DNA from: Minisyncoccota bacterium
GTDB taxonomy: Bacteria; Patescibacteriota; Minisyncoccia; Minisyncoccales; JAQTVQ01
NCBI GenBank assembly: GCA_041652155.1
Contig: JBAZHV010000002.1
Coordinates: forward strand, 1-56,426
Length of the DNA stretch: 56,426 nt
Direction of reading: 5' to 3'
Part shown: positions 1 to 56,426 of the stretch, piece after piece
Position numbering within the stretch: the stretch's first letter is position 1
Layout of the letters: each line of letters opens with the position of its first letter
Position numbers and translations under genes: made by a program
The notes under the pieces: generated by a model
What the model was told of the DNA's origin: nothing
Seen by the model: the letters and a program-made list of their open reading frames with translations, nothing else
The model's database searches: none

Positions 1-400
1 GTCTGCATTCTAGAATGCAGACTTTTAGGTGGCAGAGTATATGGAATAATGCAGAGTTTTTAGAAGCCCGATTCCCAAGCTGACAGGTCAAGGTTTTAGC
101 CTCATTCTACGGCGTTGTTTTGGCGGTAAGGCAAGGTTAGAGGTAGCACCTTGGCAAAACAACGCCTTGCCAGTGGTAAGGCCAAGCCCTTGCCCTTTTC
201 CAAGGTTAGCGGCTGCCGATCCAAACGGACGGATTTAGCCCAAAAACGGGGGTAAATTTACAGTCAAAAGTCTGCATTGACTCTGCATTCTAAGGAATGC
301 AGAGTTTTGGTAGCCAGAATATCATCAAAAACAGGCAAAATCTGGGCTAAAAAGTTGTCATTGAGTTGGCATTCACTTGGCATTCTATAAATGCCAACTT
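1..400. repeat. Cluster of (T/G)GCATTC half-sites forming three perfect hairpins (1-22, 281-304, 377-397). Two hairpins are preceded by an extra copy of the left arm (271-278, 366-374).
   Basis: Read directly: gtctgcattc-ta-gaatgcagac; ctctgcattc-taag-gaatgcagag followed by tttt; ttggcatt-ctata-aatgccaa. Confidence 0.7.
64..80 (+). repeat. Exact 17-mer aagcccgattcccaagc, copy 1. The partner is at 5092-5108.
   Basis: Identical 17 nt at both sites, followed by colinear shorter matches (ggctgccg; tttagYc...gggggtaRaat). Confidence 0.8.
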
Positions 401-462
401 CTAAAAGGTAGAAACTGACTATTTTCTGACAAAAATCACCTCAAAAACTGCTTTTTACGAAT

Positions 463-1530
463 TTAATCACAAACCACATAATGCAGATATTCCATTGTTT
501 TATCTGCGCTATAATCTCTATTCTCATTTTTATCCGCTTTAAATCTACTATGCGCTTTTGTAAAATATCCGTATTTACCGCGCATACTCATTATTTCCTT
601 TATATCGCTGGCCGTCATTAGACCTTCGTTATTGTAACTTAGAAAAATGTATTTAACTTTTGCGTTAGCTATAAGATTCTTAAAAGCGGTCTTAACTTTT
701 GTGCGAGAGCAATAAACAGACTTTTGGCTTTCGTAATTTCTTAACCCGGTTTTGCCATGAATTTTGGGATTATCATATTTAGCAACGGTTTCGAGCAAGT
801 GGTAGTTTGTCGCGTATTGTCGCTGGTTATAGGGCGGATCAAGATACAAAATATCCCCCTCTATTTTTTGGATAAGTTGGCCAATATCTTCGTTAAAGAC
901 TTTATGTTCCCTATCGTTGATTATTAATTCCGCCGGTTTTAAAACAATATTCTTTTGCGCAGTTTTCTTTAGCTTTTTCAAATAGGCTCCATAAACTGAA
1001 GCGGTATTGGCATATTTATCGATTGTTTCTATAAGCGTTGCAAGTAAAAAATAATACTCGTTGTTATTGATTGACTTATTATTTTCCCATTCTTCAATTT
1101 TCATTCTTATCGCGTCGCATTTTTTTCCATTCTCATCGGAGAAATATTGTCTTTCATATTCTTTGCCTTTTGTTCCTCCTACGCAGTAATTTTTATATAT
1201 AAAACCTTTGACACCTTTTAAACTAGAAAGATATTCGCATATCGCCGTTTTTCTATTTTCGATTAACACCTCTTTGAGTTGCGGTAAAATTTCTTCCAAT
1301 TTTTTAAATTTTAGCGGACGATGGTTTTCGATATACTGTTTATTCAAAACAAAACTATAGTATTGAATATCGTTAGCGATCACTTGATAACCCTTTTTCT
1401 TAAAGTGAGTTCCAACAATTCCAGTACCGGCAAATAAATCACAAAAAACACGGCAGTTTTTACCAGCGACTTTTTCTATCGATTCGTCTAAAAATTTTAA
1501 TAATGATAATTTACTGCCGATATAATTCAT
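463..1530 (-). CDS. Alpha-class (D12/Dam-type) N6-adenine DNA methyltransferase
   Basis: N-terminal NYIGSK motif. Motif I is FCDLFAGTGIVG and motif IV is LYLDPPYNQRQY downstream. The gene overlaps the AIPR gene by 4 nt. Confidence 0.85.
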   Translation of the reverse strand: MNYIGSKLSLLKFLDESIEKVAGKNCRVFCDLFAGTGIVGTHFKKKGYQVIANDIQYYSFVLNKQYIENHRPLKFKKLEEILPQLKEVLIENRKTAICEYLSSLKGVKGFIYKNYCVGGTKGKEYERQYFSDENGKKCDAIRMKIEEWENNKSINNNEYYFLLATLIETIDKYANTASVYGAYLKKLKKTAQKNIVLKPAELIINDREHKVFNEDIGQLIQKIEGDILYLDPPYNQRQYATNYHLLETVAKYDNPKIHGKTGLRNYESQKSVYCSRTKVKTAFKNLIANAKVKYIFLSYNNEGLMTASDIKEIMSMRGKYGYFTKAHSRFKADKNENRDYSADKTMEYLHYVVCD

Positions 1531-3257
1531 TTTTTCTTTAATATTTTTGTTATTTCATTGTCAATTTCTTGCCTTGCAAAAAAATGGCCAACGCTATTTA
1601 TTTCTTCCCGTTTTTTGTAATCAGCCAATAAATTAACCAATAACTTTGAAGAAGCAGCATAAGCCCTATCCAAATCTTTTACATCGCTTCTTTCTATAAT
1701 TCCTATAACATCCTCAAACGATTTTTTTTGCGATATAAATAATATTTCCCACATTATTCTTGCTATGTGAAAATATGCAAAATATTCAATTTCTTGCTTA
1801 TCATCCATTCTCTCAACTATAGGCCGTTTTTTAAGACAAAAATCGCTAATTAATGTAGCAACTAATATTTCGTTAAAATTTCTTATAAAAATTTTTTGAT
1901 AAAGAGGTTCCCCGAATAAAATATTCTCTTGTCTTTTATGGGCTATGCTCGGACTAACTAATGCTGTCGACAATACAGCTTGAGCTACAAAAAAATTATC
2001 AAAAATACCCTTGACGCTTGCCTTCTTTGGTCTTATTTCACCCCTTTGTTTAAGATAAAAATATTTCTTTCGTTTAAATTCATTTTGCAATGCTTTTTGC
2101 TCTGGATTATTAGAGACAAGATCTCTTGATTTAACTGCTAGTTGGCTATTGGTTGACTTCGCCACCTTTAAAAGCAAGTCATTGTCTTCTGTTTCATAAA
2201 TTTTTAACAAAATTTTGACTTCCTTCCTTAACTTTCCGTCCCTCAATGCCTTGTCCAACACTATAGCTGTTTGCTGCCCATTTATAATTTGAGGATTTGT
2301 TAATTTTAATATATGTTTTTCTGGATCCGGCAAACAATTTTCGCAAATAATGGTAATCCCATTATTTAAAAACCAAAATAAATCTGCTTCTTTATTCGAG
2401 GTGCAAGAATTAAGAATATCTTTATTATATTTTCTAAAACTCATCCAGCCACGAACATTTTTTTCAAAAAGGCAGTTACCATATGTTTCAATTAATTTTG
2501 CAATTTCGCTTCCCTTAACTGTCGCAAGGCGACCATTAGCGTTGATAATTTCTATTTCATTGCTAATTAAACGATCACCAACATATTTTAATTTTATTAT
2601 TTTACCCCTTAATGTTTCTTTTCTCGCGACATCAATGGAAAACAGGTCGTTAGCAGAAATTAGCTCTAAAGAAAACTTCGCTTTTGGATAAACCGTTTTA
2701 AAATATTTATCGAAGTAACTATAAATTTGCTTTACAGTTCTCAATATTTTTACCTCTTCTCTATTTTTTCCATTAAAAACGCAGTAGAAACATTTCACTT
2801 CTAAGACGTTGTCTTTGTCCTCTCTAATTTCGGAAATTTTATTAACAATTTTTTTATTTTCAAGTTGAAAATAATCTTTTTTAGGTTTAGCGAACAGATA
2901 GTCCAAACCGTTAAAAAATTCCTTTAAATCTTTTTCTGAAAAATCATCCTTTAACGATGATTTACAGTTAAAAATATTTATAAAAATTCCTTGTTCGTTT
3001 GACACTATATAAACCGAATCCACGCCATTATCATCATCACCGTCTGTAATATCCTCGTCCTGAATATCGGCATTACTAATTATAGAACTTGCCAAGTCAA
3101 CAAAAGCTACTCCCCTTTGAAGGTCTTTTTTTATTGAAGAATACTTATTGTCTATAATATCTTCAATCTGCGAATTTATGGCTTGTTTTTGTGGTGTATT
3201 AGTCTGCTTCATTTTTTTAGATCGAAATTCTATAGAAAGATTATTTTTCTTTTTCAT
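1527..3257 (-). CDS. AIPR-family (abortive infection phage resistance) protein
   Basis: 576 aa. The C-terminal region WFLNNGITIICENC...IINGQQT resembles the AIPR signature. It sits between an HTH gene and a MTase. Confidence 0.7.
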   Translation of the reverse strand: MKKKNNLSIEFRSKKMKQTNTPQKQAINSQIEDIIDNKYSSIKKDLQRGVAFVDLASSIISNADIQDEDITDGDDDNGVDSVYIVSNEQGIFINIFNCKSSLKDDFSEKDLKEFFNGLDYLFAKPKKDYFQLENKKIVNKISEIREDKDNVLEVKCFYCVFNGKNREEVKILRTVKQIYSYFDKYFKTVYPKAKFSLELISANDLFSIDVARKETLRGKIIKLKYVGDRLISNEIEIINANGRLATVKGSEIAKLIETYGNCLFEKNVRGWMSFRKYNKDILNSCTSNKEADLFWFLNNGITIICENCLPDPEKHILKLTNPQIINGQQTAIVLDKALRDGKLRKEVKILLKIYETEDNDLLLKVAKSTNSQLAVKSRDLVSNNPEQKALQNEFKRKKYFYLKQRGEIRPKKASVKGIFDNFFVAQAVLSTALVSPSIAHKRQENILFGEPLYQKIFIRNFNEILVATLISDFCLKKRPIVERMDDKQEIEYFAYFHIARIMWEILFISQKKSFEDVIGIIERSDVKDLDRAYAASSKLLVNLLADYKKREEINSVGHFFARQEIDNEITKILKKK

Positions 3258-3420
3258 CCTTCATTATTTCCAAGGGGTTTACGCCCAAAAACTTAGCGAG
3301 TTCTTCAACATTGCTTTTTACAGGTTTGAATCTATTTGACAAAATGTTCGATAATTGGTTTTTGGAAATACCGAGCATCTTTGCCAGCTCAGAAAAATTG
3401 TCTATTTTTCTTTTTGCCAT
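3241..3420 (-). CDS. Small XRE-type HTH regulator (controller-protein-like). The ORF track extends it to 3468 with a non-ATG start.
   Basis: MAKRKIDNFSELAKMLGISKNQLSNIL is a typical HTH_3 sequence. An ATG lies at 3420 with aaagag upstream. The 3' end overlaps the AIPR start by 17 nt. Confidence 0.7.
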   Translation of the reverse strand: MAKRKIDNFSELAKMLGISKNQLSNILSNRFKPVKSNVEELAKFLGVNPLEIMKDEKEK

Positions 3421-3504
3421 TATCTCTTTGATTTTATATTTGTCTATAATCAGCATAACATAATTCAAAGTATAAATACAAGTATTTAATTAACTTTGTA
3501 TAAT

Positions 3505-4173
3505 TTATTTCTTAACTATCTTGTTGAGTTCCTCTCGCCATTTATATGGGTTATGCCAAAAACATCCCTTACACCCGGCTTCTTCGTGCTTGTCAATTTT
3601 CTCGTCCCATTCTTCATCGCCCACATACCAAAAATAAACTCCGGGAAAACAACCTCTTTTACCAGTTTTGTAACATCTTTCGCAATACCTTGATTTTAAA
3701 AGATTATTACTCCTTGTCAAAAGAATAAATTTTCCTTTAATTTCTTCAGCTTTCATCTCCAATCCATTTTCAGGTTCGTTTTTGTTCCATCTTACCTGCG
3801 GAAACTTGTGATCGACTTCCAACTCTTTCGGCATCATCTTTCTTAAAAATAACGCCTCCTCAAAATTCAGCACTTCTTTGATTTTACTAATCAATTTTTG
3901 CGGCAAACCGGATCGCGTTTTTGTTTCTTCCGACACAACCAATGATTTTAATTTTCTATGGACTGTTTTATTACCACATTTTTTGCACAATATCGTTTTA
4001 TAAAAATTGTCCTTATCATCTTTGTCCAATTGTATCCCCATTTGTCGCCAAACTTGCCAAGTTTTCGCTTGGCCAGATTTTAATTCGCATTTTGTACAAT
4101 GCCATTTTAAATCACTTAAAATTTCAAAATCTTTATATTGTGTTGACCCTTCCTTAAATGGATTGTTTTTCAT
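3505..4173 (-). CDS. Putative HNH-type restriction endonuclease with Cys-rich zinc-ribbon modules
   Basis: HNH-like core EVDHKFPQVRWN...SNNLLKSRYCERC. CxxC pairs CTKC/CKKCGN and CKGC. The gene overlaps the upstream MTase by 20 nt. Confidence 0.6.
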   Translation of the reverse strand: MKNNPFKEGSTQYKDFEILSDLKWHCTKCELKSGQAKTWQVWRQMGIQLDKDDKDNFYKTILCKKCGNKTVHRKLKSLVVSEETKTRSGLPQKLISKIKEVLNFEEALFLRKMMPKELEVDHKFPQVRWNKNEPENGLEMKAEEIKGKFILLTRSNNLLKSRYCERCYKTGKRGCFPGVYFWYVGDEEWDEKIDKHEEAGCKGCFWHNPYKWREELNKIVKK

Positions 4174-4951
4174 TTTTGAATATTAAAATGTATTCGTGCT
4201 TAAAGATGTAATAATCGCTTGATAATGCCCTGTATTTCCAAATTGCCTCTTTGTTCTGCTTGGCGCGATTGCCTTCCATGTTTTTGATTATAATGCTTTT
4301 TAATGTTAAACCCAATTTTTGAAGCTCATTCATACAATAAAATCCTAATGGAATCCATTGACCTTTTGTATATTTATCGCCGATTACAACGGCTAAATAT
4401 CTGTTTCTATCCAATATGCTGATTACATTTTTGGAAACTTGCGAAAACTTTTCTAAAAATTCCTTAAGCGATTGGCAATTAGATAAGTCTTCCGAATGAT
4501 CGCTAAATTTTATAATATCCGCATAGGGCGGATGTAAAATCGCAAATTGAACGCTTTCTCTTTGATATTTTTTCAGCGAACTAACAATATTGTCAAATGT
4601 CATTTTATTTGCGCTATCTCCGGCAACCAACTCAAAAAAATTATTTTTACTATCAATTTTTCCCTTAATATAATTTATAAGTTCCGGCTGTATGTCCACC
4701 CCGACAAAATTTCTGTTTAACGATTCTGCCTCGAATGCCGTTGTCCCGCTGCCAACAAAAGGATCAAGCACAACATCGCCGTTTCGGGTATATCTTGAAA
4801 TTAATTGTCGAGGTATTTGCGGTACAAAATTGCCGTGATAAAAACCACTATGCTTTCCCGATTTATCTCTTTCGGGAATGATCCAAAGACTATCTGTCCA
4901 AACGCCCAGATTTCTCCAATCGTTTAAATTTAAATCGTTGAAACTTGGCAT
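4154..4951 (-). CDS. DNA methyltransferase with motif I before motif IV (gamma-like order)
   Basis: VLDPFVGSGTTAFEA (AdoMet motif I) is followed about 85 aa later by ILHPPYADII (motif IV variant). Confidence 0.8.
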   Translation of the reverse strand: MPSFNDLNLNDWRNLGVWTDSLWIIPERDKSGKHSGFYHGNFVPQIPRQLISRYTRNGDVVLDPFVGSGTTAFEAESLNRNFVGVDIQPELINYIKGKIDSKNNFFELVAGDSANKMTFDNIVSSLKKYQRESVQFAILHPPYADIIKFSDHSEDLSNCQSLKEFLEKFSQVSKNVISILDRNRYLAVVIGDKYTKGQWIPLGFYCMNELQKLGLTLKSIIIKNMEGNRAKQNKEAIWKYRALSSDYYIFKHEYILIFKNEKQSI

Positions 4952-5091
4952 AATTGAAAGGTTAACTACTCTCTATAATCTACCTTTTTCAACACTATTT
5001 TTCAAATTCCAAACGAAACCACAGGCTTCGTTTTATTTATATTTTAAATTCTCCCCTTCCCCCCATCTTTTCGGCTAAAATGCGTTGTGCC

Positions 5092-5108
5092 AAGCCCGAT
5101 TCCCAAGC
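5092..5108 (+). repeat. Exact 17-mer aagcccgattcccaagc, copy 2
   Basis: Identical to 64-80 and lies in a 520-nt non-coding region. Confidence 0.8.
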
Positions 5109-5323
5109 CGGCTGCCGGTCTGCGAGCGAAGCTCTGGTTTGGTACTCCAAAACAGGGCGAAGTGAGTTTAGTCGGGGGTAGAATGTTGCGCCTTTTGCCC
5201 AAAAAAGATACAACAAAAATACCAGACAGAAATCGGGGCAGTTTAACCGTTTTTAACCGTTCTCTTCAAGGAAGAAAGTCCGAACTTTTTCATACAAACA
5301 GCTCATCGAAGAAAACGCCAATT

Positions 5324-5382
5324 TTTTGGCCGATAATGCCCACGGTTTTTGAAGCGAAATAAACGGTTTTTGGCCGACAATG
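5324..5382 (+). repeat. Direct repeat ttttggccgaYaatgc (5324-5339 and 5367-5382) upstream of the recombinase gene
   Basis: Read directly. 15 of 16 nt are identical and the copies are 43 nt apart. Confidence 0.5.
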
Positions 5383-5474
5383 CGGAAGTCCGAAAGCGTT
5401 TTATCGAAAACGAAAGCCGATTTTTTTCCTCCAAATTTTCACAAATCCAAATTATTTTTATCCTTAAAAGGAAT

Positions 5475-6935
5475 ATGAAATATTTTTTATACGCTCGAAA
5501 ATCCACGGACGAAGAAGAACGCCAAGTTTTGAGCATTGAAGCCCAGATAACGGAACTGAAAGAATTTGCTTTGAAAGAAGGACTGGAAATCGCCGATGAA
5601 TTTATTGAATCGAAAACCGCCAAGGTTCCGGGTCGTCCTATATTTAACCAGATGATCGCCAAAATAGAAGCTGGTGGGTCTTTTGGCATTTTAAGCTGGC
5701 ACCCGGACAGGCTGGCGCGCAATTCGGTTGATGGCGGTAAAATCATTTATCTCGTGGACACTGGCAAGATCGGCGGCTTAAAATTCCTCACCTTTTGGTT
5801 TGACGCAACCCCGCAAAGAAAGTTTATGTTAAATATCGCTTTCGGCCAGTCAAAATATTACATTGATAATTTGAGCGAGAATATCAAACGCGGATTGCGC
5901 CAAAAATTACGAAACGGCGATTATCCGGCCTACGCCCCTATCGGCTATCTAAACGAGTTGCGCCATCATACCATCGTCAAAGACACACAGCGCGCCGAAG
6001 CGGTCAAGAAAGTCTTTGAAGCTTATGCCACGGGAAAATATACTTTGGAAGATTTGCAAAAACTTTCTTTTTCCATTGGCTTTGCCGGACAAAGAAAAGG
6101 AAAAGCCATCGCCGTTTCCAAAATCCAAACAATGCTGAAAAATCCGTTTTACTACGGCCTGTTTCATTTCAAAGGCGAAATATACCAAGGCAATCACGAG
6201 CCAATCATTTCCAAACAACTTTTTGAAAAATGCCAGCGCGTAATGCAGGAACGCGGCAAACCGCAAGCAAATAGTTTGAAACATTACGCTTTCCGCGGTG
6301 TATTCAAATGCGGCGAGTGCGGCCGCCAGATTACCGCCGAAACACGGGTCAAACCTTCCGGCAAATCATACACATATTACCGATGTACCAAGAAAGACCG
6401 CGTTTGCCGCCAGAAATATATCGGCGAAAAAAATCTATCGGATCAGTTGAATAAACTTTTTCAAAAAGTTGCTTTAAGCGCGGAATGGAAAAATAACTTT
6501 ATCAAACGATGGGAAAAAGATCACAAGGAATTTTCCACCACCGCCAACGATTCCGCCCAAAATTTAAAAACGGAATTAAAAGCTGTTAGCGCAAAACTAA
6601 ACCGGCTTTTGGACGCTTACATAGATCAAACGATTGGCCGCGAAGAATACGCCGCCAAAAAGCAAAAACTGCTCAACCGCAAGGTTGAAATTAACGAGGA
6701 GCTGGAAAATTTTGGGCGGAGGGGAAATGTTCGGCTCGGACTCTTCAAAGACTGGATTTTAGAGGCATTTCAAGCCAATTCCATCGCAGAAAGTGAAAAT
6801 TTGGAGGGAAAACGGGACTTCCTGAAAAAGATCGGCTCGGACTACCTTATTACCGGCCAAAAACCCATTATTTCATTGCAAAAACCGTGGTCGCTGTCGT
6901 TCCAAAAGAGCGGATTTCTCTCTATGAGCGGGTGA
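5475..6935 (+). CDS. Large serine recombinase (resolvase catalytic domain, recombinase domain and zinc ribbon)
   Basis: MKYFLYARKSTDEEERQVLSIEAQ carries the catalytic Ser motif. Later features are CGECGRQITAE...YYRC and a coiled-coil tail. The ATG at 5475 is preceded by aaagga. The ORF-track start at 5349 adds a non-homologous extension. Confidence 0.85.
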   Translation: MKYFLYARKSTDEEERQVLSIEAQITELKEFALKEGLEIADEFIESKTAKVPGRPIFNQMIAKIEAGGSFGILSWHPDRLARNSVDGGKIIYLVDTGKIGGLKFLTFWFDATPQRKFMLNIAFGQSKYYIDNLSENIKRGLRQKLRNGDYPAYAPIGYLNELRHHTIVKDTQRAEAVKKVFEAYATGKYTLEDLQKLSFSIGFAGQRKGKAIAVSKIQTMLKNPFYYGLFHFKGEIYQGNHEPIISKQLFEKCQRVMQERGKPQANSLKHYAFRGVFKCGECGRQITAETRVKPSGKSYTYYRCTKKDRVCRQKYIGEKNLSDQLNKLFQKVALSAEWKNNFIKRWEKDHKEFSTTANDSAQNLKTELKAVSAKLNRLLDAYIDQTIGREEYAAKKQKLLNRKVEINEELENFGRRGNVRLGLFKDWILEAFQANSIAESENLEGKRDFLKKIGSDYLITGQKPIISLQKPWSLSFQKSGFLSMSG

Positions 6936-6998
6936 AGGGAGTCGGACCCTCGTCTCAACCTTGGGAAGGTTACATAATAGCCGTTATACGACACCCGC
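6928..6998 (-). tRNA. tRNA-Gly (anticodon CCC), 71 nt, no encoded CCA
   Basis: Folded by hand. Acceptor stem GCGGGTG/CACCCGC. Anticodon arm TAACC-TTCCCAA-GGTTG. T arm GAGGG-TCCGACT-CCCTT. The discriminator is U. The D stem is weak, and the T loop has C where the conserved T55 is expected. Confidence 0.7.
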
Positions 6999-7113
6999 GT
7001 TGGTCCGCCGAAGCGCTTCGCGCGAAGGCGACCCTACGCTCACCTTAGCTCGGAGCTAAGGCGAGCTACGGCGGGGCGATGCCCGCCTCGCCGATATCTC
7101 TTTTGCTTTATTT

Positions 7114-7533
7114 TTAATTTCCTGATTTTGCGCTGAATTGGTTCTTTATCCAATTTATGATGTTGCCGAACAATCCTTTGTTTTGTTCTTGTGTTCCTTG
7201 GTCTTGGCCCTGGGTCGATTCGTCCCTTTTGATCATCAATATTTGCTCCCCCGGCTTTTGCAAATTAAGTTCTTCACGGGCCACTTTTTCCAAAGAAGCC
7301 GGGCTGGACGCCTCGGTCAATAAAGAGTTAAGCCGCTTTTCCTTTTCGGAATAGCTGTTCGACGTCTGCTTTACATCTGCCAGGTTTTTTAAAAGCTTTT
7401 GGCGTTCGGTATTCAGCTTCAGGTTGGTATCTATGAAATAGATCGTCAAAGGTACAAAAAAAATAGCCAGGAGAACGATCTTTTTGCGAAAGGTCCAAAA
7501 CCTCTTTCTATTTTTTTTCTTTTTTGCTATCAT
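7114..7533 (-). CDS. ftsB: FtsB/DivIC-type septum formation initiator
   Basis: N-terminal TM helix, coiled coil, and the motif LEKVAREELNLQKPGEQIL. Confidence 0.7.
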   Translation of the reverse strand: MIAKKKKNRKRFWTFRKKIVLLAIFFVPLTIYFIDTNLKLNTERQKLLKNLADVKQTSNSYSEKEKRLNSLLTEASSPASLEKVAREELNLQKPGEQILMIKRDESTQGQDQGTQEQNKGLFGNIINWIKNQFSAKSGN

Positions 7534-7542
7534 ACAGGCGAT

Positions 7543-7659
7543 ATGTTAAGCGATAACAAACAAACAAGAAAAACGGTGAGGATAGTTTGGACGATCGTTA
7601 TCGTTCTGATCGCCATCTCAACGATCTTAGCCCTTATTCCTCAAGCGTTGATCAAATAA
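7543..7659 (+). CDS. Possible 38-aa single-pass membrane peptide
   Basis: MLSDNKQTRKTVRIVWTIVIVLIAISTILALIPQALIK has a basic N-terminus followed by a TM helix. There is no homology evidence. Confidence 0.3.
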   Translation: MLSDNKQTRKTVRIVWTIVIVLIAISTILALIPQALIK

Positions 7660-7854
7660 TATTTATTATTTCAAAAAGGTTATCCTCTGTTGCAAGGGGC
7701 TTTTTTTGTTATATCCGGCGCGATCTGCCACCCCTTTTAAAATATCGGAACTTGGCGAGCAATTCCTCCGAATAGAACGAACCTCTTGCCTCGATAAATT
7801 CTCCTGCCTTATTCTGCCACAAAGTCCATCCCTTCGCAACTTTCGAAATTCTCC

Positions 7855-9663
7855 CTATGAAGAAGTGAATATCTTCACAAATACTTCCGGCGGAATCCTT
7901 AGCTGGCCTCTTGATTTAAGTTTCTCTTTGCCTTTCTTTTGCTGTTCCAAAAGTTTCTTCTTGCGGGTATAGTCTCCGCCGTAAAGCGGTGCGATCACAT
8001 CTCTCCTCTTGGCTCCCTTGTCGCCGCGGGCGACAATCCTTCCCCCGACCTGCGCCTGAATGGAAACGGCAAACATCTGCGCCGGCAAAACCTCTTCCAG
8101 CATCTCCACCATTCTCTTCCCTTCGTAATGGGCTTTTTCTTTTGGCACGATGCGCGACAGCGCTTCTTCCTTTTTACCCGAGATCAATATTTCCATTTTT
8201 ACCAATTCTCCCGGCTGGTAGCCGATCTCTTTGTAGGACAAAGAAGCGAAACCCTGGCTGTTGTTCAACAAGCGTTCGTAAAAACTGCCGATCAAATTTC
8301 TCATTGGCAGGTTATAGGTCAAAACGTATTTTTCTCCGATAAAAGGCGTTGAATCGATATGTATTCCTTCAAAAGTTCTTAACAACTCATAGATATTCCC
8401 GAGATACTGATTAGGCGTGATTATTTTTATTTCCGCCCAAGGCTCCATGACCGTTCTGGGGTTTTCCGGAAATTCGGTCGGACTGAAGATCATCGATTCC
8501 TCTCCGGTAGAGCTGACTATTTTATAGGAAACTTGCGGGGCTCCTATCACCAGGTTCAGATCGAATTCCCTTTTCAGCCTTTCAATGGTTATCTCTCCGT
8601 GCAATGTCCCCAAAAATCCGCACAAAAATCCCCGGCCCAAAACCTGATAAGTTTGCGGCTGGAAAAAAAGAGCCGAATCACTGAGTTTAAGTTTGGAAAA
8701 AGCAATGCGCAAAAGTTCAAAGTCAGCCTGGTTTTCCGGACAGATAAAAACAAAAACTTTGGGTTTGGCTTCTTGGTAGCCGGGCAAAGGTTCCACTTTA
8801 ACGACTTCCTCATCCGGGCCGTAAGCTTTGGCGATAGTATCTCCGATGTGGACCGATTCCAGCTCTTTGATGCCGGTGGCGATATAACCGATCTCGCCGG
8901 ATTTCAACTCCTGCGCCGGTACCAGATTAGGCTTAAAGAACCCCAGCTCTTTCACCTCTCCTCTGGCATTGGTCGCGAAAAGCGAGAATTTTTCTCCCTT
9001 TCTGATACTGCCATCGACGACGCGGATATAAGCCAAAACTCCCAAGAACGGATCGAACTTAGAATCGAAGATCAAGGCGCGGAAAGGTTTTTCCGGGGCC
9101 AATTTCGGCGGGGGCACTTTGGCGATCACTATCCTTAAAAGTTTTTCCACGTTGAGACCGGTCTTGGCCGATATCAGGATGACCTCCTCTTCAGGGACAT
9201 CAAGCAAAGTAGCCAGCTCTTTTCGATTCTCTTCTGTCTGCGCCTGCGGCAGATCCACCTTATTAAGAACGGGAATGATGGTCAGCCCTTCGCTTCTGGC
9301 CATCTCCAAATTGGACAAGGTCTGAGCCTGTATTCCTTTGGTCACGTCAACCAGCAAAATAGCTCCTTCGACGGCAGCCATACATCTGGAAACTTCGTAA
9401 GAGAAATCAACATGTCCGGGAGTATCGATCAAGTTCAGGTTATACTCTACATCCGAATCGGAAAGCTTGTATTTCATCGAAACCGGCTTCATTTTGATCG
9501 TGATCCCCTTTTCTTTTTCCAGGTCCATCGAATCCAAAAACTGGGGCGTAAGTTTATTGCCGCTTACGGTTCCGGTCATTTCCAAAAGCCTGTCCCCTAA
9601 AGTGGATTTACCGTGGTCGATATGGGCGATAATATTGAAATTCCTAATTTGTTTTTCTTCCAT
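7855..9663 (-). CDS. lepA: Translation elongation factor 4 (LepA)
   Basis: IRNFNIIAHIDHGKSTLGDRLLE G-domain and full-length LepA architecture. Confidence 0.95.
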   Translation of the reverse strand: MEEKQIRNFNIIAHIDHGKSTLGDRLLEMTGTVSGNKLTPQFLDSMDLEKEKGITIKMKPVSMKYKLSDSDVEYNLNLIDTPGHVDFSYEVSRCMAAVEGAILLVDVTKGIQAQTLSNLEMARSEGLTIIPVLNKVDLPQAQTEENRKELATLLDVPEEEVILISAKTGLNVEKLLRIVIAKVPPPKLAPEKPFRALIFDSKFDPFLGVLAYIRVVDGSIRKGEKFSLFATNARGEVKELGFFKPNLVPAQELKSGEIGYIATGIKELESVHIGDTIAKAYGPDEEVVKVEPLPGYQEAKPKVFVFICPENQADFELLRIAFSKLKLSDSALFFQPQTYQVLGRGFLCGFLGTLHGEITIERLKREFDLNLVIGAPQVSYKIVSSTGEESMIFSPTEFPENPRTVMEPWAEIKIITPNQYLGNIYELLRTFEGIHIDSTPFIGEKYVLTYNLPMRNLIGSFYERLLNNSQGFASLSYKEIGYQPGELVKMEILISGKKEEALSRIVPKEKAHYEGKRMVEMLEEVLPAQMFAVSIQAQVGGRIVARGDKGAKRRDVIAPLYGGDYTRKKKLLEQQKKGKEKLKSRGQLRIPPEVFVKIFTSS

Positions 9664-11299
9664 AGAGCTTGAAACGGCTTAAAATGCTTGAAATAAAGGT
9701 CTTGGCTTCCGGCGAATTGAAGAATATCGTTATACAAAAGTATAGCAGAAAACCAAACCCTCCAACAACTGCGTCCTGCCAAAAGCTCCCCAAAAATCCG
9801 GACCCGAAAAAGACGGCTAATTTCGGCAACGAATAATAGCCAAAAACGAAAAGCACAAAGGCCGCCGGCAGCATTTTTGCAAAAGACCCCCCTATTTCCT
9901 TAATGCCGAAATCGCCGATCTTTCGATAAAGGGAAAACATAAAAAGGAAGAACTGGAATATCAAGGCTATTAAAAACGCTAGGCACAATGACAGCATCTG
10001 CAAACTGGGCGACGGTTCAAAACCGAAGATGCTTCCAAGGAACGAAGAAAACGCGTTGGCTTTTCCGGCCAAAGCGACGAAGCCGGCGGCCAAGGCGATG
10101 TTGACGGCCATGAATAAAGCCGACAGGATCACCGGCGTTTTGGTGTCTTTGACGCTGAAAAATCCCCTCAAGATCAACGGCATCAGGCACTGGGGCAAGA
10201 TCGCCAGAGAATAAATTCCCAAGCAAGCCGAGGTCAGAGCGGCATCCCTCATGCCGAACTTGCCGGACTGCAAAAGGAATCCCACTATCGGATCTTTCAG
10301 AAGATAAAATAATATTCCGATCGGCAAAGAGATATAAAGAACCTGGCGGAAAGCCGTGGAAAAATTTTTATAAAATTCTTCTTTCTTTCCGTCTGTCCAA
10401 TTTTGGGAAAGCGAAGGAAAGGCGGCCATTGCCAAAGAGACCCCGAAGATGCCTATCGGGAAAAAAGAAAGGTTGTAGGAGAGCTTGAATATCGCCACCG
10501 CTCCCGCGCTGATGCCGGAAGCGACAGCCGTGATCGCCATAAAATTTATCTGGTTCAGAGAGGCGGCCACAGAGCGGAAGAATGTCAAATTAAGTATTTT
10601 AAAAACCGCCGGATGCTTGAGGTCGAAAAGAGGGCGGTATTTGAAACCGCATTTTGAAGCGGCGGGAACCTGAATAAGCAAATGAGCGGCCGCGCCGATG
10701 ACAACTCCCAAACCCGCTCCGAAGATGCCGAATTTAGGCGCCAAGAATATCACTCCCAAAATTATGCCCAAGTTATAGAGCAATGGAGCCAGAGAGTAAG
10801 CCAAAAATCTGTTGAAATACTGCAAAATCGAAGAGAGGAAAGAAGACAGCCCGAAAATTATCGGGCTCAAAAGCATCAGCCTGGTCAGGGCAACCGTTTT
10901 GGATTGCGCCGCCGGATCAAAACCGGGAGCGATCAGATGGATGAACTGCGGGGCGAAAAGAAAAAGAACCCCGGATATCGCCAAAGTGAAAACCAAAAAA
11001 GCGTTCAAAACATAATTGGCCATCTCCCATGCTTCCTCCTTGTTTTTCGTGTAATGGTCGGAAAAAACAGGCAAGAAAGCAACGACGATGCTCCCGGCAA
11101 AAATGATATTATAAACAAAATCCGGCACGCTGAAAGCGGCATAATAGATGCTAAGGTCCAGACCGGCGCCGAAGGTTTTAACCAGGATCCTGTCGCGCAA
11201 AATGCCCAAAAGTTGGCTGAAAAATACAGCAACGGCCAAAATTATCGCAGCCTGGTTCACGCTTTTAGACTTGGAATTCAAAATTTTTCTGATAGGCAT
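9644..11299 (-). CDS. murJ: Lipid II flippase MurJ/MviN
   Basis: Polytopic membrane protein with the LLGILRDRILVKTFGAG N-terminal signature. Confidence 0.85.
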   Translation of the reverse strand: MPIRKILNSKSKSVNQAAIILAVAVFFSQLLGILRDRILVKTFGAGLDLSIYYAAFSVPDFVYNIIFAGSIVVAFLPVFSDHYTKNKEEAWEMANYVLNAFLVFTLAISGVLFLFAPQFIHLIAPGFDPAAQSKTVALTRLMLLSPIIFGLSSFLSSILQYFNRFLAYSLAPLLYNLGIILGVIFLAPKFGIFGAGLGVVIGAAAHLLIQVPAASKCGFKYRPLFDLKHPAVFKILNLTFFRSVAASLNQINFMAITAVASGISAGAVAIFKLSYNLSFFPIGIFGVSLAMAAFPSLSQNWTDGKKEEFYKNFSTAFRQVLYISLPIGILFYLLKDPIVGFLLQSGKFGMRDAALTSACLGIYSLAILPQCLMPLILRGFFSVKDTKTPVILSALFMAVNIALAAGFVALAGKANAFSSFLGSIFGFEPSPSLQMLSLCLAFLIALIFQFFLFMFSLYRKIGDFGIKEIGGSFAKMLPAAFVLFVFGYYSLPKLAVFFGSGFLGSFWQDAVVGGFGFLLYFCITIFFNSPEAKTFISSILSRFKLYGRKTN

Positions 11300-11355
11300 A
11301 AGGCTCGCTCATTTTAGCCTTTTTGAGGCCAAAAAAAAAGCTTTTAGATTAGCTC

Positions 11356-11383
11356 TTGACAATTATATCTAATTAGATATAAT
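11356..11383 (+). promoter_or_regulatory. Near-consensus sigma70-type promoter (ttgaca, 16 nt, tataat) overlapped by the perfect 18-bp palindrome tatatctaattagatata (11364-11381)
   Basis: Read directly. It lies 23 nt upstream of the toxin gene start. Confidence 0.6.
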
Positions 11384-11405
11384 AAGAACAACCAAATCTT
11401 AAAAC

Positions 11406-11804
11406 ATGGATGTAGTATATTATTACGATGAAAAATCAAGCTCTTGCCCCGTCAGAGAATACCTTAATCAATATTCCAAAGATACTAAACTTATCATCGA
11501 TATAAGGCAAAGAATTAAGGTCGTAAAAGAAAGAGACGGGAGACCAACGCCGCCGCTAACGAAACCTTTGCGGGGCTATTCTTTCTATGAGTTTAGGCAT
11601 AGATATTCCGCTAAGAATGCCTTGATTAGAATTCTTTATTTTTGCTATAAAGATAAAATAGTTTTATTAAACGTCTTCGAAAAACCTGATCATTATGAGA
11701 CAAACTTTGTAAGGAAGAAGATAAAAAAGCATTACGATATAACAGAAACATATTTTCAAAAATTTTTATCTAACCCGAAATTATATGAAGAATACAAAGA
11801 ATAA
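11406..11804 (+). CDS. RelE/ParE-superfamily toxin (Gp49/HigB-like)
   Basis: CPVREYLNQ...LRGYSFYEFRHRY...IRILYFCYKDKIVLLNVFEK matches the Gp49-like pattern. The gene overlaps the downstream HTH gene by 20 nt. Confidence 0.7.
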   Translation: MDVVYYYDEKSSSCPVREYLNQYSKDTKLIIDIRQRIKVVKERDGRPTPPLTKPLRGYSFYEFRHRYSAKNALIRILYFCYKDKIVLLNVFEKPDHYETNFVRKKIKKHYDITETYFQKFLSNPKLYEEYKE

Positions 11805-12174
11805 AAAAAATAATTTAGACCCTATAGTGGAGGCTGGGAAAAGGAAGAAGGCAAATATATATTCCGATGAAGCTGATATCAGATTAAAATTGGCGATCGA
11901 AATTTATAATGCCAGAGAGTCTAAAAAATTAAGCCAGCAAAAACTGGCTAAAATGGCTTACACCACGCAGAAAATAATATCGAATATAGAAAATGGCGAC
12001 GTAAATATAGGGATAGATCTGTTGAATAGATTGTCTAAAAGCCTCGAATTCACATCTGGAACATTAGGCAGGATATTCAATACTCCCGTCCCCTATTATT
12101 TTATTCAAGAAGCAGGAACATTCAAAATAAAAATCGAGAAACAAACTGGATCGGACGTATTTATCAAAATATAA
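11785..12174 (+). CDS. XRE-family HTH antitoxin (HigA-like)
   Basis: LSQQKLAKMAYTTQKIISNIENGDVNIGIDLL is an HTH_3 motif. Confidence 0.7.
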   Translation: MKNTKNKKNNLDPIVEAGKRKKANIYSDEADIRLKLAIEIYNARESKKLSQQKLAKMAYTTQKIISNIENGDVNIGIDLLNRLSKSLEFTSGTLGRIFNTPVPYYFIQEAGTFKIKIEKQTGSDVFIKI

Positions 12175-12194
12175 ATAAAATTAAAACCAATAAT

Positions 12195-12629
12195 ATGAAC
12201 CACATCTGGTCTATTCTATGCCAAAACTCTTCCGTAGATGAAGAGACTAAGTCACTAAGCATTTTTAACTGCCTGGAGCAGGGAGAAATTACAATAAAAA
12301 AAGACGACTTAGAAAAGAGGGACAGGATTATAATCCCGATAGCATTTGAGCTGATCAGCCTTTGGACAGTTGACGAGCAAGATAAAGATAATAAGCTGGA
12401 AATAAAGATCGAATTATTGGATCCTGACGGCAGCTTATTAAATAGTTCTGAAAATATCTTCGACGTCAAAGAAAATTTTCCGAGGCTTAGAAGCAGAATA
12501 AAATTGAATGGACTGTCTGTCACGAAAAATGGAAGATATACCTTTAAGGTTTCCCAAAAAGACCAAGTCCAAAAAAAATTTAAAACAGTTGCCAATATTC
12601 CTCTGGATATCAAATTGCAATATACATAG
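12195..12629 (+). CDS. Hypothetical protein, third gene of the toxin-antitoxin transcription unit
   Basis: Clean 144-aa ORF starting 20 nt after the antitoxin gene and followed by a terminator. No motif was recognised. Confidence 0.55.
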   Translation: MNHIWSILCQNSSVDEETKSLSIFNCLEQGEITIKKDDLEKRDRIIIPIAFELISLWTVDEQDKDNKLEIKIELLDPDGSLLNSSENIFDVKENFPRLRSRIKLNGLSVTKNGRYTFKVSQKDQVQKKFKTVANIPLDIKLQYT

Positions 12630-12645
12630 ATATAGACAGCTATTT

Positions 12646-12672
12646 AAAAAGACTGCCCGAAGCAGTCTTTTT
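12646..12672 (+). terminator. Intrinsic terminator (aaaaagactgc-ccgaa-gcagtcttttt)
   Basis: GC stem with a T run directly after the stop of the 12195-12629 gene. Confidence 0.65.
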
Positions 12673-12683
12673 AATTTACAAAA

Positions 12684-13101
12684 ATGCCAAGCAGGTAATA
12701 AGCCGAATTCTGTATCACCACGCCGTAGCTTCAGCGAAGGCGGGTATTACCCCGATATCGTTAAAGCGGCGGGTACTAGCGATCATCAATCTTGGCCTGG
12801 AATTACTCCCAGGCTCCAGCGAGCTACTTTTCTTTGAACGCTTGCGCGTTCAAGTTTGCTCTTGCATCCGGGCAAGGATTTTGCCGTTGCACCCCCCATA
12901 TCGCTATGGGAATATCCTCGAGAAATTCCCGAGGCTGCCGAGCCTTGCGGCTAAGCACGTCACTGTTCGCACCTCTATCCTCGCGGACGAAGGGGGTTAC
13001 CCTCTGCCTGTAATCCGGCCCCGAAGGATCGGAATGGATGTTCGGACTTTCCTCCCCGTTCCCCTTGCGGAAAACGGAGCGATCGCCTGCCTGCTTGGCT
13101 T
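12684..13101 (-). ncRNA. rnpB: RNase P RNA, bacterial type A
   Basis: On the minus strand, GGAGGAAAGTCCGAAC (13055-13040) is the P4 5' strand and ACAGAATTCGGCTTA (12713-12699) is the P4 3' strand. P1 pairs gccaagcagg (13099-13090) with cctgcttggc (12695-12686). A GGGTGCAACGGCAAA element is also present. Confidence 0.9.
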
Positions 13102-13136
13102 TTGAATTATAAACCAGAAGAAACGATTTATCAAGC

Positions 13137-13168
13137 AAAAGTGGGCAAGGTGTCACCTTGCCCACTTT
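13137..13168. repeat. 32-nt hairpin element aaaagtgggcaaggtgtcaccttgcccacttt, copy 1. It is probably the terminator of the CarS-like gene.
   Basis: 10-bp stem flanked by A and T runs. An identical copy lies at 27221-27252. Confidence 0.75.
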
Positions 13169-13178
13169 TGCTGCCTGA

Positions 13179-13748
13179 TCACCACTTCGCCTTGTGTATC
13201 CCCAGCTCGTAGCCGATCCTGTTCGCCGCCAGATGGATGAAAAAGGTCGCGATGAACAAGGTCAGCCAAACTGTCAGGCCGAGGTGCAGATAGGGCTCGA
13301 CGAAAATATAATTGCCTATAACGTAGTTGGTTTGGTCCCAGGGTATGAACTTCCCCCCCGGCTTGATATCCAGCCTGCGCTTGATGAAAGCCGACGCCAG
13401 ATCCCCGGTCATCACGCTGGCCGACATCAAAAATCCCAGCAATAGAATATTATGTTTGCCGTAATCTATGAGAGAAACATTTCTGAATGTTTCAAAATTG
13501 GCGGCCAGCCAGCTTTGAGCCGTTATCACCGCCATTCCCGTAATGATCGCGCTTGCCACTCCCCTCCAAGTTTTGTGGCTGCCGAACAAGTAGTGATTCT
13601 TCAGCTTCAATCCGCCGTCGACGGGAGCGTTGAGATCTTTGAAAATTCTTGCCGCCAAAGGAGGAACCATATTGGCAAGATAGGCGGGAAGGAAAAAATA
13701 AAGACAGGTAAAAACAAATTGCGAAAAGTTGATTATATCAAACATCAA
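13179..13748 (-). CDS. CDP-archaeol synthase-like (CarS/DUF46) CTP-transferase membrane protein
   Basis: Polytopic 189-aa protein with FGSHKTWRGVASAIITG and DLASAFIKRRL motifs. Confidence 0.6.
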   Translation of the reverse strand: MMFDIINFSQFVFTCLYFFLPAYLANMVPPLAARIFKDLNAPVDGGLKLKNHYLFGSHKTWRGVASAIITGMAVITAQSWLAANFETFRNVSLIDYGKHNILLLGFLMSASVMTGDLASAFIKRRLDIKPGGKFIPWDQTNYVIGNYIFVEPYLHLGLTVWLTLFIATFFIHLAANRIGYELGIHKAKW

Positions 13749-13816
13749 TGGTCTACCTGTTAATTTTTAAAATTTAACCGCGCCGTATGGCGTTTGCAGA
13801 AAAACCGGATATCTTT

Positions 13817-14356
13817 TTATTTATCCAGCCTTTTGATCTCCTCTTCCAATTCTTTGAAAAGGTGCTTTGCCTCTTTCAAATCTAATTTGTAGTTCTTGTC
13901 CGATACGATCTCATTGCGCAGGCTCGCCAAGCGCGAAAGTTCGGACTCGTCGAAAGGACTGTCGTGGCCGGGCCTGATCGAAACCAATTGATCGGCCAGG
14001 TTCTCTTTCTCCCAGCCCATTTTAGCCAAAAGATCCGAGAACAACGTTTCGGCTTCTATCACGGCGAGTTTGTATTCCGGTTCGGAATCGCTCTTTAAAA
14101 GATCGCATATTTTTTTCCAAGCTTTCTGGACTTTGCCGTCGACGGCTTTGCCGTGATCGTTCCTGTTGTAATCCCGAGCGTCGGCAATGGTTTTTCTCTG
14201 TTTGGCGAGAAGCCCGCCCTCTTTGTAAACGAAATAGCAAAAAGCTCCGAAAAGAACGATAGAAACCATAATGAAGCCCAACTCCACGGGGAAAAGGAAC
14301 ATCTGAACTTCTCTGGACTGCAATTGGTCGATAAGTTCTTTGAAAGCTGTTTCCAT
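13817..14356 (-). CDS. Hypothetical membrane-anchored protein
   Basis: One TM helix (FLFPVELGFIMVSIVLFGAFCYFVY) followed by a charged helical region. Confidence 0.55.
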   Translation of the reverse strand: METAFKELIDQLQSREVQMFLFPVELGFIMVSIVLFGAFCYFVYKEGGLLAKQRKTIADARDYNRNDHGKAVDGKVQKAWKKICDLLKSDSEPEYKLAVIEAETLFSDLLAKMGWEKENLADQLVSIRPGHDSPFDESELSRLASLRNEIVSDKNYKLDLKEAKHLFKELEEEIKRLDK

Positions 14357-14361
14357 ATTTT

Positions 14362-15792
14362 TTATAAAGACTTTTCAAAAGCCGAAGCGGCTTGGAACAT
14401 TTTATCTTCGCGGAAAGGTTTGGCGATCAGTTGCATCCCCACGGGAAGGCCGTTGACCCAGCCGGCAGGCAAAGATAGCCCGCCCACGCCGGCCAAATTG
14501 ATAGAGATGGTGTAGATATCGGAAAGATACATCGAAAGCGGATCGTCCATCTTTTCTCCGATCTTGAAAGGCAAGGTCGGCGACACCGGGGTCAAAAGGA
14601 TATCGGCTTGCGAAAGAGCATTGTCAAAATCATTTTTTATCAAAGTCCTGACCTTCTGCGCCCTCTTGTAATAAGCGTCGTAATATCCCGAAGACAACAC
14701 GTAGGTGCCGAGCATTATTCTGCGCTTCACTTCGCTGCCGAAATATTTCTCGCGGCTCTTAACGTAAACCTCGAGAAGGGTTTTGGCATCGGGATCGTTA
14801 ACTTCGGACGAGCCGTATTTTATGCCGTCGTATCTGGCCAAATTGGCGCTAGCTTCGGCGGTGGCGATGATGTAATAACAAGGCAAAGCATACTCGGTAT
14901 GAGGCAAACTGACCTCGACGATCTTGGCTCCCATATCTTCGTATTTTTTGATAGCCTCTCTGATGACCTTCTCAACATCCTTGTCCATGCCTTCGATAAA
15001 ATATTCTTTAGGAATGCCGATCCTCAAATTTTTAAGATCAAGCTCCTCAATTTGAGTGGGAGTGTCCAAAGAAGTGGAATCAAGAGGGTCTTGTCCCTTG
15101 ATGGCGTTGTAAACCAACCCGCAATCGGCGGAATTTTTGCCGAAGCATCCTACCTGGTCGAGAGAGGAAGCGTAAGACATCACTCCGTAGCGGGAAACAG
15201 CTCCATAGGTCGGCTTCAATCCGGCCACTCCGCAAAAAGATGCGGGCTGTCTGATCGAACCGCCGGTATCCGAACCCAAAGCAAATTTGCAAAAATCAGC
15301 AGCCGTGGCGGCGGCCGATCCTCCGGAAGATCCTCCCGGCACGCGGCTTGTGTCTCTTGGGTTTTTAGTGGTAAAAAATGCCGAATTTTCGGTGGAAGAC
15401 CCCATCGCGAATTCGTCCATATTGGTCTTGCCCAAAATGACCGCTCCCTGGTCTTTCAATTTTTTGATGACCGTCGCGTCGTAAGGCGCGACGTAATTCT
15501 CCAGGATCTTCGTGCCGGAAGTGCATTTGATCCCGTCAACAAGGATATTGTCTTTGATGGCGCAGGGAATTCCCGCGAGCATCGGAACCTCTTCGTTGCC
15601 TTTGGCGATCAGTTCATCGGCCAGTTTGGCCTGCTTCAAGGCCAGATCTTCGGTCACGGTTATAAAGGCGTTTATTTTTTGGTCCTCTTTTTTGATCTTG
15701 GCCAGAAAAAATTCGGCCAATTCCACGGCGGAAAAATCTTTGTTGACCAAACCCTGATGAAGTTGTTCGATAGAAAATTTTTCTGGTTCCAT
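14362..15792 (-). CDS. gatA: Asp/Glu-tRNA amidotransferase subunit A
   Basis: Amidase signature [13 protein letters not shown]...[16 protein letters not shown]. Confidence 0.95.
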
Positions 15793-15793
15793 A

Positions 15794-16087
15794 TTAAAAA
15801 ACAGATTTTGACTTTAAATAATCGCCTTGCGTTTGCGGGGCGGCATCCAAAAGTTTTTTTGGATCGTCCAGCTTCGTTCCCTGCTCCTCTGAAGAATCCT
15901 GGCGATAGACATTGGCCAGCTTGACCGAATGGGCCATCGGCTCGACCCCGTCAACGTTGACCTTTTTTAAATTTTCCACGTATTCCAAAATGGCGGAAAA
16001 ATCTTTTTGAAATTTTTCCAGCTCTTTTTCGGAAAGGTCCAATCGGGCCAGTTTGGCGATATGTTTTATTTCTTCTGCTGATATCAT
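15794..16087 (-). CDS. gatC: Asp/Glu-tRNA amidotransferase subunit C
   Basis: [20 protein letters not shown] motif and position directly upstream of gatA. Confidence 0.85.
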
Positions 16088-16090
16088 AGT

Positions 16091-17194
16091 CTAAAAAAAC
16101 TTTGGCGGTTCCAGCTCTTCTATCTCCACCAAAACATTATAAAATTCATCTAAATTCTCCAAGACCACTCCGGCTCCCCGAACCACGGACGTCATCGGAT
16201 CTTCGATGATCGTTGTCGGGATCTTGGTCTCTTTGGAGATCAATTTATCCAGGCCGCGCAATAACGCTCCGCCTCCGGACAAATAAATTCCTTTTTTCAT
16301 TATGTCCGATATAAGCTCCGGCGGGGTCAGCTCTATGGTCTCTTTGACCTGCACGACTATCTGCCGGACCGATTTTTCCAAAGCCTTGCGGACGTTAGCC
16401 TGGGTAATGACAACCTCTTCGGGCAGTCCGGTCACCAAATTTCTCCCGCGCATGGATATTTCTTTGGCAACGGCCTTTCCGTTATTGTTCGAGACAACGG
16501 GATCGCTGTAAACCGAACCGATGCTGATCTTTATATGCTCGGCGGTCCTGGGACCGATCAAAAGCTTGTATTCCTCCTGCGCGAAGTTGACTATATCTTC
16601 ATCGAGCCTGTTGCCGGCAACTCTCAAACTCTTTGAAACCACTATCCCTCCCAAGGATATCGCGGCCACTTCGGCGGTGCCTCCGCCGATATCAACCACG
16701 AAATTGCCTGAAGCATCCTGGACCGGCAAATGGGCGCCGATGGCGGCGGCCATCGGTTCCTCTATCAAAAAGACCTCTCTGGCTCCGGCTGCTTTGGCCG
16801 CGTCTTTTACCGCTTTCTTTTCAACTTCGGTGACTCCGCAAGGAACTCCGATCACGGCGCGGGTGAAAGGCGCCACCATCCCTTTACCGCTCTTGCGGCT
16901 GCGTTCGATGAGATATCTCAACATTTGTTCCGTCACTTCGAAATCGGAAATAACGCCTCCGACCAAAGGATGGCTGGCGACGATGTGGCCGGGAGTGCGC
17001 CCGACCATTTTCTCGGCTTCTTTGCCTACCGCCAAAACCTGCCCTGTCTTTTTGTTCACGGCGACCACCGACGGTTCGCTTAAAATGATGCCTCTGCCTT
17101 TAACATAGACCAAACAATTGGCCGTGCCTAAGTCGATAGCAATATCGTGAAAAAATTTTCCTCTGATCGAATTGAACATTTTGGAGTTGAACAT
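16091..17194 (-). CDS. mreB: Actin-like rod-shape protein MreB (copy 1)
   Basis: IAIDLGTANCLVYVKGRGI, VVDIGGGTAEVA and LSGGGALLRGLD motifs. Confidence 0.9.
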   Translation of the reverse strand: MFNSKMFNSIRGKFFHDIAIDLGTANCLVYVKGRGIILSEPSVVAVNKKTGQVLAVGKEAEKMVGRTPGHIVASHPLVGGVISDFEVTEQMLRYLIERSRKSGKGMVAPFTRAVIGVPCGVTEVEKKAVKDAAKAAGAREVFLIEEPMAAAIGAHLPVQDASGNFVVDIGGGTAEVAAISLGGIVVSKSLRVAGNRLDEDIVNFAQEEYKLLIGPRTAEHIKISIGSVYSDPVVSNNNGKAVAKEISMRGRNLVTGLPEEVVITQANVRKALEKSVRQIVVQVKETIELTPPELISDIMKKGIYLSGGGALLRGLDKLISKETKIPTTIIEDPMTSVVRGAGVVLENLDEFYNVLVEIEELEPPKFF

Positions 17195-17255
17195 AATTGG
17201 TCTATTGTAACAAAGTTTCTTTTTCTTGTTAATAATCCTTTTCTCGCGCGGCGCG

Positions 17256-18749
17256 CTAGTAAGCTTGAGCGAATATCCATTGATATTTGGCCGGTTTCCC
17301 GCAATAAACGCACTTGCCCTCTTTTTCCCGGCCCTCCTTCGCTGAAGCTTCGGCGGGCGATGCGGGCAAACCCTCCTGACCGGCGGGTAAACACCTTGTT
17401 GTGGCTTTGGTTTCTTCTTTTATTTTGGCTTCGCATTCGGGATCTTCACACCAGTAAGCTTTGATGAAACCTTTGGGCCCGTTCATTATTTCCTTGAATT
17501 CATTATAGTCTTTGGCTTCGCGCGTGTTTTGCGCAAGGTAATCGCGGCTCTTTTGCAAAAGATCTTTTTGGATGTCGGCAAGCGCTTTTCCCGCTTCCGC
17601 TTTCAGGTCTTTAAGATCTACTGATATTTTTTGTCCGTCCATTCTGCGGGTCAGAGTTGCCTTTCCTTGTTCCAATTCTTTAGGTCCGAGTTCGATCCTC
17701 AACGGCACTCCTTTCAATTCCCATTCGTTGAATTTCCAGCCCACGGAATATCCTTCTCTCAAATCCAATTCCACGCGAAGATCGGACAGATCATTATCTT
17801 TTATTTCCTGGGCTCTCTTGATCACTTCTACGTCCCCTTCTTTGCCTCGGATGATCGGAATGATCACGACTTGTATCGGAGCCAATGCCGGAGGCAGAAC
17901 CAAACCGGAATCGTCGCCGTGGACCATTATCAAAGAAGCCAGGCTGCGGGTGGAAAGCCCCCAGGAAGTTTGCCAAGGCGTTGCTTTTTTGCCTTCCTGA
18001 TCCAAAAATTCTATGTTGAAAGACTTGGCGAAATTCTGCCCCAGATTGTGGGAAGTGGCGCTTTGCAAAGCGATCCCCGAAGGCATCAATGTTTCAAAAG
18101 TATAAGTGGCGTCCGCTCCCGGAAATTTCTCGCTTTCCGATTTGCGCCCGTCAATGCCGTCAATGGCAAAATAATTGCGGTAGATGTCTTTGTACTGCTC
18201 TATCGCCCAATCCACCTGTTCTTGCGCTTCTTGATTGGTGGCGTGGACCGTATGGCCCTCCTGCCACAAAAATTCGATATTGCGGATAAAAAATCTGGGC
18301 CTCTTTTCCCATCGCACCACGTTGCACCATTGGTTCACTTTATAGGGAAGGTCTCTCCAAGAGCTTATCCATTGGGCGAACATCGAATACATTATCGTCT
18401 CCGAGGTCGGACGGACCACGAGTTTTTCTTCCAGCTCTTTGCCTCCGCCGATCGTGACCACGGCCAATTCCGGCGCGAACCCCTTAACGTGTTCTTTTTC
18501 TTTTTGCAAAAAACTTTCCGGAATGAACATCGGGAAATAAGCATTCTTGACGCCGTTGGCTTTTATCTTCGCGTCCAAAAATTTCTGGACCAATTCCCAG
18601 ATGGCATAACTGTAAGGTTTGAAGATCATACAGCCCTTCACCGGAGAATGATCCGCCAGGCCCGATCTTACGACCACGTCTTGATACCATCCTGAAAAAT
18701 CTTCAGATCTTTTAACGAGATTTTTTTTATCGAATATTTTTTCTGCCAT
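17256..18749 (-). CDS. proS: Prolyl-tRNA synthetase, archaeal/eukaryote-like type with a Cys-rich C-terminus
   Basis: FSGWYQDVVVRSGLADHSPVKGCMIFKPYSYAIWE. C-terminal CEDPECE...CVYCGK. The likely start is MAEKIF at 18749, although the ORF track starts at 18800. Confidence 0.9.
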   Translation of the reverse strand: MAEKIFDKKNLVKRSEDFSGWYQDVVVRSGLADHSPVKGCMIFKPYSYAIWELVQKFLDAKIKANGVKNAYFPMFIPESFLQKEKEHVKGFAPELAVVTIGGGKELEEKLVVRPTSETIMYSMFAQWISSWRDLPYKVNQWCNVVRWEKRPRFFIRNIEFLWQEGHTVHATNQEAQEQVDWAIEQYKDIYRNYFAIDGIDGRKSESEKFPGADATYTFETLMPSGIALQSATSHNLGQNFAKSFNIEFLDQEGKKATPWQTSWGLSTRSLASLIMVHGDDSGLVLPPALAPIQVVIIPIIRGKEGDVEVIKRAQEIKDNDLSDLRVELDLREGYSVGWKFNEWELKGVPLRIELGPKELEQGKATLTRRMDGQKISVDLKDLKAEAGKALADIQKDLLQKSRDYLAQNTREAKDYNEFKEIMNGPKGFIKAYWCEDPECEAKIKEETKATTRCLPAGQEGLPASPAEASAKEGREKEGKCVYCGKPAKYQWIFAQAY

Positions 18750-18807
18750 ATCTTGCTCTGCCAAAATTCCCGTTGCTGCGTCCTCGGAGCAACAGCGCAA
18801 ATATTTA

Positions 18808-19938
18808 TCACTTGAAAATTATATCTTTAAAAACCCACAGATCTTTTGCCGTGATCAAAACGGCCAAGCCGATCAATATCAAAGCCCCAACCTGTTCTAT
18901 CCTGGCCTGAAGCTGCGAAGAAAATCTTTTTTTGTCGATCGCCTGCAAGCCGATGAAAACCAGTTTTCCTCCGTCGAAAGCGGGGATCGGCAGGATATTC
19001 GTCGTGGCCAAAGCCAGGGAAACCACCGCCAGCAAATTGACCAGTTCAAAAAATCCGCGGTCGATCGTAACTTTGGTGGCCGCAAAAATTCCCACCGGAC
19101 CGATGAAAGACGCCCCCAAAAGGTCCGTCGTTTTTTCCTTGAAAGAAGTTTCTATTATTTTTCCGATCGTGACAAAAGAAAAATGGGTGACGTTGACCGA
19201 ATGTAAAAATCCGGCGGCCAATTTGTCCGCGGGGTTCTTATAGCTTAACAAAGCAATGTCCGTCATCTGTATTCCTAAAATATGTTTTTCCGTTCCGGCT
19301 GGAAAATCAACGGTCAGCGTACGCTCCTTCTCCGTCTTCGTGTCTTTTAATATTAGATTTACCTGCTGGTCGGTCGAGCCGGCCATATAGCTTACGAGGT
19401 CTTGCGAACCGGAAAAAATTTTTCCGTTTGCCGAAAGAACGGCTTCTCTAGCCTGCATTCCGGCCTTTTCAGCCAAAGACCCTTCCTGCACGCGCAAAAC
19501 CATGGGATAATTCTGCTGGACGCCCAAAGGAAATTTATAATCGGAAAAAAATAATGGCTGCCAAAATTGAAAACCGGAAACGATGGCCAAACAATAGAAA
19601 AGAATAACGGTCAAAGCCAGGTTCATTAGAATGCCTCCTCCTATGATCCAAAGTTTTACCGAGGATTTTTGGGCCTCAAGGCTGCGGGGATTTCCGGCCG
19701 CGTCGGCATCGTTCGTATCTTCGCCCAATATTCTGTTGTAGCCGCCGAAAGGTATCAAACCCAGGCCGTATTCGGTTTCTCCTATTTTCTTTTTATAGAT
19801 GATCGGCGGAAACCCCAAAACGAATTCTTCCACTTTGACCCCGTTGCGTTTGGCCGCCCAAAAATGGCCGAGCTCGTGAACGAAAACGGCCCCGCCGATA
19901 ATGACGATAAACGCCAAAATTGTAAGTAATAATGCCAT
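18808..19938 (-). CDS. rseP: Site-2 (RIP) zinc metalloprotease RseP
   Basis: HELGHFWAAK HExxH motif, a central PDZ-like region and a polytopic membrane topology. Confidence 0.85.
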   Translation of the reverse strand: MALLLTILAFIVIIGGAVFVHELGHFWAAKRNGVKVEEFVLGFPPIIYKKKIGETEYGLGLIPFGGYNRILGEDTNDADAAGNPRSLEAQKSSVKLWIIGGGILMNLALTVILFYCLAIVSGFQFWQPLFFSDYKFPLGVQQNYPMVLRVQEGSLAEKAGMQAREAVLSANGKIFSGSQDLVSYMAGSTDQQVNLILKDTKTEKERTLTVDFPAGTEKHILGIQMTDIALLSYKNPADKLAAGFLHSVNVTHFSFVTIGKIIETSFKEKTTDLLGASFIGPVGIFAATKVTIDRGFFELVNLLAVVSLALATTNILPIPAFDGGKLVFIGLQAIDKKRFSSQLQARIEQVGALILIGLAVLITAKDLWVFKDIIFK

Positions 19939-19984
19939 TTGATTCTTCGTTGAGCCTCGGCCGCTTCCAAGCGGGAAAAGCTCC

Positions 19985-20545
19985 TTACTCCTCGAGCTCT
20001 TTTTGTTTATTTTTGATCATCGTCTCGATCTTCTTGTTGTATTCGTCAACGATCTTTTGCAAATCATCTTTTCCTCTGAATTTATCGTCTTCTCTCACTA
20101 TTCCTTCTTTCTCCGCTTTCTGCAAATTGGACCAAGCCTCATCGCGGAAATGCCTTATGGTCTTTTTTGCTTCTTCTTCCGCTTGCGAAAGGGTCTTGAT
20201 CAGCGTCTTGCGAAGTTCGGTTGATAATGACGGCAAATTGACCTTAACGCCGTCCTGATCGACGGAACAGCCGATCCCCGATCCGTGTTGCGATATCGCT
20301 CTTTGGATAGGATCCATATAAGAAGAGTCCCAGCATTGGATCAATAACTGTTGCGAATTGAGGACCGAGATGGCGCCTAACTGTTTGACCGGCATTTTCT
20401 CGCCGAAAATTTCCACTTGAATGTTCTCCACCAAAGCCGGACTGGCTCTGCCGGTGCGGATCGTAGACAATTTATTCTGGAAATAAGCAATCGCCTTATC
20501 CAGTTCGGGTTTAATGGAGTCAATAATTTGTTTGTAGGACGTCAT
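19985..20545 (-). CDS. frr: Ribosome recycling factor
   Basis: LSTIRTGRASPALVENIQVE motif and 186 aa length. Confidence 0.9.
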   Translation of the reverse strand: MTSYKQIIDSIKPELDKAIAYFQNKLSTIRTGRASPALVENIQVEIFGEKMPVKQLGAISVLNSQQLLIQCWDSSYMDPIQRAISQHGSGIGCSVDQDGVKVNLPSLSTELRKTLIKTLSQAEEEAKKTIRHFRDEAWSNLQKAEKEGIVREDDKFRGKDDLQKIVDEYNKKIETMIKNKQKELEE

Positions 20546-20631
20546 AATTATTTTTGCTTTTTATTTTCTTACCAGCCCGGTCTTTGGGCCGCTCGAACGG
20601 CCTGCGGATCGAGATGATAATTATTTTTAAA

Positions 20632-21537
20632 TTAAATATTTAAATTTAACATTAAATTTTCCAAAGCCAGTCTTTGATTGGCATTGGTCGTTTTTATCAA
20701 ACAGACGGTATCTTCCAATGCTTTTATTCCCCGCACCAATCCCGGCCTGCCTTCGGGATGCTGAAGCAACAAGCGCCTCAACTCTCTTTCCCAAAGATCC
20801 AGTATCCCGATCACGGTCTCGGGCGAATCGGTTATTTTTTTGACGTATCCGAACCTTTCCGGGATGCCGGACTTGAGCATCAAACCTATATCTTTTATCT
20901 CTTGCTCTTGGATCTTGACCTTCTCGGGATCATTTAAAAAATCTATCGCCTGTCCGGGCCTTCCCAAAGACAGATCGGCGATCTCTCCGGCTTTTAACCT
21001 GTCCGCTCCCAAGCTTATCAAATGATCTTCTATTTCTTTTTGGCTGACCAAAGGAAATTTCAACACCTGCACCCTTGAAAACACCGTTTTCAAAAGCATC
21101 TGCGGGCTGTGGGTCACCAAAATAAGCAGAGTGTCGCCCTTAGGCTCTTCCAAAGTTTTTAAAAGGCTGTTTTGCGCGTCAGACTCGGCCAAATGGATAT
21201 CGTCGATTATGCCCACTTTTATTTTAGCACTATATGGTTTCAATGACAGCCGCCACCCAAAATCGCGGATCTGGGCTATTTTTATGGCTCCTTCCTGCGC
21301 AAGGACCAAAGATAGATCGGGATGCGATCTGCTGGCGACATCCGAGCAGGCACGGCATTTTTGGCAAGGCCGATCGCCCGGCTCTCCTTCCTGGCAGAAA
21401 ATAAACTTGGCTGTCTCAATGGCCAAAGTTTTCTTTCCTATTTTTTCGGGTCCGGCAAACAAAAGAGCGTGAGGCAATTTTCCAGCCTCTGCCATACCTT
21501 TTAAGATCTGCCATTGTTTTTTCAGACCGGCTATCAT
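20632..21537 (-). CDS. holB: DNA polymerase III delta-prime subunit
   Basis: HALLFAGPEKIGKKTLA Walker-like motif and CQKCRACSDV zinc module. Confidence 0.8.
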   Translation of the reverse strand: MIAGLKKQWQILKGMAEAGKLPHALLFAGPEKIGKKTLAIETAKFIFCQEGEPGDRPCQKCRACSDVASRSHPDLSLVLAQEGAIKIAQIRDFGWRLSLKPYSAKIKVGIIDDIHLAESDAQNSLLKTLEEPKGDTLLILVTHSPQMLLKTVFSRVQVLKFPLVSQKEIEDHLISLGADRLKAGEIADLSLGRPGQAIDFLNDPEKVKIQEQEIKDIGLMLKSGIPERFGYVKKITDSPETVIGILDLWERELRRLLLQHPEGRPGLVRGIKALEDTVCLIKTTNANQRLALENLMLNLNI

Positions 21538-21616
21538 TGTCTTTCTGACCCTTGGCCGCTTTCCGCCATCCGACGGATGGTAGAGTCAAAAACGGCAAAA
21601 GTTTTGAACAAACTTA

Positions 21617-22621
21617 TTAAAGTTTCTTGGTCATCACGCTTCTCTTATAAAAATCAAGATTCTCGAGCATCAAGCCCGCTCCTTTGGCTACGCAGCGCAA
21701 AGGATCGTCGGCAACGAAACAAGGGACGCCCACCGACTGGGAGACCAAGGTGGCGATATTGCGGATAAGAGCGCCGCCGCCGGCCATAACCATTCCTTTA
21801 TTCATGATATCGGCGGCCAATTCCGGAGGAGTGTCCCTCAACACGTCTTTCACGCACTGGATTATTTCTTTAAGGGTGTCTTCTATCGCGGCGCAGATCT
21901 CGTTGGAAGAAACCTTGATGGTCTTGGGCAGGCCCAAGATCAGGTCCCTTCCCCTGATTTCCAGTATCTTGGGTTCTTTTTCGGTGATAGCCGTGCCGAT
22001 CTTTATTTTCGTCTCTTCGACTGTTTGATCGCCGATAGCGAGATTATACTTGTCTTTAATATATTGCGTAATGGCAAGGTCGAGCTTGTCTCCGGCAACG
22101 CGGATAGACCTCCCCGATACTATGCCTCCCAAAGATATGACCGCGACCTCCGATGTTCCTCCGCCTATATCCAATATTAAATGTCCGGAGCAGGAATTGA
22201 TAGGTATGCCCGCGCCGATGGCCGACAAGATCGATTCTTTGGCGATGAAAACTTCTTTGGCGCCGGCCAAAATACCGGCTTCGATCACGGCTCTTTTCTC
22301 GGTCGAAGTGATGCCGACAGGCACGCCGATCAGCAATTCAGGTTTTATAAAACGATTGAAACCCGTGCAAACCTTTCTCATAAAATACATCAGCATTGCT
22401 TGGGTGATGCGATGATCGGCGATGACGCCGTCTTTTAACGGACGGAATATTTGAATATTGTCCGGAGTGCGCCCGACCATTTCTTTAGCATCTTTGCCAA
22501 CGGCCAATATTTTGTTTTCGCCCAAAGAAACCGCGATGACAGACGGCTCGTCCAAAACCACGCCTTTCTTGGGAAGAAAAACCAATGAATTCTTTGTTCC
22601 TAGATCTATGCCAATTTTCAT
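21617..22621 (-). CDS. mreB: MreB-family actin-like protein (copy 2, divergent)
   Basis: IGIDLGTKNSLVF, ILDIGGGTSEVAVI and MAGGGALIRNI motifs. Confidence 0.85.
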   Translation of the reverse strand: MKIGIDLGTKNSLVFLPKKGVVLDEPSVIAVSLGENKILAVGKDAKEMVGRTPDNIQIFRPLKDGVIADHRITQAMLMYFMRKVCTGFNRFIKPELLIGVPVGITSTEKRAVIEAGILAGAKEVFIAKESILSAIGAGIPINSCSGHLILDIGGGTSEVAVISLGGIVSGRSIRVAGDKLDLAITQYIKDKYNLAIGDQTVEETKIKIGTAITEKEPKILEIRGRDLILGLPKTIKVSSNEICAAIEDTLKEIIQCVKDVLRDTPPELAADIMNKGMVMAGGGALIRNIATLVSQSVGVPCFVADDPLRCVAKGAGLMLENLDFYKRSVMTKKL

Positions 22622-22629
22622 ATAAACAA

Positions 22630-23898
22630 TTAACTCTTTATGCGCTGGATGTCTGCGCCCAATTTTTGAAGCTTCTCCTCCATTTTCTCGTACCCTCTGT
22701 CTATTTGATAAATATTTTCAACGATCGTGGTGCCCTTGGCCATAAGGCCGGCAATGACCAGCGACGCTCCGGCTCTGATGTCCCAGCTTTCAATGTTAAC
22801 CCCGCTCAATTGCGTTTTGCCGAAAATAAGAACTCTGTGAGGGTCCACCACTTCGATATCCGCTCCCATCTTTTTCAGCTCTTGCGTATAATTAAGCCTG
22901 CTCTCATAGAGCGGGTCATGGACCAAACTCTTTCCCTGGGCCTGGGTCAGCAGAGGAACAGTTAAAGGCAAAAAGTCCGTAGCGAAACCCGGGAAAGGCA
23001 ATGCCTGGATGCGCACGGATCTCAATTCCGGCGAACCGTAAACCTCCACGAAATCCGGGCCCTTTCTTAGTTTCACTCCCATCTCCTGCAATTTGTCCAA
23101 AAATAAATACAAATGATCCGGTATGGCGTTCTTGACCATCACCTTATCGTTGGTCAAAGAACTTAATACGATAAAAGTGGCGGCCTCGTTCACGTCGGGA
23201 ATGATCTTGTAATCAACTCCCGAAAGTTTCTTCTGGCCCTCTATCTTCAATGTATGGTTTCCGACCCCTTCGATCTTGGCTCCCATTTTGATAAGCTGCC
23301 AGCAAAGATCTTGGACCTGCGGTTCGCACGCCGCCCCTTTGATGATCGTAGTACCTTCGGCCAGCGATGCGGCCAGGATCAAATTTTCAGTGGCGGTCAC
23401 GGAGAATTCTTTCAAAATGATCTCCTGCCCGCGCAATTCTTCTCTTTTAAAATGATAAAAATTGTCTTCCGCGAAAGACTGCGCGCCCAAAGCTTCCAGC
23501 GCTTTGAGGTGGGTGAAGATCGGCCTCAACCCTATCCTGTCCCCGCCGGGACGTGCGATCTTAAATTCTTTAAAACGCGCTATCAGCGCTCCGATCAATA
23601 GAACGGAAATGCGGGATTTGCTGACCAGCACGGGATCTATTTTTTCCGGATCGACATTCGAACCGGCTTTCAATCTCAACTCATTTTTTCCCGTCCAAGA
23701 AACTTCCACTCCCATTCCTTTCAGAACCTCAACAAGCCGAAAAACGTCTTCAACCAATGGGACGTTGGAAAGACGGCATTCTTCTTCGGTCAATAAAATA
23801 GCGGCCAAGGCCGGTCCCGCCGCGTTTTTATAGCCGCCGATTTCCACCTCTCCCGACAGATATTTCCCTCCTTTTATAACAAATTTCTCTTCCATCAA
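22630..23898 (-). CDS. murA: UDP-N-acetylglucosamine 1-carboxyvinyltransferase
   Basis: Full-length MurA pattern (KNAAGPALAAILL...RPGGDRIGLRPI...). Confidence 0.9.
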   Translation of the reverse strand: MMEEKFVIKGGKYLSGEVEIGGYKNAAGPALAAILLTEEECRLSNVPLVEDVFRLVEVLKGMGVEVSWTGKNELRLKAGSNVDPEKIDPVLVSKSRISVLLIGALIARFKEFKIARPGGDRIGLRPIFTHLKALEALGAQSFAEDNFYHFKREELRGQEIILKEFSVTATENLILAASLAEGTTIIKGAACEPQVQDLCWQLIKMGAKIEGVGNHTLKIEGQKKLSGVDYKIIPDVNEAATFIVLSSLTNDKVMVKNAIPDHLYLFLDKLQEMGVKLRKGPDFVEVYGSPELRSVRIQALPFPGFATDFLPLTVPLLTQAQGKSLVHDPLYESRLNYTQELKKMGADIEVVDPHRVLIFGKTQLSGVNIESWDIRAGASLVIAGLMAKGTTIVENIYQIDRGYEKMEEKLQKLGADIQRIKS

Positions 23899-24073
23899 GG
23901 GTATATTATCTTAATTTTTTTTGATTGGCAAGCCCGATTTTTTGGGCTATAATGAGCAAAATCAGCTATAAAACGCTCATCCGTTATCAATAATTTCGGT
24001 GTTCGATCTCCCGAATACGGGTCCGACATTTCCTCTCCCTTTATCCCGGGTCCGGGACTCCGCACCGTAAAAC

Positions 24074-25474
24074 ATGACTAAAAAATTACGTACGATCCTT
24101 TTCTCCGTCCTATCGGTCATCTTTATCATAGTTGCCGCCAGCGCCATCTTTTACGCGCAAGGGTACCGTTTTGACGCAAAATCCTTGAAGTTCATGAAAA
24201 CCGGAGCGATCTTCATCAAGGTTTCTCCATCGAACGCCAAAATAACGCTGGACCAAAAACCGATGGGACGGACGCAAATAATATCGGATTACCTGTTCAT
24301 CCAAAGCCTTGTCCCCAAAGAATACGTCATAAAAGCGGAAAAAGAAGGATACCTGCCATGGACCAAAACATTGGCGGTCAAAGCGATGGAAGTTTCCGAA
24401 GCCAGGAATGTGGTCCTTTTCCCGGAAAATATAAATTTTCCGAACGCCAGGAACGGATTGGAAAAAATGCAATATTTGGGAGGAGACAGAGCCGTCCTGA
24501 CCTACGCCGGGTCGGACAGCCCTTTTAAATTATCCGTTTACGATCTCTCCAGCGGCCAGGAAACCGATCTCTCTCCTGCCAATTCTTTGCTGGAAAATTA
24601 TGATCTGTCCGGCCTGAAGATACTCGACCCTCAAAATCTGCTTTTGATCCTTCAAAACAAAAAAACAGAAAAAACAGAATACTTTTTAGCCGGGACGGAT
24701 TCGTCCCAAGAGGCTCCGCAAAAAATTAGCTTTTTAACCAAAAACTCTAAAAATGCCATGCTGATCGATTCTTTCGGGGAGAGATCTTTGCTCTGGCAGG
24801 AAAAAAAATGGATATTTAAAAAAACCTTGGGATCAAGCGAACCCGCCTTCCGTTTTTTTGACGAAGAAACGGCCGCTTTCGCCTTGTCCGGAAATTATTT
24901 CTATTTCCTGACCGAAAAAGGCCGTCTTTTGGAAATGGACAAAAATAAGAACTTCCCGGAGCGGGAACTGGCAAAAAATGCTCCCTTCGAACTCTTGGGA
25001 GCGGAAAACGGGCAGGACTGCGAACTGTTAATTTTCGGAGACGAAATAATGCTAAAAGGCGAAGGAAACCTTTATCTGCTGGACCGGACGAAAAACGAAT
25101 TCAAAAAAATATTCGAGGGAGTCAAAAATATAGAACTTTCTCCGGCCAAAGACAAGATTCTTTGCCAATTGCAAAAAGAATTATGGGTCATCCTTCTTAG
25201 CGACATAGACGTTCCGTTCAAAGAAAAAAAGGGCGCGGAACTTTTCATTTCCAGGTTCAGCCAGGAAATCCAGGATGCCGGCTGGATCGCGAACGATTAT
25301 TTCGCTTTTTCCGTATCCAACCAGATAAAAATAAGCGAGATAGACAACCGTTCCCAGCCGAACATTTACGACATATCAAAATTCAACGATCCCAAGCTGC
25401 TGTTCGGCCAAAAAGCGAAAAAACTGTATATCTTAAGCGACGGTTCTCTGTTCGCGTCGGACAAATTGTTCTAA
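24074..25474 (+). CDS. Membrane-anchored protein with an N-terminal PEGA-like domain
   Basis: N-terminal TM helix followed by VSPSNAKITLDQKPMGRT...VIKAEKEGYLPWTKTL. The rest has no recognised motif. Confidence 0.55.
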   Translation: MTKKLRTILFSVLSVIFIIVAASAIFYAQGYRFDAKSLKFMKTGAIFIKVSPSNAKITLDQKPMGRTQIISDYLFIQSLVPKEYVIKAEKEGYLPWTKTLAVKAMEVSEARNVVLFPENINFPNARNGLEKMQYLGGDRAVLTYAGSDSPFKLSVYDLSSGQETDLSPANSLLENYDLSGLKILDPQNLLLILQNKKTEKTEYFLAGTDSSQEAPQKISFLTKNSKNAMLIDSFGERSLLWQEKKWIFKKTLGSSEPAFRFFDEETAAFALSGNYFYFLTEKGRLLEMDKNKNFPERELAKNAPFELLGAENGQDCELLIFGDEIMLKGEGNLYLLDRTKNEFKKIFEGVKNIELSPAKDKILCQLQKELWVILLSDIDVPFKEKKGAELFISRFSQEIQDAGWIANDYFAFSVSNQIKISEIDNRSQPNIYDISKFNDPKLLFGQKAKKLYILSDGSLFASDKLF

Positions 25475-25496
25475 GCTCTTTCCCTGCTATCTAATC

Positions 25497-25531
25497 AAAA
25501 AACCTCATCGGTATCATCGATGAGGTTTTTT
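25497..25531. terminator. Bidirectional intrinsic terminator between convergent genes
   Basis: aaaaacctcatcg-gtatcat-cgatgaggtttttt. Confidence 0.7.
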
Positions 25532-25555
25532 GATCGAACATTTTTGTATTGTATT

Positions 25556-26401
25556 TTAACGCTTGGAATATTTTCCGATATCGGCCGAGTAATGATCTTT
25601 GATCGCCGCCGATCCCAACGCTTTATTGTAAATGCGGACAGTATCTATAAACCCTCTGAAGTAACAACCGTCGCTTCTCCTTCCGATCCAAACAGGGTTC
25701 GTAGAAGTGGCCACCGTCGAAATACTCCAAGCCTGCTTGAGCTGGCCGTTGATATAGGTTTTCAAAGTTCCCGAAGAGATGTCTCTGACAACGACCCACT
25801 GGGTCCAGGCCAGCGGAACTTCCCCTCCCGGAGCATTATATTTGTAAACGGCAGAGCCGTTATAAAACCTGTAGCCTTCTACTCCTGCGTCATCGGGCAG
25901 GTCCATTATCCACCCCGGCGAGTAAGTGGCGGCTATGGAATATCTACCGTTGGTCGCGATAGCGGTGTCCGGTTTGAACCAAGCTTCTATGGTAAAACTC
26001 TTGTCTCCTATCTCCAGACTGGGATCGGCGCCGCAATCAAGATATTGGGCTGAACCGCTATACTGCAAACATCCGCCTTCGATGCATTGCTCGCTGGCGG
26101 CCCAAGACGGAGCGTGGCCCGCGAGGTTGCAATTATTGGACCCCCAGGAATCTTTAGCAGTAACGCCGGAAGCGTCATCAGCCCCCCATTCGGCAATAAT
26201 GGAATACGACATTGAGGCCCTCATCGAGGTCGAAAAACTTTTAGCCTTGGCTATTCTTGCGCTGTCGGTAGCGCCGCCCAGGTTTACTACGATCAGTCCC
26301 GCCAAAATGCCAATGATGGCTACGACTACCAGAAGCTCTATAAGGGTAAAACCTTTGGCAAGTTCAAAATTCCGCCCCCTGAATTTTATTTGAGAGATCA
26401 T
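25556..26401 (-). CDS. Type IV pilin-like protein with a LamG (concanavalin A-like lectin) domain, solitary copy
   Basis: Prepilin motif AKG|FTLIELLVVVAIIGILAG. CIEGGCLQY and TVRIYNKAL are LamG-type motifs. The likely start is MISQIK at 26401, although the ORF track starts at 26494. Confidence 0.8.
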   Translation of the reverse strand: MISQIKFRGRNFELAKGFTLIELLVVVAIIGILAGLIVVNLGGATDSARIAKAKSFSTSMRASMSYSIIAEWGADDASGVTAKDSWGSNNCNLAGHAPSWAASEQCIEGGCLQYSGSAQYLDCGADPSLEIGDKSFTIEAWFKPDTAIATNGRYSIAATYSPGWIMDLPDDAGVEGYRFYNGSAVYKYNAPGGEVPLAWTQWVVVRDISSGTLKTYINGQLKQAWSISTVATSTNPVWIGRRSDGCYFRGFIDTVRIYNKALGSAAIKDHYSADIGKYSKR

Positions 26402-26537
26402 ATGTTTCCATTTTACCAAAACCAGCAAAAAAATAAACCGCGCCGAAAACTTCCTTTGTCGTAAAACAGATGAAGCCAGACGAACTGTACGCATTTAATA
26501 AAACGCCTCGCACTTTCGTGCGAGGTGTTCAAAACCC

Positions 26538-27035
26538 TTAACGAGTTTTTTGGACCAGATGTCTTCTTCTGCTTTGATCGCATTTCATGATCCATCTGAA
26601 AACTTTTGAAGTTTTTTGTTTTTCTATCTTTTCAAGATCTGCTGCAACGTCTATGAACTCTGGAGGCAGGTCGCCGGCATTATAAGACATCTCTGCCAGC
26701 TGATCTGCTATCATTTTTCTGATCTCTTTCACTTCATTCAAAGTGAAAGGATTTAAATATTCCCCCAGCAATTGCGGCATTTCGTGAAAAGCTTCCAGAC
26801 GATATTCTCCACTCCTATCATATTTTCTTTTTACCAAAAGTACTGTTGTAAGATCTCCTGTTTCTTTAATTTTCTCAACTATCAATTTTGCCTTGGAAAT
26901 CCTACATTTATTCTTCCCGGAAGATCTGTTTCTCCTTCTTTTCGCGATCGCGCGCTTTACAATAGCCTCGACCTTTCTATTTTTGCGCTTCAAGGTCGCT
27001 TCGGCTACCATGTTCTTCTTTTTAGAAGTAGACAT
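26538..27035 (-). CDS. Hypothetical protein with a highly basic N-terminus
   Basis: 165-aa ORF with no recognised motif. Confidence 0.45.
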   Translation of the reverse strand: MSTSKKKNMVAEATLKRKNRKVEAIVKRAIAKRRRNRSSGKNKCRISKAKLIVEKIKETGDLTTVLLVKRKYDRSGEYRLEAFHEMPQLLGEYLNPFTLNEVKEIRKMIADQLAEMSYNAGDLPPEFIDVAADLEKIEKQKTSKVFRWIMKCDQSRRRHLVQKTR

Positions 27036-27220
27036 ATTTTATTTAAAATTTATGTACAGAGGACGACACCCTCTGTTGTAAAACAGCTTTCTCTCCTTAT
27101 AGATTGACCGGCGCTCTTTGTCAAATCCGCCCCGCGATCCATCGAGAAATATTTTATACGAGCCAGCCCCGTGGATCAAAAACTACCTAGGTGACACCTA
27201 GATAATTTTTAATAGTAATA

Positions 27221-27252
27221 AAAAGTGGGCAAGGTGTCACCTTGCCCACTTT
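27221..27252. repeat. 32-nt hairpin element, copy 2. It is identical to 13137-13168 and in the same orientation.
   Basis: Direct comparison of the two sites. Confidence 0.75.
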
Positions 27253-27356
27253 GCTTGCCCGTTTTACGCGATCGACGGGGTTCTTACGGGTCTTACGGGT
27301 CGGACCCGTATGACGGGTCCGACCCAGGTAAATTCCTGCGCGGGCCGCACTTCAAC

Positions 27357-27385
27357 AAAAAGCGCACCGAGGGGTGCGCTTTTTG
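27357..27385 (-). terminator. Intrinsic terminator downstream of rpsI
   Basis: aaaa-agcgcacc-gagg-ggtgcgct-ttttt. Confidence 0.7.
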
Positions 27386-27401
27386 CGATAGATGTTCGAT
27401 T

Positions 27402-28025
27402 TTAACGTTTGCTGAATTGCGGTGCTTTGCGGGCTCCTTTCAATCCCGGTTTCTTTCTTTCTTTTCTTCTGGAATCTCTGGTCAAGAATCCGGCCTTCTT
27501 CAATCTCTTCCTGTAGTCGATGCTGAAGTTGATCAAAGCTCTGGCAACGGCCAATCTGATGGCTTCGGCCTGAGAAGACAATCCTCCCCCTCTGACCCTT
27601 ACCATCACTCTGAACCTTTCCAGCGACTTCATTTTATTGAGAGAAGCTGTCGCTTTCTGCTGAAGATCGTATATCTGAAAATACTGTTTGTAATCTTTAT
27701 CATTGACGATAAATTCTTTGGCTCCGCGGGTAAAAAGCAACGCGCGGGCGGAAGAGGTCTTTCTGCGGCCAACTCCGGCGAAAAATTTAGCTGTTTTGTC
27801 GGTAGGCTCGGGAGCGATCTCCTCTCCGTCGATGATGACCGGGGCGTTCGACAGCTCGGTAGATTCGATCTCGGGAGTCTCTTCTTTGGCCTCCTCAACC
27901 ACCACTTCAACTTCGACCTCAACTTCCTCAACGATCTCCGGTTTCTTGGCGATCTTTTTCACAGCTTCTTCTTTTTTGGCTGGAGCTTTCTTTTTGGTTG
28001 TTGTTTCTTTTGTTTTTGTTGGCAT
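27402..28025 (-). CDS. rpsI: 30S ribosomal protein S9 with an N-terminal Lys/Glu/Val-rich extension of about 75 aa
   Basis: The S9 core runs from GVGRRKTSSARA to RKERKKPGLKGARKAPQFSKR. The extension is read directly. Confidence 0.9.
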   Translation of the reverse strand: MPTKTKETTTKKKAPAKKEEAVKKIAKKPEIVEEVEVEVEVVVEEAKEETPEIESTELSNAPVIIDGEEIAPEPTDKTAKFFAGVGRRKTSSARALLFTRGAKEFIVNDKDYKQYFQIYDLQQKATASLNKMKSLERFRVMVRVRGGGLSSQAEAIRLAVARALINFSIDYRKRLKKAGFLTRDSRRKERKKPGLKGARKAPQFSKR

Positions 28026-28038
28026 ATTGATCGCAAGA

Positions 28039-28392
28039 TTATTGCTGGAATTTAAGTCTTTTTATCTGGATCGGTCTCAATTTATTCTTAGGCATCATTC
28101 CCGAAACAGCTCTTTTTAAAACCTCTCCAGGGTTTTTCTCAAAAACTTCCGAAACAGGCTGCTCTTTGTCGTTTCCCAAAAATCCGGTATGGATAAAATA
28201 CGTTTCTTTGGAAAGTTTGTTGCCGGTAAAAAGGATCCTCTTGGCATTTTTCACAACTACAAAATCGCCGCCGTCTTTGTTCGGAGCAAAATCCGGTTTT
28301 TGCTTCCCTCTCAGGTAGACAACTATTTCTGTTGCCAGCCTTCCAAGAGGCTTGTTGGCAGCGTCAATGATATGTGTTTGTCTTGCTTCCAT
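28039..28392 (-). CDS. rplM: 50S ribosomal protein L13
   Basis: LGRLATEIVVYLRGKQKPDF motif and position upstream of rpsI. Confidence 0.9.
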   Translation of the reverse strand: MEARQTHIIDAANKPLGRLATEIVVYLRGKQKPDFAPNKDGGDFVVVKNAKRILFTGNKLSKETYFIHTGFLGNDKEQPVSEVFEKNPGEVLKRAVSGMMPKNKLRPIQIKRLKFQQ

Positions 28393-28409
28393 ATAATTTG
28401 ATACTTAAC

Positions 28410-28760
28410 TTATTTAACTAATTCAATTATGGCCATCTTGGCTCCATCTGTCTTTCTGGCTCCGAGCTTGGTAACGCGGGTATATCCGCCGGGGCGATCT
28501 TTGTACTGCGGCGCAATGTCTTTGACCAATTTGGAAACTGCTTTCGGGCAAAAAAATCTGGCTAGATAGCGGGTGGCGGCCAAATCTCCTTTTTTGGCTC
28601 TGGTGATCTTCTTCTCGACAAAACCGGCCAATTCTTTAGCCTTGGCTTCTCCCGTCTTGATCTTTTCTTTTAGGATCAAAGAAGTTGCCATTGTTCTGAA
28701 CATAGCCTCTCTCTGGTCTTTCTCTCTATGAAATTTTCTGCCTTTGATTAGATTGCGCAT
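28410..28760 (-). CDS. rplQ: 50S ribosomal protein L17
   Basis: GRKFHREKDQREAMFRTMATSLI...GGYTRV. Confidence 0.9.
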   Translation of the reverse strand: MRNLIKGRKFHREKDQREAMFRTMATSLILKEKIKTGEAKAKELAGFVEKKITRAKKGDLAATRYLARFFCPKAVSKLVKDIAPQYKDRPGGYTRVTKLGARKTDGAKMAIIELVK

Positions 28761-28798
28761 CTTTCTTGTGATTTAATTAATAATATATAAGTTCAAAT

Positions 28799-29779
28799 TT
28801 ACAGCTTGAAGCCCAGATCCAATTTCTTTAAAGCTTTTCTGATCTCTTTCAATCCTTTCTCTCCCATGCCTTTCAAATTAGCCACTTCCTCTTCGTTCTT
28901 AGAAGTCAGGTCGGACACTTTAGATATCTTGTTCTCGGCCAAGACGTTCAATGTGCGGCTGGATATCTTCAATCCGCTCAGTTCTTTTTCGGAACCTTCG
29001 GCAGTTTCCTTAATTTTTGCTTCCGCCTTAGGGGCTTTTTCTTCTTTCACCTCTTCTTCTTGGACTTCCTCAACGGGAGCCTGAACTTTTATTTCCGGAT
29101 TCAAATTCTCTTTAAGGTACTGAAAACGGGACAGCAAAATGTCGAGAGCCTGGGAAAAAGCCGTCTCAGGATCTATTGTTCCGTCCGTCTCGATCTCCAA
29201 TTCAAGCTTGTCAAAATCGGTTCTGCCGCCGACGCGCATATTTTCCACTTTATAGTTGACGCTCTTGATAGGGGTGAAAATGGCATCCAAAGCGATGACC
29301 CCTATCTCCGGCTTTTTCTCCCTGATCGCATCTTGGGAAACATAGCCCACTCCTCTTTCTACCTGCAATTCCATTTCCAAAAATGTTTTTTTGTCATTGA
29401 TGGTGGCGATCAACATCTCGGGATTCATAAGTTCAACCTGTCCCGACAAAACCAGATCGGCTCCCGTCACCTCTTTTTCTCCCTGAACGCTTAAAGTGAC
29501 TTTCTGGGGCTCATCGGAAAAGCTCTTGAATCTTAGCATTTTCAATCTCATCAATATCTGCAAAACATCTTCCAACACTCCCGGTATGGTGGCAAATTCA
29601 TGCGGGACCCCTTTGATCCTTGCCTCGGTGGCGGCTGCCCCTTCCAAAGATGACAAAAGCACGCGCCTTAAGGCGTTTCCCAAGGTTATGCCGTATCCGG
29701 GCCACAAACCTTCCGTTTCGAAAGAAGCGGTGTTCTCATTGATCTTTTTTACCTTGAACGATTGAGGCAAAGGAATCAT
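28799..29779 (-). CDS. rpoA: DNA-directed RNA polymerase alpha subunit
   Basis: GYGITLGNALRRVLLSSL motif and a C-terminal domain LSSRTLNVLAENKI. Confidence 0.9.
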   Translation of the reverse strand: MIPLPQSFKVKKINENTASFETEGLWPGYGITLGNALRRVLLSSLEGAAATEARIKGVPHEFATIPGVLEDVLQILMRLKMLRFKSFSDEPQKVTLSVQGEKEVTGADLVLSGQVELMNPEMLIATINDKKTFLEMELQVERGVGYVSQDAIREKKPEIGVIALDAIFTPIKSVNYKVENMRVGGRTDFDKLELEIETDGTIDPETAFSQALDILLSRFQYLKENLNPEIKVQAPVEEVQEEEVKEEKAPKAEAKIKETAEGSEKELSGLKISSRTLNVLAENKISKVSDLTSKNEEEVANLKGMGEKGLKEIRKALKKLDLGFKL

Positions 29780-29848
29780 AATTTTTGGTTTATAACTATA
29801 TTAGTTTTTAACTCTTCTCTTACGCGGCTTATTTAGATTATTTGAAAG

Positions 29849-30472
29849 CTATCTGGAATAGTACTCGAAGACAGTAGTGATCTCGGCAGGCAATTGGGCA
29901 TCCTCCAAGGTTGGTTCTTTCTTAATAGCAACTTCCATTTTATCCTTATCCAATTCCAGCCAAGAGGGAGCATTGTATTTTTTCAAATTGACAGCCAAAT
30001 TTTTGAAAGCGCCGTCGGTAGCTTTGGCCACTGACAGTTTGTCTCCGATCTTCATACTGTAAGAAGGAATATCAACCGATTTTCCGTTGACCAAGAAATG
30101 TCCGTGGTTGACCAGCTGCCTGGCTTGGGATTTGGAAGCGGCAAAACCGGCTTTAAAAGCTACGTTGTCCATTCTTTTTTCCAATTTTTGGATAAGAACA
30201 TTAGTAACATCCTGCCCCGGTTTTCTGTGCTCCAATGTATCCTCAACGTAATTTCCGAATTGGTTACCGCTCAATTTATACCAGTTCTTCACTTTCTGTA
30301 ATTCATGAAGCTGCTTTCCGAATTCGGAAAGGGTCCTTCCTTTTCTTTTGGATTTTAATCCAGGAGCATAGGGCCTTTTGACCGCGGCGCATTTCGGAGT
30401 ATAGCAACGCTCGCCTTTCAAAAAAAGCTTTAAACCCAATCTTCTACAAATTTTGCATTTTAATTCTTGCAT
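29849..30472 (-). CDS. rpsD: 30S ribosomal protein S4
   Basis: CKICRRLGLKLFLKGERC and an S4 RNA-binding domain. Confidence 0.9.
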   Translation of the reverse strand: MQELKCKICRRLGLKLFLKGERCYTPKCAAVKRPYAPGLKSKRKGRTLSEFGKQLHELQKVKNWYKLSGNQFGNYVEDTLEHRKPGQDVTNVLIQKLEKRMDNVAFKAGFAASKSQARQLVNHGHFLVNGKSVDIPSYSMKIGDKLSVAKATDGAFKNLAVNLKKYNAPSWLELDKDKMEVAIKKEPTLEDAQLPAEITTVFEYYSR

Positions 30473-30506
30473 AGGAATTGATCGATATAACTTGCTTGGT
30501 TAAATT

Positions 30507-30959
30507 CTATAATTTTCTTGGTTTTTTAGCGCGGCATCCGTTGTGCGGAACCGGAGTTTTGTCTATTATCGAAATGATGTCAAATCCCTGGTTGGAGATC
30601 GATCTCAAAGCCGATTCGCGGCCGGATCCGATCCCTTTAACATTCACTCCAATCCTCTTGATGCCGAGCTTGATGGCTACCTGGCCGACAGCTTCGGCTA
30701 CCTTTGAGGAAGCGAACGGGGTTGATTTCTTGGTGCCTTTGAATCCGATGGCGCCGGAGCTCTTCTGAGCCAAAACATTTCCAAAATTATCGGTCAAAAC
30801 GATGATAGTGTTGTTGTAGGAGCTGAAGATGCAAATCTTTCCTTCTTTGGCTGCCGGGATCTTGGCAACGACCTGCTCTTTTGCAACAGCCTTTTCAGCG
30901 GTTTCTTTTTCTTTTACGAGCTCCTCTGGAGCTGTTTGAATTATTCTTTTTTTACCCAT
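30507..30959 (-). CDS. rpsK: 30S ribosomal protein S11
   Basis: FNNTIIVLTD...GFKGTKKSTPFA...PHNGCRAKKPRK-type motifs. Confidence 0.9.
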   Translation of the reverse strand: MGKKRIIQTAPEELVKEKETAEKAVAKEQVVAKIPAAKEGKICIFSSYNNTIIVLTDNFGNVLAQKSSGAIGFKGTKKSTPFASSKVAEAVGQVAIKLGIKRIGVNVKGIGSGRESALRSISNQGFDIISIIDKTPVPHNGCRAKKPRKL

Positions 30960-31004
30960 AGGAATTTTTAATACAAATAAAATTAAACTATACCGCTAAA
31001 GACT

Positions 31005-31394
31005 TTATTTAGCGGATGGAGCGGCCTTTCTTCCCGAACCAACCGTCTTTCTCACGTTCCCTCTTACCGTGCGGCTGTTGATCCTGGTGGTTTGGCCTCT
31101 TACGGTCAATCCCTTGATATGGCGATATCCGCGATAGGAACCGATATCTTTCAGCCTCTTCACGCTCGTCATTAAGGTTCTTCTTAATTCTCCTTCGACT
31201 TTATGCCTTTTTTCGACAATATCTTTAAGGGCGGCTATCTCCTGCTGGTCCAAATCCTTGGCGATCTTGTTGGCCGGAATGTTAGCCTCGGCTAATATTT
31301 TTTTGCTCAAAACCCGGCCTATTCCGTAGATGTAGGTCAGGGCGATCTCTATTTGTTTGTTTTCTGGGAGATTGACTCCTGCAATACGTGCCAT
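31005..31394 (-). CDS. rpsM: 30S ribosomal protein S13
   Basis: MARIAGVNLPENKQIEIALTYIYGIG. Confidence 0.9.
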   Translation of the reverse strand: MARIAGVNLPENKQIEIALTYIYGIGRVLSKKILAEANIPANKIAKDLDQQEIAALKDIVEKRHKVEGELRRTLMTSVKRLKDIGSYRGYRHIKGLTVRGQTTRINSRTVRGNVRKTVGSGRKAAPSAK

Positions 31395-31421
31395 TTGTTT
31401 AGTTTGTTAATTAAATTAAAA

Positions 31422-31538
31422 TTACCCCTGTCTTTGTTTGTGCTTAGGGTTTTTCTTACAGATTACATAAACATATCCTTTTCTGCGGACAATTTTGCAA
31501 TCGTTGCAAATCTTTTTAACTGATGGTCTAACTTTCAC
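31422..31538 (-). CDS. rpmJ: 50S ribosomal protein L36 (GTG start). It is absent from the ORF track because it is short.
   Basis: Hand translation of the minus strand gives (M)[37 protein letters not shown]. Confidence 0.85.
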
Positions 31539-31614
31539 AAAATCAAAATCCCAATGGACAACTCGAAATTATCTTAAAGATAATTTTGAATTAATGGCCA
31601 TTGGAACCTAATAA

Positions 31615-31839
31615 TCACCTTCCTCGGTAAGTTATTCTGCCCCTAGCTTTATCGTAAGGGGTTAGTTCCACTGTAACTTTATCTCCGGGGAGAATTTTAA
31701 TTCTATTAATTCTCAACCTGCCGGCTAAATGGGCAAAGACTAATGATTTGTCCTCGTTCAATTCTACCCTAAAAGTAGCATTTGGCAGACTCTCCACCAC
31801 AACTCCTTCTTTTCTGATTTTTTCTTCTTTTTTTTCCAT
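31615..31839 (-). CDS. infA: Translation initiation factor IF-1
   Basis: [21 protein letters not shown]...[16 protein letters not shown]. Confidence 0.9.
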
Positions 31840-31891
31840 TAGTTCTAAAGCAAAAATAGTTTAACAAAAAACCTAATTTTGGTCAACCCCG

Positions 31892-33154
31892 TTAAAAGAT
31901 TATCTTGATCTCCACCTTGTCCGCGTCCGACGGGACCTTAGTCTTCCAAAAAGGAGAAACCTTGATGCCGGTTTTTTCCGCGCCCGGAGTTTTGCCGAGA
32001 AGAGACTCGGCGTAGTCCAGCGGCTGGCCTGTTAAAGAATTCTTGACCTTCTCTTCATCGTCTAAGATATACGTTTTTAACGATCCTGACAAGCCCAGCT
32101 GGCCGGACTTCTGGCTAAAATCGATATTCTTGGCATCGAAAACCGGCTGGAGGCTTTTGTCCACGATCTTCTTGCCCGACGATGAACCTGCCACCAAGGC
32201 CGTAAAATAATCCCCCACATCGCTGTCCTTGAACACCAAAACTTTGGAGACTATTTTAGCCGACATCTCAAAAGCGTCCGTTGCGTCCTTCTCCTTGGCG
32301 GAAATGGACAGCTCTCCGCTAATCTCTTGCGACATAAAATTGCTCAACAGGCGCATCGTGATCGGGATCTTTTTCTTTAAAGATCCTTCTCCGGCTTTAA
32401 AAGCGTTCTGCGTAAATTGATCTTTGGCCTTAGCCAAGTCTTGAGCGGAAACGACCTTGGCTCCTTCTTCGGATCCTCCTCGAATCGCTTTGGAATTCTC
32501 TCCCCAGATGCAATTGGTCCCGCTTAATTTCAATACGGAAAACTTTTCAGGCTCGATATTGTAATCTGCTCCGCCTTCGGCGGCTTCGATCTGCACGTCG
32601 ACATAGCCTGCGGATATCTTGCCTTTTTCATATTTGGCGGCAGGGATCTTTATCTCGCTCAAAGATTTGAATATAAGCTTGCTGTCTTTGGAAACAAACT
32701 GGGTTCCTTTGACAAAATTGAAAGAGCGGACGGGATCGCATTCGTTATATATCCTCAATGCGCCAACGGCCTTGGTCTTGCTCTCCGATTGCCCTGTCGC
32801 TTCAAAAGTTTCTTTATAGTCCAAGACATCTTCTATCACTGACCCGGGAATGATCTTTTGGTCCGCGTCTATCTTTGTCGCGCCGTCCTTTATCGTTATT
32901 TGCTCTTCTATCTTGACCATCTCCTGTTTCGGCCAAATTTCGACCACAGCCTTGGCCTCGACAAAGAAATAAGCCGCTCCGGCGCCGGCGGCCGCGACAA
33001 CAAACAGGGGCAGAACGAACTTGGCGGGAAAAGAAGACGGCCCGCCGCCGGAACTTTTCTTTTTTAAATTGGATCTGGAAACAAAAGACCTCGCCCGGCC
33101 TTCTTCACCTTGGTTGTACCCCGGAGGGATTATATCGAATATTTTTTTAACCAT
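31892..33154 (-). CDS. Hypothetical membrane-anchored extracytoplasmic protein
   Basis: The likely start is MVKKIFDIIPP at 33154, because the ORF-track start at 33304 overlaps alaS. There is one TM helix (FVLPLFVVAAAGAGAAYFFV) followed by a beta-rich region. Confidence 0.6.
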   Translation of the reverse strand: MVKKIFDIIPPGYNQGEEGRARSFVSRSNLKKKSSGGGPSSFPAKFVLPLFVVAAAGAGAAYFFVEAKAVVEIWPKQEMVKIEEQITIKDGATKIDADQKIIPGSVIEDVLDYKETFEATGQSESKTKAVGALRIYNECDPVRSFNFVKGTQFVSKDSKLIFKSLSEIKIPAAKYEKGKISAGYVDVQIEAAEGGADYNIEPEKFSVLKLSGTNCIWGENSKAIRGGSEEGAKVVSAQDLAKAKDQFTQNAFKAGEGSLKKKIPITMRLLSNFMSQEISGELSISAKEKDATDAFEMSAKIVSKVLVFKDSDVGDYFTALVAGSSSGKKIVDKSLQPVFDAKNIDFSQKSGQLGLSGSLKTYILDDEEKVKNSLTGQPLDYAESLLGKTPGAEKTGIKVSPFWKTKVPSDADKVEIKIIF

Positions 33155-33177
33155 AGACCAACGAATTAAAATTAATT

Positions 33178-35037
33178 TTAATCTAGCACCGCTTTGATCC
33201 TTCTTACTCCGGCGCCGGAGCTTTCTTCTTTGGATATTTTGAAATGGCTCAACTCGCCGGTATTTTTGACGTGCGGACCGCCGCAGATCTCTTTGGAGAA
33301 CCATCCGATAGTGTAAACCTTGACCTTGTCTCCGTACTTGCTTTCGAAAGCGCCCATCGCTTTCTGCTCTTTCGCTTCCTCGAGGGACATTTCTTCTTCT
33401 TTCACATCAACCTTCTTTACGATCTGCTCATTGACCAGATCCTCGACTTTGCTTATCTGCTCCGGGGTCATTTTTTCGGTATGGGAAAAATCGAACCTTA
33501 AACGCTCGGCGGTGATGTTGGATCCTTTTTGCATTACGTGATCGCCCAGAACTCTGCGCAGAGCGGCCAGCATCAAATGGGCGGCCGTATGCAATTTGGT
33601 GGTCTGTTCTCCGGCATCCGCCAACCCGCCTTTGAACATTCCGGCGCTGGCGGTGCGGGACAGTTCCTGATGTTTATCGAATTCATTTTTAAAATTATCG
33701 ACCGCGCCGCTATCAACTGAAATATTTTCTTCTTTAACAATCTCCAAGCTCAACTCCAATGGAAAACCAAAACTTTGATAAAGATCGAACAACTGTTTTC
33801 CCGACAATGAATTGCCGCTGTTAACAGCCTGTCTTCTGAATTCTTTTAACCCCTCGCTAAGAGTTTTTCTGAATTTTGTTTCTTCTTTTTCCAGTTCGAT
33901 ATTAATGGCAGGATTCGAAAGGTCATAAACTCCTTCATATATTTTACGCACCGCTTCGGCCATAGAGACCATAAAATTATCGTCTATCCCGAGCTTTTGA
34001 GCTTTCGCAACGGCGCGCCTTATCAAACGCCTGGCAAAATAGCCCCTTTCTTTGTTGGAAGGTATGACGCCGTCGGCGATCAGAAATACCGCTCCTCTGG
34101 CATGATCGGCGACGATGCGAAAAGCCTTGTCCTGCTCGCTTTCCGAACTGTCATATTTTTTACCGGACAGCTCTTCCATCTTTTCTATTATCGGACTGAA
34201 AAGATCGGACCTGAAAACATCCGGACTGTTCAAAGACGCGGCGGCAATGCGCTCCAGCCCGCCGCCGAAATCAACGTTCTTGTTGGAAGGTTTTATGCCG
34301 TCCTTTTCTTTGACGTACTGCATAAAAACATTGTTGCCGATCTCGAAAAACCGGCCGCAATCGCAGTTAACGTGGCAGGGCTGATCGCGCCATTGGGAAT
34401 TTTCGTGCAGTTTCATCTCCGGACCGAAATCCCAGAACATCTCCGAGTCGGGACCGCCCAGTTCGCCGACCGGCATATCCGCCGGATTGCCGGCGCGCGA
34501 CCACCAATTCTTGTTCTCGTCGTAATAAAATATTCTTCCGTTCTGCATCCCGTCCCTTTCCGAAAAATCGACATCTTTGGCTTCGACCCCGGCGGCGCTG
34601 AAAAGTTTTTTCCAAATCTCGGCCGTCTCTGTGTCTTTGGGTATCCCGCATTCTTTGCTTCCCCTGAAAGCGGTGACGTAAAGGCGCTTCGGGTCCAGAC
34701 CAACCTCTTTGGTCAAAAATTCGAAAATCCAGGACAGCTGTTCCTGTTTGAAAAAATCGTTGAACGACCAGTCGCCAAGCATTTCAAAAAAAGTGTTATG
34801 GCGCAGGTCTCCCACCTCTTCGATGTCCTTGGCGCGGAAGCACTTTTGCGAGTTGGCGATGCGGTTGCCTAAAGGATGTTTTTCTCCAAGCAAATAAGGG
34901 ACCATCTGCTGCATCCCGGCGCTGGTGAATAGAGTTGTGGGATCGTTCTCGGGAACGACCGAGGTCGAAGGCACGATCTTGTGCCCTTTGCTCTCAAAAA
35001 ATCTTAAATATTTTTCCCGTATGTCTTTTGAATTCAT
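33178..35037 (-). CDS. alaS: Alanyl-tRNA synthetase, short form. Catalytic and editing domains are present and no C-Ala domain is visible.
   Basis: FTSAGMQQMVPYLLG catalytic motifs. Editing motifs are HTAAHLMLAAL and ICGGPHV. The protein ends soon after at 619 aa. Confidence 0.9.
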   Translation of the reverse strand: MNSKDIREKYLRFFESKGHKIVPSTSVVPENDPTTLFTSAGMQQMVPYLLGEKHPLGNRIANSQKCFRAKDIEEVGDLRHNTFFEMLGDWSFNDFFKQEQLSWIFEFLTKEVGLDPKRLYVTAFRGSKECGIPKDTETAEIWKKLFSAAGVEAKDVDFSERDGMQNGRIFYYDENKNWWSRAGNPADMPVGELGGPDSEMFWDFGPEMKLHENSQWRDQPCHVNCDCGRFFEIGNNVFMQYVKEKDGIKPSNKNVDFGGGLERIAAASLNSPDVFRSDLFSPIIEKMEELSGKKYDSSESEQDKAFRIVADHARGAVFLIADGVIPSNKERGYFARRLIRRAVAKAQKLGIDDNFMVSMAEAVRKIYEGVYDLSNPAINIELEKEETKFRKTLSEGLKEFRRQAVNSGNSLSGKQLFDLYQSFGFPLELSLEIVKEENISVDSGAVDNFKNEFDKHQELSRTASAGMFKGGLADAGEQTTKLHTAAHLMLAALRRVLGDHVMQKGSNITAERLRFDFSHTEKMTPEQISKVEDLVNEQIVKKVDVKEEEMSLEEAKEQKAMGAFESKYGDKVKVYTIGWFSKEICGGPHVKNTGELSHFKISKEESSGAGVRRIKAVLD

Positions 35038-35204
35038 AATGGTTGGCCGATTGTTATGCCTGCGGGCCGGGCCCGCGGGATGGATAAATTTGATCTGTTT
35101 CTGTTAATGCAAAAACCCATCATCAATGGATATATCTTATCAAAAAAAACACCCGATGGAAAATTTCATTGCGCGGACCATTGCGCACGTCCCGACAAAA
35201 ACCG

Positions 35205-35237
35205 GCAAAAAGAAAACCACAGCCCTCTTGGCTGTGG
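35205..35237 (-). terminator. Intrinsic terminator after the recJ-like gene
   Basis: On the minus strand, ccacagcc-aagag-ggctgtgg is followed by ttttcttttt. Confidence 0.6.
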
Positions 35238-35270
35238 ATAACTTTGCACAGGTCGGACCTGTGTAATTTT

Positions 35271-36470
35271 TTAGGGTTTCAGGTGGCTGAAATATTCTAT
35301 TAGGCTTTCTTTGAACTTTTCCAGGTTTTCATTCTTGACCGTGAATCCGGCGGCCGGCGGATGGCCTCCGAACATTTCCAGCAGATCGGCGCAAGCCGCC
35401 ATAGCTTTTACTACATCCATTCCTTTCGGAGCCCTGACCGATCCCCGGCTTGTTTCTTCTCTCATCGTATAAAGAAAAACCGGCTTGTCTGTCTGGTTAA
35501 GGATGCGCGAAGCCACGGCGCCGAGCAATTCAATATCCCAATTCTTAGAACCCTCAAAAATGATCGAGGAGGCTTTGTTCGCGATAATGAATTTCACTTC
35601 TTCCTCCAGCCCCTTTATTTCCTCTCGGTGGCGGATGCTTTTTTCCAACAGGAGTTCGGCCATCAACCTGGCTTGTTCGTTGTCGCCGGTGGTCAAAAGA
35701 AAATAGCTGTCGTGCTGGTGATCGTCCCTCACCGAAGCGACGTTCATAACCGAAATTATTTTGGAAATAAGATCGCGCCTCGAAGAAAAATCCTTGGCGT
35801 TGAATATCTCGAAAAATACTTTGACCCCCGGCCTCTGGGAATGTTCTATGTCCGAGAGCCCCTCTACAATGATCTCGCTGTTATCTTCGATCTCGGGCAT
35901 CATATCGGCAATCGTGGCCAGAGCCGCCAGCTCCAAAAAGCTGCGCCTCAAACATTGGGACATTGATCCTCCCAAAAGCTCTTCGGCCAGCCTGAAGGCC
36001 AATCCCGCGTTGGCGAATTTGTTAAAAGATCTGTCGCCTTTTTGGTTGGGGTCGACGATAATATTCGCCTTGGGCATTTTGCCGCCGACCACCTGGTGAT
36101 GATCGACTATCATAACGGAAAATCCGAAAGATCTGGCTTTTTTCACTTCCTCATAGTTGGTAATGCCGCAATCCAAAGTTATAAGCAAAGACGGGCTCTT
36201 GCCGAATTTATCGTTCAAAAAATCCACCGCCGTACTGTTCAAACCGTATCCTTCGGTCTTTCTGTTCGGGAAATAAAAGCTAATCTGCGGCAGTTTCTGA
36301 TCTTTTTCAAGAATGGAATAAGAAACGTTGCATATCGATTCTTTGACTATGATCGCCGAGCTTACTCCGTCCATATCGGAATCGGCGTAAATGATTATAT
36401 TCTCTTCGTTCTTGATCGCCTCCTTTATCCTTAAAGCGGCCTTGCTCAAATTTTTTAGTTTAGGGTTCAT
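35271..36470 (-). CDS. RecJ-like DHH/DHHA1 phosphoesterase
   Basis: IIIYADSDMDGVSS, LITLDCGI, MIVDHHQV and GGHPPAAGFTV motifs. Confidence 0.8.
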   Translation of the reverse strand: MNPKLKNLSKAALRIKEAIKNEENIIIYADSDMDGVSSAIIVKESICNVSYSILEKDQKLPQISFYFPNRKTEGYGLNSTAVDFLNDKFGKSPSLLITLDCGITNYEEVKKARSFGFSVMIVDHHQVVGGKMPKANIIVDPNQKGDRSFNKFANAGLAFRLAEELLGGSMSQCLRRSFLELAALATIADMMPEIEDNSEIIVEGLSDIEHSQRPGVKVFFEIFNAKDFSSRRDLISKIISVMNVASVRDDHQHDSYFLLTTGDNEQARLMAELLLEKSIRHREEIKGLEEEVKFIIANKASSIIFEGSKNWDIELLGAVASRILNQTDKPVFLYTMREETSRGSVRAPKGMDVVKAMAACADLLEMFGGHPPAAGFTVKNENLEKFKESLIEYFSHLKP

Positions 36471-36623
36471 ATTCCATTAAATTTAATTCCTGATCTGTCT
36501 CGCTCGCCGCAAATTAAATTATATATACCAAAATAACAGCTGCGGCAAAGGGCCGGCGGCCGCTATGGCTGAAGCTCATCAACAATCGGCCCGGCAAAAA
36601 CGGTCCGAAACGCAACAAAAAAT

Positions 36624-37808
36624 TTACGCTTTTCCGTTCCCGTTCCCGGACAATATTTCGATCCCCGGAAGGACGTCTCCGGACAGGAAATCGAGCATAG
36701 CTCCCCCTCCCGTGGAAACATGGTTGAAGCTGTTCAGCATCCCGACCCTGGAAACGAACTCTATCGTTTCTCCGCCGCCAATGACCGTAAACGCGCCGCT
36801 CTGCGCGATAGCCTTGGCGATTTCCAAACTGGATTTGTCGAAAGGCCTTATCTCGGAATAACCCAGCGGACCGTTCCAAACGATCATCTTCGCCGAGGCG
36901 ATGATCCGGTTGAAAGACTCCACTGTCTCCGGGCCCACATCGAATATCTCTTCATCTCTGCGCACCGTTCCGACAGCTCCCGTTCGCAAGTATTTTTCAT
37001 CAAGCTTGGCCAGAGACATCACTCCATCGATGGGCAGGTGCAGTTTGGGACTGGTCAAATTGATAGAATCCACTTCTTTCAAAACTTCCTCGGCTTCCGC
37101 CGGCAATGGATCGCGGACGCAAATGCCTTTGATGGCTAGGATCGTATTGGCAATCTTCCCTCCAAGAAGCAAATGGTCTGATTTGGTGAAAAACTTTTTG
37201 ATGATCTTTATTTTCGTGTTGATCTTGGCTCCGCCGATGATCGCCACCAAAGGCCGCGCCGGATCTTCCATGATCTTGGTCAGAACCTCAACCTCTCTTT
37301 CCACCAGCAACCCCGCTCCGGATTCTAAAAATTCAGGTATCCCGACCACCGAAGCATGCCTGCGATGGCAAACGCCGAATCCGTCCTGAATAAAAATATC
37401 AGCCAATTTGGAAAGCTTTTTGGCAAACTCGATATCATTCTCTTTCTCTTCTTTGTAAAATCTCAAATTCTCCAAAAGAAGAACTTGCCTCCTGTCCATC
37501 TGGCTAACGGCTTTCTCCGCCTCCGGACCGATGCAATCTCCCGCGAATTTGACCTCCTGCCCAAGCAGCTTTGAAAGCTCTTCTGCTACGGGTTTCAAGC
37601 TATATTTCGGATCTTTTCCTTTCGGCTCGCCAAGATGGCTTATCAAAATTATCTTTGCGTTCTTGGCTATCAGGTATTGGATGGTGGGCAATGTCTTTTT
37701 TATCCTGAAGTTGTCGGAGACGCGCCCCTTGTCGTCCAAAGGCACATTAAAATCGCAGCGCACCAAAACTTTCCGGTCTCTAACGTCTATTTGCCTGATC
37801 GTTTTCAT
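36624..37808 (-). CDS. pgk: Phosphoglycerate kinase
   Basis: VLVRCDFNVPLDD N-terminal motif and full-length PGK. Confidence 0.95.
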   Translation of the reverse strand: MKTIRQIDVRDRKVLVRCDFNVPLDDKGRVSDNFRIKKTLPTIQYLIAKNAKIILISHLGEPKGKDPKYSLKPVAEELSKLLGQEVKFAGDCIGPEAEKAVSQMDRRQVLLLENLRFYKEEKENDIEFAKKLSKLADIFIQDGFGVCHRRHASVVGIPEFLESGAGLLVEREVEVLTKIMEDPARPLVAIIGGAKINTKIKIIKKFFTKSDHLLLGGKIANTILAIKGICVRDPLPAEAEEVLKEVDSINLTSPKLHLPIDGVMSLAKLDEKYLRTGAVGTVRRDEEIFDVGPETVESFNRIIASAKMIVWNGPLGYSEIRPFDKSSLEIAKAIAQSGAFTVIGGGETIEFVSRVGMLNSFNHVSTGGGAMLDFLSGDVLPGIEILSGNGNGKA

Positions 37809-37910
37809 AAGCCGTCATCGCCAAAACTTTATCGCGGCCGCGGTCTGCCGCAGATGAAATGCTGGCGTATATATTTTCCTCTGTCCCGAAAAAGACACAG
37901 GAAAAACTTA

Positions 37911-39824
37911 TTAAAATTTAACCACTTGGCCCGGATCTATTTTGCCGGTCTTGCTTTTTTTATCCGATTCGCAGAACTCTTCCTCGTCTTGGCCCTCGAA
38001 TATGATCTTTTCATCTTCGATATTATCTCCATCTATAGCATCCGATCCTTCATCTCTTTGGCCGCCTTGGTCTTCCATCTCGATGGAATCTTCTTCGGGC
38101 TCTTCCTTTTCCTCTTTATTCTTGTTAACGATGTCTTTCAAAACCGAACGCAGATCGTCGAGCTTGATCTCTTTTTTCTTTTTTTTGTATTTTTCATCTT
38201 CGCCGCCATTGGCTTGCGCCGGATCTTCTTTCTTTTTGGCGTTAGGATTGAAAAGAACCGGATCTCCCTGCGTAGCTTCAGCCAAAGAAAGGCCTCCTCC
38301 GGCTAATCCGTTGAAGGTTCTTTTTTGGCCGGTCAGCCGGGCTTCCAGCCTTTCTTTCTCGATGCGTTTTCTGCAAGCCGGGCACAAAACAGGCCTTTTC
38401 CCGTCGGGCTTGAATGTTACGCGAATTTTTTTCTTGCAAATGTCGCATTGGGCGTCGTAAAGTTCAAACGGTCCCTCGGACTGCTTTTGGCGCTGCTGGC
38501 CGGGGCCTTTTTCCTCTTCCGTGATCGCGAGCTGGGCCAGATTGGCAATATCGTTTTCAACTGTCTTTTTCGGATTGCTGTAGGTTTTGCGCGACCAATC
38601 GATGATCTCGTTTTTAAAAGATCTCAAGGGCTTGATCTCCGGAAGCAAGGTCTGGGCGGAAAAAGGCCTCGACGACACCCCGTCGATCATCAGCTTGACG
38701 TAAATATTATATTTGGACAGGTTCACCAGATCGGTTGCCATAAATTCCGGAGAGAACTCCTTCTCCAAAAATTCCGCGTCCTCGGCTCCCACTCGAAAAA
38801 GTATCATCGTGCCGACGTTGCCGAAAACAGCGTCTTTGACCTTGCTGTTCCTCCCGCTTCCCGTTCCATCTTCCAATTGCGAGAGATACTGGTTGGCCAG
38901 GATCAGGTCCAAACGGTACTTGCGGGCCTCGGACAAAATGTTGATGAAAGATTCTGTCGCGAAATTCTGGAACTCGTCAACATACATATAGAAATCTTTT
39001 CTTTGCTCTTCGTCTATCTCCACTCTGGACATCGCGGCCAATTGCAATTTGGTGATCAATAAAGCGCCCAAAAGGCGCGAGTTATCCTCGCCCATCAAAC
39101 CTTTGGAAAGGTTCATTATCAATATTTTCTTGCCGTCCATTATCTCGCGCATATTGATGGTGGACTTCGGCTGGCCGATGATATTTCTGATAAGCGGAGC
39201 CGAAACAAACTGGCCGATCTTGTTTTGGATGGCCGCCGTGGCTTCGACTTCGTATTTTTGCGCATAACGGGCGAACTCTTTCACCCAAAAAGCTTTGACC
39301 ACCGGATCTTGCAGTTTTTCAACCACTTCCTGCCTCCATTCCGCGTCGGAAAAAAGGCGGTTGATAGAGAGCAAAGTCGAGTCCGGAACTTCGAGCAAGG
39401 CCAAAATAGCGTTGTTTAAAATATATTCCATTCTGGCGGACCAAACGTCCGGCCAGATCTTTTTGAAAACGCCCATCAAACCGCCCGCAACCAAATGGCG
39501 GTATTCAAGGGCCACGTTTTCCATAATGTTAAAAGCGATGGGCCAATCCAGATCGGACGGATTGAAATAGACCACGTCTTTAATGCGGTCTTGAGGCACA
39601 AAATCCAAAAGGTCCATTGATGCTTCTCCGTGCGGATCTATAAAACCGATCCCCTTGCCGTCCTTGATATCCTGGACAGCCATATTCTTAAGCATCTCCG
39701 TCTTGCCCATGCCGGTCTTGCCTACCACATAGAGATGGCGGCGGCGGTCATCGGTCTTTATGCCGAACTTTTTGGACTGGTTGCGAAAATTGGTTTGAGC
39801 AAAAAAATTTATCTGTTTGTCCAT
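37911..39824 (-). CDS. VirD4/TraD/TraG-like P-loop ATPase lacking an N-terminal TM domain. It has a C-terminal CxxC...CxxC zinc ribbon and a long acidic/lysine-rich tail.
   Basis: Walker A is VVGKTGMGKTEM and Walker B-like is FYMYVDEFQNF. The zinc ribbon is CDICKKKIRVTFKPDGKRPVLCPACRKR. Confidence 0.7.
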   Translation of the reverse strand: MDKQINFFAQTNFRNQSKKFGIKTDDRRRHLYVVGKTGMGKTEMLKNMAVQDIKDGKGIGFIDPHGEASMDLLDFVPQDRIKDVVYFNPSDLDWPIAFNIMENVALEYRHLVAGGLMGVFKKIWPDVWSARMEYILNNAILALLEVPDSTLLSINRLFSDAEWRQEVVEKLQDPVVKAFWVKEFARYAQKYEVEATAAIQNKIGQFVSAPLIRNIIGQPKSTINMREIMDGKKILIMNLSKGLMGEDNSRLLGALLITKLQLAAMSRVEIDEEQRKDFYMYVDEFQNFATESFINILSEARKYRLDLILANQYLSQLEDGTGSGRNSKVKDAVFGNVGTMILFRVGAEDAEFLEKEFSPEFMATDLVNLSKYNIYVKLMIDGVSSRPFSAQTLLPEIKPLRSFKNEIIDWSRKTYSNPKKTVENDIANLAQLAITEEEKGPGQQRQKQSEGPFELYDAQCDICKKKIRVTFKPDGKRPVLCPACRKRIEKERLEARLTGQKRTFNGLAGGGLSLAEATQGDPVLFNPNAKKKEDPAQANGGEDEKYKKKKKEIKLDDLRSVLKDIVNKNKEEKEEPEEDSIEMEDQGGQRDEGSDAIDGDNIEDEKIIFEGQDEEEFCESDKKSKTGKIDPGQVVKF

Positions 39825-39953
39825 TTCTGCTTTTGAAGAAATTAACGGCTTTGTAAAAATATGTCCGAGAGGACAAATTCTGAAAACCTCTAAAAGACGC
39901 TGCCTTTATAAGCGCGATAAAAATCGGGCTTAGAGGTTTTTAATATATTACCA

Positions 39954-41273
39954 TTATTCTGTCGGCAATTCCAAGGGAGCTATGCCTTTTTTGGTGGCGA
40001 TCCTGGGCATTATCGAACCGGGGATGGATAAAATGCCGGGGAAATGGAAAAGAGTGGCCATTTCTTCGGTATTCAAGATAAAGGTCGAGCCGCTGGCCGG
40101 CTTGCGCTTCAAGTAATTTCCGAACATATCTTTTTTGCGCAGATAAGTTTTCTGTTCCGCGAACAAAGCGAAAGCCGGAGCTCTTACCGAAGTCGCGCCG
40201 AAAGATTTGATGGCATTAAGGCTTTGAGTGGCAAACTGGGCCAGAAAGATAGCCGGGATGGTTTTTGAAGAACTGGAAAAAACATCTTTTTTCGCAACGT
40301 AAACCGCTCTTATCCCGACCGAATAAGCGCATTTGGAGACTTTATCTTCGATCGCTTTCAAAACATCCTTTTCTCCGGACGTCAGATGAGGCGTTTCCGC
40401 CGCCGCCGCTGTCGGTCCGCCGGGGATATCTCCAAAAGCCGCGAAGTCAAAAGCCTCTTGGATAAGCGGTTTGAAAACCGTCTTTCCTGGCCGCTTCATT
40501 ATTTTATTCACTTCTTCTTTTCCGCGATCGACATAATTATTATCGTCGTTAGAGACGGGGGTTATCATAAATTGCATCCATATCTGCTCCCCTTTTTCCA
40601 AACGGACCATTCCTTCTATAAGCGAAGAAAGAGGATCTATCCTTTCCCCTTCTTCGAGCCCCTGGCTCTCTTCAAAAAATTGGCTGTAAGTTTTTATAGG
40701 GTAAACATCCGGCCTGGCGAGAGTGTAATCCGATCCCCATACGTCCCATTCTTTGTTGGGAATGTCCGCCGGAACATCCTTGGCGTAATCAGGAACTTCG
40801 CATATCTCGATGCCGGCGTATTGGGAGTATATCGCCGATTCTATGGCCTTTCTCAATCCTTTAAGAACTCGAATATAAAAATGGGGGTTGCCGTCCACGC
40901 TGGCTATTTCCAAAGAAAAACCGACCGGAACTTTTCCGTCGATCCATTTGTCTTTGAAGCCGCTTGGAGAATCGCGAGTGCCGAACAAATTGGAAAAAAC
41001 ATTTTCCATAGCCTTAATGGGCTTCAGTTCTTCACGGGGTATCTTCAACTCCAAAGTAACAAATTCCAATTTGTCCGCCCATATGCCCTGGATAAAATCC
41101 AAATACTGCCCCTTCACAATACTAAAGAGGATGAACGGCGGAATGATCCACCAAAAAAGTTTGAGAATTTCCCAAAGGAACAGAAAATAAGGAACGCTAG
41201 CCGCGATCGCCGCCGAAGCGAATGGAGCAATGGGCTGGGGAAGAGATTGTAATATTGTTTGGTCCAAGGCCAT
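39954..41273 (-). CDS. Hypothetical membrane protein encoded directly upstream of the VirD4-like ATPase
   Basis: N-terminal TM helices (ASAAIAASVPYFLFLWEILKLFWWIIPPFILF) followed by a soluble domain of about 370 aa. No motif was recognised. Confidence 0.6.
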   Translation of the reverse strand: MALDQTILQSLPQPIAPFASAAIAASVPYFLFLWEILKLFWWIIPPFILFSIVKGQYLDFIQGIWADKLEFVTLELKIPREELKPIKAMENVFSNLFGTRDSPSGFKDKWIDGKVPVGFSLEIASVDGNPHFYIRVLKGLRKAIESAIYSQYAGIEICEVPDYAKDVPADIPNKEWDVWGSDYTLARPDVYPIKTYSQFFEESQGLEEGERIDPLSSLIEGMVRLEKGEQIWMQFMITPVSNDDNNYVDRGKEEVNKIMKRPGKTVFKPLIQEAFDFAAFGDIPGGPTAAAAETPHLTSGEKDVLKAIEDKVSKCAYSVGIRAVYVAKKDVFSSSSKTIPAIFLAQFATQSLNAIKSFGATSVRAPAFALFAEQKTYLRKKDMFGNYLKRKPASGSTFILNTEEMATLFHFPGILSIPGSIMPRIATKKGIAPLELPTE

Positions 41274-41282
41274 TTAAAGCTT

Positions 41283-42347
41283 TTAAGCTTCCCGGACCTG
41301 ATATCTGCCCGAGTCGTCTTTAGCAAAAAGATTTTTATTGCGCAGGCTTGAAAGAATAGTTGATTCTTTAACGGCTCTTTGCTTTCCCACCGCATGGATG
41401 ATCTCTTCTTTGGCTAACGGCATAGGAGAATCTTTCAGCACTTTGGCAATGATATCCTTGACCTGTCCCGGCTCGTATCCCCATCCTCTCAAAGCATACA
41501 TTCCGCGGCCGACAAGAACAAAATTATTGCTCTTTATCAATTCATTGTGAACCGTCTGAATATGAGGAGAAAGTTTTTTAACGTTGGGAAGCTGCGAGTT
41601 CAAATCTTCGATCAAGCGCGATATGTCCTGAAAATGCAGAGGCTTGTTCTCGCGTTTCAAAACCATATCTATTTTGTCTTTGATGGTTTTGGGATTGACT
41701 TCCGCCCAAGCGGCAAGCCCCCATTTCCGATCAATAGTTTTGGACAATTTAGCCGACGCGCCCAGATAAGAAAGAACCGCTTCTTTGGCCAGATCGTCTT
41801 TAAGCTCGCTCTTCAATTCTTTTTCGTAGACATCAAGCACCTCCTGCTCGCTTAAGGTTCTTCCCATCTCGCTGAATTTTTTCTCGAAAGCTTGGTCCAG
41901 TTTTTTGGCCAGCTCGAATGTCTTCGGGCCGGTCGTCCAAACAGGATAAAAATTGCTGTCGGAATCCATTCTCTTGAAATTTTGGCTCAAAGACAGAACG
42001 AAATAAGCGAAATTTCCTTCGTCTTTGGAAGCTAAAGCTTCCAATATCCTGTCCTCTCTCATCAAATTTCCATTCTGCCCGATAACGTCGAATATCTGTT
42101 TTTCCAAGTCTTTGAAAGAAGATTCGTATTTCGAAGTTTTTATTTTCTCTTTCAAATTTTTGACCGTATCGTTTTCTATCTGCCTGACGCGCTCGCGGGT
42201 CACATTGTAGTCGCGGCCTATGGCCTCCAATGTTTCCATTTTTTTGCTTCCGGTCAAACCGAACCTGCGCGAAACTACCTCTTTATTGCGCGGAGGAAAG
42301 CTCTCTAACAGTTTCAAAGAAAATTTTTTGAAATTTTGGTTGTTCAT
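41283..42347 (-). CDS. Sigma-70 region-4-like HTH protein with additional winged-helix (HARE-HTH-like) regions
   Basis: LEAIGRDYNVTRERVRQIENDTVKNLK matches sigma region 4. Confidence 0.6.
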   Translation of the reverse strand: MNNQNFKKFSLKLLESFPPRNKEVVSRRFGLTGSKKMETLEAIGRDYNVTRERVRQIENDTVKNLKEKIKTSKYESSFKDLEKQIFDVIGQNGNLMREDRILEALASKDEGNFAYFVLSLSQNFKRMDSDSNFYPVWTTGPKTFELAKKLDQAFEKKFSEMGRTLSEQEVLDVYEKELKSELKDDLAKEAVLSYLGASAKLSKTIDRKWGLAAWAEVNPKTIKDKIDMVLKRENKPLHFQDISRLIEDLNSQLPNVKKLSPHIQTVHNELIKSNNFVLVGRGMYALRGWGYEPGQVKDIIAKVLKDSPMPLAKEEIIHAVGKQRAVKESTILSSLRNKNLFAKDDSGRYQVREA

Positions 42348-42405
42348 GCTTCCTGAATTATAATACTTTTAAGTATTTTTGTCAATAATTAGCTCGTTAG
42401 ACCGG

Positions 42406-43320
42406 TTATTTGCCCGCTTTTTTTGCTTTTCTATTGCGATAATTCAGCCAAAAAACCAATATCTGCGTGGCTAAAAATATGGAAGAATAAGTACCTGTAA
42501 CGATCCCCAAGATCAAAGCAAGAGAGAAATATTTCAAAGCCGCGCCGCTCAAGAAGTACATCGCGAACAAAGGAAACAGAACAGCCAAAGAGGTATTGAT
42601 CTGGCGGCTTAGAGTTTGATTGATGGAAAGATTGGCCACTTCCTCGAAATTACCTCCCCTGACGCCCCTTAAGAGATTCTCTCTGGTGCGGTCATAAACG
42701 ACGATCACGTTGTTGATGGCATAGCCTACGACAGTCAACAGGGCGGTTATGATGGATATGGTCACCTGCACATCGTAATACTTTCCCAGTACCGAGAATA
42801 CCGCCAACGGAACCAAAACGTCGTGGCCGAGGATAAAAAATGATGCCAAGCCGTAAACCCAAGGGCTGATCGGTCCGGGTATGTTTTTAAAAGCTATTGC
42901 GATGTATAAAAGCATCGCGGCCAAAGAAACTATGACCAAAATTATCGTTTTCTGGAACAGCTCCTTGCCGACCACCGGTCCGATAGCTTCGAAGCTTTGT
43001 TCGACAAAAGTCCCGGTATCTTTAAGGGCGTTGGTCAAATTTTGATGCGCGTCATTATTCGTTGATTGGGTTCTGATGACAAATCCTTTGTCGCCTATGG
43101 GCTGGACGGTGGCATCTTTGAAATTCGCCGCCGCCAATTTTCCCTGGATAACATCAGCGGAAGGGCGGTTGTCGCTATATTGCAATTCCAAAACGCTGCC
43201 GCCGGTAAACTCGATGCTTGGCTTTAAGGGAAAAACGAATAATAAAGCGATGCAGGCTGTTATCACCAACGCGGAAAAAACGAAAAAGATATTTTTGTAT
43301 TTGAGAAAGTTGATCATCAT
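42406..43320 (-). CDS. secF: Protein translocase subunit SecF
   Basis: Six-TM SecF pattern, directly after secD. Confidence 0.9.
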   Translation of the reverse strand: MMINFLKYKNIFFVFSALVITACIALLFVFPLKPSIEFTGGSVLELQYSDNRPSADVIQGKLAAANFKDATVQPIGDKGFVIRTQSTNNDAHQNLTNALKDTGTFVEQSFEAIGPVVGKELFQKTIILVIVSLAAMLLYIAIAFKNIPGPISPWVYGLASFFILGHDVLVPLAVFSVLGKYYDVQVTISIITALLTVVGYAINNVIVVYDRTRENLLRGVRGGNFEEVANLSINQTLSRQINTSLAVLFPLFAMYFLSGAALKYFSLALILGIVTGTYSSIFLATQILVFWLNYRNRKAKKAGK

Positions 43321-43324
43321 ATGG

Positions 43325-44755
43325 TTATTTCCAAAGCCAAGTTATTTTTTCTAATTTCGTCCCCACAAACAATCTTAACATGCTTCTGGTGACGATTATC
43401 GCGGAAAACATCGAAAGCAAAATACCGATATTCAAAGTGGTGGCGAAGCCTTTCACGAAACTGGTTCCCAAAAACAAGAGAATGAAACCTACCAGCAAGG
43501 TCGTGGCATTGCCGTCGCGAATGGCAGGCCAAGCTCGGCTGAAACCTTCTTCCACGCTTTGCCCGAAATTCTTTCCGTTCGAAAGCTCTTCTTTCATTCT
43601 TGTAAAGATCAAAACATTGGCATCGATCGCCATACCGATCGAGAGGATGACCCCTCCGATGCCGGCCAAAGTCAAAGTCACCGATATCAATTTGAATATG
43701 GCCAGCAAAAGGAACCCATAGAAAACCAAAGCGATCGAGGCCAGCAATCCCGGTAATCTGTAGTAAACAACCATGAAAATAACGATGAGCAAAAGCCCGA
43801 TAAGACCCGCCTTCAGCGTATCGTTCAAAGAAACCATTCCCAAGGTCGGACCGATCTTGCTTTCGCTTATGGGACTTCCGATCTTGACCGGCAAAGCTCC
43901 CTGATTCAATCTGGAAACGATCGTTCTGGCGGTCTCGGCGCTCTCTTCTCCTGTGATCACCGCCTTTCCGTCGCTGATCTTGTTGAGAACTTTCGGGGCA
44001 TAAATGCCTCCCTCTCCCACATCAATGATCGATTTTCCGTCTAAAAATATGGCCAAGGTCTTGCCGACATTCCTTTCCGTGACCTGCTCGAATATCTTGG
44101 CGCCATCCGCGTTGAATTCGATGTCTATTTCAGGCTGGCTGCCGGTTTGGCTGTAAGACAAGACAGCTTTTTTGAAGTAGCGGCTGTCCAATTCCGTTGT
44201 CTTGTAGTAAGCATTCTTGATATTGCCGTTCTCGTCTAATAACGAAAGAAAATCAGGGTCCTGTATCAGTTCATCCCCTTTTTTGCCTTGCAATTTTTTA
44301 AGAGAGTCTATGATCTGCTGCGTTTCTTCTTCGGACCTTTCTTCCAAAAATTGCAGCCAAGGTGTTTGGCCGATCCATTGTTTAGCTTCGTCTATATTGT
44401 CTATACCAGGCAATTCAACCATCAAACGATTCTCTCCGGAAACCGTGATCTGCGGTTCGGCCACGCCAAAAGTGTTTACTCTGCGCTCGATAACATCTTT
44501 CAATCCCGCCATCGCCTCGGTGCGGTCCGCGGCGGCAACGTTGCTCAGATCGGCTTGATACTCCAAACGGACGCCTCCTTTCAAGTCCAAACCCATTCTA
44601 AATCCGCTCTCCGGAACCTGGGCGATCTTCCAGCCGGTCTTTTCGTCAGCCCATTTGATCCCTTGGTTCAGGTATCGGGGAAAACAAAAAAATCCAGCAA
44701 CTGCCGTCAAGATGATGATAAAAAGCAAGCTCAGGACTGTAATTTTCTTAGACAT
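43325..44755 (-). CDS. secD: Protein translocase subunit SecD
   Basis: GLDLKGGVRLEYQ motif and C-terminal TM bundle. Confidence 0.9.
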   Translation of the reverse strand: MSKKITVLSLLFIIILTAVAGFFCFPRYLNQGIKWADEKTGWKIAQVPESGFRMGLDLKGGVRLEYQADLSNVAAADRTEAMAGLKDVIERRVNTFGVAEPQITVSGENRLMVELPGIDNIDEAKQWIGQTPWLQFLEERSEEETQQIIDSLKKLQGKKGDELIQDPDFLSLLDENGNIKNAYYKTTELDSRYFKKAVLSYSQTGSQPEIDIEFNADGAKIFEQVTERNVGKTLAIFLDGKSIIDVGEGGIYAPKVLNKISDGKAVITGEESAETARTIVSRLNQGALPVKIGSPISESKIGPTLGMVSLNDTLKAGLIGLLLIVIFMVVYYRLPGLLASIALVFYGFLLLAIFKLISVTLTLAGIGGVILSIGMAIDANVLIFTRMKEELSNGKNFGQSVEEGFSRAWPAIRDGNATTLLVGFILLFLGTSFVKGFATTLNIGILLSMFSAIIVTRSMLRLFVGTKLEKITWLWK

Positions 44756-44885
44756 CTTTTTTTCACTATAAACTTAATTTATTATTCGGTCAAACGCGGC
44801 TTTAAAATATTTTATTGCGGCGATTGCGATTTTTTTACAATCAGAGCCCGCCCGTCGTAAACGGGCGAGCTTATTGCGAACGGCG

Positions 44886-47381
44886 TCACGCGCCGTGGCA
44901 CTTTTTGTATTTTATGGGATTGCCCGTCTGCTGGTCTATCTTGCCGCACGGACAAGGATCATTGCGTCCGGGTTTTGATCCTGAATTCTGATTGGAGATT
45001 TTAGCATCAACCTCCCCTTTTGGCAACCCTGGATTTTGAGGCTTGGCGGCCAGTGATGCCTGTCCCGAAGGAGGCCTCGGACTGCTTTTCATAATGGAAT
45101 TGGCTGCCGTTGTTTCCATCGTGCCCAAAAGTTCCTGGAACATTCTATGCCCCTCGCTCTTGTATTCGACCAACGGATCTCTTTGGCCGTAAGCTCTCAA
45201 ACGGACAGAGTCTCTTAGGCTTTCCATATTTTCCAAATGCTCGACCCAGAGCATATCGAACACTCTCAACAAAATATTTTTTTCGACTTGGCGCATCGTC
45301 TCGGCTCCGAACTCGCTTTCTTTTTTAGTATGATCATCGGCCGAAAATCCGGCCTTGCCGAATATCTCCAAAACATAATTTTTGAGATCTTCGGGTTCCT
45401 TTGTTATTATATCTTTTCTCTTCTGGTAATAGACTTCTCTGTGCTTGTTCAGAACATCGTCATAGTCGAGAAGATGTTTGCGGGAATCGAAGTTTATACC
45501 TTCGACTTTGGATTGCGCCGACTCGATGCTTCTACTGATGATCCCGTTCTCGAGAGGCAGATCGTCCGGAAGGTTAAACCTCTCCATCAGCGCTTTCATA
45601 TTGTCTCCTCCGAAAATGCGCATCAAATCGTCGTCCAAAGAAACGAAGAATTGGGTCGATCCCGGATCGCCCTGCCTGCCTGCGCGTCCGCGAAGCTGGT
45701 TATCGATCCTGCGCGCCTCGTGGCGTTCGGTGCCGATAATGCGCAAGCCTCCAAGTTCGCGCACTTTTTCGGCCTCTTCGGGGTCGGACGGATTTCCGCC
45801 GAGCAAAATATCGACTCCTCTGCCGGCCATATTGGTCGCGATGGTGATCGCGCCTAATTTTCCGGCTTGGGCGATGATCTGGCCTTCGCGCTCATGGTTC
45901 TTCGCGTTCAAAACTTCGAAAGGAACTCCCGTCTTTCTTTCCAATATTTTGGCCAACAATTCATTTTTTTGTATCGAGGTGGTGCCGACCAGAACCGGCT
46001 GGCCTCTTTTATTGCACTGTTCGATCTCTTCGGCCACGGCTTTGAACTTGGCCAATTCCGTTTTATAAATACGGTCCGGCAGGTCCTGCCTTACAAGTTT
46101 TTTGTTGGTCGGGATGACCGTGCTTTCCAGGCCGTAGACCTTGTCGAATTCTTCCGCAGATGTGGCCGCGGTTCCGGTCATTCCTCCGATCTTTTTATAC
46201 ATCCTGAAATAATTTTGAAAAGTGACGGTAGCCATCGTGATCGATTCGGGCTGGACCGCCACGCCTTCTTTGGCTTCGATGGCCTGGTGCAGGCCGCCTG
46301 ACCAGCGGCGTCCGGGCATCAAGCGTCCGGTGAACTGGTCGACAATAACGACCTCGCCGTCGCGGACGACATAATCGCGGTCTCTTTCAAAAAGGGTCTG
46401 GGCTCTTAAAGCCTGCTCCAAATAATGGAGATATTTTATTCCTTTGTCTTCATATATATTTTCCAAACCCAAGATCTTTTCGATCTTGGCGACCCCTTCT
46501 TCTTTCAGCGTCACCGCTTTAAGTTTTTCGTCTATATCGTAATCGCTTTTTGTGATCTGCGGGATGAGCTTGGCGAAATCTTTATACCAATTGGAGCTCT
46601 CCATATCGGGCGCGGAAATGATCAAAGGGGTTCTGGCTTCATCGATCAAAATGGAATCAACCTCATCGATGATCGCAAAATTCAAATCGCGCTGGACCTT
46701 GTCTTTCAGGTCGAAGACCATATTATCTTTGAGATAATCGAAACCGAATTCGTTGTTCGTTCCGTAAGTTATGTCCGCCTGATAAGCCTGCTGGCGGGTG
46801 CAGGGCCTTAGATAATCTTCTACTATATAGAAGGCTCCCAAATTGTCGCGCATCTTATCTTTTTCTTCCCCGTCTTTTTTGTAGGTCGGATCATAAATAA
46901 AAGACTGCTCGTGATTTATGCACGACACCGACAGGCCCAAAGCATCGTAGACCTGGCCCATCCAAACGCAATCGCGGCGGGAAAGGTAATCATTAACGGT
47001 AACCAGTTGGCAGCCTTTTTGCTCCAAAGCGTTCAGATAAAGCGGCAATGTGGCGGTCAAAGTTTTTCCCTCCCCTGTTTTCATTTCGGCGATGCGCCCC
47101 TGATGCAAAGCAATGCCTCCGATGAGCTGAACATCGAAGTGGCGCTGTTTGAGATTTCTTCTCGAAGCCTCTCTGACGGCGGCAAAAGCCCGGGGCAGAA
47201 TATCGTCCAGGGTTTTTCCGTTTTTTAATTCTTCCTTGAATTGTTCGGTCTTCAATTTCAGCTGTTCGTCCGAAAGACCTTCAAAATCTTTTGCAAGACT
47301 GTTGATCTGATCGATCGCCGGCTGTACTTTGTCAACGTATCTTTTGTTGGCGTCGCCTAAAATTTTGCTGAAAATGGACAT
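44886..47381 (-). CDS. secA: Preprotein translocase ATPase SecA
   Basis: MKTGEGKTLTATLP Walker A motif and C-terminal zinc motif CPCGK...KKCHG. Confidence 0.95.
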   Translation of the reverse strand: MSIFSKILGDANKRYVDKVQPAIDQINSLAKDFEGLSDEQLKLKTEQFKEELKNGKTLDDILPRAFAAVREASRRNLKQRHFDVQLIGGIALHQGRIAEMKTGEGKTLTATLPLYLNALEQKGCQLVTVNDYLSRRDCVWMGQVYDALGLSVSCINHEQSFIYDPTYKKDGEEKDKMRDNLGAFYIVEDYLRPCTRQQAYQADITYGTNNEFGFDYLKDNMVFDLKDKVQRDLNFAIIDEVDSILIDEARTPLIISAPDMESSNWYKDFAKLIPQITKSDYDIDEKLKAVTLKEEGVAKIEKILGLENIYEDKGIKYLHYLEQALRAQTLFERDRDYVVRDGEVVIVDQFTGRLMPGRRWSGGLHQAIEAKEGVAVQPESITMATVTFQNYFRMYKKIGGMTGTAATSAEEFDKVYGLESTVIPTNKKLVRQDLPDRIYKTELAKFKAVAEEIEQCNKRGQPVLVGTTSIQKNELLAKILERKTGVPFEVLNAKNHEREGQIIAQAGKLGAITIATNMAGRGVDILLGGNPSDPEEAEKVRELGGLRIIGTERHEARRIDNQLRGRAGRQGDPGSTQFFVSLDDDLMRIFGGDNMKALMERFNLPDDLPLENGIISRSIESAQSKVEGINFDSRKHLLDYDDVLNKHREVYYQKRKDIITKEPEDLKNYVLEIFGKAGFSADDHTKKESEFGAETMRQVEKNILLRVFDMLWVEHLENMESLRDSVRLRAYGQRDPLVEYKSEGHRMFQELLGTMETTAANSIMKSSPRPPSGQASLAAKPQNPGLPKGEVDAKISNQNSGSKPGRNDPCPCGKIDQQTGNPIKYKKCHGA

Positions 47382-47747
47382 AATAAAAAATTCCTCAAAA
47401 TTTAATAAATCTACGAGATAAAAGCTTTTTTAAAGGTTGCGAAACATCTTTCCGGCAAAATTGGGCCGAACCTCTGTTTGCCCCGCCGGTTTGACACGAC
47501 CTGTTGTATTATTGTATAGCTTTTAACTTAATCATTGTATAGCTTTTACGAAAAAAATCAAAGAGAGGCTTGTTCTTTCCGCTCTATCCTCTCTCCCTCC
47601 GCCAAAAAATAAAAAATCGCCCCGAAAAGACGATTTTTAATTTTATAAAATTACTGATTTTACCCGCGACCTTTCAAGGTCAAAGATCGCCATTCCGCTA
47701 AAACGCTCGGACAATATTGCCAAAAAAATCATGGCCAGCCCGGCTTC

Positions 47748-47778
47748 ATCTTCTGCAGAGATCAGATCTCTGCAGAAG
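47748..47778. repeat. Palindromic element atcttctgcagagatc-a-gatctctgcagaag (14-bp arms), copy 1
   Basis: Read directly. The partner is at 49918-49945. Confidence 0.8.
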
Positions 47779-47822
47779 CAAATTGTCTTTTATGCGCGCC
47801 TCAAAAAGCAACACTTCGCCTT

Positions 47823-49838
47823 TCACATACCGGAAAGAATTTGGGAAAAAATTGTGATACCATCCCTTCCGTCTTTGCCGTTATATCCAGAGTATCCGCC
47901 AATGCCGCCGCTGCCGGGTCTGCCGCCAATTCCGCCAATTCCGCCAGAATTTGAGATCGTACCGGAATTAGTTGCCGTACCCTTGGAAATGATAAATATA
48001 TCGGCTCCATCTTCACCATTGCCGCCATTACCTCCGTTGCCATTATAAACAAGGATAGTACCTCCTGCATAAGAAGCCGAGCCGCCATTTCCTCCATTTC
48101 CTCCGTTGCCGCTCTGGGCATTTATTGTTCCGGTAAAATTAACGGTGCCTCCGACATACATAACAAGCGGTATCGCGGCGCCGGTACCATTCCCGCCGTT
48201 CCCTCCGTTGCCACCAGAAGAATTTTTAAAACTGCTGGCTGCCCCTCCATTTCCGCCGTTCCCCCCGCCGAGGCGTCCGGCTCCTCCGTTCCCTCCGTTG
48301 CCACCAATACCGCCGCTGCCATAGTTGCCGACAGTGGCGTCCCCTCCGCTGCCACCCGCGCCGCCGATACCGGTGAACCCGTCTCCTCCATTACCGCCGT
48401 CCCCTCCGCTGCCGCCATTTGTGGATGACTGGCAGGTATCGCCGTTTCCTCCATTACCGCCGTTTGCGTAACCCCATCCTCCATTACCGCCAGGACCAGT
48501 TTCGCAACCATTTCCAGGATCAGAACCTTTTCCTCCTTTTCCTCCGCTGCCGCCGCTGCCGCCGTTAACTCCTGAAGAACCGCCAGCTCCGCCGCCACCC
48601 TTACCGCCGCCCGCGCCGCCATTGCCGCCGTTGCCAATATTATAACCTCCACCACCTCCGCCGCCGCCGGCAACACCGCCAGAAGTGCCAGCTGCTCCAT
48701 TACCGCCGTTGCCGCCGTTAAAACCGCTGGCGGAACTGCCGGGAAGGCCTGTCGCATTATATGAATTTCCTCCACCCCCGCCGCCGCCAGTCACAGAATT
48801 ACCGCCGCTGCCCGCGCCGCCGCCGGAGGCACCGCCTGATCCATTGCCAGAGGAAATAGATGTTCCACCATTGCCACCGGGCCAGTATCCTTGCCATCCG
48901 CCAAACCCGCCGGCGCCGCCGTTATTAGGAGAAAAAATTGTTACCGGGTTACCGCTCGTGACAGTATCGCCGCGGCTGGTTGTAAAAGAAAAAGGCTTTG
49001 ATCCGCTGGTGACGAGACCTCTTAGTTCGATCGTGCCGGCGATCGTCGCATTGCCTGAAACGTTGATCAAGGCAGGGCCGGTTCCGGTAAAGGCCAATGT
49101 CGCGCCCGATGAAATATTAAAAGAAGAAAAATTATAGACATGGCCTAGCGTGAGAGTTGTGACGCCGGACGTTACGCTGAAAGCTCCGTCGGCCCCTGTT
49201 CCTCCGAGAGGCCCGCTGCTGCTCCCCGCTCCGCTTGCTATCGTCGCCCAAGTGCTCGAAGCCACGCAGGAAGTGCCGATGCAAAGCTGGCCTCCGTTGC
49301 TGATCACCACTTTGCCGTCCGACTGGATGGTCAGAATGTGGCTGCCGTAGGAATTGGCAAAACGATCGGCATAGGTGTATGCGTCCAAATAAAGGTTACT
49401 TCCGTCGGCCAAAAATCCGAAGGAGGATTGGCCGTCCTCGTTATCCACCAGCCGAAAGGAAGGGAGAGCGCTTTCAACGACAGAGTCTTGATAGCCGTAG
49501 CTGCTCTGGAGAATATGGAATTTGGAATATACGGATGGAGCGCCTGTTCCAACCCCGACAGATCCCGCCAAGAGCGTTTGCCCGGCAGGGTTGACGTAAT
49601 ATGCCGTGTTGTCTGCGTCGTAGAATATGGAAGCGGTTAAATTTCCTTGGACAGCCAAAGATCCTGCTTTGGTTTGGGCAATGCCTCCTGTATTCAGCGG
49701 GGCGGCCACGGTTACGGGCATGGTGCCGGTGGGTTCTGTCCAGGCCAGGGCGATGTAGCCGGCCGAGAGGGACAGGACCAGGACCGAGGCGAGGACGGCC
49801 ATGATCCGGGGATTATTGATGCGAAAAAAATTGCGCAT
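47823..49838 (-). CDS. Secreted or anchored Gly/Asn/Ser-rich repeat protein (GGNGGNG-type tracts)
   Basis: Signal/anchor sequence [26 protein letters not shown] structured N-terminal region contains [15 protein letters not shown]. The C-terminal half is dominated by GGxGGxG repeats. Confidence 0.75.
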
Positions 49839-49917
49839 AGGATCAAATTTAATTAAACGGGATCTGATTATTTATTTCCCATATTTTAGCATAAAAAAAA
49901 TTTCAATAATACTAGCT

Positions 49918-49945
49918 ATCTTCTGCAGAGATTAGATCTCTGCGG
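49918..49945. repeat. Palindromic element atcttctgcagagat-tag-atctctgcgg, copy 2
   Basis: The first 15 nt are identical to 47748-47762. Confidence 0.8.
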
Positions 49946-49951
49946 TTATTT

Positions 49952-50917
49952 TTATTTGCTGGAAAAAGAATTCTGGCCTGCTTCCGCCAGCCTTTGCTGA
50001 TAATCTCCTTTTGTTATCGATCCTTTGGCCAGAAGTTTGTCCAAACCTGCGATATAATTTTGGCGGACGGCCGAGGCGGTAAGGGCGGCGCCGTAGATGC
50101 GGAATGTGTCCATGCTTCCTTGAAAAGCCGGGCCTCCGCTATATGATCCTATATAAAGATTCCTGGCTGGATCGGACAGAACCAGATTGGATAAAGATTT
50201 TGTCGCGCCGAGCTGGGTTCCGTTGATATATAGTTTTGCTTGAGACGAACCTACTGTCAGAACAAGATGATACCAAACGCCGTTGCTGAAAGTGTAAGTG
50301 TATCCTCCAAAATTATTCGGGCCGCCGGCAAACCCTCCGGCGGAATTTCCAAAACAAGTATAATTAAAATTATTCCCGTTATTCCTGTTGTCGTAAGTGA
50401 ACCACCAGCCTGCGTTGGGAGCGACGGAATCGGGATACCCTTTCGAAGCGATGGCCCAAAGCCTGCCCGTCGAGCCGGAATAATCAATGCCGGTAAATTT
50501 GACCCAAGCTTCCACGGTTATCGCGCTGGCAAGGTCGAGACTGCCGCTTGCGCCGCCGTTGCCGCAGTTAAGATAGTCTGACGTGCTGAATTGCAAGCAT
50601 CCTCCGTCAACGCAATCCGCGCCTGATATCCAAACCGGGCTGCCGGAAAAATTACAATTATTTTTCGGGCTGGCCCAGCCGTCCGAGACAACCGTCCCCG
50701 ATCCATCATCGAACCTCCATTCGGAAACAGAGGAAGCGAGCAAAGAGCTTCTCATGGAATTGGAAAAAACTTTAACTTTGGCCAAGCGCGCGCTGTCTGT
50801 GGCTCCGCTCAAATTAACCACGGCCATGCCGGCCAAAATACCCACTATGGCAACGACGATCAGAAGTTCGATCAGGGTAAAACCGAATTTAAATTGTCGG
50901 CTATTTTTTAACGCCAT
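49952..50917 (-). CDS. Type IV pilin-like LamG-domain protein (array member 8, most downstream)
   Basis: KFG|FTLIELLIVVAIVGILAG, CVDGGCLQF, FRIYGAAL and the C-terminal helix NYIAGLDKLLAKG. Confidence 0.85.
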   Translation of the reverse strand: MALKNSRQFKFGFTLIELLIVVAIVGILAGMAVVNLSGATDSARLAKVKVFSNSMRSSLLASSVSEWRFDDGSGTVVSDGWASPKNNCNFSGSPVWISGADCVDGGCLQFSTSDYLNCGNGGASGSLDLASAITVEAWVKFTGIDYSGSTGRLWAIASKGYPDSVAPNAGWWFTYDNRNNGNNFNYTCFGNSAGGFAGGPNNFGGYTYTFSNGVWYHLVLTVGSSQAKLYINGTQLGATKSLSNLVLSDPARNLYIGSYSGGPAFQGSMDTFRIYGAALTASAVRQNYIAGLDKLLAKGSITKGDYQQRLAEAGQNSFSSK

Positions 50918-51797
50918 ATTCTAAATTTATTTCCGATAATTTTTGCCAATATTCTTCCTGGGTAATTTGGCTGCCGGCCAAAAATTTTTCCAGTCCCGCG
51001 AGATATTTTTCCCGGATTTCAAAGGCACTTAGCGCCTGGGTATAAACCTGAACGTCGTCTATGAGGCCTCCAAAAAATTGATTGCTCTGATGCTGTCCGA
51101 CCCTTAAAGGCAGGTCAAAATTGGTCAAAAGGCCGACGCTGGTTCCGATAAAATAAGATTTGCCGTCAAGCCATATCTTCACCGCTCCGGATCCGTCTTT
51201 AGTTAATCCTACTAAATACCATTTCCCGGCGGAAAGATTGACTGTGGCAGTACCTGAAGGAACGCTGGACCTGTCGTTATTCCAAACGTCCGTGTAAAGG
51301 TTCCCGTTGACGGTCCAAAGGCCGGCAACGGCTCCGCTGGCGCTTTTTCTGTGCACGATGATCGCGCGATAACCGTCAAGGAGGGCGGGCTTTATCCAAG
51401 CCAGATAAGTGAGCTGGCCGGGGAACTGCAAATTGTCCGCGTTGGTAAACTCGGCATATCCGCTGGTTCCGTCAAGGCTCAAAGAATAATGGCCGGCGTC
51501 ATTGTAGATCGTGCTGGTGGAATAAAACGCTCCGGCATAAATGACGCCATTATTGGCATTACCGGAAGAGTCACTGGCGTTCTGGCTGTCGAATGTCCAT
51601 TCTCCGGCCAAAGCGGCAGCCATAAAATGCTTGGCCCCAGAGGCGAAACTCTGGCTCTTCGCTACCCTCGCGCTCTCGGTCGCCCCGGACAAATTCACAA
51701 CAACCATCCCGGCCAAAATACCCACGATAGCAATGACGATCAAAAGTTCGATCAGGGTAAAGCCAAATTTAAATTGTCTGTTATTTATTTTCGGCAT
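50901..51797 (-). CDS. Type IV pilin-like LamG-domain protein (array member 7)
   Basis: KFG|FTLIELLIVIAIVGILAG and DDVQVYTQALSAFEIREKYLAGLEKFLAG. Confidence 0.85.
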   Translation of the reverse strand: MPKINNRQFKFGFTLIELLIVIAIVGILAGMVVVNLSGATESARVAKSQSFASGAKHFMAAALAGEWTFDSQNASDSSGNANNGVIYAGAFYSTSTIYNDAGHYSLSLDGTSGYAEFTNADNLQFPGQLTYLAWIKPALLDGYRAIIVHRKSASGAVAGLWTVNGNLYTDVWNNDRSSVPSGTATVNLSAGKWYLVGLTKDGSGAVKIWLDGKSYFIGTSVGLLTNFDLPLRVGQHQSNQFFGGLIDDVQVYTQALSAFEIREKYLAGLEKFLAGSQITQEEYWQKLSEINLEYGVKK

Positions 51798-52701
51798 AGG
51801 TTAAATTCAGGTTCGATAATCTTTGCTCGTATTCCCCCTCCGCCATAATGCCCTTGGCCGACAACCGATCCAGTCCCGATAAATATTCTTCCCTGATCCG
51901 GGAAATTGTCAGCTGCTTGTTATAAACCCTGACCCCGTCGGCCAGTCTGGGATAACTTCCTCCTCCCATCCATCCGTTCCCTGTCGGCGCGATCGGAGCT
52001 TGAGTGTTTGAAGTCGCATAATAGCTTTCCTCTTTTCCGTCTATATATATCTTGGCGTTCAGGATATTATTTATCTCCCCTCCCGCAACGACAAAAACTA
52101 TGTGATGCCACTTGCCGTCCCGCAGATCGGTCCTGCCGTATCTGTAACTTGAGCCGTTCAAATAAATAAGCGGTTTGTATTGGGTCCAATAGCATGGGGA
52201 AAAGGCGGGAAGAGAACCGCTGCCCGCGCCGAACGAGATCAAATATCTGGCGGCCGATCCGGACGCGGAAGAAGGTATATTAACCCAAGCTTCGACGGAA
52301 TAATCTCCGGACAGAGATATCTGGTTGCCCATCGACATATAATCATCCGCCCCATCGAATTGCAGACACCCTTCCGATACGCAAGACGAACCGGTCCTCC
52401 ATCCGTCGGTAAGATCAAAATTAAAATTGTTAAGAATTCCGTTGTTGGTTCCGACCGTATCGGCAACGGCAGTGCCCGACCCCTCGTCAAAATTCCACTC
52501 CGAAACCCGGTTCATCAACAAAGAGCTTCTCACCGAGCTGGAAAAAACTTTAGACTTGGCGATCTTCGCGCTATCGGTCGCCCCCGACAAATTCACCACA
52601 ACCATCCCGGCAAGGATGCCGATGATGGCGATGACCACCAGGAGCTCGATGAGCGTGAAGCCTTTTTGGGTTTTGGATTGTTGGTTATTCGTTGGCTGCA
52701 T
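51781..52701 (-). CDS. Type IV pilin-like LamG-domain protein (array member 6)
   Basis: QKG|FTLIELLVVIAIIGILAG, CVSEGCLQFDGADDY and VRVYNKQL. Confidence 0.85.
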   Translation of the reverse strand: MQPTNNQQSKTQKGFTLIELLVVIAIIGILAGMVVVNLSGATDSAKIAKSKVFSSSVRSSLLMNRVSEWNFDEGSGTAVADTVGTNNGILNNFNFDLTDGWRTGSSCVSEGCLQFDGADDYMSMGNQISLSGDYSVEAWVNIPSSASGSAARYLISFGAGSGSLPAFSPCYWTQYKPLIYLNGSSYRYGRTDLRDGKWHHIVFVVAGGEINNILNAKIYIDGKEESYYATSNTQAPIAPTGNGWMGGGSYPRLADGVRVYNKQLTISRIREEYLSGLDRLSAKGIMAEGEYEQRLSNLNLTYAENK

Positions 52702-53587
52702 AAGTTGAATTCAGATCGGCTAATCTTTTTTGATAATCCTCTTTTGTAATCCGGCCTCCGGCCAAAAGCTTGTCCATGCCGGCGATATAATTTTCGCGGA
52801 TGGCGGAAGCAGGCAGGGCGGAATTGTAAATGCGGACTCCATCAATTGTACCGTTAAAAAAATAACCTCCATCAGTGTATCTGCCTATAAATAGATTTTT
52901 ATTTGTGGCGGAAAGTTTATTCGTATTAGCTATTTCTTTATCGAAATTGCCATCGATAAATATTTTCGCTTTATCATCTGTATCGCTAAAAGTTGCAACA
53001 ATGTGGTGCCAAGATTTTAAACTAATTATCGAATTAGATATGCATTCGGGTGCCCAAGCGCCAATTCTCCACATTATTCTGCTAAAAGGGCTAGTCGAAG
53101 CACCTGTGATAACGAATTGGCTTGGGCCATCATGATCGATTATTCTCATATATGCCGTTAAATCCGATGATAGATAAAGCCACATTTCAACCGAAACTGC
53201 ATTTATAATATTCAAGCTGGGGTCGTTGCCGCAATCTATATAATCGTTGATCCCATCAAGGCTTAAGCAGCTGCCGGAGATGCAATCAACTTTATTGGTT
53301 TTCCAAGTGGGGGAGTTAAACAACGTTCCATTGTTATTCATTCCCGAAATATCATTTGCTGTTGTGCCCGTTCCTTCATCAAAATTCCAATCGCCGACCA
53401 AGCTTGTCGCCATGCTGTGCTGAATGCTCGAAGAAAAATTTTGCCCCTTAGCAATCCTCGCTTTATCGGTCGCCCCCGACATATTTATCACGACCATCCC
53501 GGCCAAAATACCGATGATGGCGATGACAACCAGGAGCTCGATGAGCGTGAATCCTTTTTTAATTTTAAGATCATTTACCGATCGCAT
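52685..53587 (-). CDS. Type IV pilin-like LamG-domain protein (array member 5)
   Basis: KKG|FTLIELLVVIAIIGILAG, CISGSCLSLDGINDY and VRIYNSALPASAIRENYIAGMDKLLAG. Confidence 0.85.
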   Translation of the reverse strand: MRSVNDLKIKKGFTLIELLVVIAIIGILAGMVVINMSGATDKARIAKGQNFSSSIQHSMATSLVGDWNFDEGTGTTANDISGMNNNGTLFNSPTWKTNKVDCISGSCLSLDGINDYIDCGNDPSLNIINAVSVEMWLYLSSDLTAYMRIIDHDGPSQFVITGASTSPFSRIMWRIGAWAPECISNSIISLKSWHHIVATFSDTDDKAKIFIDGNFDKEIANTNKLSATNKNLFIGRYTDGGYFFNGTIDGVRIYNSALPASAIRENYIAGMDKLLAGGRITKEDYQKRLADLNSTYAANE

Positions 53588-54473
53588 AATTTGAATTCAA
53601 TTCCATTGATCTTTTTTGGTATTCTTCTTTGTTTATCCGGCCTTCGCCCCAAAATTTTTCCAGGCCCGCGAGATAATCATTGCGAACCGACGAAGCGGTA
53701 AAAGCTTGGCTGTATATTTTGACTTCGTCAACCAGGCCGTTCATAAATTCTCCCGAACCGTTCCGGCCGATTTCGACATTATTTGCGTTGGAAATCAGCA
53801 GCCCCGAAGCGGTAGCGGCGGAGCCTATGCTTTTCCCATCCAGATAAGCTTTCAACAAGGCGCCGTCATAAACCAAGGCAACATGATGCCAAACATTATT
53901 GGTAAAAACGGTCGAGACCACAGCCGTATGGCCGGCCGCATCATTAATGCGAAAGCCCATATTCGGCCCCTCGCTATCCCTCGTGGCTCTCATCTCAAAA
54001 ACCGATGAGGTGTGGTATCCTTTAGAGATCAAAGTTCTGTAAGCCGCAGAAGGACGGGACTTGAACCAAGCTTCCACGGTCAAAGCGCTATAACCGTTGG
54101 CCAGAGTGTTGTTGACCGATACATAACTGCTTCCGTTGAAATCCGCTGAATAATTTCCCGCTATTCCGCTCCCAAAAGGCGCCTCCGTGGAATAAGCCAA
54201 TGCCCCGACAACGGTTCCGTTGTTGTTATTCCCTGAAGAGTCGTTGGCGTTTTGTCCGTCAAAATTCCAGTTGGCCGGCATATTCAAAGCCATACTGCGC
54301 TGAATGCTGGAGGCAAAGGTTATCCCTTTGGCAATTCTCGCCCTGTCCGCCGCCCCCGACATATTCACGACCGCCATCCCCGCCAGAATGCCGATGATCG
54401 CGACGACAACCAAGAGCTCGATGAGCGTGAAAGCTTTTTGCATTTTGGATTGGCGGCTATTTTCTGGCTGCAT
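53571..54473 (-). CDS. Type IV pilin-like LamG-domain protein (array member 4). It has Ala rather than Gly at position -1 of the cleavage site.
   Basis: QKA|FTLIELLVVVAIIGILAG and VKIYSQAFTASSVRNDYLAGLEKFWGEG. Confidence 0.85.
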   Translation of the reverse strand: MQPENSRQSKMQKAFTLIELLVVVAIIGILAGMAVVNMSGAADRARIAKGITFASSIQRSMALNMPANWNFDGQNANDSSGNNNNGTVVGALAYSTEAPFGSGIAGNYSADFNGSSYVSVNNTLANGYSALTVEAWFKSRPSAAYRTLISKGYHTSSVFEMRATRDSEGPNMGFRINDAAGHTAVVSTVFTNNVWHHVALVYDGALLKAYLDGKSIGSAATASGLLISNANNVEIGRNGSGEFMNGLVDEVKIYSQAFTASSVRNDYLAGLEKFWGEGRINKEEYQKRSMELNSNYAIGK

Positions 54474-55377
54474 AAGTTGAATTTAGATCGGCCAATCTTT
54501 GCCGGTAATCTTGATCCGTTATCTGATTATTGGCTAAAAGTTTATCCAGGCCGGCGAGATAATTTTCGCGAATGGCGGAAGCGGGCAGAGCGGCGTTGTA
54601 GATGCGAACCTCGTCAATAAAAGCATTGAGCGTAGCACCATTCCATATATCTCTCCCTATTTTGGCTGTCCCGCTAGGAGATGCGGTCACGCTAGAAATC
54701 GTTCCCGTATAACTAACGGGTTGCAACACTCCATTTATATATATTTTTGACCTATTCGCGTTTCCCGACTGCGTTCCGTCGAACACGCAAGTAATAAGCT
54801 TCCAATCATTTCCTGATGGTATATCCATTCTAGCATAATTAATTGCCCCATTGTTTGCGAATAACAGCCCTACGGAACTGTGCCAGGCAATTTCTATCCA
54901 TACGCTTGAAGAGTCCGACTGTTTAAAAAATAAAGCGCCGAATCCGCTGGTTCTTTTTACCCACCCTGAAATAGTCAATTGAGAAACTCCATTGACGGAA
55001 GCCATATCGCCGATATCCACATAGTCGTTCGCTCCGTCAAATTGCAAGCATCCTTCGGACACGCAGGACGAACCGGTCCTCCAGCCGTCGGTTGAATCAA
55101 AATTAAAATTGATGAGGGATCCGTTATTGGCTCCTACGGTATCGGCAACGGCAGAGCCCGCCACTTCGTCGAATCTCCATTCCGAAACTCGATTCATCAG
55201 CAAAGCGCTGTGGAGAGAAGAAGAAAATGCTTTGGATTTTGCCACCCTCGCGCTCTCCGTCGCCCCCGACATGTTCACCGCAACCATCCCGGCCAGAATA
55301 CCGATGATGGCGATGACGATAAGAAGCTCGATGAGGGTGAAGCCGGTTTTGATATTTTGATTATTCATGCGCCGCAT
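54457..55377 (-). CDS. Type IV pilin-like LamG-domain protein (array member 3)
   Basis: KTG|FTLIELLIVIAIIGILAG, CVSEGCLQFDGANDY and VRIYNAALPASAIRENYLAGLDKLLANN. Confidence 0.85.
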   Translation of the reverse strand: MRRMNNQNIKTGFTLIELLIVIAIIGILAGMVAVNMSGATESARVAKSKAFSSSLHSALLMNRVSEWRFDEVAGSAVADTVGANNGSLINFNFDSTDGWRTGSSCVSEGCLQFDGANDYVDIGDMASVNGVSQLTISGWVKRTSGFGALFFKQSDSSSVWIEIAWHSSVGLLFANNGAINYARMDIPSGNDWKLITCVFDGTQSGNANRSKIYINGVLQPVSYTGTISSVTASPSGTAKIGRDIWNGATLNAFIDEVRIYNAALPASAIRENYLAGLDKLLANNQITDQDYRQRLADLNSTYAARK

Positions 55378-56290
55378 AGTTTAAATTTAAGTCCGACAGC
55401 CTCTGTTCATAATTTTGCAAAGCAATTTCCCGGGAGGCCAAAAGTCTGTCCAATCCTGCGAGATAATTTTCGCGGACGGCGGAAGCGGGCAGGGCGGCGT
55501 TATGGATGCGGACATCGTCTAATACTCCTTTAAAATAACGCTCCAAGCCGGAGCTTCCAAACTGCAAGTTATAAAATCCATTGCCGATGGTCAGGCTGTT
55601 GGAAGAACTCGAACCGACGGCAACGCCATTTTTATACCATTGAAAAATATTTCCGGACCTCGAAAGAGTCAAATAGTTCCACTGGTCTTGAGCCATATTC
55701 GCTTCCACAGTATATGCAATGCCCCAAGGGCTGCCCGCCACATCATCGGCCACGAATCCGATATCTCCTCCGTGAGAAATATTCGTCGTTATATCCCATC
55801 CCAAATTATAACCGCTTCCTTTGTGAGTGCCCATTACGGCCCGATAATTTCCCGTGTTGACGATATTCGGTTTGAGCCAAAAAGAGATGGTGAAATCATT
55901 TTTGCCTTCGACTGGCGCATCGATATTTCCCATGTCGATATAATCATTCACGCCGTCGAAACTCATCGAATACTGTCCGGCTGTGCCGCCGCTCAAAGGG
56001 ACGGTCGTGGTCGCGACGGCTCCGCTGATGGTGCCGTTGTTGTCATTGCCGGAAGAATCGCTGGCATTCTGTCCGTCGAAATTCCAGTCGCCGACCAAAT
56101 TTGTCGCCATACTGCGCTGGATGCTGGCGGCAAAGGTTATCCCTTTGGCAATACGGGCTTTGTCCGTCGCCCCCGACATGTTCACTGTTATCATCCCGGC
56201 CAAAATGCCGATGATGGCGATGACCACCAAAAGCTCGATGAGGGTAAAAGCTTTTTGCGTTTTGGATTGTCGGCTATTCTTCGATTGCAT
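55361..56290 (-). CDS. Type IV pilin-like LamG-domain protein (array member 2). It has Ala at position -1.
   Basis: QKA|FTLIELLVVIAIIGILAG and VRIHNAALPASAVRENYLAGLDRLLAS. Confidence 0.85.
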   Translation of the reverse strand: MQSKNSRQSKTQKAFTLIELLVVIAIIGILAGMITVNMSGATDKARIAKGITFAASIQRSMATNLVGDWNFDGQNASDSSGNDNNGTISGAVATTTVPLSGGTAGQYSMSFDGVNDYIDMGNIDAPVEGKNDFTISFWLKPNIVNTGNYRAVMGTHKGSGYNLGWDITTNISHGGDIGFVADDVAGSPWGIAYTVEANMAQDQWNYLTLSRSGNIFQWYKNGVAVGSSSSNSLTIGNGFYNLQFGSSGLERYFKGVLDDVRIHNAALPASAVRENYLAGLDRLLASREIALQNYEQRLSDLNLNYAAHE

Positions 56291-56426
56291 AAGTTAGATT
56301 CAGATCGGCTAGTCTTTGTTGATAATCTTCTTTTGTGATCTGGCCTCCGGCCAAAAGTTTTTCCAGGCCGGCGAGATAATTTTCGCGGATAGCGGAAGCG
56401 GGCAGGGCGGAATTGTAAATGCGAAC
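56274..56426 (-). CDS. Type IV pilin-like LamG-domain protein (array member 1). Only the C-terminal 50 codons are present because the gene is cut by the window edge.
   Basis: Hand translation gives VRIYNSALPASAIRENYLAGLEKLLAGGQITKEDYQQRLADLNLTYAIEE-stop. The stop is at 56274-56276 and the gene has the same 17-nt overlap with the next gene. Confidence 0.8.
   Translation of the reverse strand, partial: VRIYNSALPASAIRENYLAGLEKLLAGGQITKEDYQQRLADLNLTYAIEE

Follow-up and report, generated by a model that had tools for sequence, protein, structure and literature searches.

The window, a 56,426-nt stretch of DNA from a Minisyncoccota bacterium, carries near its start an AIPR-family gene set between an HTH gene and a Dam-type DNA methyltransferase (MTase) gene. 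Does AIPR act here as the nuclease of a restriction–modification (R-M) operon, with the MTase as its partner? The first-pass annotation, made from the sequence letters, had leaned towards this answer. It saw a three-gene unit laid out like a controller/restriction enzyme/MTase operon, with AIPR in the nuclease slot, and suggested that AIPR and the MTase form a toxin–immunity pair or that AIPR is a methylation-sensitive effector. That AIPR genes are commonly encoded within R-M operons was reported earlier (Iyer et al. 2008, PMC2292703; Makarova et al. 2012, PMC3506569), so the association itself has been in print since 2008.

Gene identities and translation starts

Profile searches upheld the domain assignments of all three genes (Table 1). 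The middle protein matches Pfam AIPR (PF10592) with an E-value of 3.1e-36 (score 126.1 bits, cutoff 25; matched region, long-ORF residues 264-535), as do all 65 aligned homologues. It also matches PADLOC AbiU (PDLC02357; 2.3e-49) over nearly its full length, with protein residues 33-564 aligned to profile positions 8-525 of 537. The remark that AIPR biochemistry is poorly established also stands, as a literature search turned up no experimental paper.

The two gene overlaps of the annotation fared differently. The 4-nt AIPR/MTase overlap is real, with ATGA at 1527-1530 serving both to end the AIPR gene and to start the MTase gene. The 17-nt HTH/AIPR overlap and the 576-aa AIPR length both come from taking the longest ORFs. 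The database copy of AIPR (P0001) has 561 aa and close homologues, all of 543-565 aa, have N-termini that align with Met16; hence we place the AIPR start at ATG 3212. The HTH ORF extends from TTG 3468, but its start is probably ATG 3456, which gives a 71-aa protein and matches the 70-71-aa gene calls in two related cassettes (L170 and L180). With these homologue-based starts, the two genes would be separated by a 28-nt spacer (3213-3240) rather than overlapping.

A published HEPN reading of AIPR (PMC3506569) was considered and rejected. The Rx4-6H motif is not conserved, being absent from the invariant and near-invariant columns of the 65-sequence AIPR alignment, and another paper places HEPN in AbiU2 rather than in AbiU1 (PMC3710099). 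We saw no sign of the AIPR clade being phage-borne, because viral contigs gave only distant AIPR relatives (at most 34% identical in short stretches, and at most 27% when most of the protein is aligned). A metagenome scan with AIPR returned mostly distant relatives among the matches listed.

The operon comprises five genes

The three co-directional minus-strand ORFs of the annotated operon (3468..3241, 3257..1527 and 1530..463) are as described, but the unit is larger. Two genes directly upstream of HTH, missed in the first pass, join the same operon-like block: an N6_N4 MTase gene (M1) and a gene for a 222-aa type II restriction endonuclease (REase) candidate (R), which overlaps M1 by 20 nt. 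The order on the minus strand is thus M1 (N6_N4 MTase), R (HNH, NlaIII/IceA-like REase), HTH, AIPR and M2 (D12 MTase). This arrangement is not chance: six or more further independent cassettes (L001, L083, L161, L166, L170 and L180) have the five genes in this order. Two MTase genes and one REase gene, all co-directional, are kept as a unit (the M1-R-M2 frame) in more than 12 cassettes, whether or not AIPR is present. The R-M setting proposed for the locus is supported.

A foreign origin of the cassette is indicated by its GC content (32% between the repeat copies, compared to 47% in the rest of the window), by the 17-nt direct repeats at its borders, and by the neighbouring serine recombinase and tRNA-Gly. 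The repeat is the sole significant match between the two cassette flanks. An Rfam scan of positions 1-7300 found no RNA elements apart from the tRNA-Gly, and the result of a promoter/terminator scan was not above that for shuffled sequence.

Table 1. Features of the cassette and its borders (positions in the window)
Feature	Position	Strand	Evidence
17-nt perfect direct repeat, left copy, AAGCCCGATTCCCAAGC	64..80	none	Repeat search; spacing 5028 nt
M2, D12-class N6-adenine DNA MTase, 355 aa, DPPY; last cassette gene	463..1530	-	Pfam MethyltransfD12 1.6e-52; PADLOC MTase_II 2.5e-113
AIPR/AbiU1-family protein, 561 aa from ATG 3212 (longest ORF from 3257)	1527..3212	-	Pfam AIPR; PADLOC AbiU
AIPR helical C-domain	~1952..1530	-	Model
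AIPR ParB/DndB-like core	~2519..1953	-	Model
AIPR N-domain	3212..2613	-	Model
HTH, XRE/Cro-C1 type, 71 aa (probable start); candidate controller-like regulator	3241..3456	-	Pfam HTH_26 1.4e-11, HTH_3 3.6e-9
Conserved intergenic element between R and HTH genes, ATACAAAGTTAATTAAATACTTGTAT	3476..3501	-	Alignment of seven R-HTH spacers; 3476-3494 part invariant
R, type II REase candidate, HNH/zinc-ribbon, NlaIII/IceA-like, 222 aa	3505..4173	-	PADLOC REase_II PDLC03537 5.2e-39
M1, N6_N4-class DNA MTase, 265 aa; first cassette gene	4154..4951	-	Pfam N6_N4_Mtase 5.7e-29; PADLOC MTase_II 9.9e-98
17-nt direct repeat, right copy	5092..5108	none	Repeat search; flank comparison

The nuclease slot is occupied by an endonuclease candidate

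The presence of R, two genes upstream of AIPR in the same conserved cassette, argues against AIPR standing in the nuclease slot. R contains HNH-like motifs, matches Pfam ICEA weakly and under the cutoff (7.2e-4), and is 73-85% identical to its counterparts in six other cassettes; a plasmid search with this REase gave two distant matches only. Within the host portion of the window, the tetranucleotide CATG is depleted (92 observed versus 200 expected, or 0.46 of expectation). Judging only from this depletion and the weak family similarity, R is probably specific for CATG. M1 bears an invariant FxGxG ... HPPY motif pair, with HPPY present in 15/15 sequences checked. Its identity to relatives is 67-78% in nine AIPR-bearing cassettes and 72-74% in two that lack AIPR.

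Type II systems of the DpnII / LlaDCHI / MboI type combine two adenine MTases with one endonuclease. The frame resembles them in having a D12-class and an N6_N4-class MTase around a single REase gene, and the exact three-gene layout is seen in two AIPR-less cassettes (L184 and L189). It differs from them in that its REase is HNH and NlaIII/IceA-like, the suspected site is CATG rather than GATC, and M1 has HPPY. Moreover, at least three unrelated families fill the REase slot in different cassettes of this frame, and the copy in the window carries the HTH-AIPR insert. The middle-gene proteins of 299, 298, 300 and 278 aa had no significant Pfam match (two were at chance level, E 0.02-0.03) and no PADLOC family. 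Visual inspection picked out a GVD...(F/I)D(Q/L/I)K motif suggestive of a PD-(D/E)xK REase.

AIPR diverges from, and can be missing from, the R-M frame

Identity matrices over the related cassettes gave ranges of 67-88% for M1, 69-87% for M2 and 68-85% for R, compared to 28-84% for AIPR, which splits into five or more deep lineages discordant with the frame. In L170, for example, HTH and R are 96% and 85% identical to those of the window, yet AIPR is only 35-36% identical. In L083, an A-type frame carries an AIPR of the lineage found in B-type frames, at 77-78% identity. The second cassette variant, B, has the order M1-299aa-AIPR-M2 (L163, L177 and L182), and its HTH gene is missing or, in L163, located at the operon head.

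Frames without AIPR (M1-X-M2; L184-L194) have an M1 72-74% and an M2 74-78% identical to those of the window. Conversely, same-clade AIPR relatives occur without a D12 MTase (L002, L081, L082 and L168), and one AIPR relative (32% identity; L172/L173) stands alone, with no MTase nearby. The first-pass annotation had suggested counting AIPR–MTase adjacency across genomes. The count supports the association within the clade, where about 16 of 17 distinct contexts lie inside an R-M operon and AIPR adjoins M2 in about 12 of 17, but not in the family as a whole, where an MTase is an operonic neighbour at only about 1/10 loci. On these sequence comparisons, AIPR is an optional, fast-diverging and mobile add-on to the R-M frame.

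M2 belongs to the frame and not to AIPR

If M2 were the dedicated partner of AIPR, one might expect the two to be found together. Instead, M2 is seen without AIPR in L184-L194, and AIPR without M2 in L002, L081, L082, L168 and L172, which goes against a specific toxin/immunity pairing. Since M2 occurs without AIPR, and AIPR without M2 or any MTase, the D12 MTase belongs to a two-MTase type II frame whose nuclease slot is already filled. Nor is the D12 MTase there to protect against AIPR, because the M2s of the AIPR-less M1-REase-M2 cassettes are as close to that of the window as noted above; those of AIPR-bearing cassettes are 69-74% identical. M1 and M2 always travel together, whether AIPR is present or absent. 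In most cassettes AIPR and M2 overlap by ATGA. In the AIPR-less ones, however, M2 adjoins the REase gene with a gap of 2-3 nt, and the tight overlap thus reflects how the operon is organised. On plasmids, M2 has relatives (44% identity) that belong to different two-Dam-MTase operons.

These observations bear on a more elaborate version of the original idea, in which HTH, AIPR and M2 make up an autonomous controller/restriction/modification system: AIPR would be the endonuclease, the D12 MTase would protect the host, and a separate M1-R system would happen to lie alongside. The placement of HTH directly upstream of AIPR, the conserved element before HTH, the ATGA overlap, the adjacency of AIPR to M2 in most clade contexts and the resemblance of the AIPR N-domain to PD-(D/E)xK nucleases are all in keeping with it. 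We nevertheless consider it improbable. Besides the AIPR-less cassettes, the inseparability of M1 and M2 and the AIPR genes that lack M2 (one of them alone), AIPR alleles of 28-40% identity sit beside M2s that are ~70-87% identical, which is hard to square with matched specificity. It is the HNH REase, at 68-85% identity, that behaves as the matched partner, and the predicted catalytic lysine of AIPR is not invariant. The comparative data contradict the idea of AIPR as a stand-in for the restriction enzyme and as the partner of the Dam-type MTase.

The HTH gene and its upstream element

HTH, 66-96% identical among six cassettes, occupies the position expected of a controller protein. As in C-protein R-M operons (C.PvuII, C.AhdI and C.Esp1396I type), a small XRE-type HTH gene directly precedes a nuclease-like gene, the leader is very short, and a conserved, partly palindromic element lies just 5' of the HTH start. 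The differences are that AIPR is downstream of HTH here and the REase upstream, and that variant B cassettes have no HTH or have it at the operon head (L163). A PDB sequence search with HTH yielded no solved C-protein, only generic XRE proteins (MBF1, CylR2 and SinR; E ≥ 0.006). Similarity to solved C-proteins was undetectable in this search.

A 19-nt element upstream of HTH (GTTAAT.AAATACTTGTAT) is kept in 7/7 cassettes. The letters invariant in the alignment of the seven R-HTH spacers are GTTAA..AAA...TTGTAT, and a clear dyad symmetry is confined to the window and L170. The element is a candidate promoter/operator for the HTH-AIPR-M2 part of the cassette. The position of AIPR after an HTH gene with a conserved element, together with its ATGA coupling to an MTase, also resembles a C-R-M operon, a point against the view of AIPR as an accessory effector considered below.

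Predicted structure of AIPR

Structure prediction, which the first-pass annotation had proposed as a way to look for a nuclease fold, gave a high-confidence AF2 model (pLDDT 92.6 for the full length, 96.0 for the N-domain), but its likeness to nucleases is weak. With the full-length model, Foldseek matches in the PDB were weak (HamA, 0.06; FokI, 0.11). With the N-domain alone, the best matches were again the nucleases HamA (6e-3) and FokI (TM 0.50), none reaching E ≤ 1e-3. Mrr_cat was matched weakly by 5/65 AIPR homologues (best 3.5e-4). Among the 65 homologues D65 is invariant, as is an NGQQT motif; K84 is ~90% conserved and is replaced by T or N in 3/14 clade members (L182, L002 and L168). 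The N-domain motif is D...NCK, not D...(D/E)xK. We regard the N-domain as weakly Mrr/HamA/FokI-like, of a predicted restriction-endonuclease-type fold. The departure of the motif from the canonical form and the loss of the lysine in some members leave this fold weakly supported, which also counts against an effector role.

Foldseek of the core against BFVD matched DndB-like, GmrSD_N/DUF262 and ParB/Srx proteins, in agreement with the prediction of a ParB-superfamily core and another nuclease-like domain for the AIPR family (Makarova et al. 2013, PMC3632139). These fold matches and the literature are the basis of the ParB/DndB link; when a DndB-domain protein from L161 was compared with the AIPR profile by hhalign, it showed no relationship to the core. 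Searches of PDB chains by sequence gave nothing meaningful with the full AIPR (E ≤ 1) or with N-domain and central-domain profiles (E ≤ 10). The C-domain is helical and variable.

AIPR is thus reminiscent of GmrSD, SspE and DndB in the fold of its central domain, in NGQQT (in place of DGQQR or DGQHR) and in the fusion to a nuclease-like domain. The nuclease-like domain of AIPR, however, is N-terminal and PD-(D/E)xK-like, unlike the C-terminal DUF1524 HNH that goes with an N-terminal DUF262 (DGQQR) in GmrSD/DUF262 type IV enzymes, and dnd/ssp genes are absent here. The likeness is at the level of the central fold, as the Pfam GmrSD_N, DndB and DUF1524 models did not match the AIPR protein.

We also considered the MZA system (MzaABCDE), in which MzaE is an AIPR protein. 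MzaE models gave weak, partial matches to residues 244-390 (PADLOC 1.5e-7; NCBIfam 37.5 bits versus a cutoff of 1050). This assignment was rejected given that score, the absence of MutL/MORC, Z1 and other Mza genes, and neighbours that are MTases, an REase and HTH.

A proposed role for AIPR

The evidence tips somewhat towards reading positions 463-4951 as a single defence cassette: a horizontally acquired two-MTase type II R-M frame, plus AIPR as an accessory effector, of abortive-infection type, that serves as a second line of defence. Its basis is the gene content, its conservation, the optional presence of AIPR and the fold resemblance. The frame would be a type II R-M system of M1, R (HNH, NlaIII/IceA-like, probably CATG-specific) and M2, and such frames also occur on their own. 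The HTH and AIPR genes would have been inserted between R and M2 in the same direction, with AIPR translationally coupled to M2. AIPR would join an Mrr/HamA/FokI-like N-domain, a ParB/DndB/GmrSD_N-like core with NGQQT, and a variable helical C-domain, and would not be the cognate nuclease of the D12 MTase. We infer that AIPR is kept inactive in normal cells and that a phage cue, possibly failure of restriction, would turn it on; once active, it may attack nucleic acid, with an abortive outcome.

The R-M location of ~16/17 clade contexts could instead mean functional dependence on methylation, not mere co-location. In one such scheme, which we view as unlikely, AIPR is a second, methylation-aware restriction nuclease. 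M1/M2 marks would be read as 'self' (compare SspE or DndFGH with phosphorothioate) and unmarked DNA attacked, adding a different cleavage chemistry to the same frame. Along with the R-M contexts, this scheme draws on the resemblance of the core to DndB and GmrSD_N, both of which act together with DNA modification, on the Mrr/HamA/FokI-like N-domain, and on co-translation with M2. It fits poorly with the lack of an MTase neighbour in most family members, with the relative standing alone, and with MTases that are conserved while AIPR is highly divergent.

In Dnd systems, DndB is reported to be a negative regulator (PMC3506569; PMC3632139), and AIPR might similarly be a DndB-like DNA-binding regulator that tunes R-M expression or activity, e.g. 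during establishment in a new host, rather than an effector. The DndB-like central domain, the missing N-domain lysine in some members and the HTH-less variant B cassettes, which leave room for another regulator, would suit such a role. We think it very improbable, given that D65 is invariant and K84 nearly so, that the protein matches the AbiU defence model along its full length, and that M1-X-M2 frames function without AIPR. Deep allelic diversity and swapping are also more in keeping with an arms-race component than with a housekeeping regulator.

An extension of the accessory-effector reading, which we offer tentatively and consider rather unlikely, is that the site between the REase and M2 in this widespread Patescibacteria-type M1-REase-M2 frame serves as a slot in which deeply diverged AIPR alleles can be exchanged and guard the R-M system. 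Variable domains might sense phage anti-restriction factors or restriction failure, upon which a ParB/DndB-like switch would fire the Mrr-like nuclease.

The cassette shares with the AbiU1/AIPR family at large a full-length profile match, the R-M operon setting, and a ParB-superfamily core with a nuclease-like domain. It is distinct in coming from candidate-phyla-radiation-type genomes, in the fixed place of AIPR between the REase and the second MTase of a conserved two-MTase frame, and in the HTH gene that precedes AIPR in one cassette variant. AIPR/AbiU1 proteins are often found in defence islands, and this cassette family provides a natural comparison, in which one frame has or lacks AIPR and in which both the AIPR allele and the endonuclease vary. 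Such a comparison makes it directly testable whether AIPR is a nuclease against which methylation protects, a back-up acting by abortive infection, or a regulator. If the slot does hold guards of the R-M system, the link between innate immunity and abortive infection that has long been proposed would gain a concrete, testable example.

Gene content of the cassette

On the minus strand between positions 463 and 3468 lie three open reading frames, encoding an HTH protein, an AIPR protein and a D12-class adenine methyltransferase (MTase), M2. These identities, first assigned from sequence alone, hold in searches with Pfam models and, for AIPR and M2, with PADLOC models; the AIPR match lies far above its cutoff. 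The first-pass annotation also described two gene overlaps. One of these stands: the AIPR stop and M2 start codons share an ATGA, giving a 4-nt overlap. The other, of 17 nt between HTH and AIPR, is a product of choosing the longest open reading frame. Because the database copy of AIPR is 561 aa and close homologues, all of 543-565 aa, have N-termini matching Met16, we place the AIPR start at ATG 3212. For HTH, the most likely start is ATG 3456, a choice that agrees with gene calls of 70-71 aa at related loci. The revised starts leave 28 nt between the two genes.

Directly upstream, and in the same direction, are M1, an N6_N4-class MTase gene, and R, whose product contains Cys4 and HNH-like motifs and has a weak match to Pfam ICEA (IceA/NlaIII; 7.2e-4, below cutoff). 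Among palindromic 4-mers, CATG shows the strongest depletion in the host part of the window (92 observed versus 200 expected, 0.46 of expectation, z -7.7), which, as indirect evidence, fits an NlaIII/IceA-like CATG endonuclease, with R as the candidate. Ahead of CATG, the most under-represented 4-mer in 7000-56426 is AATC/GATT (357 observed versus 649 expected, z -11.5), which could reflect codon usage or other restriction pressure.

Features of the window and accessory genes of related cassettes, with profile matches and, for cassette genes, pairwise identities across ten cassettes
Feature	Position	Strand	Matches and remarks	Pairwise identity
HTH protein		-	XRE-type; Pfam HTH_26 1.4e-11	
AIPR protein		-	Pfam PF10592 3.1e-36, 126 bits (cutoff 25); PADLOC AbiU 2.3e-49, nearly full-length	28-84%
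M2, D12-class adenine MTase		-	Pfam 1.6e-52; PADLOC MTase_II 2.5e-113	69-87%
M1, N6_N4-class MTase	4951..4154	-	PADLOC MTase_II 9.9e-98	67-88%
R, HNH REase, 222 aa	4173..3505	-	PADLOC type II REase model 5.2e-39	68-85%
AIPR/M2 shared ATGA	1527-1530			
Upstream element of HTH gene	3476-3501		imperfect palindrome	
17-nt direct repeat	64-80; 5092-5108		perfect	
Large serine recombinase	5349-6935	+	Resolvase, Recombinase, Zn_ribbon_recom	
93-nt inverted repeats	5301-5393; 6837-6929		imperfect, 71% complementary	
tRNA-Gly(CCC)	6926-6998	-	adjoins cassette region	
Hairpin-forming short palindromes	1-22; 281-304; 367-392			
RNase P RNA, bacterial class A	12683-13098	-	110 bits (gathering score 100)	
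HARE-HTH + DndB-domain protein, 766 aa	L161, 7756-10056		after M2	
HARE-HTH protein, 245 aa	L163, 7755-8492		after M2; C-terminus weakly PD-(D/E)xK-like	
PD-Lambda-5_A-like protein + second D12 MTase	L177, 7760-9981		after M2	

Genomic setting

GC content is 32% in the five-gene block and ~47% in the window. The direct repeat, AAGCCCGATTCCCAAGC, stands on either side of this low-GC cassette, is the sole significant match between the left and right flanks, and could be an att-like site or the scar left by an insertion. Together with the adjoining recombinase and tRNA genes, the low GC and the flanking repeat suggest that the cassette is an island gained horizontally. The recombinase gene is flanked by the inverted repeats and its 3' end overlaps the tRNA gene; this unit may be a separate mobile element or the integrase of the island. 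To the left of the cassette, the non-coding DNA contains the short palindromes, which are related to one another (GTCTGCATTCTAGAATGCAGAC, CTCTGCATTCTAAGGAATGCAGAG and a GGCATTC...AATGCC element).

The frame with and without AIPR

We gathered the neighbourhoods of AIPR homologues from public contigs (loci prefixed L). With the identity of AIPR relatives set at 30% or more, the order M1-R-HTH-AIPR-M2 (A-type) is also found in L001, L083, L161, L166/167, L170/171 and L180/181. A B-type variant, M1-299aa-AIPR-M2, is found in L163-165, L177-179 and L182-183, where HTH is absent or placed at the operon head. No family match was found for the 299-aa protein of B-type cassettes; its GVD...FDQK motif is typical of PD-(D/E)xK REases. 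Other loci are without the D12 MTase: L002 (M(379 aa)-298aa-77aa-AIPR), L081 and L082 (M1-like-(~280-300 aa)-AIPR) and L168/169 (M1-like-AIPR, then a separate N6_N4 MTase and REase_II gene). At L172/173, an AIPR relative of 32% identity is solitary among metabolic genes. In the wider AIPR family, sampled at 80 species-representative loci, a DNA MTase is an operonic neighbour in only ~1/10.

M2 homologues of 74-78% identity occur in three-gene M1-X-M2 cassettes with no AIPR, X being an REase-like protein of 389 or 286 aa. Their M1 is 72-74% identical to that of the window, and both MTases fall within the identity range of AIPR-containing cassettes. Since M1 and M2 are comparably similar in either case, M1-REase-M2 is a self-standing R-M frame with two MTases, and HTH-AIPR is an optional insert at the REase/M2 junction. 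M2 lies 2-3 nt from the REase gene in the AIPR-less frames; its tight coupling to the preceding gene is therefore an operon feature, not the mark of an AIPR-MTase pair. DpnII-type systems have one D12 MTase and one N6_N4 MTase, and the frame resembles them.

The REase slot of the frame (the gene between M1 and M2 or AIPR, compared in L163, L177, L182, L002, L081, L082, L184 and L189) holds at least three unrelated proteins, namely the 222-aa HNH type, a 278-300-aa family with GVD..(F/I)D(Q/L/I)K and a 389-aa protein with ID...ELK, while the MTases remain 67-88% identical. All 15 M1-type MTases examined (the window and homologues, L001-L189) have the catalytic tetrapeptide HPPY after the FxGxG motif, which is unusual for an N6_N4_Mtase-family match, where D/N/S-PPY is usual. 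Accessory genes directly follow M2 in some cassettes (see table), and defence genes are also collected at the frame's 3' end. The closest complete five-gene cassette in species-representative genomes, L001 (CAYXNZ010000010.1), comes from a MAG labelled Gammaproteobacteria; the other close relatives are all Patescibacteria-type, and L001 reflects either inter-phylum transfer or a mis-binned contig.

The HTH protein

Upstream of the HTH gene, 7/7 A-type cassettes share an invariant 19-nt element, GTTAAT.AAATACTTGTAT. Its window copy directly precedes a very short leader and looks like a candidate autoregulated promoter. As judged from sequence, this would fit a controller-like role of HTH for the HTH-AIPR-M2 part, as in the C-R-M operon first proposed, with AIPR in the nuclease slot. 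Compared with solved C-proteins, the HTH protein showed no resemblance, matching generic XRE regulators only, and B-type cassettes manage without this arrangement. Furthermore, the REase candidate R already occupies the nuclease slot, and both M2 without AIPR and AIPR without M2 are found. We regard the C-R-M model as highly improbable: the first-pass annotation was largely right in what it observed, and comparative evidence goes against its central interpretation.

Divergence and structure of AIPR

Across the ten cassettes, AIPR forms at least five deep lineages, discordant with the frame (see table for identities). The frame closest to that of the window, L170 (HTH 96%, R 85%, M1 78%), has an AIPR merely 35-36% identical, and L083 has an A-type frame yet carries the AIPR lineage of B-type L163 and L177 (77-78%). 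All three AIPR domains diverge, the C-terminal domain most and the central core least. This pattern fits better with allele exchange in the slot, and with a component in an arms race, than with a nuclease whose sequence specificity is matched to conserved MTases.

AlphaFold models are confident both for AIPR as a whole (pLDDT 92.6) and for residues 1-200 (pLDDT 96.0). The N-domain is alpha/beta, with D65 invariant and K84 nearly invariant in DGxDxxGID...I(N/Q)xK (NCK in the clade of the window). The PDB structures that match it best are nucleases (HamA of Hachiman, E 6e-3; FokI, TM 0.50), none with E <= 1e-3, and weak Mrr_cat matches were obtained for 5 of 65 homologues. The K84 equivalent is T in L182 and L002 and N in L168 (3/14 clade members), in which the ParB-like motifs are intact; some lineages may thus have an inactive N-domain. 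Because the fold and profile matches are weak and the lysine is replaced in these members, we consider nuclease activity of the N-domain plausible only. Such activity could make AIPR a methylation-aware second nuclease using M1/M2 marks; given the scarcity of MTase neighbours in the wider family, this reading is unlikely.

Invariant motifs of the central domain are FWFLNNGIT, QI(V/I)NGQQT and ATNSQ...RDLxSN. Against a viral structure library, this domain matches DndB-like, GmrSD_N/DUF262 and ParB/Srx proteins (E 1e-3 to 1e-1). That AIPR is a DndB-like regulator would draw on the first of these; with D65 invariant and K84 nearly so in the N-domain, we hold it to be the least probable reading. 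No HEPN motif is conserved in the homologue alignment.

A proposed role for AIPR

The association of AIPR with R-M genes has been published (PMC2292703, PMC3506569, PMC3632139), including a Prevotella example (PMC5608340); a literature search for experimental AIPR biochemistry found none. For Patescibacteria-type genomes, a conserved frame whose AIPR alleles are swapped and whose insertion site is fixed, after the REase and before the second MTase, seems undescribed. We infer that AIPR serves defence as an accessory effector, of the AbiU1 kind, and is not the enzyme that restricts DNA in partnership with the D12 MTase. Its place would be that of a second line behind restriction, a role that Makarova et al. 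2012 (PMC3506569) put forward in general terms. With an MTase partner lacking for most AIPR genes, and one relative solitary, we favor a protein that would be kept inactive until a phage cue.

Follow-up and report, generated by a model that had tools for sequence, protein, structure and literature searches.

The gene at positions 47823–49838 of the window (the whole 56,426 nt stretch of contig JBAZHV010000002.1 that was analysed) was found to encode a modular, glycine-rich protein. We consider it likely to be an adhesive surface fibre of the Paceibacterota that is related in design to the mosaic adhesive trimer (MAT) fibres of Bdellovibrio bacteriovorus (Caulton et al. 2024, PMC10769870), carries a phage-type tip, and forms a unit of its own and not a pilus component.

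The original prediction, made from the sequence alone, described a 671 aa glycine-rich open reading frame directly after an array of pilin-LamG genes, beginning with a signal or anchor sequence followed by AWTEPT. This was found exactly as stated, with AWTEPT at aa 32–37 and the quoted 15-residue motif at aa 72–86 (Table 1). The product contains 30% Gly, 11.5% Ser and 8.6% Asn. The reading frame is real, as the N-terminal and C-terminal halves both have protein-level homologues. The identical protein was assembled in three samples, and its sequence is the same, with no indels, in groundwater, landfill and bioreactor metagenomes. As these metagenomes are independent, the gene is not decaying, which answers the concern that it might be a decaying repeat tract. 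The proline-rich shadow ORFs expected on the opposite (+) strand are present at 47731–48048 and 48685–49137. Repeat-unit analysis, also proposed earlier, revealed at the DNA level only 9 nt units in 2–6 copies. A hypervariable tandem repeat was ruled out, the repeats being short and degenerate with no length variants among contigs. The whole protein had no match in Pfam (at E≤0.1), NCBIfam or PHROGs, and a search of PDB sequences with the protein and with a profile of its head yielded nothing beyond chance matches and artificial Gly-Ser linkers. An Rfam search of the locus found nothing.

Table 1. Features of the probable fibre gene, its product and the flanking sequence (window coordinates)
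Feature	Position	Strand	Remarks
CDS, modular, probable surface fibre protein	47823..49838	-	complete, ATG start, 671 aa; from ORF listing and translation
Signal peptide or signal-anchor, aa 1–32	49743..49838	-	basic n-region, hydrophobic aa 13–31, A-L-A before W33
Family-defining N-module, aa 33–93	49560..49742	-	30 invariant columns in 9 members
Stalk, aa 94–172	49323..49559	-	opens with one MAT-type fibre motif, aa 92–109
Conserved neck, aa 173–205	49224..49322	-	Cys-x4-Cys loop then Gly linker; junction where heads differ
Head start, beta-rich module, aa 213–299	48942..49202	-	most conserved part of the domain; short strands with pLDDT 91–97
Gly-rich core, aa 300–554	48177..48941	-	GGX triplets; predicted polyglycine/polyproline-II helix bundle or solenoid
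C-terminal coils, aa 555–671	47826..48176	-	beta-strands (including TILVYNG and GITIF) alternating with GGNGGNGG segments
Upstream REP-like palindrome CCGCAGAGATCTAATCTCTGCAGAAGAT	49918..49945	.	between last pilin gene and fibre gene
Downstream REP-like palindrome CTGCAGAGATCTGATCTCTGCAGAAGAT	47748..47775	.	48 nt after stop codon
Possible extended -10 element TGCTAAAAT	49883..49891	-	44 nt upstream of ATG; weak candidate, read from the sequence
Terminator-like hairpin with T-run	47612..47638	-	about 185 nt after stop codon, before SecA promoter-like site

The N-terminal segment has a Kyte-Doolittle peak of 2.16 at aa 13–31, and aa 10–30 form a helix in the AlphaFold2 (AF2) model of aa 1–215. 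As this model was unreliable (pLDDT 42.7) it was left out of the fold search, and views on trimerisation and anchoring are drawn from the relatives only. The N-module, which contains YYVNPAGQT, lies in a region (49671–49821) where the depth of the contig rises 7–13-fold, pointing to many copies or strains. The stalk includes a single copy of the motif GxVGxGTxxP...(K/F)xI, and in the neck D174, G175 and I179 are invariant and C186 and C191 nearly invariant in the family alignment (A1).

Homologues of the N-terminal part were all from Paceibacterota and had different C-termini. About 19 other family loci share the N-module and the neck but carry unrelated heads, of which there are at least six types, and three different heads occupy the slot between the SmpB and ArgRS genes in related genomes. 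The identities of the modules are discordant. The N-module is 75–84% identical to that of members with unrelated stalks, the stalk either 26–31% or 75–81% identical (the latter to P0002 and P0009, whose heads differ), the neck 67–79% identical across members carrying different heads, and the heads only about 20% identical. The family is thus, from these comparisons, modular and lineage-restricted, with exchangeable C-terminal heads. In L085, a family member from another species, the C-terminus is a Peptidase_S74 domain (E 1.9e-16) and the protein matches gp37 of phage S16; a further member (P0008) carries PF21722. Peptidase_S74 is a tail-fibre chaperone domain, and the division of MAT fibres into S74 and non-S74 types (PMC10769870) is mirrored in this family; the domain (PF13884) was absent from the window protein in the Pfam search. 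The S74 paralogue implies that relatives of the window protein may be competent to form trimers.

The head (aa ~205–671) had been described as an almost pure repeat. The glycine-rich composition was borne out but a loose tandem repeat was not, as this region makes up one conserved domain, and in the last ~115 aa glycine triplets alternate with beta-strands. An exhaustive search with the head returned 85 matches, about 35 of which span all 460 aa at 50–57% identity, always at the C-terminus of the protein. These full-length relatives have 600–1850 aa; most resemble phage tail fibres, and their genes lie on phage-like contigs together with those for a holin, an Amidase_2 endolysin and M23 peptidases. 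Their N-terminal parts match PHROG tail fiber, tail, host-range and virion families as well as PF11863/E217_gp31_N. The head-start module is additionally encoded on 71 IMG/VR viral contigs, and the C-terminal strand is conserved in the relatives to the very C-terminus. A word-indexed search with the head-start profile recovered short fragments only; the full-length relatives came from a search with an alignment containing them. On this evidence, the head is a true conserved domain homologous to the C-termini of phage tail-fibre-like proteins. In the phage homologues the gene encoding the head is followed by a conserved ORF of 57–91 aa, which had no named match in PHROGs. The window has no such ORF, so the cellular copy may fold or function differently.

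The head was modelled by AF2 with a pLDDT of 83.7 and a pTM of 0.83. A stretch singled out earlier as beta-helix-like was located at aa 236–274, where AlphaFold models a confident beta-rich module. The core, with 50% Gly over aa 305–554, has mostly pLDDT >85 and is neither helix nor sheet, and the C-terminal strands fall at model residues 359–467 (pLDDT ~90–96). The glycines of the head have a lag-3 autocorrelation of 0.39, and Gly columns are 82% conserved versus 41% for non-Gly columns. When the model was compared with the PDB using Foldseek, the sole significant matches were antifreeze proteins that are bundles of polyproline-II (PPII) helices, 7JJV and 2PNE. The 7JJV match had an E value of 2.6e-6 and a probability of 0.97, but a low TM-score (0.34 or less), and TM-scores were below 0.35 for the structural matches of the head in general. 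The prediction for the head is therefore a bundle or solenoid of glycine-rich polyproline/polyglycine-II (PGII) helices with a beta cap, an assignment that rests on the Foldseek matches and the DSSP and pLDDT patterns.

These structural matches, together with the 30% Gly content and the export signal, could also fit a protein of PGRS type, or of a glycine-rich coat or matrix, with a passive role that involves no specific ligand but possibly the binding of ice or minerals. We regard this as improbable. In phage fibre-like proteins, the homologues of the head sit at the very C-terminus, where receptor-binding tips are typically located. The same scaffold carries many other heads in place of this one, a situation more in keeping with recognition than with bulk structure; the gene is single-copy and shows no sign of features of a high-abundance coat. 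The springtail and snow-flea antifreeze proteins share a period-3 Gly pattern with the head, but are tiny (81–126 aa) arthropod proteins with no evolutionary or functional link to it. A resemblance to the PE_PGRS proteins of mycobacteria, noted in the original prediction, extends to GGxGGxG-type composition only, because the window protein comes from a different phylum and no PE domain (PF00934) was found in it with Pfam. PE_PGRS proteins have a PE domain and use ESX secretion, whereas the N-terminus here is a Sec-type signal followed by the Paceibacterota N-module.

The genetic context was examined for a link to the pilins, as the original prediction had proposed a fibre, sheath or adhesin component co-expressed with the array. 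The secreted, surface fibre-adhesin character is supported but the tie to the pilins is not. Seven genes for N_methyl and Laminin_G_3 pilins lie directly upstream in the window (49952–56290), and the full contig has 12 or more. The fibre gene has the same direction and is separated from them by 113 nt, so that co-transcription is possible, an adjacency that is retained in a strain variant (L096), and LamG and the head domain, both plausible adhesion modules, occur together in one phage fibre (P0061). A tip adhesin, sheath or fibre accessory of the pilus is nevertheless quite unlikely. The pilin genes all overlap by exactly 17 nt whereas the fibre gene is set apart, and no pilus machinery was found in the 56 kb window. 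The prepilin N_methyl motif (PF07963/TIGR02532) is absent from the fibre protein, the motif scan finding only the pilin genes. In L096 the gap between the array and the fibre gene has an 813 nt insertion with a complete gene for a REP-associated Y1 transposase, which is tolerated there, and in the window the gap holds a REP hairpin. Pilins were absent from ~13 informative loci among the ~19 others of the family, the only occurrences being the window contig and L096, the strain variant of the same locus. In L085, where the orthologous slot before SecA is occupied, MurB- and HPF-like genes are found upstream and no pilins. The linkage to pilins is thus not conserved, the proposed pilus role fails for want of co-occurrence at other loci, and the position beside the pilin genes looks incidental.

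The REP-like palindrome is present in two copies only in the 56 kb window, CCGCAGAGATCTAATCTCTGCAGAAGAT and CTGCAGAGATCTGATCTCTGCAGAAGAT, one on each side of the fibre gene, and the CCGCAGAGATCTAATCTCTGCAGAAGAT element also flanks the Y1 transposase gene at the same junction in L096. The palindromes were considered as cassette-specific or attC-like sites, but copies of the element are also found in intergenic regions that have no relation to this locus, as tandem arrays and around a Y1 transposase; they are therefore assigned to a REP/RAYT system. Read joints from 47777 to 49919/49923 were considered as evidence for excision of the gene and rejected as unproven, the sides being only 21–24 nt and the TTT or TTTTTTC inserted at the joints being identical to the sequence that separates REP units in tandem arrays at other places. 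The possible -10 element was not called in a consensus promoter scan.

An anti-phage role, in which a captured tip masks the cell's own phage receptor or acts as a decoy that binds incoming virions or competitors, was also considered. The head is of the phage-fibre type, an AIPR abortive-infection gene is found elsewhere in the window, and a tip from phages that infect Paceibacterota, should those be the donors, would attach to the surface of the cell displaying it. However, the surroundings of the locus (SecA/SecDF and the pilin genes) are not a defence island, and the family architecture fits adhesive MAT fibres. None of the sampled phage tips is more than 59% identical to the head, which gives no sign of recent capture from a current phage. 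This role is very unlikely.

The combination of a conserved N-terminus with a variable C-terminus is also typical of polymorphic toxins, in which a conserved delivery part carries exchangeable effectors, but this reading is hardly credible here, as the 440 nt gap downstream has no ORF longer than 46 aa and none that is immunity-like, the gene for ArgRS or RpsB comes directly after the family gene at other loci, and none of the heads has a toxin or enzyme signature, that of the window being predicted to be a structural glycine-rich fold. That the gene is a non-functional low-complexity tract or prophage remnant can scarcely be maintained for an intact 2 kb frame with conservation across the whole domain, an identical sequence in groundwater, landfill and bioreactor metagenomes and neighbours that are housekeeping and not phage genes, even though other family members are broken (L097 and L098 frameshifted after AWTEP, L094 truncated).

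For the adhesive fibre that we favour, the sequence suggests that the protein would be exported by Sec via the hydrophobic N-terminus with its AxA site. The N-module presumably holds it at the cell surface, and the stalk with its MAT-type motif, followed by the Cys-loop neck, would present the exchangeable head. In the predicted fold, the conserved glycines would form a scaffold that displays the variable residues lying between them. Judged by the fibre tips of gp38 and the MATs, the head most likely binds a ligand on the surface of another cell; the bacterium is presumably an episymbiont, and the cell in question would probably be its host or partner. The protein is probably an adhesin. A more specific proposal, which we advance tentatively and hold to be possible but doubtful, is that these MAT-like fibres swap tips among paralogues and strains at the conserved neck, that the tip captured here is a phage receptor-binding tip now recognising the cell that is inhabited, and that it has a new and very large PGII/beta solenoid fold.

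Type IV pili are given as the only tested factor in the way that the ultrasmall CPR/Patescibacteria find and bind their hosts (PMC11623550). A second candidate system is suggested by this locus, namely a family of modular fibres with swappable tips that is related to the fibres with which Bdellovibrio recognises its prey, and it supplies concrete proteins for binding tests. Should the proposal of a captured tip be correct, the head would directly determine, at the molecular level, which hosts Patescibacteria choose, and its family would be the largest of the rare PGII-bundle architectures found in nature. Natural examples of the PPII/PGII fold class number only about half a dozen (bioRxiv 10.1101/2023.11.25.568672), and a structure of the head would therefore be informative in itself; the head is without a relative in Pfam, NCBIfam, PHROGs or the PDB and is confidently predicted as a large glycine-rich PPII/PGII assembly.

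Three groups of fibre proteins can be compared with the window protein. The first is the uncharacterised C-terminal domain of phage tail-fibre-like proteins (for example P0016, P0023, P0033 and P0040; L014–L084 in IMG/VR), which is homologous to it and has the same start motif, GGxGxDGxL.V..G.T.L.L.Q.YN(F/Y)..I, and the same C-terminal strand. What precedes the domain differs: in the phages it is an N-terminal part of fibre or virion type (PHROG tail fiber, E217_gp31_N), in the window the Sec signal, the Paceibacterota N-module and the stalk.

The second is gp38 of phages of the T2, S16 and PP01 type (PDB 6F45, 9V85), a PGII sandwich at the fibre tip. Its scaffold is glycine-rich and made of PGII helices, and the Gly motifs are conserved while the intervening positions vary (bioRxiv 10.1101/2023.11.25.568672); the window head has the same pattern of glycines and is predicted to have PGII helices. 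However, no sequence homology of the head to gp38 or to Gly_rich/Gly_rich_2 (PF12810, PF21722) was found in Pfam (E≤0.1) or the PDB, and the fold match to gp38 was weak (E 0.5). The window head is also ~2–3 times larger, with a beta-rich cap and coils in which beta-strands and Gly segments alternate, and is fused to its fibre while gp38 is a separate protein.

The third is the MAT fibres. The window protein alone had no significant match in the PDB, but the family profile (A6) matched 8OND (E 1.7e-9, in three stretches) and 8OJN (E 2.8e-4), and also 8OML, 8ON4 and 8OL4, all of which are Bdellovibrio MAT fibres. The phyla differ, the window being from a monoderm-like member of the CPR and MATs from a Gram-negative predator. 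The window stalk, with its one motif copy, is much shorter than the long beta-helices of MATs, and the N-module has ~60 aa against ~130 aa for the beta-rich MAT N-domain, of which it may be a counterpart. A glycine-rich PGII-like tip is not among the MAT tips described. Nonetheless, a signal peptide, a family-conserved N-terminal domain, the fibre motif GNVGIGTxxPxxKLxV (seen here in the family profile) and swappable C-terminal tips are shared by the MATs and the window family, both of which include S74-terminated and non-S74 members, and Bdellovibrio, the owner of the MATs, must attach to other bacteria.

Translation of the window returned the ORF of the original prediction, on the minus strand, at the same coordinates and length (671 aa) and with every motif quoted for it, and the Pro-rich shadow ORFs opposite the gene were seen in the ORF listing of the other strand. 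The encoded protein (Gly 30%, Ser 11.5%, Asn 8.6%) had no matches among Pfam, NCBIfam and PHROG models. As DNA-level repeats in the Gly-rich part are short, with a 9-nt unit and only 2-6 copies, a recent or hypervariable tandem array was ruled out. The 671-aa protein was assembled identically in three samples, and metagenomic contigs of groundwater, landfill and bioreactor origin showed no differences and no indels across the gene, contradicting, for the window copy, the earlier alternative that frame-disrupting variation marks a decaying repeat tract. Some other family members are damaged, being frameshifted (L097, L098) or truncated (L094). The frameshift in L097 and L098, contigs from two samples, falls right after AWTEP and leaves a 74-aa product; it represents either a pseudogene or a programmed or assembly-related frameshift site.

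Locations of features in the window and in related loci
Feature	Location	Strand	Remarks
Fibre gene	47823..49838	-	ATG start, 671 aa
Seven pilin-LamG genes	49952-56290	-	N_methyl + Laminin_G_3
Solitary eighth pilin-LamG copy	25556-26494
REP-like palindrome (CTGCAGAGATYWRATCTCTGCAG)	47748-47775; 49918-49945		flank fibre gene
REP-like palindrome, other loci	L001:7037-7090; L004:6909-7090; L096:325-378, 1162-1185
AIPR (abortive-infection phage-resistance) family gene	1527-3257	-	Pfam E 3e-36
DUF87/TrwB/TraG-like ATPase (637 aa), adjoining DUF8128 protein (439 aa) and sigma-70 region-4/HARE-HTH protein	37911-41273	-
Small ORF 3' of phage head gene	L011:12481-12690; L012:15117-15392; L013:9725-9898		57-91 aa
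Frameshifted family member	L097:686-910; L098:5977-6201		74-aa product

The predicted pilin-LamG array is present directly upstream of the fibre gene, as seven co-directional genes each with a prepilin N_methyl motif and Laminin_G_3, and the full source contig (L006) carries at least 12. Each of the seven overlaps its neighbour by exactly 17 nt, with the next ATG inside the end of the previous gene, suggesting translational coupling and growth of the array by unit duplication. The fibre gene, by comparison, is set apart from the last pilin gene by 113 nt, in which there is a REP-like palindrome and perhaps an extended -10 element, and it is followed on its 3' side by another REP copy and a terminator-like hairpin. 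The proposed co-occurrence with pilin arrays failed, as no pilin genes were found in the flanks of other family loci except L096, a strain variant of the window locus, in which an 813-nt insertion with the same palindromes at both sides separates the pilin gene from the fibre gene. In another species (L085; SecA 83% identical), a family gene occupies the same position before SecA, and this slot contains no pilins, with MurB and an HPF-like gene upstream instead. Given these pilin-free loci, the REP-containing gap and the L096 insertion, the adjacency is recent and strain-level, with no evidence of a functional unit; co-transcription of the fibre gene with the pilins is a residual possibility.

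The L096 insertion encodes a 264-aa IS200/RAYT-type transposase (Y1_Tnp; HUH motif NHFHLLL), so that this CPR bacterium has, in the gene and its palindromes, a REP/RAYT system; the window itself contains no RAYT gene. The palindromes occur as single copies and as tandem arrays of 32-nt period, and copy number varies between related genomes (2 in L001 versus 6 in L004). Short contigs from three read runs (X1, X6, X7) join the REP copies at 47777 and 49919/49923, skipping the whole fibre gene, at a depth above that of the local contig. As the inserted TTT/TTTTTTC equals the spacer of the arrays, the simplest explanation of these contigs is that REP tandem arrays located elsewhere cross-map here; a variant of the locus that lacks the gene is a less simple possibility.

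The first two-fifths of the protein characterise a Paceibacterota family whose heads are exchangeable. A search with aa 1-306 recovered 15 proteins, the named ones from Candidatus Paceibacterota MAGs, and further scans brought the total to ~19 other distinct family loci. Four parts can be told apart in the alignment. A signal/anchor leads into a strongly conserved N-module (including ..QTK.G.LA..FYDADN..YYVNPSGQT), after which come a stalk whose length varies and a conserved neck containing two Cys; the neck ends in a Gly linker, beyond which the sequences are unrelated. At least six head types were found: an 'IGSY'-ending Cys-rich domain, CC(S/R)P-ending domains, PF21722 Gly_rich_2, a domain of the type in related protein P0012, Peptidase_S74, and the type of the window head, which no other member of the family has. 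The window N-module is 75-84% identical to members with only 26-31% stalk identity, while its stalk is 75-81% identical to those of P0002 and P0009, both of which have other heads; these discordant values show independent shuffling of modules. Read depth in metagenome contigs rises 7-13-fold exactly across the N-module (49671-49821), hence this module is common at the DNA level to many copies or strains, giving a substrate for recombination. In closely related Paceibacterota (L001, L004, L009), the same N-module is found in the same SmpB-(33 aa)-gene-ArgRS chromosomal slot with three different heads, a natural case of tip replacement in situ.

Exhaustive phmmer searching of 1.84 billion representatives with the head gave 85 hits (16 below 1e-30), of which ~35 align over all 460 aa with 50-57% identity, in every case at the very C-terminal end of a protein of 600-1850 aa. 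In their N-terminal parts these relatives hit the tail fiber, tail, host range/adsorption and virion structural families of PHROG, together with PF11863 (E217_gp31_N), Laminin_G_3 and PKD of Pfam. Three inspected contigs (L011-L013; 19-47 kb) consist of co-directional ORFan blocks with holin, Amidase_2 endolysin, M23 peptidase and RuvC genes, and 71 viral contigs in IMG/VR encode the start module of the head. A few carriers are cellular: P0017, with MopE/PKD repeats, and P0015, with the domain straight after a signal peptide. On these homologies, aa ~205-671 form a conserved domain whose other carriers are mainly phage fibre-like proteins. Directly 3' of the head gene, the three phage contigs share a homologous small ORF (..PETLE(I/V)KG.SDG..SMEFPY(V/I)ET; blastp E down to 2e-16), for which PHROGs gave no match and the window holds no counterpart; its product may act as a partner in fibre assembly or as a chaperone.

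In two head relatives, P0050 and P0065, Trp occupies the Gly positions conserved in the family throughout (e.g. GTWADGAL, WGWGWGW), most simply because TGA was read as Trp (code 4) where the organism or phage uses it for Gly (code 25, Gracilibacteria/Absconditabacteria), implying that a Gly-rich gene uses TGA very heavily for Gly. Elsewhere in the window, positions 1-4000 form a low-GC segment (0.32-0.35 versus ~0.46 in the rest) whose AIPR gene probably serves defence and came by horizontal transfer, and the DUF87/TrwB/TraG-like cluster may belong to the type IV secretion-like or DNA-uptake apparatus of Patescibacteria.

The AF2 model of the head, built with a 23-sequence alignment (pLDDT 83.7, pTM 0.83), begins with a beta-rich part (aa 220-295), continues as a long, confident stretch that is neither helix nor sheet (aa ~300-555), and ends in coils in which beta-strands alternate with GGNGGNGG segments. 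Its only significant PDB matches were the springtail and snow-flea antifreeze proteins (7JJV, E 2.6e-6, prob 0.97; 2PNE, E 0.01), whose fold is a bundle of polyproline-II-type helices. Matches to tailspike beta-helices and to the receptor-binding domain of gp38 were only weak, and the best BFVD matches were uncharacterised Caudovirales proteins. As all TM-scores were low, the head has no known close structural relative. Its lag-3 Gly autocorrelation (0.39), secondary period of ~31-34 residues, and conservation of Gly columns (82%, versus 41% at intervening positions) fit a polyglycine-II (PGII) scaffold.

Identification as a PE_PGRS protein, PGRS-type tracts having been the comparison drawn originally, was rejected, as were membership of PF21722 or S74 (no Pfam match) and identity as a pilin (prepilin motif absent by Pfam/NCBIfam and motif scan). 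The best-supported interpretation is that a Paceibacterota bacterium exports, by Sec, a surface fibre of modular build that resembles the mosaic adhesive trimer (MAT) fibres of Bdellovibrio. On this interpretation its exchangeable tip is, in the window copy, a phage-fibre-type Gly-rich domain, predicted to form a large PGII/beta solenoid, and the likely role is adhesion to the surface of another cell. The analysis shows the mosaic architecture, the homologies, the absence of pilin linkage and the integrity of the gene, and from these we infer that the protein is retained at the surface, its trimer state and fold, and what it does and binds; trimerisation and anchoring are at that level because the AF2 monomer of aa 1-215 was unreliable (pLDDT 42.7).

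The family is fibre-like, its profile matching five solved MAT entries, best 8OND/Bd2133 (E 1.7e-9, three stretches), then 8OJN, 8OML, 8ON4 and 8OL4, across the motif GNVGIGTxxPxxKLxV, one copy of which is present in the window protein (aa 92-109). In the 723-aa family member L085 the same N-module is joined to NTAxGxxSLxxNTTG repeats and, at the C-terminus, to a Peptidase_S74 intramolecular chaperone (E 1.9e-16); this protein has a further match, to the distal subunit of the S16 long tail fibre. A MAT protein starts with a signal peptide and an N-terminal domain that is invariant and lies near the cell surface, and continues as a trimeric fibre with one of many tips; MATs include S74 and non-S74 subfamilies and are used for prey recognition (PMC10769870). 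The Paceibacterota family follows the same logic of signal/anchor, constant N-terminal part, fibre-like stalk and varied tips, with S74 and non-S74 members. The head shares with gp38, as described in the literature, the logic of a scaffold with variable positions, and the tip would work like gp38-type PGII adhesins, to which homology is not detectable, while the protein as a whole would work like MAT fibres, to which it is partly homologous.

Follow-up and report, generated by a model that had tools for sequence, protein, structure and literature searches.

An overlapping tandem array of genes for lectin-headed type IV pilin-like proteins in a CPR genome

In Neisseria pilE/pilS and in the Pseudomonas pilin islands, the conserved 5' sequence of pilin genes borders variable regions and is a substrate for recombination, which gives rise to mosaic repertoires between strains. 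Type IV pilins can also be modular, and the combination of N_methyl with PF13385 is a widespread architecture that ranks among the commonest modular pilins and includes CPR examples (PMC8179133). PilC of S. sanguinis, a modular minor type IV pilin, is the glycan-binding lectin pilin of a tip complex (PMC9934059), and PilX1 of Nanosynbacter lyticus TM7x, a cultivated CPR episymbiont, is a jelly-roll, lectin-like minor pilin (PMC11623550). The genes pilB/T/M/C are conserved in most Patescibacteria phyla (PMC11623550), and Paceibacteria MAGs of UBA5633 are reported to have clustered genes with pilin signals together with pilBCDMT (PMC9763046).

The locus described here lies on the minus strand of a 56,426-nt stretch of DNA, called the window below, and its relatives occur in Ca. 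Paceibacterota/CPR. ORF calls bear out eight co-directional pilin-LamG genes in the window, seven complete and one cut by the edge (Table 1). The initial annotation counted at least eight paralogues, which holds for the window; the whole array in the source contig (L001) runs past the window edge and comprises 12 genes, one of them defective, the window portion being its distal two-thirds. The cut gene, g1, is 297 aa in full (L001 9124-10017), and its 3' fragment translates to a peptide ending in NYLAGLEKLLAGGQITKEDYQQRLADLNLTYAIEE before the stop. The array is bounded by a hairpin and T7 on the upstream side and by a hairpin on the downstream side. The hairpin that follows g8 could possibly, if weakly, mark a transcription-unit end, there being no T-run on the minus strand. 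Within the array, promoter-like and terminator-like sites did not exceed their frequency in shuffled controls. On balance, the array is probably an operon without intergenic space in a Paceibacterota-like (CPR) genome, a reading that also takes its products to be modular, lectin-headed type IV pilins, its genes to be translationally coupled and its cassettes to recombine at junction blocks. The overlapping cassette-array organization is new; the lectin-headed pilin adhesin is a kind already known.

Table 1. Features of the array and related elements in the window
Feature	Coordinates	Strand	Basis or remark
g1 (fifth of 12 array genes), 3' part: final 50 codons and stop	56274..56426	-	cut by window edge
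g1 stop/g2 start overlap, 17 nt, out-of-frame	56274..56290	-	atgcaatcgaagaatag
g2, pilin-LamG, 309 aa, array gene 6	55361..56290	-	ORF, Pfam
g2/g3 overlap, 17 nt	55361..55377	-	sequence
g3, pilin-LamG, 306 aa, array gene 7	54457..55377	-	ORF, Pfam, AF2, Foldseek
g3/g4 overlap, 17 nt	54457..54473	-	sequence
g4, pilin-LamG, 300 aa, array gene 8	53571..54473	-	ORF, Pfam, AF2, Foldseek, profile
g4/g5 overlap, 17 nt	53571..53587	-	sequence
g5, pilin-LamG, 300 aa, array gene 9	52685..53587	-	ORF, Pfam
g5/g6 overlap, 17 nt	52685..52701	-	sequence
g6, pilin-LamG, 306 aa, array gene 10	51781..52701	-	ORF, Pfam
Junction block g6/g7	51657..51807	-	join where related array L130 has two extra cassettes
g6/g7 overlap, 17 nt	51781..51797	-	sequence
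g7, pilin-LamG, 298 aa, array gene 11	50901..51797	-	ORF, Pfam
g7/g8 overlap, 17 nt	50901..50917	-	sequence
g8, pilin-LamG, 321 aa, final array gene	49952..50917	-	ORF, Pfam, alignment
10-bp hairpin, 7 nt past g8 stop	49923..49945	-	read in sequence; scan puts it on opposite strand
Solitary ninth paralogue	25556..26494, probable start 26401	-	N_methyl and Laminin_G_3, alignment, motif scan

Every copy scored above the Pfam gathering thresholds for N_methyl (PF07963) and Laminin_G_3 (PF13385), as in g2 (9.5e-09 and 3.6e-19), and every copy has a prepilin site with Gly or Ala at -1 followed by FTLIELL, whose Glu is at +5. The leaders have 12 or 14 residues and carry a net charge of +2 to +4; that of g2 is MQSKNSRQSKTQKA, with cleavage before FTLIE. 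AF2 models of two subtypes, g3 (pLDDT 85.9) and g4 (pLDDT 85.1, pTM 0.78), fell at pLDDT 85-86 and pTM 0.78-0.79, and each predicted an alpha-1, a jelly-roll and a C-terminal hairpin, which in g3 occupy residues 15-62, 63-260 and 266-282 plus 288-305. Pfam matches in every copy and the two models agree with the architecture first proposed, namely a class III signal, a helix and a LamG core; the proposed C-terminal helix is indeed a conserved segment, but one predicted as two helices in a hairpin rather than a single helix. Each product would comprise a basic leader of 12-14 aa, a G/A-FTLIE site, an alpha-1 of ~48 residues, a jelly-roll of ~190 residues and the C-terminal hairpin. Structure prediction also upheld the lectin-like nature of the cores, as the jelly-rolls match carbohydrate-binding LamG domains and the clostridial toxin Hc-N. 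The closest structural or profile matches were domain 4 of AbnA (5hon, carbohydrate-binding), 4qvs, the lectin-like clostridial toxin Hc and trans-sialidase domains. The top Foldseek match of g3 was 5hon, to which g4 also matched (E 3.5e-13), and g4 matched 4qvs by profile (2.8e-22); further values in this comparison were 6.4e-11 (Foldseek) and 5.4e-20 (profile). The 5hon, 4qvs and Hc-N domains belong, however, to enzymes, S-layer proteins and toxins, not to pilins, and sequence identity to them is 13-20%.

PilC resembles the array proteins in fusing a class III signal and short pilin moiety to a ConA-like/LamG lectin domain, and in its proposed role of glycan adhesion through pilus display. 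It differs in being a single gene within a pil locus, whereas here 12 paralogues form an overlapping tandem array away from pil genes, and in bearing an additional Ig-like module while lacking the C-terminal helical hairpin; PilC was absent from the sequence-profile and Foldseek PDB matches to the array proteins. PilX1, likened by description, shares the CPR lineage, a beta-jelly-roll, lectin-like C-terminal domain and a proposed role as host-glycan adhesin, but it occurs once, within a pilus locus, and is reported to have no predicted PilD signal, whereas the array proteins have canonical signals and occur in large arrays. The UBA5633 clusters, also compared by description, are adjacent pilin-signal genes in host-attaching Paceibacteria with a proposed role in host attachment; unlike the array here they are accompanied by pilBCDMT, and the portion of their description considered here is without LamG heads, a fixed overlap or cassette reassortment (PMC9763046).

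The analogy to PilC and PilX1 (PMC9934059, PMC11623550) leads us to infer pilus display with binding to a host or surface. A prepilin peptidase would process the array proteins, which would be displayed as tip, minor or interspersed subunits of a type IV pilus whose machinery would be encoded elsewhere, and the displayed heads would bind glycans of a host cell or surface. The array is a plausible host-recognition toolkit. The stated absence of PilB/C/D/M-O from the window was borne out: none of pilB, pilC, pilD, pilM or a small canonical pilin was found in these 56 kb, nor was pil machinery found within 10 kb (or to the nearer contig end) of five related arrays, whose gene neighborhoods all differ. 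That the arrays never adjoin pilus machinery, and that one follows ComEC, speaks for proteins that are not pilus subunits, in which the prepilin signal would serve only PilD-dependent processing, membrane anchoring or release. They would then be surface or secreted lectins, or pseudopilus or competence-type components, resembling the large N-methyl-motif protein expansions in Verrucomicrobia and Planctomycetes. On the same side stand the alpha-1 region, which had its highest scores, all below threshold, to GspG/GspH and Verru_Chthon cassette protein D; the N-terminal motif, which is common to many PVC-group matches; and the size of the mature subunit (285-310 aa, the head being 22 kDa), which is bulky for a filament body. 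Ala, less canonical than Gly, occupies the -1 position at 96 of 134 family junctions and counts against the pilus reading. We nonetheless consider the non-subunit account doubtful, as the array proteins show every sequence trait that defines a pilin able to assemble, Glu at +5 and a complete hydrophobic alpha-1 among them, and as the characterized lectin-module precedents, PilC and PilX1, are pilus-associated (PMC9934059, PMC11623550).

Pilus display could also take the form of major structural subunits that co-polymerize into a thick, heteropolymeric, lectin-coated filament, which we judge quite improbable. Coupled translation would yield comparable amounts of all copies, and large major pilins are known, such as M. 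xanthus PilA (PMC11046646). The absence of a small canonical pilin from the window points the same way, but covers only 56 kb of the genome; moreover, the modular pilins known so far are minor subunits (PMC8179133, PMC9934059), and the major pilins of TM7x are small (PMC11623550).

At all seven junctions in the window the overlap, which runs from the downstream ATG to the upstream stop, is exactly 17 nt. The ATG is embedded in TAT-GCx (Tyr-Ala/Gly) codons of the upstream gene, and the upstream stop in codons 5-6 of the downstream leader (AAT-AGC or AAT-AAC). Described at first as invariant, the overlap is so within the window, where its coordinates are exact, but not across the full array, in which 17 nt are shared at nine of 11 junctions and 14 nt at one, a frameshifted leader disrupting the remaining one. 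Of over 150 junctions in related metagenomic arrays, some 80-85% retain the 17-nt geometry, which is therefore a family trait; it was found at 23 of 27 junctions in loci identified by homology and at 72 of 90 in pattern-seeded loci, one seed per locus having been removed beforehand. Identical geometry among paralogues is the expected outcome of unit duplication. It goes beyond chance in that it persists despite saturated core synonymous sites and recurs in other genomes. Elsewhere in the window, unrelated genes overlap by 20 nt, MurJ and LepA (9644-9663) among them.

Shine-Dalgarno-like motifs were almost absent upstream of the 47 genes examined, and the genome is essentially without such sites. 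Because the array also lacks intergenic space, and because the overlapped ATG is the sole ATG/GTG/TTG ahead of the cleavage site in five of the seven window genes, the sequence is consistent with translational coupling between array genes; a ribosome could plausibly couple them by stepping back 17 nt. The ten bases ahead of the ATG (-10 to -1) have a GC content of 14%, and no stable RNA structure was found at the junctions (mean z +0.15). The conserved junction block of ~340 nt, which covers the sequence for the hairpin, the leader and alpha-1 together with the 17-nt overlap, would place each ATG in A/T-rich sequence free of structure, 14 nt ahead of the stop of the previous gene, and a ribosome terminating on one array gene could re-initiate at the ATG of the next. 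Alternatively, the overlap may be a frozen scar of duplication, inherited from the ancestral unit with no translational role and with independent initiation, which persists since the dual-coded bases and the adjacent hairpin and leader segments are each constrained. One ancestral unit for all copies would initially make the geometry identical without selection, and initiation without Shine-Dalgarno sites is genome-wide, so the A/T-rich context alone may suffice. Variable positions within the overlap are scattered over both frames, neither being dominant; variants of 14, 8, 11, 20, 26 and 4 nt occur, with flanking genes apparently intact; and more distant Minisyncoccales arrays have 11-nt overlaps. 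We regard the scar as unlikely, though with an appreciable chance, for exactly 17 nt is kept at about 80-85% of junctions despite the saturated cores and tolerated in-frame 3-nt tail indels. In related arrays, moreover, the YAxx(E/K) tail is present in 144 of 159 internal genes and absent in 13 of 16 terminal genes, as it is in g8, which suggests that the tail persists on account of the downstream start, not of the protein that it ends. The 20-nt overlaps such as MurJ/LepA hint at a general use of long overlaps in the genome.

In addition to its part in coupling, the junction block would serve as a homology tract for recombination and gene conversion between arrays, through which whole lectin cassettes would be added, removed and reordered, as comparison of metagenome contigs supports. 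The 203 cores fell into 123 types, and types are common to several arrays in differing order. The related array L130 has its two additional cassettes exactly at the g6/g7 junction block: L130 1-1031 aligns with L001 13610-14634 (88%) and L130 2638-3887 with L001 14484-15727 (90%), the 150 nt at L001 14484-14634 being used by both flanks, and the same-core versions of g6 and g7 in L130 show 88% and 90% nucleotide identity, respectively. Shared core types and the L130 cassettes substantiate the suggested duplication by whole-gene unit, as gain and loss occur in such units. High-identity segments end inside the block in 41 of 50 cases, a count weakened by the general bias of HSP ends toward conserved blocks. 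Between two strains 1% apart, 39 of the 55 differences lie in junction blocks, although these make up 47% of the length. Since exact repeats of 30-107 nt are present inside arrays, some mosaics, seen in short-read metagenome contigs, could be assembly chimeras. Block nucleotide identity is about equal within and between genomes (70.5 against 69.8%, and 57.7 against 55.7%), and thus conversion is not visibly homogenizing an array.

The history of the junction block differs from that of the cores. Paralogues are 33-52% identical to one another, with core synonymous sites saturated between them, and same-codon use in the N and C blocks was elevated, at 0.45-0.73 against an expected 0.31-0.50. Across 36 gene pairs with a common core, core dN/dS was 0.09 and dS 0.45, with an N-block dS of 0.77 and a C-block dN of 0.14. 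Two features of the initial annotation must be revised in this light. The scaffold, thought constant, is the part exchanged between paralogues and is more diverged than the core in same-core genes, and the cores, described as strongly divergent, are not fast-evolving, every one tested being subject to purifying selection. The lectin cores are old, each under strong purifying selection (dN/dS about 0.09), and not hypervariable. Anciently diverged and individually conserved, the heads resemble a stable repertoire, each member with its own binding specificity, more than a hypervariable locus.

The same purifying selection speaks against antigenic or phase variation of the pilE/pilS type, in which one copy would be expressed and the others would be silent donors, or in which the array would be decaying. 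Conserved flanks around variable cores do resemble cassette systems, and copy a3, beyond the window edge, carries a leader frameshift at a T5 run, with a related contig breaking inside it. Such variation is highly improbable nevertheless: an ATG and leader of its own and an intact ORF are present in each of 11 of the 12 copies, nothing points to one favored expression site, and inverted repeats, a nearby recombinase and a reverse transcriptase were not found. Compared with Neisseria and Pseudomonas, the copies here are all complete and apparently expressed, their cores are conserved rather than diversifying, and the variation lies in cassette presence and order. The solitary ninth paralogue (25556..26401), which lacks the second C-terminal helix and is overlapped by no neighbor, is ~281 aa long when counted from Met32.

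The pilin-LamG genes at the end of the window form a block of seven complete ORFs and part of an eighth, here numbered from g1, cut by the window edge, to g8, the last of the array. The initial annotation had described seven 17-nt overlaps, and each was found where it had been placed, running from the downstream ATG to the final base of the upstream stop codon. Upstream TAT-GCx codons (Tyr-Ala/Gly) enclose each overlapped ATG, and the upstream stop (TAA or TAG) is enclosed by leader codons 5-6, which read AAT-AAC or AAT-AGC (Asn-Asn or Asn-Ser). An exact-protein look-up identified the source contig, L001 (JGI 3300035208 Ga0376279_0000178), on which 9865..20930 corresponds to window 56426..45361 at 100% identity and the complete array comprises 12 genes. 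The overlap, described as invariant, is so within the window (7/7), but not over the full array, in which 9 of 11 junctions are 17 nt, one is 14 nt (upstream tail YAAK followed by the stop), and the leader of the third gene is lost. A restored frame would still leave this gene with Asn at -1, and it is probably defective. A contig from another sample (L165) is 100% identical to L001 up to 7766 and then diverges inside the same gene; the divergent part, 121 nt with a 17-nt inverted repeat, may stem from an insertion element or from chimeric assembly. On L001 the array is preceded on its 5' side by MurB, a 31-aa Lys-rich ORF, and a hairpin then T7, and is followed on its 3' side by a hairpin, the gene of a 671-aa Gly-rich protein, and SecA. 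L002, a second assembly that comes from a different sample, matches L001 at 99.99% identity over 12,098 nt. Strain variation, as might be read from the 303-aa and 290-aa calls and the 8-nt overlap in L002-L004, was rejected, since these are alternative start-codon calls only and L002 is essentially L001. The ninth paralogue reported in the window was borne out as a solitary copy, which by alignment lacks the last C-terminal helix.

The class III signal assigned to the array proteins is present in all seven complete copies, which score above the Pfam gathering threshold for N_methyl (PF07963) and above the cut-off for TIGR02532, the NCBIfam prepilin domain. Leaders are 12 or 14 aa long with a net charge of +2 to +4, position -1 is occupied by G in five copies (g3, g5, g6, g7, g8) and by A in two (g2, g4), and the alignment shows FTLIELL(V/I)V(I/V)AI(I/V)GILAG to be invariant or nearly so, with Phe at +1, Glu at +5 and the ~20 hydrophobic residues expected of the N-terminal half of alpha-1. 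Laminin_G_3 (PF13385) is matched by the same seven copies and the solitary copy with E-values of 5.5e-15 to 2.6e-25 (56-90 bits, cut-off 27.6). AlphaFold2 models of g4 and g3, representing two subtypes and each built from a 102-sequence alignment (pLDDT 85.1 and 85.9; pTM 0.78 and 0.79), share a predicted layout of an alpha-1 helix of ~48 residues (17-63 in g4, 15-62 in g3), a jelly-roll of ~190 residues and two C-terminal helices. The conserved C-terminal segment, annotated as one helix, is indeed predicted to be helical, but in both models it consists of two helices in a hairpin (260-276 and 282-299 in g4). The classical alpha/beta pilin head and C-terminal disulfide D-region are absent, their place being taken by the LamG jelly-roll and helical hairpin, and three of the seven mature proteins contain no Cys at all. 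Classical T4a pilins typically have such a D-region, which does not define the superfamily; the non-classical head is a "modular pilin" deviation. Two subtypes are interleaved in the array. Members of the first (g3, g5, g6, g8) begin the jelly-roll with a conserved CxxxxC pair (e.g., SCVSEGCLQFDG) and contain 3-5 Cys, and those of the second (g2, g4, g7) have no Cys and carry a GITFAASIQRSM / GQNASDSSGN motif.

The proposal that the cores, the LamG/ConA-like jelly-rolls, are lectin-like was upheld by these models. The best Foldseek match in the PDB was AbnA domain 4 (5hon; 3.5e-13 and 6.4e-11), other top matches were the clostridial neurotoxin Hc-N and the trans-sialidase lectin domain, all with a Foldseek probability of 1.00, and a profile search of PDB sequences returned 4qvs at 2.8e-22. 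As the best matches by both methods are carbohydrate-binding or lectin-like LamG domains, the modelled cores are lectin-like by fold; that they bind ligands we infer. Membership in the TafC family (NF052521), the Tat-dependent fimbrial subunits of haloarchaea (PMC11821415), was rejected because scores of 17-49 bits against the NCBIfam cut-off of 410 covered the LamG part alone and reflect only the shared fold. The closest named homologues are annotated "LamG-like jellyroll fold domain-containing protein" in Ca. Paceibacterota and Minisyncoccales MAGs, with a best non-self identity of only 47%. A profile search of a library of 1.84 billion proteins gave 718,932 matches, mostly giant multi-LamG proteins, and was uninformative for the pilin-LamG family. 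Some of these giants (library matches P0121-P0270) carry PF13385-type modules 6-36 times in tandem within single chains of 1.3-7.7 kaa, a within-one-protein counterpart of the gene-by-gene array.

We conclude that the locus is very probably an operon of modular pilin-LamG paralogues. Type IV pilins of modular build are an established class, and N_methyl with PF13385 is among their commonest architectures, with examples from the candidate phyla radiation (CPR) included (PMC8179133). In S. sanguinis the minor pilin PilC, which carries a lectin module, binds glycans as part of a tip complex (PMC9934059), and PilX1 of TM7x is a jelly-roll, lectin-like minor pilin tied to glycan-dependent host binding (PMC11623550). 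The protein kind is thus known and the architecture familiar, and the present family already bears a generic name in NCBI. A role for the array products as pilus-displayed glycan adhesins has, in our estimation, slightly better than even chances. Homologues of pilB, pilT, pilM and pilC occur in most Patescibacteria phyla, in which the T4P machinery is conserved (PMC11623550), and pilin-signal gene clusters adjoining pilBCDMT are reported from Paceibacteria MAGs (PMC9763046). Profile searches of the window proteins agreed with the initial annotation in finding no PilB, PilC, PilD or PilM-O, and no PilB/PilC-type machinery was found within 10 kb, or to the nearer contig end, of five related arrays. 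The only other NTPase of the PilB-like general type in the window is a VirD4/TraG-like coupling protein, which probably belongs to a CPR monoderm-type type IV secretion or conjugation system. A motif scan of the window revealed no class III signal beyond the array and the solitary copy.

The 17-nt overlap is a trait of the whole family. Among arrays found via protein homology, 17-nt junctions account for 5 of 7 in L005 (at least 8 genes, 3' of ComEC) and 9 of 10 in L007 (at least 13 genes), and such overlaps, not counted, are present in a six-gene array on a 125-kb contig of the source sample (L170). The L170 array, flanked by thioredoxin genes on one side and by a glycosyltransferase and RF-1 on the other, may come from the source genome or from a relative. 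A small, more distant N_methyl/LamG array in a Minisyncoccales assembly (L171), between GyrB and SecE-NusG, has 11-nt overlaps. When metagenomes were scanned with a hand-made DNA pattern of the junction, 81 stretches were recovered; matches in many of them lay 880-950 nt apart, with as many as 12 genes on one contig. Of 136 junctions at these loci, 118 were 17 nt, or 72 of 90 (80%) after one seed per locus was dropped to correct for the bias of the pattern towards 17 nt; the exceptions were 14, 8, 11, 20, 26 and 4 nt. A Y[AGVT]xxx-stop tail occurs in 144 of 159 internal genes vs 3 of 16 terminal genes, g8 being among the terminal genes without it. The tail thus accompanies a downstream overlapped gene, and the protein as such does not seem to need it. 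A scan of genome contigs keyed on the generic FTLIELL/GILAG motif yielded mostly unrelated pilins (Verrucomicrobia, Planctomycetes and others), the only full-length relatives in it being L009-L012 at 27-29% identity.

Because the array has no intergenic space, and internal promoter-like or terminator-like sites are in no excess over shuffled controls, its co-transcription is, judged from sequence, close to certain. Shine-Dalgarno (SD)-like motifs are almost absent upstream of the 47 predicted window genes (e.g., upstream of 44886-47381 and 31005-31394) and wholly absent upstream of the array genes; start contexts are A/T-rich throughout the window, and positions -10 to -1 before the ATG at array junctions have 14% GC. 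Five of the seven window genes offer no ATG, GTG or TTG ahead of the cleavage site other than the overlapped ATG. The starts overlap the upstream stop and carry no independent ribosome-binding signal, the sequence pattern of a coupled operon. By our estimate the overlapped ATG, 14 nt upstream of the stop, would still lie inside the footprint of the terminating ribosome. We give translational coupling by termination and re-initiation an even chance. RNA structure, as a cause of the extra synonymous conservation at junctions, was rejected, with a mean z of +0.15 over 10 junctions and no structure stable or conserved. On the 5' side of the first array gene on L001, an extended -10-like element, TGATAAAAT, recognized by eye only, stops 7 nt short of the ATG and is accompanied by neither a -35 element nor an SD, which points to a transcript with little or no leader.

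Identity among the 12 paralogues is 33-52%. Use of the same codon at identical residues in the core (columns ~61-300) was 0.25-0.54, close to the 0.29-0.51 expected from codon usage, so that core synonymous sites are saturated. In the flanking conserved segments it exceeded expectation, at 0.49-0.70 (expected 0.31-0.50) in the N-block (columns 1-60) and 0.45-0.73 (expected 0.33-0.50) in the C-block (columns 301-354), which indicates excess nucleotide conservation in both flanks. Recent concerted evolution or homogenization within the genome was not supported as a cause of this excess, as block identity is about the same within genomes as between them. We then compared 36 gene pairs, not independent of one another, from different contigs with cores of 80-99% nucleotide identity. 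In these pairs dN, dS and dN/dS were 0.041, 0.45 and 0.09 for the core, 0.082, 0.77 and 0.11 for the N-block, and 0.142, 0.50 and 0.28 for the C-block, and N-block dS exceeded core dS in 29 of the 36 non-independent pairs. The pooled core dN/dS of 0.09 implies strong purifying selection on each lectin core, and diversifying selection or an arms race on the cores was rejected on the same value. The flanking blocks have a history other than that of their core, a mismatch of the kind that recombination or gene conversion between paralogues leaves behind. Between the colinear arrays of L170 and L107, which are 1% different, 39 of 55 differences fall in junction blocks (the hairpin-coding end, overlap, leader and alpha-1 region), which make up 47% of the length. 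These differences are grouped in tight, conversion-like clusters, for which no within-locus donor was found at whole-cluster exact match.

Comparison of arrays points to exchange of whole lectin-core gene units, or cassettes. Clustering of 203 cores at >=80% amino-acid identity gave 123 types, 72 of them singletons, and arrays have core types in common in differing combinations and orders: L101 reads 5-41-44-15-16 and L142 reads 5-44-16, and L133 combines types otherwise from L005/L007, L001, L005 and L170. The clearest case touches the window array directly: in L130 the g6 core (88% nucleotide identity) is separated from the g7 core (90%) by two additional cassettes, and the join is a 150-nt junction block, corresponding to window 51657-51807, that aligns to both flanks. 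Segments of >=90% identity between loci end within -190 to +225 nt of the codon for Phe +1 in 41 of 50 cases, a count into which BLAST extension brings a bias towards conserved blocks. The mosaics come from short-read metagenome contigs, and with exact repeats of 30-107 nt inside arrays some could be chimeric; against chimerism, independent assemblies agree for L001/L002 and L005/L006. On these comparisons, reassortment of cassettes at the junction block seems fairly likely. Three known mechanisms of variation were rejected. Silent-cassette variation of the pilE/pilS type would leave incomplete donor copies, and 11 of 12 copies here are complete (ATG, leader and stop) with cores under purifying selection. 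A shufflon relies on a site-specific recombinase with inverted repeats, and here the genes are all co-directional, inverted repeats of 16-20 nt occur at chance level only, and the sole recombinase of the window (5349-6935) is 43 kb away in a mobile island. A diversity-generating retroelement depends on a reverse transcriptase, and the window encodes none.

The combined explanation, a modular pilin operon encoding pilus-displayed adhesins, with coupling and cassette reassortment, is in our view reasonably probable. That the junction block is a maintained dual-purpose module beyond a duplication scar, both a recombination "splice site" and a fixed 17-nt re-initiation site, is doubtful. If it were so, the splice site would allow a pan-repertoire of more than 100 individually conserved lectin cassettes to be reshuffled among the arrays of Paceibacterota populations, which would be a bacterial counterpart of phage tail-fibre host-range cassettes for episymbiont host recognition; expression would be position dependent in an SD-free genome, and cassette order would set adhesin stoichiometry on the pilus. 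Full-text searches of the CPR pilin literature turned up no account of a long tandem array whose genes overlap out of frame by a constant 17 nt, of the C-terminal hairpin, of a pan-repertoire of individually conserved cores, or of core reassortment at a junction block. How the uncultivated CPR majority recognize and attach to hosts is an open question in the field, and lectin-headed pilins have been implicated only recently, in a few cultivated Saccharibacteria. The locus is a concrete, testable candidate for host recognition in Paceibacterota: a large set of presumably co-expressed pilins with heads each conserved and strongly different from one another, in cassette sets that differ between related genomes by gain, loss and reordering. 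Should host glycans be the ligands of the heads, metagenomes alone could suffice to predict host range from array content. The locus likewise offers a clean natural system in which to test re-initiation over a constant backward step of 17 nt without SD use. It is a good lead on both CPR host recognition and SD-independent coupled translation, in which function, expression and coupling of the array, and so every functional step, are what we infer.

Features of the window and of related contigs (window positions unless a contig is named)
Feature	Position	Strand	Remarks
Pilin-LamG array, g1-g8	49952-56426	-	Seven complete ORFs, 298-321 aa; last 50 codons of an eighth
Solitary ninth paralogue	25556-26494		Probably starts at Met32 (26401)
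671-aa protein directly 3' of array	47823-49838	-	N-terminal membrane segment, then long GGNGGxG-type Gly-rich repeats
VirD4/TraG-like coupling ATPase	37911-39824	-	Treble-clef zinc finger
MreB paralogue	16091-17194	-	
MreB paralogue	21617-22621	-	
CarS-like gene	13179-13748	-	CDP-archaeol synthase family
Gp49-like (HigB-type) toxin and HTH antitoxin, then DUF6941 gene	11406-12174	+	Toxin and antitoxin genes overlap
Mobile island	~1-7000		Low GC, 32-39%; two DNA methyltransferases, AIPR abortive-infection protein, ICEA-like protein, restriction-modification genes
Large serine recombinase	5349-6935	+	In mobile island
MurJ/LepA overlap	9644-9663		20 nt; ORF coordinates
Methylase/ICEA-like gene overlap	4154-4173		20 nt; ORF coordinates
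Gp49-like/HTH gene overlap	11785-11804		20 nt; ORF coordinates
Extended -10-like element	L001 5593-5611		Outside window
Array gene 3	L001 7402-8242		Outside window; ATG at 7402 one base out of frame with FTLIEL at T5 run
Six-gene array	L170 6385-11780		JGI 3300035208 Ga0376279_0000045
Distant N_methyl/LamG array	L171 9202-12736		GCA_050949025.1

The window is an ordinary CPR-type chromosome segment, with genes for SecA, SecD, SecF, PGK, AlaRS, ProRS, ribosomal proteins S13, S11, S4 and S9, and RpoA, together with MurA, MurJ, LepA, RRF and GatA. Also encoded in this segment of a small bacterial genome are two MreB paralogues and one CarS-like protein. The Gly-rich protein 3' of the array has no Pfam match and was not found beside related arrays; the local GC of its gene is 56% vs ~46% in the surrounding sequence. 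On the side of the mobile island, the window reaches ~5.1 kb past the end of the 69-kb JGI contig. Three overlaps of exactly 20 nt occur in unrelated gene pairs elsewhere in the window, of which that of MurJ and LepA is probably real, because the LepA Pfam match begins at residue 4; long overlaps between genes may be widespread in this genome.
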